A stretch of 32,000 bases of DNA. Origin: Rhodoferax sp. Its GTDB lineage: Bacteria > Pseudomonadota > Gammaproteobacteria > Burkholderiales > Burkholderiaceae_C. The position numbers were made by a program, and so were the translations under genes. This document shows, one piece after another, positions 1-32,000 of this stretch. Where the stretch lies: NCBI GenBank assembly GCA_008015235.1, contig SSFF01000015.1:58727-90726 (forward strand). The letters run 5' to 3'. Under the pieces are notes generated by a model. It made no database searches, was not told the DNA's origin, and saw nothing but the letters and a program-made list of their open reading frames with translations. Every line of letters begins with the position of its first letter. The first letter of the stretch is position 1.

Positions 1-1
1 G

Positions 2-265
2 ACCACACCCGCCAACCGAATCAGCAAGCCGCGTGCAGCCAAGCTGCATGGCGCCATCGTCCAGGTGTTGACGCAGGCCCTGAACAGCGGGGGCAGTACC
101 TTGCGCAATTTTTCCGGTACCCAGGGGGACGTCGGACGCTACCAGCAGGCCGTGCTTGTCTATGGCCGCGAAGGCAAGCCCTGCAAGCAATGCGGTGCGC
201 CAATCAAGCAGATGCGGCAAGGGCAGCGCTCTACTTTTTTTTGCACTTTTTGCCAGAAACCATAA
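2..265 (+). CDS. mutM: Formamidopyrimidine-DNA glycosylase (Fpg/MutM), C-terminal part; 5' end lies outside the window
   Basis: Frame is open from the window edge. Contains GGSTLRNF...[33 protein letters not shown], i.e. the CxxC-x16-CxxC Fpg zinc finger. Stop TAA at 263-265. Confidence 0.85.
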
Positions 266-314
266 TTTAGGGCAGTGGGCACAGTGCTATATTGGGCCGG
301 ATAACGGGGGACAC

Positions 315-2276
315 TTGGCTACCACATTCAACGAACAATTTGACGAACTGGGCTCCTGGCGCCGGGAATTTGCCCTGCGGCTCAAGCTGCTGGGTGAATG
401 GATGAAGGACCATGAGCTGCTCGACGCTGCCGTCGAGGAACGTCTGCGCCGTCTGGAAACCCAGGTGCGCAGCGACAAGGTCATGGTGGCTTTTGTGGCC
501 GAGTTCTCGCGTGGTAAGTCGGAAATGATCAACGCGGTGTTCTTTGCCGGTTACGGGCGGCGCATCATGCCGGCCAGTGCCGGACGCACCACCATGTGCC
601 CCACCGAGATGGGGTACGACCCCGAGGTACCGCCTTGCCTGCGCCTGTTGCCGATCGAAACCCGTCTTGAGCCCCAGGCCCTGATGGAGTGGCGCCAGGC
701 GCCTGAGAAGTGGGTGCGCATCGACCTCGATGTGAACAACCCGCACCAGTTGGCCGCTTCGCTCGAAAAAGTGTCCGAAGTCCGCAAGGTGACGCAGGAA
801 GAAGCCCGTGCGCTCGGTTTCTGGCATCCGGATAACCCGCAAGACAACCCGGTGCTTGACGACAAGGGCATGGTCGAGGTGCCCAAGTGGCGCCACGCGC
901 TCATCAACATCGCCCATCCCTTGCTCAAGCAGGGGCTGGTCATTCTGGATACCCCAGGGCTGAACGCCATCGGTGCCGAACCCGAGCTGACCGTGAGCCT
1001 GATTCCGCAGGCTCAGGCCGTGGTGTTCATCTTGGGCGCGGACACCGGCGTGACCAAGTCCGACCTGTCCATCTGGCGCGAACACCTGATCACCGACCCC
1101 GCCAATTCGGACGCCCGGTTGGTGGTACTGAACAAGATCGACACCCTGTGGGACGCCCTGAGCACGCCCCAGCAGCAACAGCAGCAGATCGAACGCCAGA
1201 AGGCCGACACTGCATCCATCCTGGGCATACCCCCCAGCCAGGTCATCGCCGTGTCGGCGCAAAAAGGCCTGGTGGCCAAGGTCACCAAGGATGCTTCCTT
1301 GCTGGAGCAAAGTTGCCTCCCTGTGCTGGAAAACGCCCTGGGGCGCGGCATCATGGGCAAGCGCCAGCGCATTCTGGGCAACGCCATGGCCCAGGGCATT
1401 GCCGAGCTGCGGGCTGAGACCGGGCGTGTCATCAACATCCGCAAGCGCGATCTGGCCGAGCAGCTGATCGAGCTGAAAGGTCTGCAAGGCAAGAACAGCA
1501 CCGTCATCAAGCACATGCGCGCGCGCATTGCCGAAGAACAGGCCGAGTTTGACCGCGGCGGTGCCAAGATCCACGCGGTGCGTTCGGTGCACCTGCGCCT
1601 GCTGCGCGATGTGTTCGAGCTGCTGGGCCCCAAGCGCCTCAAGGCCGAGATGAAACAGCTGTCGGAAGCCTTGTTGCAAAAAGGGCTCAAGCTGGGCGTC
1701 AAAAAGGCCTATGGCCAGACCTTCGAGCAATTGCGCGCCAACCTGACCCAGGTGCAAAGCCTCAGTGCCGAGATTTTTTCCATGCTGGGTGGCACTTTCA
1801 AGCAACTCAACAGTGAATACAGTTTCTCACTGCAGGCGCCACCCGAGCCGCAGATGGGCCGGTTCATTACTGACCTGGACGCCATCGAAGCCAGCCACCT
1901 GCAATACCTGAGCTTGGGCAATGCCTTCAAGTTGGCGCAGCCCGAGTTTGCCGACCGTTTGGTCCGTGCCCTGGCTACGCGCCTACGCACCGTCAACGAG
2001 TCGGCCCTGGCCGAAATCGAACTCTGGAGCAAGGCTGCCGCGGCGCAGCTGGACGCCCAGATGCGCGAACGCCGCAAGAACTTCAGCCGCCGCATCGAGG
2101 CCATCGACCGCATCCACCAGGCCGCAGGCGGGCTGGAAGAGCGCATCACCGAATTCGAGCAGCAGGAAGTTGTACTCGACCAGTTGGAGCTGAAGCTGGT
2201 GGAGTTGACTTCGTACCTGGTGGCAGCTCGCGACGCGGGCGATTACGAGCCTACCGTCGACCTGCAAATCGCCTGA
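315..2276 (+). CDS. Bacterial dynamin-like GTPase (dynamin family protein)
   Basis: P-loop VAFVAEFSRGKSEMINA, G3 LDTPGLNA, G4 VVLNKID, and a long coiled-coil-like C-terminal half. The ORF-track start at 156 overlaps mutM. TTG at 315 follows GGGGGA and is the proposed start, but this is uncertain. Confidence 0.75.
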   Translation: MATTFNEQFDELGSWRREFALRLKLLGEWMKDHELLDAAVEERLRRLETQVRSDKVMVAFVAEFSRGKSEMINAVFFAGYGRRIMPASAGRTTMCPTEMGYDPEVPPCLRLLPIETRLEPQALMEWRQAPEKWVRIDLDVNNPHQLAASLEKVSEVRKVTQEEARALGFWHPDNPQDNPVLDDKGMVEVPKWRHALINIAHPLLKQGLVILDTPGLNAIGAEPELTVSLIPQAQAVVFILGADTGVTKSDLSIWREHLITDPANSDARLVVLNKIDTLWDALSTPQQQQQQIERQKADTASILGIPPSQVIAVSAQKGLVAKVTKDASLLEQSCLPVLENALGRGIMGKRQRILGNAMAQGIAELRAETGRVINIRKRDLAEQLIELKGLQGKNSTVIKHMRARIAEEQAEFDRGGAKIHAVRSVHLRLLRDVFELLGPKRLKAEMKQLSEALLQKGLKLGVKKAYGQTFEQLRANLTQVQSLSAEIFSMLGGTFKQLNSEYSFSLQAPPEPQMGRFITDLDAIEASHLQYLSLGNAFKLAQPEFADRLVRALATRLRTVNESALAEIELWSKAAAAQLDAQMRERRKNFSRRIEAIDRIHQAAGGLEERITEFEQQEVVLDQLELKLVELTSYLVAARDAGDYEPTVDLQIA

Positions 2277-2280
2277 GCCC

Positions 2281-3333
2281 GTGACAAAGACCGAGGGGTT
2301 TGCCACCCGCTTGGTGCGGTGGCAGCAGGAACACGGGCGCAACCAGCTGCCCTGGCAGGGTACGCGCGACCCGTACCGCGTGTGGCTGTCCGAAATCATG
2401 CTGCAGCAAACCCAGGTCAGCACCGTCATCGATTACTTTGCGCGCTTCACGGAGCGATTTGCCGATGTCCGCGCCTTGGCCCAGGCACATGAGGACGAGG
2501 TGATGGGGCTGTGGAGCGGACTCGGTTATTACACCCGGGCCCGCAACCTGCACCGCTGCGCACAGGCCGTGGTGGCCCAGCATGGTGGACAGTTTCCGTG
2601 CGATGCTGTCACCCTGGCCACTTTGCCTGGCATTGGCCGCTCTACGGCCAGCGCCATCGCTTCGATCTGCTTTGGTGAACGTGTGGCGATTCTGGATGCC
2701 AACGTCAAGCGCGTGGTCGGCCGCGTGTTTGCCTTTGAAGGCGACTTGTCCCAGGCCAAGCAGGAGCGTGCACTGTGGGTATTGGCTGAACAGTTGCTGC
2801 CGACTGCTGCGCAGGCCAGCAGCCAGATGCCGCGCTACACCCAGGGCATGATGGACCTGGGTGCCAAGCTATGCACCCCCAAGAACCCGCAGTGCCTGCG
2901 CTGCCCGGTGCGGGCGATGTGCCAGGGCGCCGAAGCAGACCCGACGCGCTTCCCGGTGCGCAGCCGCAAGCTCAAGCGCAGCAGCGAGCAGGTCTGGGCC
3001 TTGTGGCTGCAGCGGCCGGATGGCGCCGTGTGGTTGCAGCAGCGCCCGGCCCAGGGCATCTGGGCACGCCTGTACTGTCTGCCGGTGTGGAACGAGCCAG
3101 CGTCTCTAGAGGCAGCGGTCGCTGGTCGGCTGGCAAAGGCGCCGCGCGAAGACCTACCGGTGTTTCTGCATGTGCTGACACACAAGGATCTGCACATCCA
3201 CCCGGTGCGGGTGCGGGTACAGGACGCCAGCGAAGTGGCGCTGGAAGAGGGTGCCTGGTACGCAGCCGATGCCTGGCGCCAGCTGGGCTTGCCGGCGCCT
3301 GTGCGCAAGTTGCTGGAATCTGCGTCCGATTAA
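2281..3333 (+). CDS. mutY: A/G-specific adenine DNA glycosylase MutY
   Basis: N-terminus [36 protein letters not shown], a 4Fe-4S Cys cluster [16 protein letters not shown], and a NUDIX-like C-terminal domain. GTG start lies 4 nt after the dynamin stop. Confidence 0.9.
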
Positions 3334-4202
3334 CGCGCGTCGAGTTCGCGGTGGCGCTTGAGCGTGGTCCAGTGGGCGCTGAACGCTTCAGTCAGCTGCT
3401 CCACCAGGTACACCGAGCGGTGCTGCCCGCCGGTACACCCTATGGCCACGGTTACGTAACTGCGGTGGTCGTTGACCAGGGCCGGTAGCCACTCCTGCAG
3501 AAACTTGGCGACGTGTTCCTGCATGCGTAGCACCTCCGGCTGCTTGCGCAGGAATTCGGCCACCGGTGCGTCCTGCCCGGTCAGGCGCTTGAGTTCGGCC
3601 TCGTAGTGCGGGTTGGGGAGCATGCGCACGTCGAACACGAAGTCGGCGTCCATGGGCACGCCGCGTTTGAAAGCGAAGGACGTGAACACCAGCGTGAGTT
3701 GGGTCGAGCTGGTAGTGACCAGTGCCTTGATCGAGCTTTGCAGCTGGGCTGCACGGATGATGCTGGTGTCCACCACGTAGGACACGGTGCGCAGGTCGGC
3801 CAGCAGGGTGCGTTCGGTTTCAATGCTTTCGGTCAGCGCCCGTTGCGATTCGGTGCCACTGTGCGTGGCGTCGCCCTTGGACAGCGGATGCTTGCGCCGG
3901 GTTTCGGAAAAGCGCCGCACCAGGGTGTCGGTAGAGGCTTCCAGGAATAGCACGCGCACCAGCGAGCCGCGTTCGCGCAGCACCTCGATCTGGTGCGGCA
4001 CTAGGTGCAGCGAGGTGGCACTGCGTGCGTCCATGGCAATGGCCAGCCGCGGCACTTTGAAGCGTTGCTCCACTTCCACCAGTTGCAGCAGCAACTCGGG
4101 TGGCAGGTTGTCCACGCAGTAAAAGCCCTCGTCTTCCAGTGCGTGCAGGGCAATCGATTTGCCCGAGCCCGACAGGCCGGTGATAAGCACAATTTCGGTC
4201 AT
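3330..4202 (-). CDS. rapZ: RNase adapter protein RapZ (YhbJ family P-loop protein)
   Basis: [34 protein letters not shown] at the N-terminus and CTGGQHRSV near the C-terminus. The ATG overlaps the recN stop (ATGA). Confidence 0.9.
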
Positions 4203-5851
4203 GCGCCAGCCCCTTCCAGCATTTCACGGGCATGGGCCAGGCTGGTGTCGGAAATGCGTTCACCGCCGAGCATGCGTGCCACCTCCTGCACTCGCGTGCC
4301 GGTGTCCAGCGGGGCCACGGTGCTGACGGTCTGGCCTTCGGAACTTGCCTTGGCCACCTGCAGGTGGTGGTGGGCGCAGGCCGCTACCTGGGGCAGGTGG
4401 GTCACGGCCAGTACCTGGCGGTCTTGACCCAGCTGGCGCATGAGGCGTCCCACAGTTTCGGCCACGGCACCGCCCACGCCCGAATCGACCTCGTCAAATA
4501 TCAGTGTCTGTGCGGTACCCAACTGGCTGGTGGTGACGGCAATGGCCAGCGCAATGCGCGAGAGCTCACCGCCTGAGGCCACCTTGCCCACGGGACGCGG
4601 TGTACTGCCGGCATGACCCGCCACCAGAAATTCCACGTCTTCCAGGCCGCTGGCGGTGGGCTGGGCGCAGGGTCGCAAGGCAACTTCGAATTGTCCGCCC
4701 TGCATGCCCAGGCCTTGCATGGCCGCGGTAATGGCCTTGGCCAGCAACGGTGCCGCCTTGGCACGGGCCTTGCTGACGGTCTTGGCCTCCTGCAGGTAGC
4801 GCGTCTGGACCTGCGCTTCGGCGCTTTGCAGCGTGGCCAGGTCGGCAGCGGCGTCCAGTGCAGCCAGCTCACCCTGCCACTGGGCTACGGTGTCGGGCAG
4901 TTCTTCGGGCAGGCGCTTGTAGCGTCGCGCCAGTGACAGCCACAGGGCCAGGCGCTCGTCGAGTTCGGCCAGGCGCTGTGGGTCGGGTTCGCTGTGGCGG
5001 CCGTAGGCGCGCAGGGTGTGCGCGGCGTCCTCCAGCTGTGCCAGGCTGGAGTGCAGCAGGTCCAGCGGTTCCTGGAACTGCGGCTCCAGCGCCACCTGGT
5101 CTTGCAGCAGGGCTACCGCACGGTGCAGCTGGCGCAGTGTGGATTGCTCTCCTTCTTGTAGCGCTTCACGTACATCCTGTGCGGACTGGAGCAGGTTTTG
5201 GCTGTTGGACAGGCGCTTGTGCTCGGTGTTGATCTCTTCCCACTCCCCATGCAGGGGATTGAGCTTTTGCAGCTCGCCCAGCTGCCATTGCAGGCGTTCA
5301 CGTTCGCGCTGCAGGCTGTCCTGGGCGTTCTGGGCTTGTTCCAGTGCGGCCAGTGCGCTACGCCAGCTCTGCCATGCCTGCGTCAGCGGCGTGGTGGATA
5401 CACGGGCGTAGGCGTCGAGCAGACCGCGCACCGCGTCGGGCCGGGTCAGCGACTGCCAGGCGTGCTGGCCATGGATGTCAAGCAGCTGTTCCCCCAAGGT
5501 GCGCAGCTGTTGCGCGGTGGCGGCGCTGCCGTTGATCCAGGCCCGGCTCCGGCCCTGGTTGTCGATGGTGCGGCGCAGCAGCAGGGTGTCGGACACCTCG
5601 AAACCACCGTCTTGCAGGAAAGGTTCAAGGGCTTCGTCGTGGTCGAACTCCACGCTCACATCGGCACGGGCCGTGCCTTCGCGCACCACGGTGCTGTCGG
5701 CCCGTGCGCCTGTGGCCAGTTGTAGGGCGTCAATGAGGATGGATTTGCCGGCGCCGGTTTCGCCAGTGAGCACAGTAAAGCCGGTGTCCAGGTCCAGGTC
5801 GAGGCTGCGTACGATCACAAAGTCGCGCAGCGCAATGCGTCGCAAAGCCAT
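4199..5851 (-). CDS. recN: DNA repair protein RecN
   Basis: [43 protein letters not shown] (Walker A), a long coiled coil, and C-terminal [13 protein letters not shown] / [12 protein letters not shown]. The internal ATG at 5851 is chosen over the track start at 5935. Confidence 0.92.
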
Positions 5852-5852
5852 G

Positions 5853-6749
5853 TCAGGCCACTCCCGCGTTCCAATGCATTTTTTCGCGCAGCGTATCAAA
5901 GTACGACCAGCCCTTGGGGTGCAGGAAGCGCACATGGTGGTCGCTGCGTGTGACCACGATGCGGTCGCCGTGCATCAGTGAGGCCAGCGACTGCATGTCG
6001 AAGTTGGCGCTGGCATCGCGTCCTGCTACGATTTCTATAGCTACTTCTGCAGCGTTTGCAAGGACAAGCGGCCGATTTGACAGTGTATGTGGGGCGATGG
6101 GCACCAGCACCCAGCCCGGCAGGCTGGGATGCAGCAGCGGCCCGCCCGCCGAGAGCGAGTAGGCGGTGGATCCGGTGGGTGTGGCCACGATCAGGCCGTC
6201 GGCACGCTGGTTGGCCACGAAGCGGCCATCGACCTCCACGCGCAGTTCCACCATGCCCGAAGTGGCGCCGCGGTTGACCACTACGTCGTTCATGGCTTGG
6301 GCGGCGAACACGCAATGGCCGTCGCGCAGCACGCGCGCCTGCATCAGGCTGCGGTGGTCTTCCTCGTACTCGCCGGCCAGCATGGGCGGCAGCACGGTCT
6401 GGTACTGGTCCAGGCGAATGTCGGTAATGAAGCCCAGGCGCCCCTGGTTGATGCCGATGAGTGGCACGCCGTACTGCGCCAGCTTGCGGCCAATGCCCAG
6501 CATGGTGCCGTCGCCACCGACCACCAGGCACAGGTCGCATTCCTCGCCGATACCGGCCACATCGCGGGTCGGGTAGTCGGTAACGCCAATGTGCGTGGCC
6601 GTGTCCTTCTCGAACACCACTTCGCAGCCCATGTCCATGAGGAAGTGGGCAATTCCATCCAGTACGGCGCGCGAGGACGGGCCCGAACTGGCGCCGCTGG
6701 AGGCGTGGTACTTGCCGATCAGTGCGACTTGCTGGAATTTCGATTTCAT
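5853..6749 (-). CDS. nadK: NAD kinase
   Basis: GGDGTMLG motif, [26 protein letters not shown] at 6749 is preferred over the TTG at 6755. Its stop is 1 nt from the recN start. Confidence 0.9.
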
Positions 6750-6790
6750 CGGCAAATTACATCATTAATTTCTGTCACTAAAATGAAACG

Positions 6791-7795
6791 ATGCTTGATG
6801 ACCGTTCCAAGATGTTGATGAAGGCGCTGGTGGAGCGCTATATCGCCGACGGGCAGCCCGTGGGGAGCCGCACGCTCTCGCGCGCATCGGGTCTGGAGCT
6901 GTCGCCCGCCACCATCCGCAACGTGATGGCTGACCTGGAGGAGCTGGGCTTGATCGCGAGTCCGCACACCTCGGCCGGGCGCATTCCCACCGCACGCGGC
7001 TACCGCCTGTTTGTGGACACCATGCTCACGGTGCAGCACGACAACCTGCCGGCCCAAAGCCTGGCGCCGGGGCAGCCCCAGCGCGTGATTTCCAACGCCG
7101 CCAATTTGCTTTCCAGCCTGTCGCAGTTTGTGGGCGTGGTCATGGCGCCCAAGCGTGCTTCGGTGTTCCGCCATATCGAGTTCTTGCGTTTGTCGGAGCG
7201 CCGGGTGCTGGTCATCATCGTCTCGCCCGATGGTGACGTGCAAAACCGCGTCATCTTTACCGAGGTGGACTACACCCAGAGCCAGTTGGTGGAGGCGGCC
7301 AACCACCTCAACACCCATTACCTGGGGCTGGACATCGACCAGGTGCGCGAAAAGCTGCAAAACGAAGTGGAGAGCCTGCGCACTGAAATTGCGGCGCTCA
7401 TGCAGGCGGCCGTCACGGTGTCGAGCGAGGCCCTGACCGAAACCGAAGACGAGGTGGTGATCTCGGGCGAACGCAACCTGCTGTCGGTGTCGGACTTTTC
7501 CAGTGACATGGGCAACCTGCGCCGCGCCTTCGAGCTGTTTGAGCAAAAAGCCCAGCTCATGCGCTTGCTCGACGTGGCCGGACAGGCCGACGGTGTGCGC
7601 ATCTTCATCGGTGGCGAAAGCCAGGTGGTGCCGTTTGAAGACCTGTCAATCGTCAGCAGCCCCTACGAGGTGGACGGCAAGGTGGTGGGCACGCTGGGTG
7701 TCATCGGCCCCACGCGCATGGCCTACGACCGCATGATCCAGATCGTGGACATCACCTCCAAATTGGTTAGCAACGCGCTGAGCCACCACAAGTAG
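6791..7795 (+). CDS. hrcA: Heat-inducible transcription repressor HrcA
   Basis: [29 protein letters not shown]...[37 protein letters not shown], a typical HrcA N-terminal wHTH. Divergent from nadK. Confidence 0.92.
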
Positions 7796-7995
7796 GGCCT
7801 GTGGCAGGCGCGACAATTTCTGGTTATTAGCTGTAGTTGAGCAGGTGCCATCCTGGGAGTGTTTGATCACTGTGATGAAGATTGCAAGGAACACACTTAG
7901 TCCATCCCTGCTAGAGCATTTTTTCAATCTACAATGATTCTCAGCGGCTCACTGAGATCCGCGCTTTTAATCTAAATAACCTCAGGGATGAACGT

Positions 7996-8487
7996 ATGAA
8001 GAAATTTGCTTTTGTTGTTGCTGGTCTGTGCCTGACCGCATCGAGCATGGTCATGGCGGCTGGTGAGCAAGGTTCCGGTCCGAGTCCGTACACCGAGTGC
8101 GGTATCGGTGCTGCTATTTTCAAGGAAACCGACTGGGCCGCGGCAACATCGAACGTCACCTGGGACTTGGGCACCACTGCCTTGTCTTCCGCATCCTATT
8201 CTCCAGAAATGTGCTCGCCCAAGAAGGTCAAGGCGGCCATGTTGATCCGTGACAACTACCCCCAGATCGCCGAAGAAATTGCCCGTGGTCAGGGCGAACA
8301 CTTGGACGCCGCACTTGAAATGTTTGGCTGCAACGCAGCAACGCAAACTGCTGCTGCTACGCAAGTGCGCGGTGAGTTTGGTCGCGTAGTTTCCGCTCCT
8401 TCCTATGGTGCTCAGAAGCAGCTCCAGAAGGCTGGTCAGATGTACCAAGTCATCCAGTCTGCTGCGCAAGGTCGTTGCGGCGCCTAA
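7996..8487 (+). CDS. Small secreted protein, DUF3015-like (family recalled from memory)
   Basis: Signal peptide MKKFAFVVAGLCLTASSMVMAAG, then ECGIGAAIF...WDLGTTALSSA. RBS-like GGGATGAACGT lies before the ATG. Confidence 0.6.
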   Translation: MKKFAFVVAGLCLTASSMVMAAGEQGSGPSPYTECGIGAAIFKETDWAAATSNVTWDLGTTALSSASYSPEMCSPKKVKAAMLIRDNYPQIAEEIARGQGEHLDAALEMFGCNAATQTAAATQVRGEFGRVVSAPSYGAQKQLQKAGQMYQVIQSAAQGRCGA

Positions 8488-8507
8488 TGCTGTTGCGTCC
8501 ACAGCAA

Positions 8508-10436
8508 ATGGCCCCTTCGGGGGCTTTTTTTTGGCTGAAACGTTTGGGTGTGTTGCTGCCGTTGGGCTGGCAGGTGGTTGCCCACTCTGCAGCCTTGGCC
8601 TTCGACGGGTCCTCTGGCATTGCAGGTCTTTCCCGTGAAGCGACTTGGTTGCGCCTGCTGCATTACCAAGGCGGCGCACTTGGACGCGCACAGAGTGCGA
8701 TCCACAGCCCAGAATTTTTCCTGGACCCCAACGGTATGGTGGACCCCGCAGCTGAGCTGGACGCCACGGTTCATGCCTTGCGACAACCGGTGGTGCGGGG
8801 CCAAGAAGACAACCATGCGGCATGCCGTTTTCCGGCCCGTAGACAGTGGTTGGAGACCCGAAGCTCGGATTTGCAGAGTGCGCTGAAGGGCACACTCCAG
8901 GATCTGCACTGCCCGGGCTTCGCGGAATGGGGCGGCCCGCAGGGCATAGCATCGATCAGCCTCATGTTCGCCAATGGCTACCTGGGCAACCCGGCGTCCT
9001 ATTACGGCCATTTGTTTCTGAAGTTCAATGCGGAAAAGGGCACGCAGTCGTACCTCGTCGATAAGACGGAAAATTTCGGTGCGCTGGATGTAAAGGGGGA
9101 CAACCCGGTTCAATACATCGTAAAAGCGCTTATTGGAAGCTACGACGGTGGTTTCAGCCAGATAGATTTTTTCTACCATGATGCCGCCTACACGGAGCAT
9201 GAATTTCGCGATTTGTGGGAGTACCGGCTCGACTTGACTCCGTCGGAGATTCGTTTCCTTAGCGCCCACGCATGGGAAGTACACCGCAAGCGCTACACCT
9301 ATTTTTTCTTCCACGACAACTGCGCGTTCCGTGTTGCTGAACTGTTGGAGCTGCTGGACGGCGTGCAGGCCGTGCCACCGGGCGCACCATGGATCATTCC
9401 GCAAGTGGTGGTGAACGTGGTGGCTGCTCAGTCCCGGGATGGCAAGCCTCTGGTGAAAGAGCGCAGACTTCATCCGTCCAGACAGTCGCGTCTGTACCAA
9501 CGCTACAAGGCACTGAATGGCGAGCAGCAGGCACTGGTGCGCTCAATTGCGGCGCAGGAAATCGTGCTCAGTGATCCTCCCGTGAAGCGCCAGCCTGAAG
9601 CCGACCAAGCAAGAATGGTCGACACCCTGCTGGATTACTACCAGTTCACCAGTGGCACCACGGAGGCAGGTGGCGACAAGCATCTGCCCAAGGAATACTT
9701 CACGGCACTGAAAACCCGCTTTGAGCTGCCACCTGTTGCCAATGCCTCCAGACCCGTGGCGCAGGATGTGCGGGATGCGCCCGATGCAGGACACCCACCT
9801 GGGTGGGTGCAGATCGGGCTGGGCAGTCAAGAAGGCCATGGTGCAGTGCAGACCATCCGCCTCCGCCCGGCCTATTACGACGACCTGGACAGCGATGCAG
9901 CACAGCCCCCTTGGAGTGGTTTGAGTATGGGTGATCTGACCTTGGAGCGCCAAGGTGAGACGACACACATCAAACGCTTGGATTTCGTAGCCATCAACAG
10001 CAACCGCCCCTCCGTCACCGGGATGCCCGGAGATGGCGGTACCGGTTGGACCGCGCGTTTCGGTGTTGAAAAACAAAGCCTGGCCTGCACCGATTGCCAA
10101 GTGTGGCGCCTTCAAGGGGACTACCGCAAGGTCCTGCCCTTGCCAGTGCCAGACTCCATGCTGGCACTGGGCATGGGCGGTGGCGTTCAATCGAACCGGA
10201 ATGATGAGGGCATGACGTTCGTATCTGCTGTCCTGAAGGTGGCCAAGCGTTTTCAGAACGGTAGTCATCTGAATTTCAGCCAGGAAACCAAGTCACCACT
10301 CGACCGCTCTGAAGCGAGTCGCCATAGCAGTACCTTGGAATGGCGAACACCACTCACCCGGTCGCTGGACCTGCGGCTTTTGTGGGAGCATGACGGTGTG
10401 GCCAGAACCACCATTGGTTTTGGGGCTTACTGGTGA
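8508..10436 (+). CDS. DUF4105 (Lnb N-terminal periplasmic domain) family protein
   Basis: WLRLLHYQ, HSPEFFLDPNG, HAACRFPARRQWL and YYGHLFLKF match my recollection of DUF4105 proteins. Signal-like N-terminus. The start is ambiguous (ATG 8508, TTG 8544 or GTG 8550). Confidence 0.7.
   Translation: MAPSGAFFWLKRLGVLLPLGWQVVAHSAALAFDGSSGIAGLSREATWLRLLHYQGGALGRAQSAIHSPEFFLDPNGMVDPAAELDATVHALRQPVVRGQEDNHAACRFPARRQWLETRSSDLQSALKGTLQDLHCPGFAEWGGPQGIASISLMFANGYLGNPASYYGHLFLKFNAEKGTQSYLVDKTENFGALDVKGDNPVQYIVKALIGSYDGGFSQIDFFYHDAAYTEHEFRDLWEYRLDLTPSEIRFLSAHAWEVHRKRYTYFFFHDNCAFRVAELLELLDGVQAVPPGAPWIIPQVVVNVVAAQSRDGKPLVKERRLHPSRQSRLYQRYKALNGEQQALVRSIAAQEIVLSDPPVKRQPEADQARMVDTLLDYYQFTSGTTEAGGDKHLPKEYFTALKTRFELPPVANASRPVAQDVRDAPDAGHPPGWVQIGLGSQEGHGAVQTIRLRPAYYDDLDSDAAQPPWSGLSMGDLTLERQGETTHIKRLDFVAINSNRPSVTGMPGDGGTGWTARFGVEKQSLACTDCQVWRLQGDYRKVLPLPVPDSMLALGMGGGVQSNRNDEGMTFVSAVLKVAKRFQNGSHLNFSQETKSPLDRSEASRHSSTLEWRTPLTRSLDLRLLWEHDGVARTTIGFGAYW
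8510..8532 (+). terminator. Putative intrinsic terminator after the small secreted protein gene
   Basis: GCCCC-TTCG-GGGGC hairpin followed by T8. It overlaps the first possible ATG (8508) of the next gene. Confidence 0.5.
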
Positions 10437-10535
10437 CGCTAATTCACGGTTCTGACGGGTTGAGGTCGATATCTTGGATAGAACCCAATTCGGGTTGCAC
10501 AGTGTTTGGTTCTGGGGGCACGACAGTTCGCCCGC

Positions 10536-10541
10536 TACAAT
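10536..10541 (+). promoter_or_regulatory. Candidate -10 box (TACAAT) of the native tRNA promoter
   Basis: TACAAT lies 13 nt upstream of tRNA position 1, followed by a GC-rich discriminator CCGCTG. No convincing -35 was seen. Confidence 0.3.
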
Positions 10542-10554
10542 CCGCTGTTCGGTC

Positions 10555-10600
10555 GGGGCGTTAGCTCAGTTGGTTAGAGCAGAGGACTCATAATCCTTTG
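10555..10600 (+). pseudogene. 5' 46 nt of the disrupted host tRNA(CAU) gene (attL side)
   Basis: GGGGCGT-TA-GCTC-AGTTGGTTA-GAGC-A-GAGGA-CTCATAA-TCCTT-TG, then it breaks into TTTTTTCCAAAAAAATTG. There is no T arm or acceptor 3' strand. Confidence 0.85.
10587..10600 (+). repeat. attL core, direct repeat CTCATAATCCTTTG
   Basis: Identical 14-mer at 20102-20115. It covers the anticodon loop plus the 3' anticodon stem. Confidence 0.8.
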
Positions 10601-10680
10601 TTTTTTCCAAAAAAATTGAGCTGATGCGTTGTAAGCGTTGCTACATATAGATAGTTTGCTATTGATAATGTAGCTTTCAT

Positions 10681-10701
10681 GCTTGCACACCGCTTGCACA
10701 C
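10681..10701 (+). repeat. Two tandem GCTTGCACAC motifs (candidate integrase arm-type sites, attL side)
   Basis: GCTTGCACAC at 10681-10690 and 10692-10701. A third copy is at 11085-11094. Degenerate copies lie near the right end. Confidence 0.45.
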
Positions 10702-10750
10702 TTTTTCCCAAAAAGTTGCAACGATTACCACAGTTAAAATTGCGAAGAGT

Positions 10751-11033
10751 GGGGCGTTAGCTCAGTTGGTTAGAGCAGAGGACTCATAAAATTTTGTGCC
10801 ATACGATTGGGAAACTGCGTATGGGATGGCGTCAAATTCGATGAAACCTAAGTGCAGCAATGCATAGGGCAATGTCGAGCCAAGCTTCAGCGCTTTTGTG
10901 CTGTTGAAGGTGTAGAGACTAGACGGCGCCCACCTAAAGCGAAAGCAATGGTGAAGGCATAGTCCAGCGAGTGGCGAAAGTCACACAAAGCAGAATCCTT
11001 TGGTCGTTGGTTCAAGTCCAACACGCCCTACCA
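10751..11033 (+). tRNA. Island-borne tRNA(CAU) interrupted by a group I intron. Exons are 10751-10787 and 10994-11033. It resembles tRNA-Ile2 (lysidine) more than elongator Met.
   Basis: The joined exons give a 77-nt cloverleaf: GGGGCGT TA GCTC AGTTGGTTA GAGC A GAGGA CTCATAA TCCTT TGGTC GTTGG TTCAAGT CCAAC ACGCCCT A CCA. G27-U43, the TGGTC variable loop and the TTCAAGT T loop resemble E. coli ileX as I remember it. Confidence 0.85.
10788..10993 (+). ncRNA. Group I intron, IC3 / Azoarcus pre-tRNA-Ile type, 206 nt, in the anticodon loop after CAU
   Basis: Blocks match my memory of the Azoarcus ribozyme: GTGCC, GGGATGGCGTCAAATTCG, GAAACCTAAG, GAGCCAAGCTTC, GAAGGTGTAGAGACTAGACGGCGCCCACCTAA and GAAGGCATAGTCCAGCGAGTGGCGAAAGTCACACAAAGCAG. 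It ends in G (omega-G 10993). P2-like stem CCATACG/CGTATGG. GTG (10796-10798) can pair with exon CAU. Confidence 0.85.
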
Positions 11034-11084
11034 CTTCTTACAGTGAACTGGCTTTTATAAAAGCGCCAGCACTAGTGTCATTTC

Positions 11085-11094
11085 GCTTGCACAC
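11085..11094 (+). repeat. Third GCTTGCACAC motif, between the island tRNA and int
   Basis: Exact 10-mer match to 10681-10690. Confidence 0.4.
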
Positions 11095-11132
11095 TCATTG
11101 TCCACTGCGACGCATGAAGTTACAGTGTGCGC

Positions 11133-12494
11133 ATGCCTCCAAAAGTTGAATCAACACACGTCTTAATGGACAAAACGCTCGTGCTTTACAGGCGCGAACG
11201 TAGTGGCATTTGGCAGTGTCGTTACAAGGTTGCAGGCGTATGGCAACGAGCTACAACAAAAGAACGCGACATTGAAAAAGCAAAGGATCAGGCCAAGCGC
11301 TTGATGATTGAAGCTGAGTTGCGTAAGCGTGAGAACTTGCCAGTCATCACACGCAGATTTAGAGATGTTGCCAAGCTAGCTGTGCAGCGTTTGGAAGACG
11401 AGCAGAAGAACGGCAAGGGCAAGGTCATCTACAAGGATTACATCCGTGTCATCAACGACGTATGCGTGCCGTTTTTAGGCAAACGCAACATTACGACGAT
11501 TGACTACGCTGTATTGGATGAGTTTGAAACATGGCGTGCAGAGCAGATGGGCAAGGCACCCACACGTAGCACGTTAATGACGCAGAACGCAGCTTTGAAC
11601 AGGGTGTTTGATGAAGCTGTGATACGTGGCTTTTTGATGCAGGCGAACAAGCCCGTGCTTAAGGCAACTGGCAAGAAAAGCGAACGACACGCAGCGTTTG
11701 ACGTGAAAGAAACAAAGGCGCTGCTTGGCAATTTTGATGAGTGGATTGAGCGAGCAAAAAACGACGAAAGTAAAGAGCTGCGAATGCTCTTGCGCGACTA
11801 TGTCCATGCGCTATTAGACACAGGTGCAAGGCCTGGCGACGAGCTGCTGAACTTGAAGTGGAAGCAGGTCAAAGTTGCAATAAAGCCCACTGTTGTGAAG
11901 GAAGGCATTGAAGGCAACGAAGACGCAGTAGATGCACACAACCTGAATTTGAGCTGTGAACTAACGGTTACAGGGAAAACAGGCACACGCACGATGCTTG
12001 GCATGGAGCGCACAGTGAGAGCGTTGCAGCGGATTGCAAAGCGCAATTACAAAGAAGTTGGCGAGCCGCTAGCGCCGTTGAAGCATGTAGCGATTGCTAC
12101 GAACAATGACTACGTGTTCCGCACCAAAGCAAAGGTCAAACCTACGAGTTTTTCAAAGCTGTTTGACACGTACTTAGAAGAGCACAACTTGCTGATTGAC
12201 CCAGCTACGGAGCGCAAGCGTGTCTTCTATAGCCTGCGGCACACATATGCAACGCAAATGCTTACCAACGACGGTGTGCCAATCCACACGCTGGCTAAGC
12301 AAATGGGAACGAGCGTTGTAATGATTGAAAAACACTACAGCCACTTAAAGGCAGTGCAAGCTATTGAGCAACTGCGCGGCGAAGAGACACGCAAGTTGCT
12401 GGAGGCAGGTGGCGTGATTGATGAAATCTATAAAGCAAAGCCAGCGAAGAAGAATGCAAACAAATTGGTTCGCAAAAGTGAGTCAAAGTGCTGA
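11133..12494 (+). CDS. int: Tyrosine-type site-specific integrase
   Basis: LLDTGARPGDEL (box I Arg), YSLRHTYATQML (HxxR) and GTSVVMIEKHYSH (catalytic Tyr). It sits next to the left att end. The start is uncertain (GTG 11127, ATG 11133 or ATG 11166). Confidence 0.9.
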   Translation: MPPKVESTHVLMDKTLVLYRRERSGIWQCRYKVAGVWQRATTKERDIEKAKDQAKRLMIEAELRKRENLPVITRRFRDVAKLAVQRLEDEQKNGKGKVIYKDYIRVINDVCVPFLGKRNITTIDYAVLDEFETWRAEQMGKAPTRSTLMTQNAALNRVFDEAVIRGFLMQANKPVLKATGKKSERHAAFDVKETKALLGNFDEWIERAKNDESKELRMLLRDYVHALLDTGARPGDELLNLKWKQVKVAIKPTVVKEGIEGNEDAVDAHNLNLSCELTVTGKTGTRTMLGMERTVRALQRIAKRNYKEVGEPLAPLKHVAIATNNDYVFRTKAKVKPTSFSKLFDTYLEEHNLLIDPATERKRVFYSLRHTYATQMLTNDGVPIHTLAKQMGTSVVMIEKHYSHLKAVQAIEQLRGEETRKLLEAGGVIDEIYKAKPAKKNANKLVRKSESKC

Positions 12495-12545
12495 ATGGAT
12501 TGGCTATAAACTATTAAGTAGATTAAATATAGAAATGAATAAATT

Positions 12546-13055
12546 ATGTCAGCAAGAAAATCATACACAAGCGTTACTGTTAAGTTGACAGATGGGGATT
12601 TGTGCGATGTTAAAAGATACGTAGATAATTTAATTCGCAGACATGAAAACAATGAAGAGCGAATTGATGAAATTATTGTTATTAATGGAATAGGCTATAA
12701 GCGTGAAGAGATTTATGGCGTAAAAATTTTGCTTGATGAAATTTTGGATAATGATGGCGATTTCATCGAAAGTGATGCGTTGAAGATTGTTGAGTATGTT
12801 GCTCCATCAGATTTCGAAAAGTTTATTGGCGAAGATTTGTACGTAAAGAAAAATGTGGCGGAGTTGAAAATCCGTTTTATTGAATTGCAGTTGATACTGG
12901 ATTTTTTAGATCAGGTTAGGCTGCTATCAGAAATTGAAGAATCTAAGTATTCGTTATGTGAGGTAAATGATTTTACCTTGCCAGATAATTTAGAGAATGG
13001 CACAGATGCTGAAAAGGAGTTGTGGGAAAGCTATAACAGAAGAAATAGAAAATGA
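12546..13055 (+). CDS. Hypothetical acidic protein, 169 aa, very AT-rich gene
   Basis: Long ORF in AT-rich DNA where stop codons are frequent by chance. I recognise no motif. Confidence 0.55.
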   Translation: MSARKSYTSVTVKLTDGDLCDVKRYVDNLIRRHENNEERIDEIIVINGIGYKREEIYGVKILLDEILDNDGDFIESDALKIVEYVAPSDFEKFIGEDLYVKKNVAELKIRFIELQLILDFLDQVRLLSEIEESKYSLCEVNDFTLPDNLENGTDAEKELWESYNRRNRK

Positions 13056-13097
13056 TATGGGCTATCATTGGTGGTCAATTATCAATATATTTCGAAC

Positions 13098-13115
13098 ATC
13101 AAAGATATCTTTGAT
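13098..13115. promoter_or_regulatory. Perfect 18-bp palindrome ATCAAAGATATCTTTGAT upstream of the H-NS gene (candidate operator)
   Basis: Perfect dyad 50 nt upstream of the GTG start at 13165. Confidence 0.35.
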
Positions 13116-13164
13116 AAGAAGTCAACTATCATGTTGGCTCCAATAACTATCGTTTGGAGTAAAC

Positions 13165-13557
13165 GTGGCACGAACAACGTTGGAAACACAACTGGCAAAG
13201 CTGCGTAAGCAGCGTGAGGCAATTGAGGCGAAAGAAAAAGCCTTACTTGCAAGAGCAAATGACAAGGTGATTGCTGAAATCGTCGCCCTTGCAAAGAAGC
13301 ACAACGTGACGATTGAAGAGCTAAGCGATGCGATGGATACTGCAAAGCGAAAGCGTTCTGCTAAAGGTACACGTCATGCAGCTAAAGCCCCCCGCAAAGC
13401 TGCTAAAACTGCTGACAAGCGCGCCAAAGTTGCTCCCAAGTACCGTAATCCTGCGAACGCTGCTGAGACGTGGACAGGGCGTGGCCGTACGCCGTTGTGG
13501 GTGCAGGCACTGAAGACTGCAGGACAGTTGGAAACTGCAGTGATTGCCACTGAATAG
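13165..13557 (+). CDS. H-NS family nucleoid-associated protein (xenogeneic-silencer type)
   Basis: Coiled-coil N-terminus, Lys/Ala-rich linker and a C-terminal YRNPANAAETWTGRGRTPLWV motif (H-NS DNA-binding TWxGRGRxPxW). GGAG lies 6 nt before the GTG. Confidence 0.85.
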   Translation: MARTTLETQLAKLRKQREAIEAKEKALLARANDKVIAEIVALAKKHNVTIEELSDAMDTAKRKRSAKGTRHAAKAPRKAAKTADKRAKVAPKYRNPANAAETWTGRGRTPLWVQALKTAGQLETAVIATE

Positions 13558-13572
13558 CTTTTTTTGCATAGC

Positions 13573-13606
13573 AAAAAAGCCCACTGTTTAACGAGTGGGC
13601 TTTTTT
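13573..13606. terminator. Bidirectional intrinsic terminator between the H-NS gene and the ATPase gene
   Basis: A6-AGCCCACT-GTTTAACG-AGTGGGCT-T6: an 8-bp stem flanked by an A-run and a T-run. Confidence 0.75.
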
Positions 13607-13609
13607 GTT

Positions 13610-13628
13610 GTGTCGTTTTAAACGACAG
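13610..13628 (+). repeat. Hairpin motif copy A: GTGTCGTTTTAAACGACAG
   Basis: 17/19 identical to copies at 15157 and 16353. It overlaps the ATPase stop codon (TTA at 13618-13620 on the plus strand). Confidence 0.65.
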
Positions 13629-14310
13629 CTTGTGAAATTGATGCTGTTCGCAATCGTTGGACTTTTATGATCACTTGCACAATTGCATTCACAACATCTC
13701 GTGCAGAACCATTGAACGGTTCAATGATTTTTACCAACGTCGCATCTTTCACGCTGTTTATCCCAGCATCTGCCAGCATCCTCCGCGTCAGTGGCAGCCA
13801 CTTGCTGGCTGGCGCAGCATTGAATGGGATGCAGTGACAGCGATTGCGCACACCCATTTCGACTTTGTCGAAATAGTTAGTAGTCATTATGAATATCGTC
13901 TGCGGGATATTCATAACTGACTTCAATGTCTGCATGGCCGCAACATTCAAGTTGTCCACTTCGTCCAAAACGAAATAATGGTGACTGGCAAGAGGAAGCA
14001 GAACGGCTTGCTGTTCTAGTTTCGCCATCAACAGCGCTCCGTTGTTGCCTGGCTGTATTCGCTCAAAACGTTCGTTGGCAACGCCATTGCTGCGCATGGC
14101 TTCCATAGCGTTTGGCAGAAGTTGTGCGAGTGCGCTTTTGCCAGTGCCAGGCACACCGTATAGCAAGATGCCATTTTTGCCAGACAACGGAAACGGATGT
14201 GCACCGCAGATGAGATCGTCAACAAGCACCCGCTTGTCATCGTCTGCAAACACTATATCTGCAATGGATTTGGGGGCGTAGTCATTGGGATTGAACATCG
14301 TGTTCGTCAT
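13618..14310 (-). CDS. AAA+ ATPase, clamp-loader (RFC small subunit / DNA pol III delta-prime) like
   Basis: Walker A LLYGVPGTGKSALA, Walker B YFVLDEVDNL, then AMQTLKSVMNIPQTIFIMTTN and GVRNRCHCIPF (SRC-like sensor). ATG at 14310 is preceded by AGGAAG. Confidence 0.8.
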   Translation of the reverse strand: MTNTMFNPNDYAPKSIADIVFADDDKRVLVDDLICGAHPFPLSGKNGILLYGVPGTGKSALAQLLPNAMEAMRSNGVANERFERIQPGNNGALLMAKLEQQAVLLPLASHHYFVLDEVDNLNVAAMQTLKSVMNIPQTIFIMTTNYFDKVEMGVRNRCHCIPFNAAPASKWLPLTRRMLADAGINSVKDATLVKIIEPFNGSARDVVNAIVQVIIKVQRLRTASISQAVV

Positions 14311-14369
14311 AGTCTTCCTTTCTTCTTTTTTGATTCGCTGAGCAGCAATCACTACTCAGCTTTGAGCAA

Positions 14370-15224
14370 TCAGGCTGCTAGTGCTTCAGCAACAGCTTGT
14401 TCTTGTGCAGTGATGGTTAAAGTCGCATCGTTTGCTGCGACCTGTTCTGCGACTTGTGTTTTTGTCTCAGGCTTTGACTTACTTTCGCTGTGGTAGCTGG
14501 CCAGTGCAGCGTTCAATGCAGTGTCGCTTTGCACGACAGCCTGAACAGCGACAGTTCCATCTGCCTGCCAAGTTCCAATCAGCACGACCTGCGCGCCAAT
14601 CTTTCCTGCGTCAAGTTGTGCGCCCAACTGCAAGCCCACAGCGACGCCCATGCTTTTTGTTGCAATGCTGGCTTTAGCCTGCGCGGCCTTCTGCGTGGAA
14701 GATAGCGCGGTGCTGTTGGGTTTTTTGCCCAAGCGAATTGCCTCCACCCCGCCAGCATTGGTGATAAACGTCGCAATTTGATCTGCTGCAACTCCATCTT
14801 GCAGTGCTTTCTGCAGCACCACGCTATAGGCGCTGACACGGCGACGATCTGTGCCGTCATTGCTGGTGCTGTCGCTGAACACGCACTTGACGATCTTGCT
14901 GATCGTGTGGGTTGATTTGAGGAACTTATAGCCCTTTTTGTTGACGTAGTTGTTTAGCGCATCACGCAGCTTCTTTGCTTCATCCCCATCTACCCCCATA
15001 TCCTTGTATAGCTGGTAGCACTTTTGCAGCAAGGCGTACAACATTTCATTGCTCGTACGGTAGACAGTGGTTTCCCACGCCTGACGATCAATTGCCAGTT
15101 GCTCAATGCGTTCAAACGTGTACGTGGGCGCAATAGTGCTGGTGGCATTCGCTGCAGTGTCGTTTTGCACGACAGGCGCAGTGTTAGTGGAAGAAGAGGA
15201 CACGAGAGCGGTAGCGTTTTGCAT
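14370..15224 (-). CDS. Hypothetical protein, 284 aa, upstream partner of the AAA+ ATPase
   Basis: ATG at 15224 is preceded by AAGGAG. The Ser/Thr/Ala-rich termini carry the repeated peptide VVQ(N/S)DTA. I recognise no family. Confidence 0.65.
   Translation of the reverse strand: MQNATALVSSSSTNTAPVVQNDTAANATSTIAPTYTFERIEQLAIDRQAWETTVYRTSNEMLYALLQKCYQLYKDMGVDGDEAKKLRDALNNYVNKKGYKFLKSTHTISKIVKCVFSDSTSNDGTDRRRVSAYSVVLQKALQDGVAADQIATFITNAGGVEAIRLGKKPNSTALSSTQKAAQAKASIATKSMGVAVGLQLGAQLDAGKIGAQVVLIGTWQADGTVAVQAVVQSDTALNAALASYHSESKSKPETKTQVAEQVAANDATLTITAQEQAVAEALAA
14521..14539 (+). repeat. Hairpin motif copy B: GTGTCGCTTTGCACGACAG
   Basis: Inside the 284-aa gene, encoding AVVQSDT on the minus strand. 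Confidence 0.7.
15157..15175 (+). repeat. Hairpin motif copy C: GTGTCGTTTTGCACGACAG
   Basis: Inside the 284-aa gene, encoding PVVQNDT on the minus strand. Confidence 0.7.
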
Positions 15225-15371
15225 TTGGAACTCCTTAGTAATGCAAGTTAATAAAGACAGCGTCAATGTGTTTGCTGCCATCGCCGCATCAGTTTGTTGC
15301 TGCGATGTATGTAATGTATTTTTCATATCAACAATGTGCGATAGTTGAAATAGACGGTTATATTTACAGCT

Positions 15372-16352
15372 ATGAATAGAGCGCAACGTCATTTCTTCAA
15401 AGGACTTCCAAGCTTCGTTGCGCCCAACGACGACATGGAGATAGCTGAAGCGAGGGAGAGCATCTATTACTGGTGGTGGGCCTTTGCGCGGCTCAGTCCA
15501 GTGCTCTGGTATGCAAACCAGACAGGCTTGAAACCCATTGATCCAGCTATCGCAAAAGTGACAGAAGCGCTTGGCGATTTGTGGCGTTACCCAGCCTTTG
15601 GCGTGTGGTGGAAAACACGCGGCAGCAAGGTGTTTGCTGAATCAAAGCGACCAGCAAAGGTGCAGCAACTGGATCTTTCACTACTGCACGAACATCCCTT
15701 TGACAAAGACAAGATGTACGTGGAAGTGCCGCTGAATATTCGCCAGCAGACCATCGTTAGCCAATTCAAAAAGCTATTGGCGCAGGAGCATGAAGGGCGA
15801 GCATTAAATCTTGCAGCTCACAGCACCGCGCACTTGGCACTGCATACAAAGCGCTACAGGCTCAGCACCATTGAAAAGGAGTACTGGGTACTGCTTTACC
15901 GTCTGCTGTACCCAAATATTGAGATTTGGCGTATTGGTGACCGTCTGCAAGTAGCACCACACCTCAAAGTGCGTGACACAGCAGGTGCAGAGGCACTAAA
16001 GCGCAAGCATGCGCTCAATGCTGTCACTGGCCGCTACTACTACAAGGCCAGATTCACGTTGCTTAACTTGGAGCGCGACAGCTTTCCCAACTTCAGCGAA
16101 ATTCACGTCAGTAGTAGGAAGCAGCCATTTGGTAGTGAACACCAAAAAGCATTTCGCGCGGCGACGGAAGATGGAATTGATGGCAAAACCTCTGCATGGG
16201 CACAGTGGTTGAAGGACACTTATTTGGAAGAACTGCACAGAGAGGTCAAGCGCCGTGTCCCGCACTTGGAATACAACATGCGCAGGCCAGAGAGCAATGC
16301 GCGGCACCGCATTCCTGCCTTTGTGGCTGGTACCAGTGACTTGCTGGAGTAA
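15372..16352 (+). CDS. Hypothetical Trp-rich protein, 326 aa
   Basis: Long ORF divergent from the 284-aa gene. N-terminus contains IYYWWWAFARLSPVLWY. I recognise no family. Confidence 0.6.
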   Translation: MNRAQRHFFKGLPSFVAPNDDMEIAEARESIYYWWWAFARLSPVLWYANQTGLKPIDPAIAKVTEALGDLWRYPAFGVWWKTRGSKVFAESKRPAKVQQLDLSLLHEHPFDKDKMYVEVPLNIRQQTIVSQFKKLLAQEHEGRALNLAAHSTAHLALHTKRYRLSTIEKEYWVLLYRLLYPNIEIWRIGDRLQVAPHLKVRDTAGAEALKRKHALNAVTGRYYYKARFTLLNLERDSFPNFSEIHVSSRKQPFGSEHQKAFRAATEDGIDGKTSAWAQWLKDTYLEELHREVKRRVPHLEYNMRRPESNARHRIPAFVAGTSDLLE

Positions 16353-16373
16353 GTGTCGTTTTGCACGACACTT
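16351..16373 (+). repeat. Hairpin motif copy D, extended to a 9-5-9 dyad: AAGTGTCGT-TTTGC-ACGACACTT
   Basis: Starts within the stop codon of the 326-aa gene and ends 7 nt before the recombinase stop. It is intergenic between convergent genes. Confidence 0.7.
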
Positions 16374-16379
16374 GAGTTG

Positions 16380-16946
16380 CTAGACCAATTCCACTGCGTT
16401 GCGCTTCATGTCGTCATTCACATCAATGTATTTCTGTGTCACTGCGATGCTGCGATGACCAGCGAGACTTGCCAGCACACGTACGCCTACGCCTTTGCTT
16501 GCAAGGTTCGTAATAAACGACCTGCGGCCACTGTGGCTACTTGCGCCATCAATGCCTGCCTTGCGATACAGCCAAAAGAAGTGCTGCGTAAGTACGTTTG
16601 CAGTGAATGCCTTTCTACCTGCTGTAACAAACAAAGGTTGTTCTAAGTTGGTCACGCCACGTGCGAACATGTAGCGTTGTAGTTCTGTGCGCAGTTTTTC
16701 GCCAATAAACACAGTGCGAGGATGACGGCCTTTGGTTTGCTCCGCTGCCAAGCGAACTTCGTGTTTGACAGTTCCATCTGCATTCATTACGTCGCCCACT
16801 TTCAAACTTGCAATCTCCCCAACGCGCATGCCTGACCAAAAGCTCGTCAGCAGCATCACGCGATTGCGCAGTGCAAAGCTTCGCGTTGCTATATATGCAA
16901 GTACCTTGTCAATTTCTACTTGTGTAAGTGTTTTTGCTTGTGCCAT
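16380..16946 (-). CDS. Single-domain tyrosine recombinase, 188 aa (FimB/FimE-sized, catalytic domain only)
   Basis: SGMRVGEI (Arg), SSHSGRRSF (HxxR) and AGHRSIAVTQKY (His...Tyr). AAGGAG lies before the ATG. There is no N-terminal arm-binding or SAM-like domain. Confidence 0.85.
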   Translation of the reverse strand: MAQAKTLTQVEIDKVLAYIATRSFALRNRVMLLTSFWSGMRVGEIASLKVGDVMNADGTVKHEVRLAAEQTKGRHPRTVFIGEKLRTELQRYMFARGVTNLEQPLFVTAGRKAFTANVLTQHFFWLYRKAGIDGASSHSGRRSFITNLASKGVGVRVLASLAGHRSIAVTQKYIDVNDDMKRNAVELV

Positions 16947-17306
16947 TTTGTTGCTCCTTTGTGCTTAATAAATACGTGTGTTATTAATGTATTTTCTTAA
17001 GCAGGCATGGGCAACCAAATAATGCAAAGGTCGCTTAATTCATTTCTTATATAGACACCAAAGGAAATAGCAATAAGCTTTGGTGTTTGAGTATTTTTGT
17101 TTCCAGCCCTTTGCAGCACTTCTTCCTGTTCCTGCTGTCTATGCGTGCGCTGTCCCGTTTGCGTTGCTTGTAGCTTGTTTTGTGCGTTCGCTGCGCTGTT
17201 TTCAAACTGTAAGTGCTGGCAGTAATTTTTAGGCAAAGCGAAGCTAATTAAAGCTTCATGCAGCTTTAAGAGTTTCAGCAAGAGGCAAACGTGGCCAGTA
17301 ATGCTG

Positions 17307-17822
17307 TCAAGCCACGTTCCACAGTACATTGTCAGTACTGTGTGCGTTCAGCTCTTTCGTCATGTATTCCATCCAGCCGCTGTCCATTACCTGTACATCG
17401 TGCTGTTCATCCATCCCATCAACCAACGCAATCGCGTTCTTCACCATCTCTTTAAACAGCATGGGCTTTTGTTCAAAGCCGCCTACTGCAAGGTGCAAGT
17501 GCAGACGTTTACCGTTACCAACACCTTCAACCGTTGCAAAGTAGCGCAGGCCTTTGCCGTCTCGCTTTGCTGCATGGCCGTAAGCCTGTTTGTTTAGCTT
17601 CTGTGTAAAGCGTTTGGCAATGCCTTCGCAGTCTTCGCGCTTTAGCTTGCGCATGTAGACGCCATTGTTGTTTTTGACTTTGTACGACTGCTTAAGCGTC
17701 AGCGTGACTGCGAATTGAAACTCCTGCATGTGACCATTTAGCCAGGTGCGTAATGCGTCTTTGCAAGCAGTACGTGCGTTGGCGTTGTAAGCAGTGATCT
17801 CCCGTATGCGCTGTAAGTCCAT
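17307..17822 (-). CDS. Small HUH-motif protein, candidate rolling-circle Rep / Inovirus Gp2 (YfjJ/YagK)-like
   Basis: FAVTLTL (Rep motif I-like), RLHLHLAVGG (His-hydrophobic-His) and WMEYMTKE (Tyr motif), in the canonical order. Start is either ATG 17822 or TTG 17843. Confidence 0.4.
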   Translation of the reverse strand: MDLQRIREITAYNANARTACKDALRTWLNGHMQEFQFAVTLTLKQSYKVKNNNGVYMRKLKREDCEGIAKRFTQKLNKQAYGHAAKRDGKGLRYFATVEGVGNGKRLHLHLAVGGFEQKPMLFKEMVKNAIALVDGMDEQHDVQVMDSGWMEYMTKELNAHSTDNVLWNVA

Positions 17823-17894
17823 GCATATATTTATTCCTGCCAAATAAAACCAAATATTTTTCTTGCCGTTATTTGGTTAGGTCATAAATACAGT

Positions 17895-18110
17895 ATGAGA
17901 TTTTTTGAATTTGCCCCTAAAACACCAACGCTACCCAAGCCAAAAACGCCAGATCAGCAGCGAGTTGCAGTCTTGCAAGGAAACAAGGATCGTGCTGCAG
18001 AAGCTTTGAAGAAGGAGCGGCAACGGCAGCAAGTGAGCAATGCGCAGAAGACGATTGCGAGGGTCAATGCGTCGCAGCCTATGCAAATGCCCAAACCTGC
18101 TACCAATTGA
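17895..18110 (+). CDS. Hypothetical small basic Pro/Lys/Gln-rich protein, 71 aa
   Basis: ORF divergent from the Rep-like gene, followed by a 9-bp stem hairpin GATGTGTTA-CTTTAT-TAACACATC (18109-18132). Confidence 0.4.
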   Translation: MRFFEFAPKTPTLPKPKTPDQQRVAVLQGNKDRAAEALKKERQRQQVSNAQKTIARVNASQPMQMPKPATN

Positions 18111-18290
18111 TGTGTTACTTTATTAACACATCTAAGTCTGCCAAAGCTTTTAGTGCTGTTTGTATGGCCGCATTTGGTTTTGCATGAATTGGATGCGGTA
18201 CCCAGTCATGCTGTACGGGTACAGGTTGCGAAAGAACGAAGGCTGAAAATACATTTGTCTGTGCTTTAACAAATATTGAAAGGAAAGCAC

Positions 18291-18731
18291 ATGGCAACAG
18301 CACTCGCGTCCCTCAAGTTCACAACTGCAAAGAAGTCCAGTCAACTGTCTCCTGTGCAGTCGCGCCGCAACAAGATCATTGCCAAATTGGAAGAGCAGAT
18401 TGCGTTGGCAACTGCGCAGGCAGAAGGGCGTGTGTATGCGCCAGCAAAATTTAAGACGGTGACAGATGCAAACGGCGAACGGCGCAGCGTTGAAACGGCG
18501 AAGCGCGTTAAACAGTGGTGGTTCGCAACAGTAGACGGCAAACTGGCGCTGACGGTGCGTTATGGCGCAAAGGTGCTTGAGTTGGCAAAGGGAAAGAACG
18601 CTGTGGACGTAGGCACTGCCGCGCAATTAGTGCCAGTGCTGACGCTGTTAAAGCAAGCAGCTGAAGCTGGCGAACTGGATGCTGCTATTGAGGCTGCTGG
18701 TGCGGCTTTGCGGAAAGGATTTGCAAAGTAA
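18291..18731 (+). CDS. Hypothetical protein, 146 aa
   Basis: ATG at 18291 is preceded by AAAGGAAAG. Composition is typical of the moderately AT-rich part of the island. Confidence 0.6.
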   Translation: MATALASLKFTTAKKSSQLSPVQSRRNKIIAKLEEQIALATAQAEGRVYAPAKFKTVTDANGERRSVETAKRVKQWWFATVDGKLALTVRYGAKVLELAKGKNAVDVGTAAQLVPVLTLLKQAAEAGELDAAIEAAGAALRKGFAK

Positions 18732-18864
18732 CTGGTATAGTATTTTGACGGATTTGATTTTAGAACTTCTGGCCGCTAAGTGTGGTTTTTTTCCTGCGTC
18801 GTTGGTGTAAGAGGTTTTTTGGACTATTTTTATTGACATTTACTAGATTGTTAGAGGGGGGTCT

Positions 18865-19884
18865 ATGCACTTTTGTTTGAAATTTATTATTTTGTCGCTA
18901 GTTTCATTTTCAGTAAACGCGCAACTTAATGGAGATGCTCGACGTAATTGGATGGGCCAGTATTTTGGAGCCTGCTATAAATCCCAAGTGGCAGATGCGT
19001 CAAATGTCGATGTGCCGCCAGTTATGATTGCTCAATATTGCAGTTGCGCTAGCGAGCAAACAGCGCAGGCATTGACTGATGGTTTGTTGGCAGAAATAGA
19101 TGCTGGGACAAAAAATCTTCCACAAAATATAAACACTGATGCGGCTAAGTTTTGCCTTACAAGTTTTAAAAAATATCCATCGAGTCCATTTGCTGAGAGG
19201 GTGATTAGTAGTGAGTCTGCAAAGAACATTAAGCTCTTTGATGGCACTACACAGCGATTTACGGCATATCGCCAGTTTGTATATGATAAAAATTGGAAGC
19301 TATTGCAAGACAAGGAACTGCCAAATGGCAAATATCTTTTTGATGTTAATTTTGCCCCAAATAGATCTCAAAATTTGGCCAGAGATGTAACCAGTGGTGT
19401 GGTTTATAGTCTTTTTGTTTCAGAGCAGGCGACAGAAGAATCGCGTAAAAAGGGTTTTGATTTTCTATTTTTTGTACCAGAAATTTCTGGTAATCTTGCA
19501 ATTAACTCAGTCAAAAATATTTTCGTTTCACAGTATTTTGATGTGCGAGATGGTAAATTTTATGAAACGCACTATGTTCGTTCTCAGGCGCTCATTTGTT
19601 CCGCATTAAACGAAGCGAAAATTCGTGCTCAAAAATCTATGGCCGCATCGATTTTTAAAGAGCTTCTTCTTGTTGCTATTAAAAGCTATGCTGGAGCAAG
19701 TTATAGCGGTGGAACTTTTACTGGAACAGCAAACGGCGGGACCTTTGTTGGTTCATTTCGTAAATATGACAGTACATGGCTTGGGGAGCACTATTCGCGG
19801 GGGTTGGATGCTGTATTTAACGGTACTGCTAGTTTGGGGGAGATAACTGATGAGCAGAATCGTTTGAAGTGTTCTGAAATTTAA
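18865..19884 (+). CDS. Hypothetical secreted protein, 339 aa, very AT-rich gene
   Basis: RBS AGAGGGGGG, signal peptide MHFCLKFIILSLVSFSVNAQ. I recognise no family. Confidence 0.6.
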   Translation: MHFCLKFIILSLVSFSVNAQLNGDARRNWMGQYFGACYKSQVADASNVDVPPVMIAQYCSCASEQTAQALTDGLLAEIDAGTKNLPQNINTDAAKFCLTSFKKYPSSPFAERVISSESAKNIKLFDGTTQRFTAYRQFVYDKNWKLLQDKELPNGKYLFDVNFAPNRSQNLARDVTSGVVYSLFVSEQATEESRKKGFDFLFFVPEISGNLAINSVKNIFVSQYFDVRDGKFYETHYVRSQALICSALNEAKIRAQKSMAASIFKELLLVAIKSYAGASYSGGTFTGTANGGTFVGSFRKYDSTWLGEHYSRGLDAVFNGTASLGEITDEQNRLKCSEI

Positions 19885-20023
19885 TTCGCTTGAATTTAAT
19901 TTTTTGGAACCCTTTTGTGCGCACTTGATCGATGAGAGGGGGTGTGCAAATACTGCGAATAATTGATGTGTTGCGCATTGCCATTGGCGTGCAAGTCTTA
20001 TAAAAGCAGTAGTTATTTCAGAT

Positions 20024-20045
20024 GCTTACACACTTTGCTGCACAC
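20024..20045 (+). repeat. Degenerate arm-type motifs GCTTACACAC and GCTGCACAC (attR side)
   Basis: Each has 1 mismatch to the GCTTGCACAC consensus. An inverted GTGTGCAA lies at 19942-19949 and GCGTGCAAG at 19987-19995. Confidence 0.4.
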
Positions 20046-20101
20046 TGAAAAAAACCACGCTGTAAACCGCATAAACACTAGGTTTTGTGAAATAAATTTT
20101 T

Positions 20102-20115
20102 CTCATAATCCTTTG
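20102..20115 (+). repeat. attR core, direct repeat CTCATAATCCTTTG
   Basis: Identical to 10587-10600. Confidence 0.8.
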
Positions 20116-20146
20116 GTCGCGGGTTCAAGTCCCTCACGCCCTACCA
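20102..20146 (+). pseudogene. 3' part of the disrupted host tRNA(CAU): anticodon loop to CCA
   Basis: CTCATAA-TCCTT-TGGTC-GCGGG-TTCAAGT-CCCTC-ACGCCCT-A-CCA, preceded by island AT-rich DNA. 10555-10600 plus 20116-20146 equals 77 nt. Confidence 0.85.
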
Positions 20147-20164
20147 TTCCAATGCATGCTTCAA

Positions 20165-20196
20165 GGCCTGTCACTTTCCGGTGACGGGCCTTTTTG
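20165..20196 (+). terminator. Intrinsic terminator of the original tRNA gene
   Basis: GGCCTGTCAC-TTTCC-GGTGACGGGCC followed by TTTTTGTTTT. Confidence 0.7.
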
Positions 20197-20318
20197 TTTT
20201 CTCTTGCCCACATACGGTAATGGTCCTCGGGTCGTTCTCGGATAAGCGAATGCCGAGAGGTGTGTGCACCCATAGAATGGTTCGTACCAATATCCCCCTT
20301 ATTTCGAGGACGTTTCTC

Positions 20319-22382
20319 ATGAAGATGCTGCGTGTTGTGGGTCTGGCGATCGCGGCCTTGGCGGCTTTGCTGGTGCTGGTGGTGGTTTTGCTTTACGCGA
20401 TGTTCGATGGCGACAAGCTCAAGGCGAAGGTCAGCCGCGTGGTGCTGGAGCAGAAGCAGCGCACGCTGGTGATTGCGGGCAAGCCGCAACTGTCGGTGTG
20501 GCCCGATGTGGGTATCCAGCTGGAAGGGGTGACACTGTCCGAGCGCGGCAGCACTGCACAGTTTGCTTCTCTCCAGTCCGCACGGGTGTCGGTGGCGGTG
20601 ATGCCATTGTTGCGCCAGCAGGTGCAGGTGCGCGCCTTGGAGGTGTCGGGGCTGCAAGCCACCTTGGTGAAGAAGAAAGACGGCACGCTCAATATTGCAG
20701 ACTTGCTGGCGCCTTCGGCAGACGCGGCCCAACCGGCTGCGCAGGATCAAGCCCCCGCGTCCCTGCAGATTGACGTGGCGGGCGTGCGCATTGCCAACGC
20801 GCAGCTCACCTGGCGCGATGAAAAGGCCGGTAGCTCCACCAGCTTGTCGAACCTGAGTCTGTCCACCGGCGCGGTGCGGGCCGATACCGGCAAGAAGACC
20901 GCCTCTGTGGAGAAACTCAGCCTTACGGCCAAAGGCCAGCAAGGGACCGACGTGTTTGCCCTGACGTTGGATGCGCCGCGGCTCACCCTGTCGCCGGAGA
21001 AGTCGGGAGGGGACTCCATCAGCCTGTCGGCCACCTTGCAGGGCGAGGGCCGCAATGCGACGGTCAATCTGCAGTTGAGCGGTGTGGAGGGGAATACCGA
21101 TGCACTCAAGCTCGCCAGTCTGGCCTTGAAGCTCGATGCCAAGGTGGGCAGTACCGCCCTCGTGGGGCAATTAAGTTCGCCAGTGGCTGTGAACGTGGCG
21201 GGCCAGAGCGTGGCGCTGGACAAGCTGGCTGGCAGCGTCGAGCTGGCCCACCCCGATATGCCCATGAAACGCTTGGTTCTGCCCCTGAACGGCAGCCTGA
21301 AGGTGGATGCCTTGCAACAGACTGCGGCCCTGGATCTGGGCACCAAATTCGATGACTCGCAGATTGCAGCCCATGTGAAAGTGGGCAAATTTGCACCATT
21401 GGTGCTGGCCTTTGATCTGTCGGTGGACAAGCTCAATGTGGACAAGTACCTGCCGCCCAAGCCCGCCGGGGCCGAGCCAGCCAAGGACGCTGCTGTGGGC
21501 AAAGACGCCCCCATCAACCTGGGTGCACTCAAGGGGCCCACCGTGCAGGGGGCTGTCCGGTTGGGTGCGCTCCAGGTGTCCAACCTGAAGCTGACCAACG
21601 TGAATGCCAAGCTGGCCTTGGCCGGTGGAAAGCTCGATGTGGCACCTTTGGCCCTGAATCTGTACGAAGGCAGCACCAGCGGCAGCCTGAGCCTGAACGC
21701 CAATGGCAATGTCGTGGCGCTCCAGCAAACGCTCACGGGCGTCAGCATCAATCCGCTGATGAAAGACCTGGTGAACAAGGATTTGCTGGAAGGCAGGGGC
21801 AACGTGGCCCTGGATGTGAGCACCCGCGGCGAGACGGTCGGTGCGATGAAAAAAGCGCTGGCGGGCACTGCAGCGCTGGCGCTGAAGGACGGTGCCATCA
21901 AGGGCATCAACCTGGCGCAAACGCTGCGCGATGTCAAAGCCAAACTGGGCCAGGCCGATGCCACACAGCAGGCGAACGCCAGTCAGAAGACAGATTTTTC
22001 CGAACTGACTGGTAGCTTCAAGATTGCCAATGGGGTGGCCCGCAACGATGACCTGGTCATGAAGTCGCCCTTTATCCGCCTGGGTGGCACTGGCGATGTG
22101 GACGTGGGGGTGGGCCAGATGAATTACCTGGCCAAGGCCACGCTGGTGGCCAGCGGAGAAGGCCAGGGTGGCAAGGATGCCGCGCAGCTCCGCGGGCTGA
22201 CCGTGCCGGTACGGGTCAGTGGTCCGTTCGAGGCACTGAGCTACAAGCTCGAACTCAGCGCCTTGCTGGAGGACGCCACCAAAGCCAAGGTGGAGGAAAA
22301 GAAGCAGGAAATCAAGGCCAAGGCTGAAGAAGCCGTGCGCGACATGACCAAGGACCTGCTCAAGGGCGTGCTCGGCAAATAG
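20319..22382 (+). CDS. asmA: AsmA family outer-membrane biogenesis protein
   Basis: N-terminal TM segment MKMLRVVGLAIAALAALLVLVVVLLY, then FDGDKLKAKV...QLSVWPDVGIQLEGVTLSE. C-terminal LKDGAIKGINLAQTLR and NDDLVMKSPFIRLGGTGDVD are typical of AsmA. Confidence 0.85.
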   Translation: MKMLRVVGLAIAALAALLVLVVVLLYAMFDGDKLKAKVSRVVLEQKQRTLVIAGKPQLSVWPDVGIQLEGVTLSERGSTAQFASLQSARVSVAVMPLLRQQVQVRALEVSGLQATLVKKKDGTLNIADLLAPSADAAQPAAQDQAPASLQIDVAGVRIANAQLTWRDEKAGSSTSLSNLSLSTGAVRADTGKKTASVEKLSLTAKGQQGTDVFALTLDAPRLTLSPEKSGGDSISLSATLQGEGRNATVNLQLSGVEGNTDALKLASLALKLDAKVGSTALVGQLSSPVAVNVAGQSVALDKLAGSVELAHPDMPMKRLVLPLNGSLKVDALQQTAALDLGTKFDDSQIAAHVKVGKFAPLVLAFDLSVDKLNVDKYLPPKPAGAEPAKDAAVGKDAPINLGALKGPTVQGAVRLGALQVSNLKLTNVNAKLALAGGKLDVAPLALNLYEGSTSGSLSLNANGNVVALQQTLTGVSINPLMKDLVNKDLLEGRGNVALDVSTRGETVGAMKKALAGTAALALKDGAIKGINLAQTLRDVKAKLGQADATQQANASQKTDFSELTGSFKIANGVARNDDLVMKSPFIRLGGTGDVDVGVGQMNYLAKATLVASGEGQGGKDAAQLRGLTVPVRVSGPFEALSYKLELSALLEDATKAKVEEKKQEIKAKAEEAVRDMTKDLLKGVLGK

Positions 22383-22448
22383 CGAAGCCGCACCTCCCCG
22401 ATACCACTGTGGGTATCATGGTAGGCATAACTATCAGGGGGTGGTGAG

Positions 22449-24026
22449 ATGTTTGACAACTTCCGCATATCACAGCGCTTCATCGCTGTGTTGCTGGCCT
22501 ATTGGGTGTCGTTCATGGCGGTGGCCATTGCCAGCTACTGGGGGCTGGTTTCCGCGCGGGACAGCGTGCGCTACCTGCACGACTCGGCCATGACCTCCGC
22601 CTTGGACATGGCCCAGGCCGTTGATGCAGTGGCCCAAAGTCGCATGCAAATTCTGCTGGCCTTCCAGCATGCCCCCGACGGCCCTCTGGCCAAGATACAT
22701 GACCACCCCACGGCACTCCATACCGAAGACGTCTCCAGGCGCTTGACGGAGGGTGCTGCACGCATGGCGAAGATTGCCCAGGCTGTGGACGACGCACAGG
22801 GCAAGACCCTGCTGGTAGAAGCACAGAAAGCCAACGCGGCGTGGACCCAGAGGCTCGAACAGTCGCTCAAGGCCATCACGGCATCGGATTTCAGTCCCGA
22901 CGCCATGGCGACCTTTCTGCAGGCTGGTCGTACGGAAGGCGATGCGGCTGTGAAGACACTGCAGGCCCTGCAGGACCACGAGCTGGCCATTGCCGACCAG
23001 GCTGCGCAGGATGCCGAGGCGCGCTATCACCTGGCCTTGACAATTTTCATCATCGCAGCTGTCGTCGGTGGTGCGCCTGCCACCTGGATGACGGTGCTGC
23101 TGGTTGGTCGGATGAAATCGGGGTTTGGCTTGGCCGACGAGACGGCGGGTGCAATCGCTTCGGGCAATTTGTCGCGTCCGGTGCGCTTCAGTGGCAAGGA
23201 TGAAATCGGCCATTTGCTGATGCAGATGGCCAGCATGCGCGACAACCTCTGGCGCGACATCACCCAGGTGCGCAGCGGTTCTGACGCCATTGCCAGCGCT
23301 GCCAGCGAAGTGGCCAGCGGAACGCTCGACCTTTCAAACCGCACCGAGCAGCAGGCCAGTTCCCTGGAGAAGACCAGTTCGGCCACCAGGGCGCTGGCGG
23401 AGACGGTTCAGCTCAATGCCCAGAGTGCAGCGCAGGCCAGCGATCTGGCCCGTACCGCAGCCGACCTTGCCGTGCAGGGTGGTGACGCTGTCACCCAGGT
23501 GGTGCAGACCATGGGTGCCATTGAAGTTTCCTCGCGCAAGATCGTGGACATCATCGGCGTGATTGACGGCATTGCGTTCCAGACCAACATCCTGGCGCTC
23601 AACGCTGCCGTTGAGGCGGCCCGCGCCGGTGAGCAGGGGCGCGGCTTCGCGGTCGTGGCGGCCGAAGTGCGCAGTTTGGCCCAGCGTTCGGCCACTGCCG
23701 CCCAAGAAATCAAGGGGCTGATCGATGTGTCGGTGACCGACGTTGGCCGTGGTACCCAGCAGGTGGGTCAGGCTGGCGCCACCATGACGGAAATTGTGGC
23801 GGGCATTCGCAAGGTGGCCGACATCGTGGGGGAGATCGCATCGGCCAGCCGCGCACAGTCGGCAGGCATTGCCGATATCAACCAGGCAGTGGTTCAGCTC
23901 GATGGTGTGACCCAGCAGAATGCAGCCCTGGTGGAGCAGACCTCGGCCGCTTCGGCTGCGCTGCAGGACCAGGCGCGCCAATTGGCTGCGCTGGCCGCAC
24001 GCTTCCAGCTGGGCAGCGTCGTTTGA
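22449..24026 (+). CDS. Methyl-accepting chemotaxis protein
   Basis: Two TM segments flank a helical periplasmic domain. HAMP domain, then the conserved signalling hairpin [40 protein letters not shown]. Confidence 0.9.
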
Positions 24027-24138
24027 CTGCAAATTCTGTTGCGCCAGGTATCGCGGTTGCTATATTTTGTATAGCTAGAAGCGCAACATTTATGCGGGCG
24101 GAGTCCCCAAAAGACTCCAAATTCAGCCGTGGACCTTG

Positions 24139-24585
24139 TCAGGTGGCGGTGGTGCCTTGGCGTTCGGCCAGCTGCTTGCGGCAGGCATCGTTGATGACGC
24201 GCAGTTCGGCCAAGGTTTCGTCGATCTTGGCGCGTTTTTTCTCCAGCTCGGCGATCTCCTGGTCGGTGCGCTCGATCACATAGCCCAGCTGCTGGGCGCG
24301 GCCTTCGCCCTGTTCGCCGTACAGGTCCAGGTAGTTCTTGATTTCCGACAGGGGCGAGCCGATGGCCTTGGCGCGCAGGATCAAGGCCAGGCGGGCACGG
24401 TCGCGGCGGGTGTAGACCCGCGCGCCGTTGATGCGCCGTGGACTCAGCAGCCCCTTGTCTTCGTAAAAGCGCAGCGCGCGCAGGGTGATGCCGAACTCGC
24501 GGCACAGTTCAGTGATGCCAAAAAGTTCGGCGGTATCGACGTCGCGGTGCGACTCGACAAAAGCTTGCGCTGCACTGATTTTCAT
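24139..24585 (-). CDS. MerR family transcriptional regulator, LiuR-like
   Basis: HTH FGITLRALRFYEDKGLL plus a coiled-coil dimerisation helix. It sits next to, and divergent from, an acyl-CoA carboxylase cluster. Confidence 0.8.
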   Translation of the reverse strand: MKISAAQAFVESHRDVDTAELFGITELCREFGITLRALRFYEDKGLLSPRRINGARVYTRRDRARLALILRAKAIGSPLSEIKNYLDLYGEQGEGRAQQLGYVIERTDQEIAELEKKRAKIDETLAELRVINDACRKQLAERQGTTAT

Positions 24586-24594
24586 GGGCGCCGA

Positions 24595-24891
24595 TTACAG
24601 CACGCGTTGCAGGCGCATGGCCACGCTCATGTCGCCGGTGACTTTGAGCTTGCCGGTCATGAAGGCGGTGGCGGGCTCCAGGTCACCCTTGACCATGGCG
24701 CCCAGGTTTTCCAGGGTGATACCAATATTGCAGTCGGCGTTGTCGGCACTGTTGCTCACGCTATTGGGGGTGGACTTGCCGTCGATGAAGATGGCGCCGT
24801 CGGCACCGCAGTCAAATTTCAGGGTGGCTGCCAGGCCGCTGTCGCTGCCGACTTTGTTGCGGATGGCGCTGGTGCATTCGTCGAGGGTCAT
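24595..24891 (-). CDS. SCP2 sterol-carrier-like domain protein
   Basis: C-terminal AFMTGKLKVTGDMSVAMRLQ is the SCP2 signature. ATG at 24891 is preceded by AGGAATA. Confidence 0.7.
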   Translation of the reverse strand: MTLDECTSAIRNKVGSDSGLAATLKFDCGADGAIFIDGKSTPNSVSNSADNADCNIGITLENLGAMVKGDLEPATAFMTGKLKVTGDMSVAMRLQRVL

Positions 24892-24998
24892 GGTGGTATT
24901 CCTATGGTGGGTTGGATGTTTGCAATCGCGAAACGGGGCCAATGCTAGCAGCCATGCATTCCGTTTAGCATAGGGAAAATACCTATATGTAATTATGT

Positions 24999-25012
24999 TG
25001 ACGTTAACGTCA
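24999..25012. promoter_or_regulatory. Perfect palindrome TGACGTTAACGTCA overlapping a TTGACG -35 box (candidate MerR/LiuR operator and promoter of the carboxylase operon)
   Basis: TTGACG (24998-25003), a 17-nt spacer, then TCTAAT (25021-25026). The dyad is centred between the two boxes, as for MerR-type regulators. Confidence 0.5.
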
Positions 25013-25057
25013 CCATAGCATCTAATGCGGCAAGTTCAACATGAAGGAATTGCCTGC

Positions 25058-26668
25058 ATGCCTGCCCTCCGTTCCAAGATCAACCCGCGAAGCGACGCCT
25101 TTGCCGCCAACGCCCAGCGCATGGGTGCGCTGCTGGCCGAAGTGCAGCGACTGGAAAACCTGGTCATCGCCGAGTCCGAATCCAAGCGCGACAAGTTCGA
25201 GAAGCGCAAGCAGTTGCTGCCGCGTGAGCGCGTGGCCCGCCTGCTGGACCGCGGCACCCCGTTCATCGAAATCAGCCGCTTGGCTGGCCTGAACATGCAC
25301 GACGACGACGGCAAGAAGTCCGTCATGGGCGGAGGCTCCATCGTTGGCATCGGCGTGGTGTCGGGCAAGCGCTGCCTCATTTCGGTGAACGACAGTGCCG
25401 TCAAGGGCGGCACCGTGGCACCCATGGGGCTGAAGAAGGGCCTGCGTGGCCAGCAGATCGCGCTGGAGAACAAGCTGCCCATCATCAGCCTGGTGGAAAG
25501 CGGTGGCGCCAACCTGATGTACCAGGCTGAAATCTTTGTCGATGGCGGGCGCAGCTTCGCCAACCAGGCGCGCATGTCGGCGGCCGGTATTCCGCAGATA
25601 TCGGTGGTGCATGGCTCCAGCACGGCCGGTGGTGCCTATCTGCCGGGCTTGTCGGACTATGTGATCCTGGTGCGTGGCCGCTCCAGCATCTACCTGGCTG
25701 GCCCGCCCTTGGTGAAGGCTGCGATTGGCGAGGATGCCACCGATGAAGAGCTGGGCGGCGCCGAAACCCATGCCCAAGTCACAGGGCTGGGCGAGTACCT
25801 GACCGAAGACGATGCCCATGCGATTGCCATGGCGCGCGAGGTGATGGACAAGCTGAACTGGGACGTTGCCAGCACCCCGGCAGGCTATGCCGAGCCGCTG
25901 TTCGATGAGCAGGAGCTGATGGGCATTGTCCCGGCCGACGAGCGCGAACCCTACGACGTGCGCGAAGTCATTGCCCGCTTGGTGGATGGTTCGGACTTTC
26001 TGGAGTTCAAGGCCTCCTACGCGGCAGAGACCGTGTGCGGCCATGCCCGCATTCAGGGGCAGCTGGTGGGTATTCTCGGCAACAACGGTCCTATCCAGCC
26101 CAACGGCTCGACCAAGGCGGCGCAGTTCATTCAGCTGTGTGACCAGAGCGGCACGCCGCTGGTATTCCTGCAGAACACCACGGGCTACATGGTGGGCTCG
26201 GCCGCGGAGCGCGGTGGTGCCATCAAGCATGGCAGCAAGATGATCCAGGCTGTGGCCAATGCCCGCGTGCCCAAGTTCACCATCGTGCTTGGGGGTTCCT
26301 TCGGCGCCGGCAACTACGGCATGTGCGGCCGTGGGTTCGATCCCCGCTTCATCTTTGCCTGGCCCTCGGCGCGTACCGCGGTCATGGGTGGCGCCCAGGC
26401 GGCCAAGGTCATGGACATCGTCAACCGGGCCAAGCTGGAGCGCATGGGCGCCGAGGTGAACGAGGAAGCGCTGGCCGCCATGTCCGACGGCCTGCGCCAA
26501 CGTCTGGACAAGGAAAGTGCGGCCCTGTTTGGCACCGCACGCCTGTGGGACGACGGAATCATCGACCCGCGCGATACGCGCCGCATTCTGGGCCTGTGCC
26601 TGAGCCTGGCCCGCGAGGCCGACGCCCGCACCCTGCGCCCCAACACTTTTGGCGTTGCCCGCCTGTAA
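25058..26668 (+). CDS. Acyl-CoA carboxylase carboxyltransferase (beta) subunit, methylcrotonyl-/geranyl-CoA carboxylase type
   Basis: SKINPRSDAFAANAQRM, LPRERVARLLD, VNDSAVKGGT, and a length typical of LiuB/AtuC. AAGGA lies before the ATG at 25058. Confidence 0.9.
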   Translation: MPALRSKINPRSDAFAANAQRMGALLAEVQRLENLVIAESESKRDKFEKRKQLLPRERVARLLDRGTPFIEISRLAGLNMHDDDGKKSVMGGGSIVGIGVVSGKRCLISVNDSAVKGGTVAPMGLKKGLRGQQIALENKLPIISLVESGGANLMYQAEIFVDGGRSFANQARMSAAGIPQISVVHGSSTAGGAYLPGLSDYVILVRGRSSIYLAGPPLVKAAIGEDATDEELGGAETHAQVTGLGEYLTEDDAHAIAMAREVMDKLNWDVASTPAGYAEPLFDEQELMGIVPADEREPYDVREVIARLVDGSDFLEFKASYAAETVCGHARIQGQLVGILGNNGPIQPNGSTKAAQFIQLCDQSGTPLVFLQNTTGYMVGSAAERGGAIKHGSKMIQAVANARVPKFTIVLGGSFGAGNYGMCGRGFDPRFIFAWPSARTAVMGGAQAAKVMDIVNRAKLERMGAEVNEEALAAMSDGLRQRLDKESAALFGTARLWDDGIIDPRDTRRILGLCLSLAREADARTLRPNTFGVARL

Positions 26669-26707
26669 CCCCATATCCCCACCCGAATTCACCCCGAGGA
26701 GACTCTC

Positions 26708-27862
<1,155 letters not shown>

Positions 27863-27883
27863 GCTGGTAGATCCGAAGTTGCT

Positions 27884-28702
27884 ATGAATTTCGAAGCTAT
27901 CCAAGCAGTCCGCAAGCGGGCTGTACTCGAAATAACCCTCAATAAGCCGGAGTCTCGCAATGCCATGTCCTTGGCCATGGTGGCCGAGCTGCAGCAGACA
28001 CTTGAGGGCGCCGAGCAGTCTGCAGGCCAGCCCGATGCGGTACGCGTGGTGTTGCTGCGCGGTGCCGGGGGGCACTTCTGCTCCGGTGCCGACCTGAAAG
28101 ACATGGCTGCCGCCCGCATGCGCGCCATGCAGGGCGGTGACGACGGAACCGACCCCATTGCCGAGGTGAACGCCCGCTTTGGCCGCATGTGCGCGGCCTA
28201 CGCCAACTCGCCGCTGGCCATCGTGGCGGTGTTGGAAGGCACGGTCATGGGCGGCGGCTTCGGCCTGGCGTGTGTGGCCGACGTGGCCATCGCCAGCGAA
28301 ACCGCGAGCTTTCGCCTGCCGGAAACCTCGTTGGGCGTGGTACCGGCGCAGATCGCCCCCTTCCTGGTCGAGCGCCTGGGCTATTCGCAGGCCAAGCGCC
28401 TGGCGGTGACCGGCGGGCGCCTGGACGCTGCTGCGGCATTGCACATCGGCCTGGTGCACCAGCAGGTGGCAACCGATCAGCTGCAGCCCGCCATCGACGC
28501 CGTGCTGGCCGATATCCTGGCCTGTGCCCCCGGGGCCCTGGCCGCCACCAAGGCGCTGATGGCCAAGGCCCGGCTGCAAGTGCCTGCTTCGCTGGTGGAC
28601 GAGGCAGCAGCCATCTTCTCCCGCGCGGCCCAGGGGCCCGAAGGCATGGAAGGCATGGGGGCCTTCATTCAGAAACGCAAACCGAACTGGGTACCTGCAT
28701 GA
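27884..28702 (+). CDS. Enoyl-CoA hydratase/isomerase (crotonase) family protein
   Basis: LNKPESRNAMS, LRGAGGHFCSGADLKDM, GTVMGGGFGLACVADVAI and FRLPETSLGVVP. Confidence 0.85.
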   Translation: MNFEAIQAVRKRAVLEITLNKPESRNAMSLAMVAELQQTLEGAEQSAGQPDAVRVVLLRGAGGHFCSGADLKDMAAARMRAMQGGDDGTDPIAEVNARFGRMCAAYANSPLAIVAVLEGTVMGGGFGLACVADVAIASETASFRLPETSLGVVPAQIAPFLVERLGYSQAKRLAVTGGRLDAAAALHIGLVHQQVATDQLQPAIDAVLADILACAPGALAATKALMAKARLQVPASLVDEAAAIFSRAAQGPEGMEGMGAFIQKRKPNWVPA

Positions 28703-30690
28703 GTTTTTCCAAAATCCTGATCGCGAACCGGGGCGAGATTGCCTGCAGGGTAATTCGCACTGCGCGCAAGCTCGGCTATGCCACGGTGGCCGTGTACAGC
28801 GATGCCGACCGTGACGCACCCCATGTCGCATTGGCCGACGAGGCGGTTCACATCGGCGCCTCGCCCGCGGCAGAGTCCTACCTGAAGTTCGACGCCATCC
28901 TGGAAGCCTGCCGCAAGACCGGGGCTGACGCCCTGCACCCCGGCTACGGCTTCCTGAGTGAAAACGCAGCCTTTGCGCAGGCCTGCGCCGATGCCAACGT
29001 GGTGTTCATCGGGCCACCTGCCAGTGCCATCGAAGCCATGGGCGACAAGGCCCTGGCCAAGAAGCGCATGTTGGCCGCTGGTGTGCCTTGTGCACCGGGT
29101 TACCTGGGTGAAGACCAGAGCGATGCGACGCTGATCGCCGAGGCCAAGAAGATGGGCTATCCGCTGCTGGTGAAGGCTGTGGCCGGTGGCGGTGGGCGTG
29201 GCATGCGCCTGGTACGCTCCGACGCCGAATTGCAGGCGGGCATCGACGGTGCCCGGCGTGAGGCCACGAGCGCCTTCGGCGACGGCACGCTGATGCTCGA
29301 ACGCCTCATCGACAACGGCCGCCACATCGAAATCCAGGTGTTTGCCGATGCCCATGGCAATGCGGTCTACCTGGGCGAGCGCGATTGCACGGCCCAGCGC
29401 CGCCGCCAGAAGGTCATCGAGGAAGCGCCGTCTCCCGTGGTTTCGCCCGCCATGCGGGAAGCCATGGGCAAGGACGCCGTGGCTGCCGCGCTGGCAGTAG
29501 CTTACCGCGGCGCGGGCACCGTGGAATTCATCGTCGATGACAAGCTGAACCACTACTTCCTGGAGATGAACACGCGCCTGCAGGTGGAGCATCCGGTGAC
29601 GGAATGCATCACCGGCTACGACCTGGTGGAGTGGCAGCTGCAGGTAGCGGCGGGAGATGTGTTGCCTGCGCGGCAGGAAGACATCCGACTGACTGGTCAT
29701 GCCATCGAAGCCCGCCTGTATGTGGAAGACCCCTACACCGCCTTCGCCCCGCAAACCGGGCAGGTGCTGTGGTGGAAGCCCGAGGCCGCGGTACACGGTG
29801 GTGTGGAGAGTGGTCGCATGGCGTCCGGGGTGCGCATTGACCACGGCATCCGCGAGGGGGCGGTCGTGTCTCCGTTCTACGACCCCATGGTGGCCAAGAT
29901 CATCGTCCATGGCCGCGACCGCGACGACGCCATCCGCCGTTTGCGCGCCGCTTTGGCACAGGCCCCCTTGCTGGGCCTGAAGAACAACGGCCGCTTCCTC
30001 AGCGACCTGGTGGACCACCAAGCCTTCCGCCAGGCCCAGATGACCACCACACTCATTGACCAATGGTTGGAGCAGGGCGAGCCCCTGCTGCAGGCCCCGG
30101 TGGCCAGCGACGATGCATGGCGCGTGGCTGCCATGGCGCGGGCTTTTGTCGCGGGCGCCAGCTGGCGTGCCAACAGCGTTTCCGGCTATGGTTTTACCTT
30201 GCGCTGTGGCGACGAGACACGCACCGTGCGGGTCAATTCCGATCGCACTGGTGGTGTTGCCGTCACGTTGGGCGCCAGCACCGAGCAAGCCCGGGTACTG
30301 TCGTATACGGACGGTGCCTTGCGCTTCGAACTGCACGGTGTCCAGCAGGGTGCCGTGGCCTTGTTGACTGGGGCGCAGGTGCACCTGTCCTACCAAGGGC
30401 ACAGCTTTGTGTTCGAAGAGGTATCCCCCTTCCCCAGTGCGGATGCATTGCTGGACCCGAGCCGCGCGCTCTCACCGGTGGCAGGCAAGGTCACGCAGGT
30501 GCTGGTGCAGCCCGGCGAAAGCGTCGCCGAGGGCCAGCAACTGGTGTGTGTGGAAGCCATGAAGATGGAGATGTGGCTCAGCGCCCAGGCGGCAGGTACG
30601 GTCCAGGCCGTGCACGCCAAGATGGGAGACCAGGTGGAATCCGGCGCCTTGCTGGTCGAACTGGAAATCAACAACCCGAAGGAAGCATGA
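28699..30690 (+). CDS. Acyl-CoA carboxylase biotin-carboxylase / biotin-carrier (alpha) subunit
   Basis: KILIANRGEIACRVIRTA, the ATP-grasp core and C-terminal CVEAMKMEMW (biotinyl-Lys AMKM). The ATG overlaps the hydratase stop (ATGA). Confidence 0.9.
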   Translation: MSFSKILIANRGEIACRVIRTARKLGYATVAVYSDADRDAPHVALADEAVHIGASPAAESYLKFDAILEACRKTGADALHPGYGFLSENAAFAQACADANVVFIGPPASAIEAMGDKALAKKRMLAAGVPCAPGYLGEDQSDATLIAEAKKMGYPLLVKAVAGGGGRGMRLVRSDAELQAGIDGARREATSAFGDGTLMLERLIDNGRHIEIQVFADAHGNAVYLGERDCTAQRRRQKVIEEAPSPVVSPAMREAMGKDAVAAALAVAYRGAGTVEFIVDDKLNHYFLEMNTRLQVEHPVTECITGYDLVEWQLQVAAGDVLPARQEDIRLTGHAIEARLYVEDPYTAFAPQTGQVLWWKPEAAVHGGVESGRMASGVRIDHGIREGAVVSPFYDPMVAKIIVHGRDRDDAIRRLRAALAQAPLLGLKNNGRFLSDLVDHQAFRQAQMTTTLIDQWLEQGEPLLQAPVASDDAWRVAAMARAFVAGASWRANSVSGYGFTLRCGDETRTVRVNSDRTGGVAVTLGASTEQARVLSYTDGALRFELHGVQQGAVALLTGAQVHLSYQGHSFVFEEVSPFPSADALLDPSRALSPVAGKVTQVLVQPGESVAEGQQLVCVEAMKMEMWLSAQAAGTVQAVHAKMGDQVESGALLVELEINNPKEA

Positions 30691-31562
30691 TGGAAAAAGC
30701 CATTCTGACCTGTGCGCTGACCGGCGTGCTCACCAATCCCAAGCAACATCCGGTGCCGGTAACACCGGCCCAGATGGCGGCCGAGGCGCGCGATGCGTTC
30801 AACGCAGGTGCCAGCATCATGCATGTGCATGTGCGCATGCAGGAGGAGGGCATGGGGCATCTGCCGTCGTGGGACCCGGAAGTCATGGCCTCGGTGGTGG
30901 ATGCCATCCGCGAAGCCTGCCCCGGGGTCATCATCAACCTGACCACCGGGGTGGTGGGCAAGGATGTGTCGGGGCCACTGGCCTGCATCCGGCGCGTCAA
31001 GCCCGAAATCGCGGCCTGCAATGCGGGTAGCCTGAACTATCTGAAGATCAAGGAAGACGGCAACTGGGCCTGGCCGCCCATGGTGTTCGACAACCCGGTT
31101 TCCAAGGTGCAGCAGTTCCTGGACGTGATGGGCGAGTGCGGTACCCACCCCGAGTTCGAGTGCTTTGACGTGGGTATCGTGCGCTGCGTGACCATGTACC
31201 TGAAAAACGGCATGCTCAAACCCGAAATGGGCACGCCCGAATACAACCTGGTGATGGGGGTGGCCTCGGGCATGCCTTGTGATGCCGACTTGCTGCAACT
31301 GCTGCCGCAGTGGATGGCCCCCGGTAGTCTGTGGCAGACCACGCTGATCGGCCGCCAGGAAATCTGGCCCGTGCACCAGAAAACGGCCGATCTGGGGGGG
31401 ATGCTGCGCACCGGCCTGGAAGACACTTTCTATATGCCCGATGGCAGCCGTGCACGGGGCAACGGGGACCTGATCACCGCGCTGGCCGCATGTGCCCAGC
31501 GCGCTGGTCGCACTGTGGCCACACCGGCCGAGGCGCGTGTGCTGCTTGGTCTGAAAGGCTGA
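30687..31562 (+). CDS. BKACE family enzyme (3-keto-5-aminohexanoate cleavage-like, DUF849)
   Basis: KAILTCALTG, ASIMHVHVR and the size fit BKACE as I recall it. The ATGATG start overlaps the alpha-subunit stop. Confidence 0.75.
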   Translation: MMEKAILTCALTGVLTNPKQHPVPVTPAQMAAEARDAFNAGASIMHVHVRMQEEGMGHLPSWDPEVMASVVDAIREACPGVIINLTTGVVGKDVSGPLACIRRVKPEIAACNAGSLNYLKIKEDGNWAWPPMVFDNPVSKVQQFLDVMGECGTHPEFECFDVGIVRCVTMYLKNGMLKPEMGTPEYNLVMGVASGMPCDADLLQLLPQWMAPGSLWQTTLIGRQEIWPVHQKTADLGGMLRTGLEDTFYMPDGSRARGNGDLITALAACAQRAGRTVATPAEARVLLGLKG

Positions 31563-31566
31563 CTGC

Positions 31567-32000
31567 ATGCACGCGGCGGCGACACCTGAGCACTGGGATG
31601 TCGTCGTCATCGGCAGTGGCTTTGGTGGTGCCGTCAGTGCCCTGCGCATGGCCGAGAAAGGCTACCGCGTGCTGGTGGTCGAGCAGGGGCGTGAGGTTTC
31701 CGCCGAGGATTTGGCTGCCGCCGGGACCGACCCTAAACGCCTGCTCTACCAGCCGGCGCTGGGGCTGCGCAAAGGCTTCTTTGCCCAGGAGTTCTACCGC
31801 CACGTGAGCCTGGTGCGTGGCATTGGTGTTGGCGGTGGCAGCTTGGTGTGGGCCGCGGTGATGCTGGAGCCGCCCCAGGCTTTTTTCGACGACAAGGCCT
31901 GGAGCCGACTGCCTGCACGCGACTGGCGTGCAGAATTGGCCCCGCACTACCAGACTGCGCGGCGCATGCTGGGCGTGACACCCAACCCGCGCCACACGGT
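31567..32000 (+). CDS. FAD-dependent GMC / cholesterol-oxidase-like oxidoreductase, N-terminal part; 3' end lies outside the window
   Basis: My own translation, not in the ORF track because no stop is reached: MHAAATPEHWDVVVIGSGFGGAVSALRMAEKGYRVLVVEQG (Rossmann GxGxxG...E) and GIGVGGGSLVWAAV. Confidence 0.7.
   Translation, partial: MHAAATPEHWDVVVIGSGFGGAVSALRMAEKGYRVLVVEQGREVSAEDLAAAGTDPKRLLYQPALGLRKGFFAQEFYRHVSLVRGIGVGGGSLVWAAVMLEPPQAFFDDKAWSRLPARDWRAELAPHYQTARRMLGVTPNPRHT

What the first reader, a model, noticed from the sequence alone, without database searches (positions are those of the whole stretch)
10555..20146. Host tRNA(CAU) is split in the anticodon arm by the island and is not regenerated at either junction
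10555-10600 is a clean 46-nt tRNA 5' portion that breaks into T/A-rich DNA. 20102-20146 is the matching anticodon-loop-to-CCA portion, followed by an intact terminator. CTCATAATCCTTTG occurs at both junctions, and 10555-10600 joined to 20116-20146 gives a 77-nt cloverleaf. tRNA-targeting islands normally carry the tRNA 3' segment in attP so that integration rebuilds the gene. Here the island DNA flanking both cores (TTTTTTCC... on the left, ...AAATTTTT on the right) has no tRNA sequence, so insertion inactivates the target.
Basis: partly seen in the sequence, partly recalled or inferred. Interest (0 to 1): 0.65.

Follow-up and report, generated by a model that had tools for sequence, protein, structure and literature searches.

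The report
Island splits tRNA, carries intron-bearing spare
A 9.5-kb mobile island cuts the host's tRNA(CAU) gene in two without rebuilding it, but it carries its own complete copy of that tRNA, interrupted by a self-splicing intron at the exact spot where the island's integrase recombines DNA; at least 30 related islands in other bacteria are built the same way.

Summary
10555-10600 and 20102-20146 are the two halves of one 77-nt tRNA(CAU). They share the 14-bp core CTCATAATCCTTTG, and neither junction rebuilds the gene. A relative without the island (L081) has the joined sequence, 77/77 identical and without an intron.

150 bp inside the island lies a complete tRNA(CAU) gene: 5' exon 10751-10787, a 206-nt group I intron 10788-10993, and 3' exon 10994-11033. 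It sits just upstream of the integrase (11166-12494). So the target gene copy is destroyed but a replacement is supplied.

The design recurs. Thirty-one loci of this integrase family, including the window, show a split host 5' half, a 150-350 bp spacer, a complete spare tRNA(CAU), then int. The spare has an intron in 24, an altered anticodon stem in 6, and is identical to the host gene in 1 (L019). Conserved arm-site spacing and attP-type junctions (L007, L038, L070) show that the split copy is the real att site and that crossover occurs in the 7-nt anticodon loop, which both intron types interrupt.

Best reading: the spare makes integration independent of host tRNA compatibility, and the intron keeps the spare from acting as an attB. 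The second part is inferred. I rate this a new variant of tRNA-targeting islands.

The parts
10536..10541 (+). Putative -10 box (TACAAT) of the host tRNA promoter
   Evidence: Read from the sequence. The same GGTACAAT/CTACAAT element lies at the same distance upstream of the tRNA in L081, L085 and L021. The strict consensus scan did not call it. Inferred.
10555..10600 (+). attL: host tRNA(CAU) 5' part (positions 1-46), ending in the 14-bp core
   Evidence: Identical to the 5' part of the intact tRNA in L081.
10587..10600 (+). Left copy of the core CTCATAATCCTTTG (anticodon loop, 3' strand of the anticodon stem, plus 2 nt)
   Evidence: In related islands the shared core shrinks to CTCATAATC(C) or CTCATAA.
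10601..10750 (+). Island P' arm: 80-nt AT-rich filler, two arm-type motifs GCTTGCACAC (10681-10690, 10692-10701), and the lead-in to the spare tRNA
   Evidence: GC 0.37. Exact motif copies. The motif lies 116-127 nt after the start of the split 5' half in most of the split-type loci examined (92 nt in L005; none found within range in L025). This is about the same distance from the core as in classical relatives.
10751..10787 (+). Spare tRNA(CAU), 5' exon (37 nt, ends CTCAT)
   Evidence: ARAGORN in intron mode. The exact 39-nt repeat of the host 5' half spans 10751-10789.
10788..10993 (+). Group I intron, 206 nt, inserted after the anticodon CAU (Williams' 'Ile2.5Ug' position)
   Evidence: Rfam RF00028 scores 48.4 bits, E 4.7e-10, against a gathering score of 50. 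ARAGORN gives the intron boundaries. P1 is CAU/GUG with a U.G wobble, and the last base is G. 28 of 52 predicted pairs show compensatory changes across 16 island introns.
10994..11033 (+). Spare tRNA(CAU), 3' exon (40 nt, ends CCA)
   Evidence: It differs from the host 3' part only by 4 substitutions in the T stem. These give a perfect GTTGG/CCAAC stem, where the host has GCGGG/CCCTC with one mismatch.
11085..11094 (+). Third arm-type motif GCTTGCACAC, 81 bp before the integrase start
   Evidence: A motif at the same position (-81 to -92) occurs in L022, L016, L030, L005 and in the loci L007 and L014. The spare trailer is homologous to the P' arm of L165.
11166..12494 (+). Tyrosine integrase (442 aa as called; the ORF is open from 11127)
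   Evidence: Pfam PF00589. PHROG 1 integrase. 2928 homologues at E<1e-10, and the called gene P0001 is 442 aa.
12546..19884 (.). Island cargo: H-NS-like protein (13165-13557 +), clamp-loader-like AAA ATPase (13618-14352 -), a second small tyrosine recombinase (16380-16946 -), a Rep ORF2/G2P-like protein (17307-17843 -), DUF6641 (18276-18731 +), and unknown ORFs
20024..20045 (+). P-arm motifs GCTTACACAC and GCTGCACAC, 78 bp left of the core
   Evidence: The same 78-bp spacing is seen in L005, L006, L026 and L040. This arm is homologous to the P arm of the attP-type junction in L007.
20102..20146 (+). attR: right copy of the core (20102-20115) plus the host tRNA 3' part through CCA
   Evidence: Identical to the 3' part of the intact tRNA in L081. 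The Logan contig L001 shows the same junction.
20163..20192 (+). Host tRNA terminator
   Evidence: A similar hairpin follows the intact tRNA in L081.

Best explanation
A 9.5-kb integrative island (10601-20101) has recombined with the host's intronless tRNA(CAU) gene, probably tRNA-Ile2, inside the anticodon loop. Its attP is: P-arm motif, 68 bp, core, about 85 bp of non-tRNA filler, P'-arm motifs. Because attP carries no tRNA 3' half, integration leaves two dead halves: attL at 10555-10600 and attR at 20102-20146. The island makes up for this with a complete spare tRNA(CAU) gene placed just beyond the P' arm and before int (10751-11033), in the same orientation as the host promoter. A full spare means the island does not have to form a hybrid tRNA between host and island halves. 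It can therefore enter hosts whose acceptor stems differ from its own. [quoted passage not shown] The intron sits inside the 7-bp crossover region, CTCAT|AA. The spare DNA is therefore not an attB, yet the spliced RNA is a normal tRNA. This would stop the integrase from recombining attP with the spare when the island is excised, and would stop other islands from landing in it. Shown here: the anatomy, the empty site, the attP geometry, the recurrence in other genomes, and covariation in the intron. Inferred: that the intron splices, that the spare is expressed, and that the intron protects the spare.
For: Anatomy of the spare gene and intron.

Empty site: L081 carries hrcA, the promoter, an intact intronless tRNA identical 77/77 to the in-silico join, and a terminator. 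ARAGORN calls a tRNA on the in-silico excision.

Recurrence: 30 loci have a split 5' half followed within 700 bp by a complete tRNA(CAU). 24 spares are intron-split and 6 have altered anticodon stems. L019 adds one more, with an identical spare.

The split copy is the true att site. The arm motif lies 78 bp left of the core at attR in all 5 complete islands. It lies 116-127 nt after the start of the split half in most split-type loci examined (92 nt in L005, none found in L025), which matches classical relatives.

All three junction types exist in the Polynucleobacter subfamily. attL is 5'half-CTCATAA-GAAAGAAGCCC. attR is ...CTGCT-CTCATAA-TCCTTTGG. An attP type is ...CTGCT-CTCATAA-GAAAGAAGCCC, seen in L038 and L070. 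L007 has an attP-type junction homologous to the window's two ends, followed by spare and int.

In L005, L006, L026 and L040 the split 5' half and the attR 3' half are complementary halves of one tRNA, while the spare has a different acceptor stem. The spare and host acceptor strands differ in 15 of 31 loci.

Two unrelated intron positions both fall inside the loop: CTCAT|AA, and CT|CATAA in L043, L052, L063 and L069.

The intron is under structural selection: 28 of 52 pairs are compensatory and the P1 U.G pair is invariant. Intron and integrase divergence correlate (Spearman 0.66; 0 of 2000 permutations reach it).
Against: L019 has a spare that is uninterrupted and identical to the host gene in both halves. 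So an attB-like spare can persist, at least in the integrated state.

The altered stems of the intronless spares may only reflect foreign origin.

The excess of introns could come from common descent of a few island lineages rather than repeated selection.

No consensus sigma-70 promoter was found for the spare.

In L085 an intron-containing tRNA lies in the opposite orientation, so read-through from the host promoter is not universal.

The Rfam score is just below the family's gathering score.

Splicing, expression and integrase specificity were not tested. The tools did not settle whether the tRNA is Ile2 or elongator Met. The rest of the host genome is not visible, so a second host copy cannot be excluded.
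Confidence: 0.75

Rival explanations
1. One reading: the island simply inactivates the tRNA gene, and the cell loses this tRNA or relies on another chromosomal copy.
For: Neither junction regenerates a tRNA, and default ARAGORN finds none in the window.
Against: A complete tRNA(CAU) gene that is well folded once spliced lies 150 bp inside the island. The same spare is conserved in 30 other islands, and its intron shows compensatory changes. In the window the spare differs from the host gene only by paired T-stem changes.
Confidence: 0.03
2. The intron-containing tRNA at 10751-11033 is the host's own gene, rebuilt classically by an island that starts in the 3' exon. 10555-10750 is then a leftover of an older event.
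For: Spare tRNA, motif (11085), then int has the layout of a classical attL. Close relatives of the integrase (L163 at 88%, L165 at 76%, L032 at 73%) carry a tRNA 3' half directly before the motifs and int.
Against: L081 shows that this lineage's gene is intronless and identical to the join of the outer fragments, odd T-stem mismatch included. The spacer and intron are AT-rich like the island. The outer split copy, not the spare, has the conserved distance to the arm motifs and pairs with the only attR. The intron is 85% identical to one in a Sterolibacterium MAG whose integrase is only 61% identical. attP-type junctions with non-tRNA DNA on both sides of the core exist.
Confidence: 0.05
3. 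The spare tRNA exists only for compatibility, to avoid a mismatched hybrid tRNA. The intron is a neutral or selfish passenger with no role in shielding the spare from the integrase.
For: L019 keeps an uninterrupted, host-identical spare. Six islands have intronless spares. Intron and integrase co-diverge, as expected for simple co-inheritance.
Against: 24 of 31 spares carry an intron. By contrast, tRNA introns are rare in bacteria overall: 5292 in 80,413 genomes, mostly cyanobacterial (Williams 2020). Two different introns at two different positions both fall within the 7-nt crossover region. None of the six intronless spares at a GAGGA/TCCTT target keeps that stem.
Confidence: 0.3
4. Two elements lie in tandem: a tiny remnant (10601-10750) of one island, and a separate island from the spare tRNA to 20101.
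For: Tandem arrays and remnants do occur in this family. L073 has two split copies. L037, L048 and L075 carry isolated 'intron 3' part plus exon 2' pieces.
Against: The same order (split half, filler, motifs, spare, int) recurs in 31 loci from many genera with matching spacing. The module also appears as one piece behind an attP-type junction in L007, L038 and L070. The window has only one attR.
Confidence: 0.07

Closest known systems
Classical tRNA-targeting genomic islands and prophages with anticodon-loop crossover (as catalogued in Islander/TIGER; PMC4383910)
   Same: A tyrosine integrase lies next to the att site. The core is a direct repeat inside a tRNA gene. The composition is foreign. 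The crossover is in the anticodon loop, and arm-type sites flank the core. Close relatives of this integrase are classical (L014, L072, L163, L165).
   Different: Classical attP carries the tRNA 3' segment, so attL is a rebuilt gene. Here attP has non-tRNA filler instead, both junctions are dead, and a separate complete tRNA gene is carried beyond the P' arm.
Azoarcus-type group I intron in tRNA-Ile(CAU): Williams' class 'Ile2.5Ug', subgroup IC3 (bioRxiv 10.1101/2020.01.27.920355)
   Same: The insertion point is the same (CUCAU/.../AA). P1 is CAU/GUG with a U.G wobble, and the last base is G. The intron is about 200 nt with no ORF. By eye the core sequence closely resembles the Azoarcus ribozyme as I recall it from memory. 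It matches RF00028.
   Different: Here the intron-bearing gene is not the host's resident gene. It is cargo of a mobile island placed next to the gene that island has just split. I found no paper in the searchable library that describes this link.
Archaeal model of tRNA disruption by mobile elements (Sugahara et al. 2012, PMC3293823) and the Randau-Soll hypothesis that introns protect tRNA genes from integration
   Same: A 5' tRNA fragment is left upstream and an intron-containing tRNA downstream of an inserted recombinase-bearing element. The idea that an intron at the att site blocks further recombination and may benefit the element itself is shared.
   Different: The archaeal introns are bulge-helix-bulge introns removed by a protein endonuclease, and the intron is proposed to sit inside attP so that the junction itself becomes intron-containing. 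Here the organisms are bacteria, the intron is a self-splicing ribozyme, and the intron-bearing gene is a separate complete spare rather than the junction.
Phage- and island-encoded accessory tRNA genes
   Same: A mobile element carries a complete tRNA gene.
   Different: Accessory tRNAs usually supplement codon usage. Here the carried tRNA is the same isoacceptor as the integration target and replaces the copy that integration destroys.

Membership tests
tRNA-targeting tyrosine-integrase island | Tyrosine recombinase gene at one end of the element | tested here: met
   PF00589 and PHROG 1 hits for 11166-12494.
tRNA-targeting tyrosine-integrase island | Direct repeat (core) at both ends, lying within a tRNA gene | tested here: met
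   CTCATAATCCTTTG at 10587-10600 and 20102-20115, with 0.08 expected by chance.
tRNA-targeting tyrosine-integrase island | Uninterrupted target gene in island-free relatives | tested here: met
   The L081 tRNA is 77/77 identical to the join, with matching promoter and terminator.
tRNA-targeting tyrosine-integrase island | Target gene regenerated at one junction by island-borne tRNA sequence | tested here: not met
   attL runs into TTTTTTCC and attR is preceded by AAATTTTT. There is no tRNA at either junction. The function is supplied by a separate gene instead.
tRNA-targeting tyrosine-integrase island | Excision and integration activity (circular attP form, restored attB) | not testable with these tools
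   Only indirect evidence: attP-type junctions in relatives L007, L038 and L070. Logan contigs from the source samples break inside the tRNA repeats.
Group I intron, tRNA anticodon-loop type Ile2.5Ug (Azoarcus type) | Match to the group I catalytic core model | tested here: inconclusive
   RF00028 scores 48.4 bits, E 4.7e-10, just under the gathering score of 50. The match covers the full model length.
Group I intron, tRNA anticodon-loop type Ile2.5Ug (Azoarcus type) | U at -1 in a U.G wobble in P1, and G as the last intron base | tested here: met
   CAU pairs with GUG and the intron ends ...GCAG. The P1 pairs are invariant in 16 of 16 sequences.
Group I intron, tRNA anticodon-loop type Ile2.5Ug (Azoarcus type) | Insertion directly after the CAU anticodon, with exons that join into a regular tRNA | tested here: met
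   ARAGORN in intron mode: ctcat-intron-aatcc, giving a 77-nt cloverleaf.
Group I intron, tRNA anticodon-loop type Ile2.5Ug (Azoarcus type) | Conserved helices supported by covariation | tested here: met
   28 of 52 predicted pairs have compensatory changes.
Group I intron, tRNA anticodon-loop type Ile2.5Ug (Azoarcus type) | Self-splicing activity | not testable with these tools
   Needs an in vitro transcription and GTP splicing assay.
Group I intron, tRNA anticodon-loop type Ile2.5Ug (Azoarcus type) | Host tRNA is tRNA-Ile2 (lysidine-modified CAU) rather than elongator tRNA-Met | tested here: inconclusive
   ARAGORN reads CAU as Met. BLAST against E. coli gives tRNA-Lys as the best hit at 81.8%. 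The assignment to Ile2 rests on the intron class and on my memory of the E. coli ileX sequence.
Intron as protection of a tRNA gene against integration (Randau-Soll; Sugahara 2012) | The intron interrupts the att core or overlap sequence | tested here: met
   Crossover is confined to CTCATAA in the Polynucleobacter subfamily. The introns split it as CTCAT|AA or CT|CATAA.
Intron as protection of a tRNA gene against integration (Randau-Soll; Sugahara 2012) | The intron-containing site is refractory to the integrase | not testable with these tools
   Only a correlation: 24 of 31 spares carry an intron, and there is one counter-example, L019.

The most novel reading that the evidence does not exclude
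This island family is the vehicle that spreads Azoarcus-type (and a second type of) group I introns among tRNA(CAU) genes of Betaproteobacteria. The intron is kept because it removes the integrase's crossover site from the island's own spare tRNA. That would be the first bacterial, ribozyme-based case of the 'introns protect tRNA genes from integration' idea. Recombination between the 37-39-nt repeat formed by the split 5' half and the spare's 5' exon would then fix an intron-containing tRNA at the native locus, as L058 appears to show (hrcA, promoter, intron-tRNA, int, with no split copy). This would explain the patchy occurrence of tRNA introns in Proteobacteria.
Probability: 0.4. Interest if true: 0.85.

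Novelty: new variant of a known kind. Interest (0 to 1): 0.72.

Why it matters
tRNA-targeting islands are thought to work because they rebuild the gene they cut. This family instead cuts the gene without rebuilding it and supplies a whole replacement. That removes the requirement that island and host tRNA halves be compatible, which may widen host range. It also places a self-splicing intron in a position where it has a plausible job at the DNA level: hiding a recombination site. This ties the long-unexplained patchy distribution of bacterial tRNA group I introns, including the widely studied Azoarcus type, to a concrete mobile carrier. It makes the intron-as-protection hypothesis directly testable with one integrase and two DNA substrates. 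There is a practical consequence too. Island finders that look for a regenerated tRNA plus a displaced fragment, and tRNA finders run without intron mode, will mis-annotate these loci as a broken essential tRNA.

Tried and rejected
1. Default ARAGORN found no tRNA; the intron-containing gene appeared only in intron mode.

2. A look-up of the 455-aa integrase ORF failed because the called gene is 442 aa.

3. The viral-contig scan with the integrase alignment found nothing. Plasmid hits were below 33% identity. PHROGs added little. The element cannot be filed as a known phage or plasmid.

4. Logan contigs from the source samples were checked for an empty site or an attP. They stop inside the tRNA repeats, at window positions 10584/10591 and 20117, so they are uninformative.

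5. BLAST against E. coli to decide between Ile2 and Met gave tRNA-Lys as the best hit, so it was not decisive.

6. The strict promoter scan found no promoter for the spare.

7. Contigs for the integrase relatives P0005 and P0007 had no DNA available.

8. I first thought altered anticodon stems in the intronless spares were strong evidence for protection. L019, with an identical spare, weakens this, so it is now treated as weak.

9. The Thr_leader Rfam hit at 13570-13653 is just a bidirectional terminator hairpin.

10. Two of my scripts returned nothing because of an off-by-one error in a regular expression. This was fixed.
Full report
**1. The observation**

The window holds a tRNA 5' part at 10555-10600 that ends in CTCATAATCCTTTG and then runs into TTTTTTCC.... 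It holds a 3' part at 20102-20146 that begins with the same 14-mer and ends in CCA. A terminator hairpin follows at 20163-20192.

The 14-mer occurs exactly twice in the window, where 0.08 matches are expected even allowing 2 mismatches. GC is 0.46 between the junctions and 0.58-0.61 outside. Default ARAGORN finds no tRNA. On the in-silico excision it calls a 77-nt tRNA-Met(cat), with one C.U mismatch in the T stem.

**2.

The 39-nt tRNA 5' half occurs a second time, exactly, at 10751-10789. A tRNA 3' part lies at 10991-11033.

Between them Rfam finds a group I intron (RF00028, 48.4 bits, E 4.7e-10, gathering score 50).
- 5' exon 10751-10787;
- 206-nt intron 10788-10993, placed as ctcat-intron-aatcc;
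- 3' exon 10994-11033, giving a 77-nt cloverleaf once spliced.

P1 is CAU paired with GUG, including the U.G wobble, and the last intron base is G. This is the position Williams calls Ile2.5Ug, one of the four classical bacterial tRNA intron types.

The spliced spare differs from the host gene at only four T-stem positions. These changes are paired and give a perfect stem. The integrase gene follows at 11166-12494.

**3. The empty site**

A metagenome scan with the downstream AsmA protein returned L081, whose AsmA is 78% identical. L081 has hrcA, a promoter with the same TACAAT box, and an intact intronless tRNA. That tRNA is identical 77/77 to 10555-10600 plus 20116-20146, odd T-stem mismatch included. 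A similar terminator follows.

Other relatives also have an intronless tRNA(CAU) upstream of asmA: L083, L086, L088-L092 and L102. Still others carry different islands at the same spot (L084, L087, L085). The outer fragments are therefore the host gene, and that gene had no intron.

**4. The design is a family trait**

The integrase has thousands of homologues. A genome scan with an integrase alignment gave 76 loci, mainly freshwater Burkholderiales.

In 30 loci, including the window, a tRNA 5' half ending in CTCATAA(TC) runs into non-tRNA DNA and is followed within 700 bp, on the same strand, by a complete tRNA(CAU). The spare is intron-split in 24 and intronless with a different anticodon stem in 6.

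L019 is a 31st case. Its spare is uninterrupted and identical to the host gene.

Where both ends are visible (the window, L005, L006, L026, L040), the split 5' half and the attR 3' half are complementary halves of one tRNA. In the four relatives the spare has a different acceptor stem; in the window it is the same.

The spare and host acceptor 5' strands differ in 15 of 31 loci. In those hosts a junction-built hybrid tRNA would be mismatched.

**5. Which copy is the recombination site**

A 10-nt motif, GCTT[G/A]CACAC, marks the arms. The window has three exact copies, at 10681, 10692 and 11085, plus a one-mismatch copy at 20024.

- At attR the motif lies 78 bp left of the core in all five complete islands.
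- On the left it lies 116-127 nt after the start of the split half in most split-type loci examined; it is at 92 nt in L005 and was not found within range in L025.
- This is about the same distance from the core as in classical relatives that rebuild the tRNA.

All three junction types exist in the Polynucleobacter subfamily:
- attL: 5'half-CTCATAA-GAAAGAAGCCC;
- attR: ...GGTTTTCTTTGG..CTGCT-CTCATAA-TCCTTTGG;
- an attP-type junction, ...CTGCT-CTCATAA-GAAAGAAGCCC, in L038 and L070.

L007 shows an attP-type junction whose P arm is visibly homologous to the window's right end, followed by filler, motifs, spare tRNA and int.

The split copy is therefore attL. Crossover lies within the 7-nt anticodon loop, and the spare sits outside the att site.

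**6. The introns**

An alignment of 16 island introns gives 52 predicted pairs, 28 of them with compensatory changes, and an invariant P1. The ribozyme is thus under structural selection.

A second, unrelated intron type of about 250 nt sits between U33 and C34 (GGACT|...GGTAAG|CATAATCC) in L043, L052, L063 and L069. Rfam gives 24.4 bits, E 6.5e-4, for L052. Both positions fall inside CTCATAA.

Intron and integrase identities correlate (Spearman 0.66; 0 of 2000 permutations reach it). The window's intron is nevertheless closest to one whose integrase is only 61% identical, which suggests modules are exchanged.

**7. Relation to classical relatives**

The closest integrases are classical. L163 (88%), L165 (76%) and L032 (73%) have a tRNA 3' half directly before the motifs and int. 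The trailer after the window's spare is homologous to the one in L165. The block of spare, motif (11085) and int therefore looks like a former classical attL to which a new core-filler-motif module has been added. How that happened is not resolved.

**8. Mechanism**

Shown:
- integration splits the host gene and leaves it dead;
- precise excision would restore it;
- the island carries a complete, structurally sound replacement.

Inferred:
- The spare may be read from the host tRNA promoter, because it is co-oriented with it and no terminator lies between them. L085 is an exception.
- The intron splices.
- Carrying a whole gene avoids mismatched hybrid tRNAs.
- The intron removes the crossover site from the spare, so that attP and the spare do not recombine in the excised circle.

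L019 shows that the last point is not absolute. Common descent could inflate the intron count.

**9. Comparison with what is known**

The element is a tRNA-targeting tyrosine-integrase island, but it fails the defining feature that a junction regenerates the target. The intron fits the Ile2.5Ug class.

The closest conceptual precedent is archaeal. Sugahara et al. describe a 5' tRNA fragment upstream of an intron-containing tRNA across a recombinase-bearing insert, and they cite Randau and Soll's protection hypothesis. Five literature searches found no bacterial description of islands carrying an intron-split spare of their own target.

**10. Verdict**

What is there is more interesting than a simple gene knockout. 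I rate it a new variant of a known kind, with interest 0.72.

Noticed in passing
L043 6969-7295; L052 9446-9772; L063 7839-8160; L069 9547-9871: A second group I intron type of about 245-250 nt lies between U33 and C34 of the island-borne tRNA(CAU) (GGACT|taa...ggtaag|CATAATCC). This differs from the post-CAU position used in the window.
   Followed up: partly
L058 7600-8341: hrcA is followed directly by a promoter-like stretch, an intron-containing tRNA(CAU) and then the integrase, with no split 5' half. It looks as if the intron-bearing gene has become fixed at the native locus, possibly by recombination between the 5'-half repeats.
   Followed up: partly
L019 9570-9876 and 18632: This split-type island has an uninterrupted spare tRNA identical to the host gene in both halves. 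The target anticodon stem here is GGAGA/TCTCT rather than GAGGA/TCCTT.
   Followed up: partly
L073 4868-5620: Two tandem copies of the unit 'split 5' half + CTCATAA + filler' (231-233 bp apart) precede the intron-containing spare. This is consistent with unequal crossing-over between the 5'-half repeats.
   Followed up: no
L037 8485-8575; L075 7694-7770; L048 14948-15130 and 17268-17390: Isolated 'intron 3' part plus exon 2' pieces lie between the spare tRNA and the integrase, or downstream of it. They are probably remnants of decayed tandem islands.
   Followed up: no
L084 129-190; L087 8175-8240; L085 1206-5147: Close relatives of the host (AsmA 76-77% identical) carry other islands at the same tRNA. 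Two have an attR reading CTTA|CTCATAATCC.... L085 has a degenerate 3.9-kb insert with an intron-containing tRNA on the opposite strand.
   Followed up: partly
L010, L013, L027, L028, L044, L050, L051, L054, L056, L059, L060, L074, L079: Members of the same integrase family sit next to tRNA-Lys (CTT or TTT) genes instead of tRNA(CAU). The window's tRNA is 82% identical to E. coli tRNA-Lys.
   Followed up: no
window 13598-13628, 14509-14539, 15145-15175, 16341-16371: Four copies of a 31-nt repeat containing the palindrome TGTCG(T/C)TTTGCACGACA are spread through the island cargo. They may be operator or iteron sites.
   Followed up: no
window 16380-16946 (-) and 17307-17843 (-): The island also encodes a second, small (188 aa) tyrosine recombinase and a Rep ORF2/G2P-like protein. 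This suggests the excised element may replicate or resolve multimers.
   Followed up: no
window 7996-10436: A DUF3015 gene and an Lnb_N-domain gene lie between hrcA and the tRNA promoter. In L081, L085, L021 and L058 hrcA is directly upstream of the tRNA.
   Followed up: no
L002-L004 start = window 20117; L161/L162 end = window 10584: Logan contigs from the source samples break at fixed points inside the tRNA halves, and these points are not the att core boundaries. This implies other tRNA-like variants in the same samples. The 88%-identical integrase contig L163 begins with the same T-arm sequence as the window's host gene.
   Followed up: partly
window 13567-13612: The Rfam 'Thr_leader' hit (39.4 bits, below threshold) is a bidirectional terminator hairpin between the convergent H-NS-like and ATPase genes. 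It is not a leader.
   Followed up: yes

Follow-up and report, generated by a model that had tools for sequence, protein, structure and literature searches.

An integrative island that splits a host tRNA(CAU) gene in Rhodoferax carries its own tRNA(CAU) gene with an Azoarcus-type group I intron

Group I introns in bacterial tRNA genes are not known to encode a homing endonuclease, and their route of spread has been a puzzle from the early 1990s onward. Classical tRNA-restoring islands, including those with an anticodon-loop sublocation, reportedly follow a scheme that Williams set out in 2002: attP carries the part of the gene that lies 3' of the crossover, and the gene is rebuilt at attL.

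The pre-tRNA-Ile(CAU) of Azoarcus sp. BH72 contains a group I intron of subgroup IC3 (Reinhold-Hurek and Shub, 1992, cited in PMC3895272). In the tRNA-dependent lysogeny of actinobacteriophages such as Fionnbharth (Guerrero-Bustamante and Hatfull, 2024; PMC10865867), an element disrupts a tRNA gene and brings a replacement, a principle that is thus already in print. Experiments on mycobacteriophages in that study show a 10-bp core, a tRNA that is not rebuilt and a requirement for the phage tRNA. Introns are not a topic of that paper, nor is the question of how the tRNA of the element escapes targeting. Randau and Soll proposed, as summarized in PMC4390854, that a disruption or an intron shields archaeal tRNA genes against integrating elements. 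IStrons are group I introns fused to an IS element (PMC4227781).

We analyzed a window of 32,000 nucleotides of Rhodoferax sp. DNA (the whole stretch, to which all positions refer). It contains a 9.5-kb island that has integrated into the anticodon loop of a host tRNA(CAU) gene and split that gene (Table 1).

Table 1. Positions of the host tRNA parts, the island, its tRNA gene and intron helices, and its other genes and repeats in the window
Feature	Position	Strand	Details
Host tRNA(CAU) 5' part, positions 1-46, without intron, attL side	10555-10600	+	Repeat family D5; ends after anticodon-stem 3' strand
Left 14-bp core CTCATAATCCTTTG, attL crossover region	10587-10600	+	Longest string common to both junctions
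Integrated island, 9,515 bp	10601-20115		Composition profile, direct repeats, unoccupied site in relative
GCTTGCACAC repeats, two exact, candidate arm-type integrase sites	10681-10690, 10692-10701	+	About 90 bp from att core
Island tRNA(CAU) exon 1	10751-10787	+	37 nt, positions 1-36 plus 17a, ends CAT; ARAGORN with introns allowed
Group I intron	10788-10993	+	206 nt, terminal G at 10993; Rfam RF00028, helices, covariation
P1	10785-87/10796-98	+	Helix mapped on window sequence
P2	10799-805/10818-24	+	Helix mapped on window sequence
P3	10828-33/10925-30	+	Helix mapped on window sequence
P4	10838-43/10873-78	+	Helix mapped on window sequence
P5	10847-50/10865-68	+	Helix mapped on window sequence
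P6	10879-81/10909-11	+	Helix mapped on window sequence
P6a	10888-93/10898-903	+	Helix mapped on window sequence
P7	10917-21/10960-64	+	Helix mapped on window sequence
P8	10931-34/10950-53	+	Helix mapped on window sequence
P9	10971-75/10980-84	+	Helix mapped on window sequence
Island tRNA(CAU) exon 2	10994-11033	+	40 nt, positions 37-76, encoded CCA
GCTTGCACAC, third exact repeat	11085-11094	+	Between island tRNA and int
Tyrosine integrase (int), 453 aa from MPPKVE	11133-12494	+	Pfam PF00589, PHROG 1 integrase
ORF169	12546-13055	+	Island cargo
H-NS-like	13165-13557	+	Island cargo
AAA/clamp-loader-like ATPase	13618-14352	-	Island cargo
ORF340	14370-15392	-	Island cargo
ORF326	15372-16352	+	Island cargo
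Small tyrosine recombinase	16380-16946	-	Island cargo
Rep ORF2/G2P-like	17307-17843	-	Island cargo
DUF6641	18276-18731	+	Island cargo
ORF339	18865-19884	+	Island cargo
GCTTACACAC and GCTGCACAC, arm-type-like repeats just inside right end	20024-20045	+	One-mismatch copy at 20024 and sequence reading
Right 14-bp core (20102-20115), then host tRNA(CAU) 3' remainder, attR side	20102-20146	+	Repeat family D7

The island is bounded by 14-bp direct repeats, CTCATAATCCTTTG, made up of the anticodon loop and the 3' strand of the anticodon stem. GC content is 39-52% inside it versus 58-68% in the flanks, and the drop starts at 10601. Joining 10555-10600 to 20116-20146 gives a 77-nt intron-less tRNA(CAU). 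All 77 of its 77 positions are identical to the intact tRNA(CAU) at the syntenic site of Curvibacter sp. APW13, where NAD kinase, hrcA, DUF3015 and DUF4105 genes, as found upstream of the island, are followed by the intact intron-less gene. The flanking DUF4105/Lnb gene places the host in the Comamonadaceae, with APW13 as its best named relative (70%). An exact-sequence look-up of a flanking protein gave no match, and the nearest contigs (L244/L245, 96% protein identity) end within the 5' half of the tRNA.

Neither junction rebuilds a tRNA, which points to the intron-bearing copy inside the island as the replacement. At attL, identity to the tRNA stops 14 bp into the core and the sequence continues TTTTTTCC; the Rfam tRNA model stays below threshold there, with the 3' half unpaired. 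ARAGORN calls a tRNA neither at 10555-10631 nor upstream of 20146. At the right junction, ...TTTTT|CTCATAATCCTTTGGTCGCGGG, exon-1 bases run straight into exon-2 bases, which shows that the target was an intron-less gene. On the attR side, the remainder of the host tRNA is followed by a hairpin with a T-run and then by high-GC host DNA.

The island tRNA(CAU) gene lies 150 bp inside attL and its first exon has the same sequence as the host 5' half, as a repeat comparison within the window shows. Once spliced, it matches the host tRNA except for four T-stem positions (GTTGG/CCAAC in the island copy, GCGGG/CCCTC in the host). With introns allowed, ARAGORN calls a tRNA(cat) of 77 nt that a 206-nt intron interrupts at 37/38 in the numbering of the program (insertion 36/37), and the spliced sequence folds into a perfect cloverleaf. 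An initial annotation, made from the letters alone, had described a tRNA at 10751-11033 split after CAU by 206 nt ending in G, from which removal of 10788-10993 restores a cloverleaf; these boundaries are exact. It had also placed the left island end 150 bp upstream of the tRNA, in agreement with an att core ending at 10600. That annotation overlooked that the island destroyed the host tRNA(CAU) and that the intron-bearing gene is its probable replacement.

Default ARAGORN on the whole window returns no tRNA and a default Rfam gathering scan returns no family, because the gene is split and the intron scores 1.6 bits below the cut-off. At a permissive threshold, RF00028 (Intron_gpI) aligns over its full length (model 1-253) to 10776-10986, scoring 48.4 bits with E = 3.8e-11, short of a gathering score of 50 that is a curation threshold, not a biological property. 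The proposed Rfam check thus gave a full-model match that falls below gathering. The island tRNA gene would therefore be overlooked in routine annotation, and genes of this kind are invisible to default tRNA and Rfam searches.

The nearest Escherichia coli relative of the spliced tRNA is a PGAP-annotated tRNA-Ile with anticodon CAT (87% identical), which makes tRNA-Ile2, as in Azoarcus, the most likely identity of the island tRNA(CAU). By sequence, the island and host tRNA(CAU) genes are thus most probably tRNA-Ile2, the lysidine-modified decoder of AUA. A scan around the island tRNA for a consensus promoter and terminator found neither. TAAAAT at 10735-10740, upstream of the tRNA, is a candidate picked by eye only.

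The helices of the conserved core, from P3 to P8 and including the P3/P7 pseudoknot and P4-P6, can all be placed on the intron. P2 and P9 are capped by GAAA loops (10811-10814 and 10976-10979) and there is no P5abc extension. To measure covariation, we aligned 61 distinct pre-tRNA(CAU) homologues and defined P1-P9 and the stems of the tRNA from the window sequence. Base-pair cells are paired in 93.6% of cases, versus 30-41% when the 3' partners are slid, and none of 500 shuffles matches any observed pairing measure. Compensatory change on both sides is seen in 46 of 79 pairs, with double compensatory changes in P2, P3, P4, P5a, P6, P8 and P9. P3, P6, P7 and P8 are paired in 100% of cases across the homologues, and the U.G wobble at the 5' splice site in P1 (T10787.G10796) is present in 61 of 61 sequences. 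In the P6 region, a first P6a pairing, CTTC/GAAG, was at odds with the covariation and GCC/GGT was adopted instead.

From model match, helices and covariation, we read the insert as a genuine Azoarcus-type (IC3-like) group I intron, as the initial annotation had it, and the P3-P9 pairing that it proposed to examine is conserved. The label 'IC3' derives from homology to the Azoarcus type; the intron is presumably about 83% identical to the Azoarcus ribozyme sequence.

The integrase starts about 100 bp downstream of the island tRNA, and it is the PF00589 protein that makes the intron, as had been claimed, cargo of an integrase-bearing island. Pfam and PHROG searches show no virion, packaging or lysis genes among the island ORFs (cargo 12546-19884); the element is therefore an integrative island and not a prophage. 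In relatives, the integrase is accompanied by the small recombinase, DUF6641, the ATPase and ORF326/340. The window has three exact copies of GCTTGCACAC, each of them in the interval from the att core to int, where a simple calculation gives about 0.06 expected copies in the window. The related loci L156, L092, L161, L168 and L216 contain the motif GCTT(G/A)CACAC at corresponding positions. These conserved repeats flanking the att core are candidate arm-type integrase sites.

We surveyed the intron with a strict 25-base pattern from two core blocks, GTAGAGACTAGACGG...GGCATAGTCC. It matches at least 120 species-representative genomes and 35 viral contigs. The genome matches listed are mostly from Betaproteobacteria, with Polynucleobacter, Limnohabitans, Rhodoferax, Massilia, Methylophilaceae, Rhodocyclaceae and Chitinibacter among them. 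The earlier view that such introns are rare does not hold for this family in Betaproteobacteria. Among the matches listed, the intron interrupts tRNA(CAU) at 64 of 155 loci; the others include Leu(UAA), Ser(UGA), Arg(CCU) and more. Identity of the window intron to introns of other genomes is 77-95%; the nearest genome introns among the matches listed are at 86-88%, and that of a metagenome locus, L156, is at 95%. Viral contigs hold almost no relatives of the island integrase.

The split-tRNA layout recurs. At 23 of 59 CAU-intron loci among the matches listed, an intron-less tRNA(CAU) 5' fragment that stops at the anticodon loop precedes the intron-bearing tRNA by 165-465 bp. The 49 genome loci within this listed set divide into 23 with a host fragment, 1 with an integrase only, 18 with neither and 7 with flanks too short to classify, where neighbouring ORFs were read by eye for 'fragment only' loci and listed by size for 'neither' loci. 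The layout is thus found in 23 of the 42 determinable genome loci listed, and the 18 loci with neither feature place the intron outside recognisable islands as well. An attR fragment follows 0.8-7 kb downstream at some loci, and others have tandem arrangements. In L139, a complete Methylophilaceae chromosome, a 1.2-kb remnant holds little beyond the intron-bearing tRNA between two host halves; it illustrates how the intron could come to look native. In many relatives, only CTCATAA is left of the core shared with the host. The 7-nt anticodon loop is thus the minimal core, and it is within this loop that the intron sits (CTCAT|AA).

Homologues of the integrase (43-81% identity) adjoin tRNA(CAU) in many genomes and metagenomes. 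The survey for integrases beside homologous introns, which the initial annotation had called for, finds them (43-62%) just downstream of homologous intron-bearing tRNAs at about 11 genome loci among the matches listed, several of which also carry the small recombinase and DUF6641.

A second survey started from the integrase. We took 80 metagenome loci of at least 456 relatives, selected by integrase similarity alone (56-81% identity), and scored the sequence upstream of each integrase. Three layouts were found. In class (A), an intron-less host-type tRNA(CAU) stands directly before int with no upstream fragment, the classical layout of an island restoring the 3' half. Three class (A) loci have 745-1662 bp of flank, and at 5 of 8 the upstream sequence is too short to exclude a counterexample. 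Integrase relatives adjoining tRNA-Lys and tRNA-Phe look the same. In class (B), found at 16 loci, all within one integrase clade, a host fragment is accompanied by a complete tRNA(CAU) that has no intron but an altered, rewritten anticodon stem (GTCGA/TCGAT or GGCGA, versus GAGGA or GCGGA in the target); at L166, the two rewritten stem bases are the sole differences across the 5' half. In class (C), the complete tRNA(CAU) beside the host fragment contains the intron and retains a stem of the host type. Class (C) comprises the window and 5 of 5 intron-bearing survey loci with enough flank, and is spread over about four separate integrase lineages, interleaved with (A). The exact host-type stem is present in intron-bearing copies at 19 of 23 genome loci among the matches listed and at 5 of 5 metagenome loci. 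Among about 44 loci, not one has an unmodified complete tRNA beside a host fragment, and relaxed searching did not change this. The host fragment of L112 has C at stem position 29, like the rewritten stems supposed to be immune.

Taken whole, an account with a tRNA-splitting island, an intron-bearing replacement, masking of that replacement and spread of the intron is probable. Recombination by the tyrosine integrase of the 9.5-kb non-phage island would have joined a short attP core, CTCATAA[TCCTTTG], to the host tRNA(CAU) gene at its anticodon stem-loop. The host gene is split and no tRNA is rebuilt at either junction, because the shared core is only 14 bp. The island would compensate with its own complete tRNA(CAU) gene between att core and int. 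From the transcript, the 206-nt intron between positions 36 and 37 would excise itself by two guanosine-initiated transesterifications, giving the mature 77-nt tRNA. The sequence data establish the anatomy, the insertion, the fold and conservation of the intron and the recurrence of the layout. By analogy with the mycobacteriophages of PMC10865867, we infer that the spliced product makes up for the destroyed gene, and further that the intron does splice and that the cell needs this tRNA.

A complete replacement tRNA 150 bp from attP would presumably itself be an attB. The survey suggests that the element avoids such self-targeting by a recoded stem (B) or by the intron (C). With the intron in place, 206 bp would separate the loop from the 3' stem half-site and leave the replacement gene unusable as attB, a protection against the integrase of the island itself or of a sibling. 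That the intron keeps the replacement gene from being a target in this way is a serious possibility, read from sequence comparison, that we hold tentatively. A first form of the idea, in which the intron destroys the 7-nt crossover, was dropped: the last one or two loop bases are altered in only 49 of 61 intron variants, and the window intron starts with AA, leaving CTCATAA and the 5' half-site contiguous at the exon-intron junction. The preserved CTCATAA narrows the idea to displacement of the 3' half-site. In the window, the seven bases that replace this half-site differ from it at only three, so masking may be partial. The evidence for masking covers few independent lineages, one integrase clade for (B) and about four for (C).

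Two readings that do away with the replacement altogether are both very improbable. The intron-bearing tRNA might be the host's own gene, with the island starting from its 3' end in the classical way and the upstream 5' fragment an unrelated relic. A tRNA followed by an integrase at about 100 bp is indeed the textbook arrangement, and relatives of the integrase sit in this way beside tRNA(CAU), tRNA-Lys and tRNA-Phe genes. Against this, the right junction joins exon-1 to exon-2 bases of a target without an intron, the outer halves rebuild the Curvibacter-identical tRNA while the T stem of the intron-bearing copy differs from theirs, GC falls from 10601 onward and not from 11034, and arm-type repeats lie inside the 150-bp spacer. 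We rejected this reading on the attR sequence and the unoccupied APW13 site. Hardly more credible is a decaying pseudogene, with the cell relying on another tRNA-Ile2 copy elsewhere. The window covers 32 kb of the genome, so further copies are possible, and the Rfam score is just under the curated cut-off; yet the catalytic-core helices are all intact and the spliced tRNA forms a perfect cloverleaf. These helices, the 95% identity to the intron of the nearest island relative, L156, and the strong covariation of the family indicate purifying selection and not decay.

The main rival to masking accepts disruption and replacement as real and gives the intron no role: it would come from an intron-bearing donor tRNA or from selfish invasion and splice harmlessly. 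This is consistent with the 18 genome loci (among the matches listed) that have the intron in tRNA(CAU) and no host fragment or integrase nearby, with the occurrence of the family in phage contigs, and with the window junction itself, where the loop sequence and 5' half-site are intact. Intron-less replacement tRNAs also work in related islands of the family, and actinophage systems function without any intron (PMC10865867). A passenger intron leaves unexplained, however, why intron-less complete replacements are all stem-rewritten and intron-bearing ones host-type, and why unmodified complete copies beside a host fragment number zero in about 44 loci. Against it, too, is the position of the intron, which falls precisely within the minimal core common to the att sites. 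We rank masking above this reading, which we consider rather unlikely.

Whether it masks the gene or is a passenger, the endonuclease-less intron would be physically moved between genomes by the islands that bear it. We infer that such islands are vehicles for it between Betaproteobacteria. A bolder version, which we put forward with some reserve, makes the intron a functional part of the mobile element that gives the replacement tRNA immunity, the islands its vehicle, and decay the source of apparently native genes such as that of Azoarcus. If the intron does function in the element, the islands would be the long-sought vehicle for endonuclease-less tRNA(CAU) introns between bacteria. Tying the intron to integrase-driven islands that replace a host tRNA gives a concrete, testable route of horizontal transfer and later fixation, and this island design in Betaproteobacteria could explain the spread of these introns. 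The locus also exposes a design problem, that of a tRNA-targeting element carrying a copy of the same gene beside its own attP, which appears to have been solved twice, by an intron or by a recoded stem. The integrase/att/tRNA cassettes are possible integration tools.

The literature search that we made is in line with the remark of the initial annotation that it was not aware of such an intron as island cargo: it found no intron-bearing tRNA on an island, no published complementing tRNA of an island or phage with a group I intron, and no published alternation of intron and recoded stem in an element-borne tRNA. The intron of the window is an ordinary member of the Azoarcus-type family. It shares with the Azoarcus intron the CAU tRNA as host gene, the anticodon-loop site after CAU and a compact build with GAAA-capped P2 and P9 and no P5abc, and is 206 nt long versus 205 nt. 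P2, P5a, P6a and P8 differ between the two by compensatory changes. The Azoarcus intron is described as lying in a chromosomal gene, whereas that of the window is on a mobile island as part of a replacement.

The logic of Randau and Soll (PMC4390854) is shared here, in that an anticodon-loop intron breaks the sequence used by site-specific recombinases; their case concerns archaeal host genes with protein-spliced introns, whereas ours would be a bacterial one in which a ribozyme intron protects a gene of the mobile element itself. The intron of an IStron renders the insertion of its transposon harmless, whereas here it lies in a cargo tRNA and mobility comes from a tyrosine integrase. A Williams-type island rebuilds the gene at attL; the window island does not, although some of its integrase relatives appear classical.

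The closest parallel is tRNA-dependent lysogeny. Both systems have a tyrosine integrase with flanking arm-type sites (candidates in the island), a common core in the anticodon region of a tRNA (10 bp in actinophages, 14 bp in the island and 7 bp in its relatives) and no functional tRNA at attL or attR. The actinophage systems are temperate phages, whereas the island is a 9.5-kb element of Betaproteobacteria without virion genes and with tRNA(CAU) as its target. Only the island has its complementing tRNA inside the attP region next to int, with a group I intron in the att core; sister islands have a rewritten anticodon stem in place of the intron. The island thus appears to work like tRNA-dependent lysogeny while being an integrative island, which would extend a strategy so far found only in actinophages to non-phage islands of Betaproteobacteria. 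What is new is the link between an Azoarcus-type intron and islands that disrupt and replace a tRNA gene.

Two contigs (L244 and L245) carry a gene for a 96%-identical DUF4105 protein, and both break off within the 5′ half of tRNA(CAU). Such ends are expected of short-read assemblers at a duplicated segment, which suggests that the closest relatives also bear an island at the same place. Tandem layouts occur in Polynucleobacter: one intron-bearing tRNA is preceded by two successive host-like 5′ fragments (L042), and two intron-bearing tRNA(CAU) genes are separated by a few kb (L089, L090). These layouts suggest that the same site has been integrated into repeatedly. On the Methylophilaceae ME-M6 chromosome (L139, about 6497-7780, read intron-forward), a host 5′ fragment, the intron-bearing tRNA(CAU) and a host 3′ fragment lie within ~1.2 kb. 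The arrangement resembles that of a decayed island, with the intron-bearing tRNA as its sole remainder, flanked by one half of the old gene on each side.

A simple rule that C at position 29 blocks integration does not fit Burkholderiaceae ZE-4 (L112). Here a host-like fragment with the stem GACGA lies about 210 bp upstream of the intron-bearing tRNA, and its position 29 is C, as in the 'recoded' intron-less tRNAs of class B islands.

Island features other than the intron-bearing tRNA and the large integrase are listed below. The H-NS-like gene, encoded on a low-GC island, may be a xenogeneic-silencing gene brought by the island itself. In many related islands (L036, L075, L092 and most metagenome loci), the large integrase is accompanied by the small tyrosine recombinase and the DUF6641 protein, which may act in excision or resolution. 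Copies of the 31-nt repeat are scattered across the island, two of the four at gene boundaries, and may be binding sites for a regulator or recombinase. Six consecutive T, encoded by the island, come directly after the anticodon stem-loop of the truncated host tRNA at attL. The stem-loop and T run are reminiscent of an intrinsic terminator, which could stop transcription that starts at the orphaned promoter of the host tRNA.

Additional features of the island and its attL end
Feature	Window position	Strand	Description
H-NS-like protein	13165-13557	+	PF00816 C-terminal domain
Small tyrosine recombinase	16380-16946	-	second recombinase, 188 aa
DUF6641 protein	18276-18731	+	
31-nt repeat, four copies	13598-13628, 14509-14539, 15145-15175, 16341-16371		dyad symmetry (…GTGTCG-N-TTTGCACGACAG)
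attL stem-loop and T run	10578-10606		

The same intron also interrupts tRNA(CAU) genes on nine IMG/VR contigs (L004, L007, L010, L012, L015, L017, L021, L023 and L026). None of those whose flanks permit a call has the host-fragment signature; such phage-borne tRNAs may provide a further vehicle. A contig in a MAG labelled Akkermansia muciniphila (L041) has a host fragment and intron-bearing tRNA(CAU) near-identical to Limnohabitans loci L088 and L126, and is probably a mis-binned betaproteobacterial contig. Immediately upstream of an integrase homologue in metagenome locus L164, ARAGORN gives a candidate tRNA-Leu(UAA) at 146-469, with an intron of 245 nt. This call may be spurious; if real, the same island family employs a further pair of tRNA and intron.

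Follow-up and report, generated by a model that had tools for sequence, protein, structure and literature searches.

Why should a mobile island that has split a host tRNA gene carry a complete copy of that same gene, and why should a group I intron interrupt this copy exactly within the island's own att core? The question is raised by a stretch of 32,000 nt of Rhodoferax sp. DNA (hereafter the window), in which a low-GC mobile island of about 9.5 kb (10601-20101) lies inside the host tRNA-Ile2(CAU) gene and splits it at the anticodon loop. The features of this locus, together with those of related contigs, are listed in Table 1.

The two ends of the island are marked by the 14-mer CTCATAATCCTTTG, which is contiguous at exactly two places in the 32 kb (10587-10600 and 20102-20115), compared to 0.08 copies expected by chance; two copies were found in none of 100 shuffles. 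The GC content between the host halves is 46.4%, against 61.9% and 63.4% in the flanks, so that tRNA-Ile2-derived direct repeats at both island ends and a deviant base composition are both present. As the halves share the 14-mer and the GC content drops between them, the island was inserted into the anticodon loop of the host tRNA gene. The first 37 nt of the host 5' half (from 10555) are identical to exon 1 of the island tRNA, and hrcA is found upstream of tRNA-Ile2(CAU) in related hosts, in synteny with the host 5' half of this locus; by similarity, HrcA of the window's host is at 87% to a Burkholderiales MAG and at 80% to Limnohabitans. When the two host halves were joined, ARAGORN recognized a valid 77-nt tRNA(CAU) in the reconstructed sequence, differing from the spliced island tRNA at four positions only, all of them in the T-stem (two pairs). 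The host tRNA is thus replaced, both host halves and a full internal tRNA having been located, as the preliminary description of this DNA had proposed. Beyond the 14-mer, the island shows no relation to a tRNA, and the canonical restoration of the 3' part by attP was not found.

Two further observations concern the host halves. Positions 10555-10631 of the window, consisting of the host 5' half and the island TTTTTTCCAAAAAAA hairpin followed by ATGCGTTG, score 28.3 bits as a tRNA with a cut-off of 29, and this chimera may be the relic of a former attP-borne 3' half. A C50-U64 mismatch in the host 3' half was considered as a sign of decay and rejected, as the identical T arm adjoins an integrase of 88% identity in locus L081.

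Table 1. Coordinates of the features of the island and of related contigs; positions refer to the window unless preceded by a locus identifier.
Feature	Position	Strand	Remarks
Displaced host tRNA-Ile2(CAU) 5' half, 46 nt	10555-10600	+	3' end is the attL core 10587-10600; loop CTCATAA 10587-10593
Island left arm, P' side of attP	10601-10750	+	AT-rich, 36.7% GC
Tandem GCTTGCACAC repeats, putative arm-type integrase sites	10681-10690, 10692-10701	+	Same pair in spacers of related loci
Exon 1, island tRNA-Ile2(CAU)	10751-10787	+	Ends with anticodon CAT
Group I (IC3, Azoarcus-type) intron, 206 nt	10788-10993	+	tRNA positions 36/37; starts AAAATTTTGTGCC, ends G
Exon 2, island tRNA	10994-11033	+	Starts AATCCTTTG; T arm GTTGG/CCAAC, CCA end
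Third GCTTGCACAC repeat, between island tRNA and int	11085-11094	+	Exact-repeat search
Tyrosine integrase, 453 aa	11133-12494	+	PF00589, E=8.6e-9; alternative GTG start 11127
ORF, 169 aa	within 12546-19884		Island cargo region
H-NS-like protein	13165-13557		Island cargo
AAA ATPase	13618-14352	-	Island cargo
Two unknown ORFs	within 12546-19884		Island cargo region
Small tyrosine recombinase, 188 aa	16380-16946	-	Island cargo
Rep ORF2/G2P-like protein	17307-17843	-	Island cargo
DUF6641 protein	18276-18731		Island cargo
Secreted-looking ORF, 339 aa	within 12546-19884		Island cargo region
GCTTACACAC repeat in right (P) arm of island	20024-20033	+	Exact-repeat search
attR core (20102-20115) and displaced host tRNA-Ile2 3' half, 45 nt	20102-20146	+	T arm GCGGG/CCCTC, CCA end
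tRNA-Lys(CUU) with intron	L153 629-910; L165 263-548; L183 7748-8032		
92-99 bp intron/exon 2 repeats	L034 5659-5750 and 8521-8612; L071 4867-4965 and 7729-7827		
Decayed copies of intron/exon 2 repeat	L042 15110 and 17371; L061 7897; L075 1749		

Within these limits the island has the anatomy of an integrative element. Residues R233, R369, H370, H401 and Y402 of its integrase are conserved, with the R, H and Y invariant in 22 homologues, and 2708 homologues were detected at E<=1e-10. Exact GCTTRCACAC repeats were found only at 10681, 10692, 11085 and 20024, with the island tRNA between them, and are probably arm-type sites because the same positions recur in relatives. The P arm of the window resembles the attR arms of L001, L002, L023 and L047. 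Regarding the cargo, the small recombinase and Rep are also found in the relative L077 (4073-5514), hinting at a replication or mobilisation module, and another relative, with an integrase of 80% identity (contig of P0007), bears an MmeI-type restriction-modification gene.

The complete tRNA(CAU) carried by the island starts about 150 nt inside it, upstream of the tyrosine integrase gene. Neither ARAGORN in default mode nor Rfam at gathering thresholds found this tRNA or its intron in the window, and intron-aware ARAGORN and the E-value mode of Rfam were needed for their detection. The former recognized a tRNA(cat) spanning 10751-11033, in which 206 nt of intron follow the anticodon, and a cloverleaf with anticodon CAU was present once the intron was removed. 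The best E. coli match of the island tRNA was a tRNA-Ile (87% identity) to which PGAP assigns the anticodon CAT, followed by tRNA-Lys genes at 80.5%, and no tRNA-Met was among the top matches listed; the Ile2 type considered earlier is therefore supported. ARAGORN detected no further tRNA in the 32-kb window, barring an intron-aware call of a tRNA-Arg(acg) with a 45-nt intron at 26237-26356, which lies under long ORFs of both strands and is probably a false positive. A scan for consensus promoters and terminators around the island tRNA found none, and its transcription by read-through from the host tRNA promoter may be conjectured.

The intron splits the island core into CTCAT (10783-10787) and AATCCTTTG (10994-11002), separated by 206 nt, at the very place given in the preliminary description, and so the att site of the island copy is physically divided. 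With the intron inside the crossover region and the 14-mer contiguous at the two island ends only, the replacement tRNA lacks a contiguous attB, as had also been claimed. The intron begins with AA and the loop CTCATAA is still contiguous at the junction between exon 1 and the intron, meaning that only the right arm TCCTTTG is displaced, by 206 nt. Compared to the Rfam model Intron_gpI (RF00028), the intron scored 48.4 bits (E=3.8e-11, over the full length of the model, positions 1-253), two bits under the curated gathering score of 50, which explains the empty default scan.

To describe its fold, the window intron was aligned with 17 homologues from other genomes (18 sequences in total). The exon CAT pairs with the intron guide GTG (C-G, A-U, U.G) in 18 of 18, with covariation of the P1 extension, the last intron base is G in all 18, and the anticodon stem is preserved across the intron. 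Compensatory changes were found in 31 of the 76 pairs of the consensus fold, including P1, P2, P3, P4, P5, P6 and P9, which argues for a constrained ribozyme and not for a decaying insert. On these grounds, the island pre-tRNA would be expected to undergo self-splicing in vivo. We take the window intron to be closely homologous to the IC3 intron of the Azoarcus tRNA-Ile(CAU), as known from its published sequence, and presumably to have the same P3-P9 core and 3' end as the published Azoarcus ribozyme. Both lie in a tRNA-Ile(CAU), are inserted after the anticodon, measure about 205 nt and pair a GUG guide to CAU; as for its setting, the window copy is found in a mobile island, next to an integrase gene and behind a displaced host half.

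The position of the crossover was deduced from relatives. Those adjoining tRNA-Lys are all canonical: one end has the tRNA intact, and the other has a repeat of 45 nt that starts at tRNA position 31/32. In replacement-type relatives the identity between host half and island can stop directly after CTCATAA. The start of the repeat and the end of the identity place strand exchange within the 7-nt anticodon loop, and consequently both intron positions found in this family (36/37 and 33/34) fall inside the overlap. The functional core is then this 7-nt loop and not, as previously supposed, the whole 14-mer; the extra TCCTTTG of the latter is probably the right core-binding arm kept in attP. In two relatives, L018 and L019, the spacer, about 133 nt upstream of the tRNA carried by the island, contains a second CTCATAATC 20 nt past the first core.

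These data lead to an explanation that we consider reasonably probable as a whole, namely that of a loop-targeting island whose replacement tRNA would be made inert as attB by a self-splicing intron. According to it, 10601-20101 would be an integrative island belonging to a large family of integrases from freshwater Betaproteobacteria, and its tyrosine integrase would recombine inside the loop CTCATAA of tRNA-Ile2(CAU). Its attP would hold the short core only, with no tRNA 3' half, in such a way that insertion would split the host gene and render it non-functional, a loss that would be offset by the complete tRNA-Ile2 gene between the arm-type sites and int. The island copy has the anticodon stem-loop of the target, with the intron at 36/37 putting the right arm (TCCTT) 206 bp away from the loop and the left arm. 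Tyrosine recombinases need two inverted core sites flanking an overlap of 6-8 bp; as the arms are 206 bp apart, the island copy should be unusable as attB, and we infer that it is inert to the integrase. Recombination in cis between the island's own attP and this copy, at the cost of the spacer and exon 1, would be prevented, as would integration into it by incoming relatives, and splicing would restore a normal tRNA. Carriage of the whole gene would also provide independence from the host acceptor stem, as a putative further benefit. In this respect, host and island do not have the same acceptor 5' strand in 16 of 33 loci; mispairing would thus be frequent in a chimeric tRNA, a possible reason for carrying the whole gene.

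The comparative analysis was made on 75 loci chosen by integrase homology only, with one genome per species, mostly from freshwater Betaproteobacteria (Polynucleobacter, Limnohabitans, Polaromonas, Leptothrix, Rugamonas). The design of the window recurs in dozens of freshwater bacterial genomes. In its closest relative with upstream DNA (L083, integrase 85% identical) the same design and a near-identical intron were found, and the order of host half, spacer with paired repeats, intron-containing tRNA, single repeat and int is kept there and down to about 55% integrase identity with similar spacing. The element lies between the two host halves in six loci (the window, L001, L002, L023, L047 and L015).

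A core, either as a displaced 5' half or as an arm-core junction from a tandem array, lies upstream of a complete tRNA(CAU) in 37 loci, which were scored for the state of the internal copy. An Azoarcus-type intron at 36/37 was present in 24 of them, and a distinct group I intron of about 250 nt at 33/34 in four others (L038, L046, L057, L063); the splice site of the latter is based on the restored loop CTCATAA and a weak Rfam match (33 bits), with no P1 definable by eye. Eight copies are intronless but have an altered anticodon stem (GTCGA/TCGAT, GGCGA/TCGCT or GAGAA/TTCTT vs. GAGGA/TCCTT in the host), and in the remaining locus, L015, the internal tRNA is identical to that of the host and has no intron. 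Intron-split copies thus amount to 28/37, at two positions and with at least two intron lineages; the 36/37 intron of L011 is divergent and represents a third kind. Since loci with either intron type have homologous spacers, the intron was exchanged on one scaffold. Adding the stem variants, 36 of 37 internal copies are intron-split or stem-changed, although this represents far fewer independent events, as many of the loci are related and one Polynucleobacter clade dominates.

Relatives that restore the 3' half only, including all those targeting tRNA-Lys, have no intron, and whenever a contiguous host-type stem-loop adjoins int (L007, L009, L067, L077, L087) it belongs to a canonical chimeric attL tRNA without an upstream core. 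Thus, the expectation that related islands would always bear an intron failed, as some restore the 3' half, some carry intronless stem variants and L015 is unchanged. The underlying idea of masking fared better, as it gained strong circumstantial support from the split or stem-changed copies, but the unmasked L015 means that it is not obligatory. Just upstream of the internal tRNA of L015 (9150-9910, 18665), two tRNA-like repeats of about 95 nt with the loop CTTCGAG were observed.

Nor would exclusion of further elements be absolute, because tandem arrays are still formed (L032, L064). Junctions of the type right arm-CTCATAA-left arm, which resemble attP, were observed in chromosomal contigs at L032 (around 8700), L064 (around 7620) and L003 (597), and indicate tandem arrays or circular forms; no terminal overlap of the contig was found for L003.

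The same design was found for a second tRNA. Three high-GC metagenome contigs (L153, L165, L183), unrelated to the former ones, show a displaced 5' half, a spacer of about 190 nt with CGTTTAGTGTG repeats and an intron-containing tRNA-Lys(CUU), in this order, and no integrase of the window family was found nearby. In the phage and plasmid collections, no similar intron-containing tRNA was found.

That inertness to the integrase would be the reason why the intron is kept, with masking as a selected function, is well supported by the near-perfect association, the independent introns at two positions, the stem variants as an alternative solution and the tRNA-Lys parallel. The coincidence of intron and crossover is by itself no evidence of selection: to our knowledge, group I introns of bacterial tRNA genes are always located in the anticodon loop, and as this integrase family chooses the same loop, their co-location is to be expected.

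This is the ground for the main alternative, in which the intron is a passenger: a whole tRNA-Ile2 gene would have been captured with the Azoarcus-type intron of its donor, or the intron would have spread by gene conversion, being neutral or selfish; that it lies in the att core would follow from two preferences for the anticodon loop that have nothing to do with each other. Arguments for it come from 120 metagenome contigs retrieved by scanning for the intron core. Upstream sequence was sufficient for 51 intron-bearing tRNA(CAU) genes, of which 25 have a displaced 5' half, 7 an arm-core junction and 19 neither, so that native-looking genes without the core are common, and an integrase of the window family lies downstream in 6/22 of those with an upstream core vs. 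0/12 of those without it, a difference that is not significant in this sample (p=0.07). Such genes without a nearby core or integrase, including one at the native hrcA-linked position in L052 (7885-8174), are possible intron donors. The unmasked L015 is also in line with a dispensable intron, and the intronless stem-variant copies resemble the natural tRNA-Ile2 of other taxa, as simple capture would have it; we take the GGCGA/TCGCT stem to be that of E. coli ileX. Against the passenger, the intron is near-universal in internal copies with a host-type stem and absent from the canonical and tRNA-Lys-targeting relatives, at least two intron lineages occupy two positions on homologous scaffolds, and the tRNA-Lys case is independent. 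Moreover, it is otherwise unusual for a bacterial tRNA gene to contain a group I intron (PMC4090602). All in all, a mere passenger seems unlikely to us.

A much less probable alternative is that the window holds a composite scar, left when a replacement-type island entered the chimeric tRNA of a canonical island and recombination between exon 2 and the resident 3' half deleted most of it, the intron-containing tRNA being a leftover. Close canonical relatives do exist (L077 and L087, with integrases of 77% and 74% identity), tandem arrays with arm-core-arm junctions are frequent, and in L080 (1-60, Logan SRR6439735) an integrase and trailer 100% identical to those of the window follow an intronless tRNA. 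However, the same order with similar spacing is kept in L083 and down to about 55% integrase identity, and L080 may be a spliced cDNA, a canonical island variant or an artefact in which de Bruijn assembly joined the island to a native tRNA, both DNA and cDNA libraries having been deposited by the project behind it (PMC6212505). Finally, the intron-containing tRNA might simply be the native gene of the host, with the 5' half before it having arisen by partial duplication on the spot, independently of the island, as the 37-nt identity to exon 1 could suggest. This can practically be dismissed, given that the corresponding 3' half, which bears the same 14-mer, is found 9.5 kb downstream where the low-GC block ends, and that the intron tRNA and its spacer are located within this block, between conserved arm repeats.

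Returning to masking of a replacement tRNA as the preferred explanation, its consequences for the host were also considered. The addiction-like outcome put forward previously is not indicated: neither host half is damaged, the two together give a valid tRNA, and precise excision should therefore rebuild the gene; host dependence may arise only after decay of the island. In the metagenome contigs L122, L130, L201 and L207, intron-containing tRNA(CAU) genes were observed at the native hrcA-linked position or before ordinary genes, with no integrase; as with L052, this suggests islands that decayed while their tRNA was retained, and decayed modules kept beside ordinary genes hint at dependence after degradation. 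In other contigs, direct repeats of 92-99 bp placed 2.86 kb apart comprise the intron's final ~50 nt together with exon 2, and it seems that another element integrates inside the intron-containing tRNA, with the 3' part of the intron in its attP. Tentatively, and with some doubt on our side, a decaying island, or one whose displaced 5' half recombined with exon 1, could leave the host with an intron-containing gene at the native locus, which would explain the sporadic tRNA introns of proteobacteria, possibly that of the Azoarcus ribozyme included, some elements having since evolved to integrate inside the intron.

Regarding known systems, the island resembles canonical tRNA-targeting elements in having an integrase gene next to the tRNA, a crossover in the 7-nt loop and arm-type repeats, and members of the same family are canonical at tRNA-Lys and at tRNA-Ile2. 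Reportedly, Williams in 2002 sorted tRNA-targeting islands and prophages into sublocation classes, one of which is crossover in the anticodon loop. However, the attP of canonical elements brings along the 3' half of the tRNA, from which a chimeric gene is reconstituted, whereas the island of the window has a 14-bp core and a separate whole gene.

Contrary to what had been stated at first, precedents exist for parts of this arrangement. Temperate Rhizobium phages like vTRX32-1 (Autographiviridae) integrate into tRNA-Leu through a 12-bp att core, interrupting the host gene, and carry a complete tRNA-Leu without the att motif, which according to the authors replaces the function and prevents 'super-integration' (PMC8631192). 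These phages and the window share a short core in a tRNA, an interrupted gene and a full tRNA of the same identity without a contiguous core. The att motif was removed by sequence divergence in the phages, as in the eight stem-variant loci, and by an intron in the window, and the window element is a small island without virion genes, unlike the phages. On the archaeal side, Randau and Soll (2008), as cited in PMC4090602, proposed that tRNA introns and split genes protect against integrating viruses. In the form in which that review cites it, this idea has in common with the window that an intron in the anticodon region breaks attB while splicing restores the RNA, and differs in that it refers to host genes of archaea with protein-spliced introns, while here the intron is of the self-splicing type, bacterial and located in a gene belonging to the mobile element itself. 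Islands go unmentioned in reviews of bacterial group I introns (PMC3984707), and our full-text literature searches brought up no account of a bacterial island whose replacement tRNA is masked by an intron. Therefore, replacement with an att-free copy was already known from the Rhizobium phages, and it is the intron version for which no description was found.

As default tRNA finders and Rfam thresholds miss genes of this kind, genomes that carry them would seem to be devoid of tRNA-Ile2 and the boundaries of their islands would be misdrawn. The locus shows a way for an island to occupy a presumably essential gene where a chimeric tRNA cannot be rebuilt. If the proposed explanation is true, it would provide a concrete role for the group I introns of bacterial tRNA genes, usually deemed neutral or selfish, as the intron would uncouple the gene as DNA, a target of recombination, from the gene as RNA, the tRNA. 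The patchy spread of tRNA introns would then have in islands of this family a vehicle as well as a ratchet.

Follow-up and report, generated by a model that had tools for sequence, protein, structure and literature searches.

A 17-bp palindrome conserved as a DNA-level signal in a family of tRNA-integrating islands of freshwater Betaproteobacteria

A 17-bp palindrome that occurs four times in a small island of Rhodoferax sp. is a DNA-level signal specific to, and conserved across, a large family of related islands. It is the only recognizable cis-signal of that family. The sites are under selection as DNA and symmetric to their central base pair, and their positions are fixed within the family, including those inside the island's own genes. 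We give a probability of roughly 0.5 to the reading that a sequence-specific protein encoded by the island recognizes the copies, binding them in duplex DNA as a symmetric dimer in the manner of an operator or a centromere. The evidence comes from a 32,000-nucleotide stretch of Rhodoferax DNA, here called the window, and from about 80 related islands and loci. The island family itself seems to be undescribed: no description was found, and searches of the literature on DUF6641, on these islands and on tycheposons turned up neither the motif nor the core genes.

Four Copies of the Motif in the Window

The pattern GTGTCGYTTTRMACGACA has four exact matches in the 32 kb, whereas 0.03 are expected from 100 dinucleotide shuffles. 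They lie at 13610, 14521, 15157 and 16353 on the + strand, exactly where a reading of the sequence alone had placed them. The window contains no further match to GTGTCGYTTTRMACGACA, and its 22 kb of host DNA are free of the motif. The sites (S1 to S4) and the features around them are as follows.

10601..20103, low-GC island of 9.5 kb in a tRNA(CAU) gene, containing all four sites
11127-12494, + strand, integrase gene within the island
13567..13607, bidirectional intrinsic terminator hairpin (inverted repeat), separate from S4
13611..13627, S4, perfect 17-bp palindrome TGTCGTTTTAAACGACA, overlapping the ATPase stop codon
13618..14310, - strand, 230-aa AAA+ ATPase of the RFC/clamp-loader clade
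14370..15224, - strand, p284, 284-aa orphan protein, core gene of the island family, carrying S2 and S3
14522..14538, S3, TGTCGCTTTGCACGACA, with one G.T position, in-frame VVQSDT near the p284 C-terminus
15158..15174, S2, 5' coding region of p284, codons 18-23 (VVQNDT)
15225..15371, divergent promoter region between p284 and p326
15372..16352, + strand, p326, 326-aa Trp-rich basic orphan protein (pI 9.7), stop codon abutting S1
16354..16370, S1, TGTCGTTTTGCACGACA, extended dyad 16351-16373
16380..16946, - strand, rec188, 188-aa tyrosine recombinase (PF00589, 9e-25), catalytic domain only

Two copies lie in frame in the p284 gene, as first described, and encode PVVQNDT (15157) and AVVQSDT (14521); their flanking codons are also alike (VVQNDTAANA and VVQSDTALNA). 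The copy at 13610 does overlap the ATPase stop codon (...AVV*) and is followed by the bidirectional intrinsic terminator. The copy at 16353 is indeed a 9-5-9 dyad, AAGTGTCGT-TTTGC-ACGACACTT. It sits between convergent stops, 6 nt from that of the recombinase gene and 0-1 nt from that of p326, whose TAA (16350-16352) it directly abuts. This intergenic site equals the coding site S2 at 19 of 20 nt. S2 falls in a disordered, otherwise unconserved N-terminal stretch of p284, about 200 nt upstream of the divergent p326 start. Only a subfamily keeps S3 at the DNA level: it is perfect in locus L046, present in L062-L064, L069, L071, L075, L078 and L082, and missing from L005-L009 and L012.

The geometry had been described as arms of 7-9 bp around a 5-nt asymmetric spacer. 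The dyads are present, but their arms range from 5 to 9 bp, and the bases read as a spacer are the degenerate interior of an odd palindrome of 17 bp, since the copy at 13610 is a perfect 8-1-8 palindrome (TGTCGTTT-T-AAACGACA). The shared orientation of the copies holds for all four in the window but is not conserved across the family.

The Island and its Core Genes

The island has a GC content of 0.40-0.52, compared with 0.58-0.68 for host DNA, and islands of the family reside in freshwater Polynucleobacter, Limnohabitans and Methylophilaceae. Four core proteins are conserved: p326, p284, the RFC-like ATPase and rec188. The first two are orphans. p284 is encoded in every island and has 502 homologues, with 1168 clusters at 50% identity in a library of 1.84 billion proteins; its AF2 model (pLDDT 73) comprises a basic central helical segment, pI 9.7, and a long C-terminal helix. 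p326, present in diverged form in all islands, is all-alpha and confidently modelled (AF2 pLDDT 88). Scans of both proteins against Pfam, NCBIfam, PHROG and PADLOC gave no match, Foldseek searches with their AF2 models against the PDB and BFVD returned nothing at E < 0.4, and profile searches against PDB sequences yielded zero matches. None of the ten longest among 150 listed p284 relatives carries a fused Pfam domain, no p284 relatives were found in IMG/VR, and the DNA from 13000 to 17900 has no useful similarity to plasmid and phage collections.

The ATPase gene always lies downstream of p284; its product contains a Walker A motif (GVPGTGKS), a Walker B motif (DEVD) and an SRC-like NRC motif. 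The terminator at 13567..13607 is common to the ATPase operon and an H-NS-like gene. The rec188 gene is present in all islands and its product lacks an N-terminal core-binding domain; by inspection, the catalytic R..K..HxxR..H..Y residues appear to be in place, and the enzyme is apparently active. A Rep_ORF2-G2P gene is found in the window island, with homologues, among about 80 loci, only in L021, L041, L046/L047, L051 and L054-L057. The gap between p284 and p326 shrinks in relatives to as little as 36 bp (L017, ORFs 6834-7835 on the - strand and 7872-8669 on the + strand), so the p326 promoter region would have to overlap the N-terminal p284 codons that hold S2.

Conservation of the Motif Across the Island Family

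In about 80 related islands and loci (~549 kb), GTCG-N7-CGAC occurs at 140 distinct sites against an expectation of 5.2. Site density is 0.30/kb within the island gene span versus 0.10/kb outside it, where the copies occupy stretches without core-gene probe coverage, several of them near an island end. Ninety of the sites are non-coding and 50 lie in ORFs. A single island can hold up to 10 near-identical sites, while the Polynucleobacter lineage has only one or two; no other repeated palindrome was found in these site-poor islands.

Three lineage variants preserve the dyad (TGTCGT..ACGACA, AGTCGT..ACGACT and TGTCGG..CCGACA). The GTCG core is invariant among them and the covariation is symmetric. 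The dyad extends to the center, positions 8/10 being complementary in 79 of the 90 non-coding sites and positions 7/11 in 73. Outside the 17-mer, information is down to 0-0.4 bit within 3 bp in the largest class (TGTCGT, 80 sites). The TGTCGG class has similarly weak flanks, but those of AGTCGT sites reach 1.1 and 0.7 bit. Half-site variants without compensation recur. At least 10 sites, at conserved slots, carry an uncompensated TGACG in one half-site (T.T or A.A in the stem), and all six sites of L021 are heterotypic, joining a TGTCGT half to a TGTCGG half, which implies asymmetric recognition in that lineage.

Site type follows the divergence of p284 and the ATPase, with identities of 41-55% for type 1, 38-44% for type 2 and 32-36% for type 3. 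In contrast, it does not track the divergence of the recombinase, for which type 3 (55-65%) exceeds some type 1 islands (48-54%).

Site Positions and Overprinting on Coding Sequence

Sites recur at the same places in the core module. The share of related loci with a site no more than 20 nt from the stop codon is 26 of 48 for p326, 33 of 74 for the ATPase and 24 of 65 for rec188 (32 of 65 at a limit of 60 nt); in the N-terminal region of p284, 46 of 73 loci have one. Of the non-coding sites, 21% begin 0-4 nt past a stop codon, compared with 2% of random intergenic positions. Many sites are at gene 3' ends, pairs of them often flank a terminator, and the order of stop, site and terminator seen at S4 also occurs in L015-L020, L018 and L046. 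Some sites are near the divergent p326/p284 promoters, and in some relatives they are found upstream of p71, p151 or the integrase gene.

The coding copies reveal the level at which selection acts. The N-terminal p284 site conforms to NNT GTC GTN NNN (A/C)AC GAC ANN in 20 of 20 loci; its first Val is always encoded by GTC and its Asp by GAC, even at 37-45% genome GC. Neighboring residues vary, yet the T and the A are kept, and the central codon is free. These frozen codons indicate selection on the DNA and not on the peptide. The frame V-V-x-N-D is used at four coding positions (two in p284, one each in the recombinase and the ATPase), and synonymous positions of coding sites are frozen across genomes of 37-65% GC. 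The earlier view that the copies are something other than chance protein repeats is thus upheld, as they belong to a signal conserved at the DNA level in a large island family.

A Candidate Site for a Dimeric DNA-binding Protein

Each site is an odd palindrome with two 8-bp half-sites, TGTCGT(G/T)T in the window lineage, which a dimer would read independently. The GTCG cores are 11 bp apart, or one helical turn, so both face the same side of the helix. A compact size of this kind is typical of HTH-dimer operators or parS, a class whose dyad-symmetric sites span 12-20 bp. A dimer that binds duplex DNA is favored because the information is contained within 17 bp, the symmetry extends to the central base pair, and half-site variants are uncompensated.

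The sites bracket a conserved divergent unit, with S1 beyond the end of p326, S2 and S3 within the oppositely oriented p284 gene, and S4 at the end of the ATPase gene that follows it. We infer that site occupancy would control or organize this core module. Possible modes are repression, a roadblock, looping or, once the island is excised as a circle, assembly of a complex of the partition/replication type. The best guess for the binding protein is p284, because it is present in every island, has sites within its own gene and combines a basic central helical region with a long C-terminal helix; p326 is a second guess. Isoelectric points do not discriminate among the candidates, and no DNA-binding domain or fold was recognized in the conserved island proteins, p284 and p326 included. 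The window island encodes neither ParA nor ParB, and the ATPase next to p284 is of the RFC type. Host regulators such as LexA, CRP and CIRCE were considered and rejected, since the form of the site changes with the lineage of the island in different hosts.

A plain operator model does not predict many conserved sites away from promoters, at stop codons and flanking terminators. Further observations count against the binding reading: a conserved, apparently active small recombinase without another visible target adjoins S1, the Polynucleobacter lineage manages with so few sites, the sites of L021 are heterotypic, and neither a ParA-type partner nor a DNA-binding domain was recognized. A promoter/terminator scan called none of the four window sites as a promoter.

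Possible Recombination at the Sites

A considerably less likely explanation is that rec188 acts on the motif. The sites would then serve to invert or delete modules or to capture cargo, as in a miniature shufflon or integron, or exchange at S1 would separate excised circles that had formed dimers. A gene for the cognate type of enzyme is adjacent, as the core-site class requires. It occurs in every island with catalytic residues that look intact, and its stop codon is frequently close to a site. Like attC sites, the sites abut stop codons, and intergenic S1 is almost the same as coding S2; every site in L021 is asymmetric. In addition, the p326-p284-ATPase module is inverted relative to rec188/p151 in L018, L014 and the second island of L015, with sites at both junctions in either arrangement. 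It is this inversion that gives recombination some probability. Variable DNA with 0-2 genes also separates paired sites after the ATPase gene (69 bp in L016, 237 bp in L015, 629 bp in L017 and 817 bp in L019).

The resemblance to a tyrosine-recombinase core site, suggested by the sequence-only reading, does not extend to the layout itself. Information resides in 17 bp only, with no arms of 9-13 bp, and the stretch corresponding to the 6-8-bp asymmetric overlap region of core sites is itself a palindrome in most of the non-coding copies, which would abolish directionality. Up to 10 near-identical recombination sites per island, some of them within essential island genes, would be self-destructive; gene order is nonetheless stable in most of the roughly 80 loci. 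An inversion that distinguishes L017 from L019 has junctions without sites in L019, and the recombinase phylogeny does not follow site type. The related idea of cassette boundaries survives in part. Sites do occur at gene and module boundaries, and the ancient inversion has them at both junctions, but no site-bounded mobile cassettes were found in about 80 loci: 20 site-bounded cargo segments were identified, and where homologues of these occur in other slots, no sites flank them. Structural variants that had been predicted were not seen: the 636-bp deletion within p284 was not found in these loci, and no p284 deletion variants appear among more than 500 homologous proteins.

Hairpins, Terminators and Repeats

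That the motif acts as a hairpin in single-stranded nucleic acid is very unlikely, whether as an mRNA 3'-end element or in ssDNA, where it would serve as a primer or be nicked by an HUH enzyme in rolling-circle replication. The mRNA versions comprise a 3'-end stabilizer, a processing site and a protein-dependent terminator. Predicted hairpins of S1, S2 and S4 are more stable than shuffles (z -2.7 to -4.4), symmetric covariation keeps the pairing, and sites abut stop codons upstream of intrinsic terminators, sometimes with one for each of two convergent genes. However, complementarity reaches positions 8/10, which are unable to pair in a hairpin; symmetry this close to the center is superfluous when the loop has 3 nt or more. 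Mid-stem transversions recur uncompensated, L021 sites never pair at 6/12, and the GTCG core is invariant without compensatory drift. Type-1 sites have no T-tract after them and are followed by separate terminators, a G.U bias between sense and antisense (8 vs 3) is not significant, and Rfam has no family on the motif. The HUH proposal, to which the Rep_ORF2-G2P gene of the window island lends some support, is contradicted by the presence of such a gene in only a minority of site-bearing islands and by the uncompensated stem variants. The would-be loop is moreover variable in sequence and drawn into the complementarity, unlike an HUH nick site.

Intrinsic terminators were considered and rejected: none of the four sites was called in the terminator scan, type-1 sites are flanked by G/C and not by T-runs, and S4 precedes a separate canonical terminator.

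It is scarcely credible that the copies arose through repetition of a VVQxDT peptide plus chance, or a REP-like element scattered genome-wide, for although two copies are in frame with similar flanking codons and the C-terminal p284 copy is not conserved as DNA in part of the family, intergenic copies are sequence-identical, most family sites are non-coding, synonymous positions are fixed in all 20 loci compared, chance expectation is low in the window and in the family set alike, and the motif is concentrated in islands, the REP-like distribution that had been named as a refutation being seen neither in the 22 kb of host DNA nor in the flanks of related loci.

Comparison with Known Systems

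The closest parallels to a protein-binding site are KorB-OB of IncP plasmids and ParB-parS. These are likewise short perfect palindromes in several lineage-specific copies over a mobile element, some at promoters and others between convergent genes or inside genes, with a site in or next to the presumed binder gene and an ATPase gene adjacent. parS lies inside the parB/spo0J gene, and ParB, KorB and lambda O all carry sites in their own genes. In contrast to KorB and ParB, neither p284 nor p326 has a detectable ParB/Srx or HTH domain. Unlike ParABS, the island encodes an RFC-clade AAA+ ATPase and not a ParA Walker ATPase, and its sites abut stop codons.

A second parallel is provided by the lambda O iterons in the O gene and the P4 alpha-protein sites (ori, crr), in which palindromic sites lie in frame inside the gene of the binder and the initiator is paired with an AAA+ or loader-type partner gene. 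P4 alpha-protein binding sites are dispersed kilobases apart. The island sites are single and 0.6-1.5 kb apart, unlike the tandem cluster of lambda O beside an AT-rich unwinding region; the island also lacks a recognizable helicase or primase, and p284 resembles no known initiator.

With loxP, dif, the lambda core, attC, sfx and FimB/E sites, the motif shares dyad symmetry and an adjoining tyrosine recombinase gene, and one module inversion has sites at its junctions. It resembles attC in its location at gene ends and sfx in that it can lie in coding sequence. It differs from these sites in having 17 bp without extended arms (lox/dif sites span 28-34 bp, attC sites 57-141 bp), a palindromic center, and many identical copies alongside a stable gene order. 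Genes flanking the island sites are convergent or divergent and not co-oriented as at attC. Integron attC, an imperfect palindrome with R''-L''/L'-R' boxes and extrahelical bases that is served by an IntI-type integrase, was rejected in view of the 17-bp size and the weak match of rec188 to the integron-integrase model (42 bits, cut-off 265).

REP/BIME elements, which have RAYT (HUH) transposases, and DUS/USS are also short palindromic repeats past stop codons. The density of USS/DUS is about one per kb, and those within genes prefer certain reading frames. The present motif differs in being island-restricted, with about one-third of its copies coding, and RAYT is not present.

At the level of the whole element, tycheposons and PICI-like islands (bioRxiv 10.1101/2020.12.28.424599; PMC10872708) are similar: they too are small (7-13 kb), occupy tRNA genes, carry a tyrosine integrase that faces inward from one end, form tandem arrays, bear variable cargo and have streamlined aquatic bacteria as hosts. 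Their described hallmark genes do not include p326, p284, the RFC-like ATPase or the 188-aa recombinase, and a term search of the two papers found no use of "palindrome". Nor did it find any mention of inverted repeats in the Methylophilaceae paper.

Implications for the Island Family

The palindrome offers a clean natural case of coding sequence that also has to carry a DNA signal. The islands in which it occurs integrate at tRNA genes and form a large family in abundant freshwater bacteria; two of their core proteins are orphans for which no sequence or fold relatives were found. The sites provide an experimental handle with which the binding protein could be fished out, the regulatory or segregation logic of the islands defined and further family members found. 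A bolder proposal, speculative and unlikely, is that the RFC/clamp-loader-type ATPase loads p284 onto the sites or assembles it there, yielding a complex for partition, replication or silencing that is unrelated to ParABS, or that a recombinase consisting of the catalytic domain only flips and reassorts modules at ultra-short symmetric sites. If either were true, it would be a cis/trans system of a new kind, shared by a very large island family of freshwater Betaproteobacteria whose p284 proteins fall into more than 1100 clusters at 50% identity.

The palindrome and its island

A sequence-only reading had placed four copies of a hairpin motif in the window, and all four are present there: GTGTCGTTTTAAACGACA at 13610, GTGTCGCTTTGCACGACA at 14521, and GTGTCGTTTTGCACGACA at both 15157 and 16353. 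The degenerate pattern has 4 exact plus-strand matches in 32 kb, where dinucleotide shuffles predict 0.03, and a search of the 32 kb allowing up to 3 mismatches found no more credible copies. All copies lie within a low-GC island (about 10.6-20.1 kb; GC 0.40-0.52 versus 0.58-0.68 in host DNA) with the following genes.

11127-12494, P4-like integrase
13165-13557, H-NS-like gene and 169-aa ORF, cargo past the ATPase terminator
13618-14310, minus strand, 230-aa AAA+ ATPase of the RFC/clamp-loader clade (PHROG 'clamp loader', 3.7e-20; NCBIfam RFC, 1.4e-12)
14370-15224, minus strand, p284, a 284-aa orphan protein
p326, a 326-aa orphan protein, transcribed divergently from p284
rec188, a 188-aa tyrosine recombinase, catalytic domain only (PF00589, 9e-25)
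weak Rep_ORF2-G2P homologue
DUF6641 protein

An ATG at 15224 with an AAGGAG ribosome-binding site marks the real start of p284. Two copies lie in frame within this gene, as had been claimed, encoding PVVQNDT at 15157 and AVVQSDT at 14521, and the copy at 13610 does overlap the ATPase stop codon. The copy at 16353 is indeed a 9-5-9 dyad beside the 3' end of the recombinase gene, but it abuts the p326 stop as well, lying between two convergent stops. The proposal of arms around an asymmetric spacer failed. The copy at 13610 is a perfect 8-1-8 palindrome, and the repeat unit is thus a 17-bp odd palindrome with degeneracy at its inner positions.

The ATPase is a minimal member of its clade, with an SRC-like 'NRC' motif and no collar domain, and by our own reading of its sequence it retains the clamp-loader motifs. 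It always accompanies p284, an unusual pairing for a mobile-element DNA-binding module. Homology between the window and a close relative, the related island locus L046, ends immediately beyond the copy at 13610 and the terminator; the cargo differs, that of L046 comprising an MqsR/MqsA toxin-antitoxin and an N6/N4 methyltransferase (11551-12277, 5072-5869).

Distribution across related islands

Homologues of p284 number 502 in a set of 5.8 billion proteins and 1168 clusters at 50% identity in a representative library; none is annotated and none has a Pfam domain. The window was compared with 45 genomic and 36 metagenomic loci (Polynucleobacter, Limnohabitans, Methylophilaceae and other Burkholderiales), which share a core order in which rec188 converges on p326, p326 diverges from p284, and the ATPase gene follows p284 on the same strand, together with an integrase adjoining a tRNA gene. 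Carriers in culture include Limnohabitans sp. MMS-10A-178 (L008), Polynucleobacter sp. MG-27-Goln-C1 (L018) and P. meluiroseus AP-Melu-1000-B4 (L014). The motif, the core genes and DUF6641 were not described in any paper found by a literature search.

The palindrome recurs across these loci as three lineage variants, in which both halves change together: TGTCGT-N5-ACGACA in the window and its relatives, AGTCGTTTWAAACGACT, which reaches 10 copies per locus, in Methylophilaceae, and TGTCGGTTWAACCGACA, with 1-2 copies, in Polynucleobacter. In about 549 kb of related loci there are 140 distinct GTCG-N7-CGAC sites against 5.2 expected. Within the span of the island genes their density is 0.30 per kb. 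Beyond it the density is 0.10 per kb, and these outside copies lie in stretches without core-gene probe coverage, several of them near an island end.

In L015 (11940-14496), beyond tRNA-Phe, there is a second, tandem module (p326'-p284'-ATPase') that is paralogous but very distant, at about 25% identity, which indicates that the island family is far deeper than the loci compared here. L017, L035, L046 and L069 have tandem islands too.

Architecture of the site

Among 90 non-coding copies the symmetry extends as far as the central base pair, with complementarity at positions 6/12 in 83/90, at 7/11 in 73/90 and at 8/10 in 79/90; coding copies are looser at the inner positions, at about 50%. The site is also compact. 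In the TGTCGT class, the largest (80 sites), information drops to 0-0.4 bit within three positions of the 17-mer, and the flanks of the TGTCGG class are similarly weak, whereas the two positions adjoining AGTCGT-class sites carry 1.1 and 0.7 bit. The GTCG cores are spaced 11 bp apart. At least 10 sites, at conserved slots, have an uncompensated TGACG half (T.T or A.A if folded). Symmetry to the centre, compactness, core spacing and uncompensated variants together fit two 8-bp half-sites read in duplex DNA by a dimer.

In L021, assigned to Propionivibrio, a TGTCGT half is combined with a TGTCGG half in 6/6 sites (1924, 6899, 8030, 8711, 10045 and 11213; orientations mixed). These heterotypic sites are an asymmetric intermediate between two lineage variants.

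Selection on DNA within genes

The p284 N-terminus is disordered in the structure model (pLDDT below 50, residues 1-33) and unconserved apart from V-V-x-(N/H)-D. All 20 of the 20 loci with a site there keep the codons NNT GTC GTN NNN (A/C)AC GAC ANN, in which the first Val is always GTC and Asp always GAC. The flanking residues vary, with P, N, A, G, T, D or K on the N-terminal side and T, S, N or I on the C-terminal side, yet the T and A needed to complete the palindrome are still present in their codons; the central codon, which is the palindrome's centre, is free to vary. This codon usage indicates that selection at the site is on DNA. The same reading frame is reused inside rec188 (TVVLNDK in L015, L016 and L019) and at the ATPase N-terminus (PVVLNDI in L018).

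The C-terminal p284 copy at 14521 is retained as a DNA site in one subfamily only: L046 has a perfect copy, and L062-L064, L069, L071, L075, L078 and L082 also have the site, whereas L005-L009 and L012 have another peptide at this position and the codons of L007 disrupt the site. Residues 16-27 and 227-238 of p284 are alike beyond the palindrome (VVQNDTAANA and VVQSDTALNA; 31 nt, 87% identical), which suggests gene conversion from one site to the other or a duplication within the gene; the two 17-mers of L046 are identical.

Positions of sites relative to genes

Sites occupy recurrent slots: no more than 20 nt from the p326 stop in 26/48 loci, from that of the ATPase in 33/74 and from that of rec188 in 24/65, and within the p284 N-terminal region in 46/73. 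Sites also recur upstream of the island genes p71/p151, and Polynucleobacter has a slot some 130 nt ahead of the integrase start. The p326/p284 intergenic region is as short as 36 bp in relatives, so that the p326 promoter must overlap the p284 N-terminal codons, a possible reason for the copy at 15157 lying inside the p284 gene.

Non-coding sites start 0-4 nt past a stop codon in 21% of cases, compared with 2% of random intergenic positions. At the end of the ATPase gene the stop comes first, then a site, then an intrinsic terminator, often with a second site beyond that terminator or beyond 1-2 cargo genes. Dimer binding accounts poorly for this abutment of stop codons and for the site-terminator-site arrangement.

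A stretch of some 150 bp that is non-coding but conserved (ACTTTTGAATAAAGTTT...CCGTGCT..TGG..GTGG..ATCAGG) terminates in a copy of the 17-bp site (L008 558-705, 14457-14605 and 15843-16003; L002 300-474 and 829-978; L009 2838-2998). In the alignment each locus has 2-3 copies of this element, placed close to the ends of islands or separating tandem ones, and it could be a promoter/leader or small RNA.

Alternative explanations

Service to the minimal recombinase rec188 is a rather unlikely role for the sites. Its best point is an inversion: in L018, L014 and the second L015 island the p326-p284-ATPase module is inverted relative to rec188/p151, with sites at both junctions in both arrangements. 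However, when the rec188 segment is inverted between L017 and L019, the L019 junctions have no sites; cargo genes found in two slots are not bounded by them; and most loci keep a stable gene order despite many identical sites, with no p284 deletion forms seen. Moreover, overall rec188 identity does not track site type, whereas p284 and ATPase identity does, and tyrosine-recombinase core sites have longer arms and an asymmetric overlap. An RNA or single-stranded DNA hairpin is less probable again, because positions 8/10 could not pair and the uncompensated TGACG mismatches would fall mid-stem, where they would matter. Chance, a peptide repeat and a genome-wide REP element are very improbable, given the family-wide recurrence (140 versus 5.2) and the concentration of sites in islands across the loci compared.

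Island ends and the tRNA target

The island splits its target tRNA(CAU) gene into a 5' part (10555-10600) and a 3' part (20116-20146), which when joined fold as tRNA-Met(cat); the split gene is regenerated at neither junction. A complete second tRNA(CAU) gene (10751-11033), about 150 nt inside the island and adjoining the integrase, is the replacement copy for it. This gene contains a 206-nt group I intron (RF00028, 48.4 bits, E 3.8e-11), and splicing it out in silico yields a perfect 77-nt tRNA. The intron lies within the shared att core, between CTCAT and AATCC, and, speculatively, may keep the replacement tRNA from being an integrase target. The nested layout is also found in L051 (about 654 and 11240-11690), which has another host and a 60% identical integrase; L011 and L016, with other integrase subtypes, have an intact intron-less tRNA-Met adjoining the integrase.

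Repeats of GCTTGCACAC near both island ends (10683-10703, 11087-11096 and about 20027-20045; L051 11545-11585), also found in the spacer that separates the tRNA fragment from the tRNA gene with the intron, look like arm-type binding sites of the integrase.

Function of the sites

The closest functional analogues of the palindromes are KorB-OB and ParB-parS, along with lambda O and P4 alpha, whose initiator sites lie inside the initiator gene. Membership in any of these systems is not established, since the island has none of the defining protein domains. Tycheposon and PICI-like tRNA islands have a similar layout but different core genes.

The first candidate binder is p284. Like p326, it has no relatives by sequence, domain or fold. 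Its model combines a confident helical core with a long C-terminal helix, and its central segment, which is basic (pI 9.7), includes the invariant DRRRxSAY motif; p326, an all-alpha protein (pLDDT 88), is basic and rich in Trp. With a probability of about 0.5, the palindromes are operator-like or centromere-like sites to which an island-encoded dimer would bind, and the bound dimer would bracket, and control or organise, the conserved divergent module of these islands.
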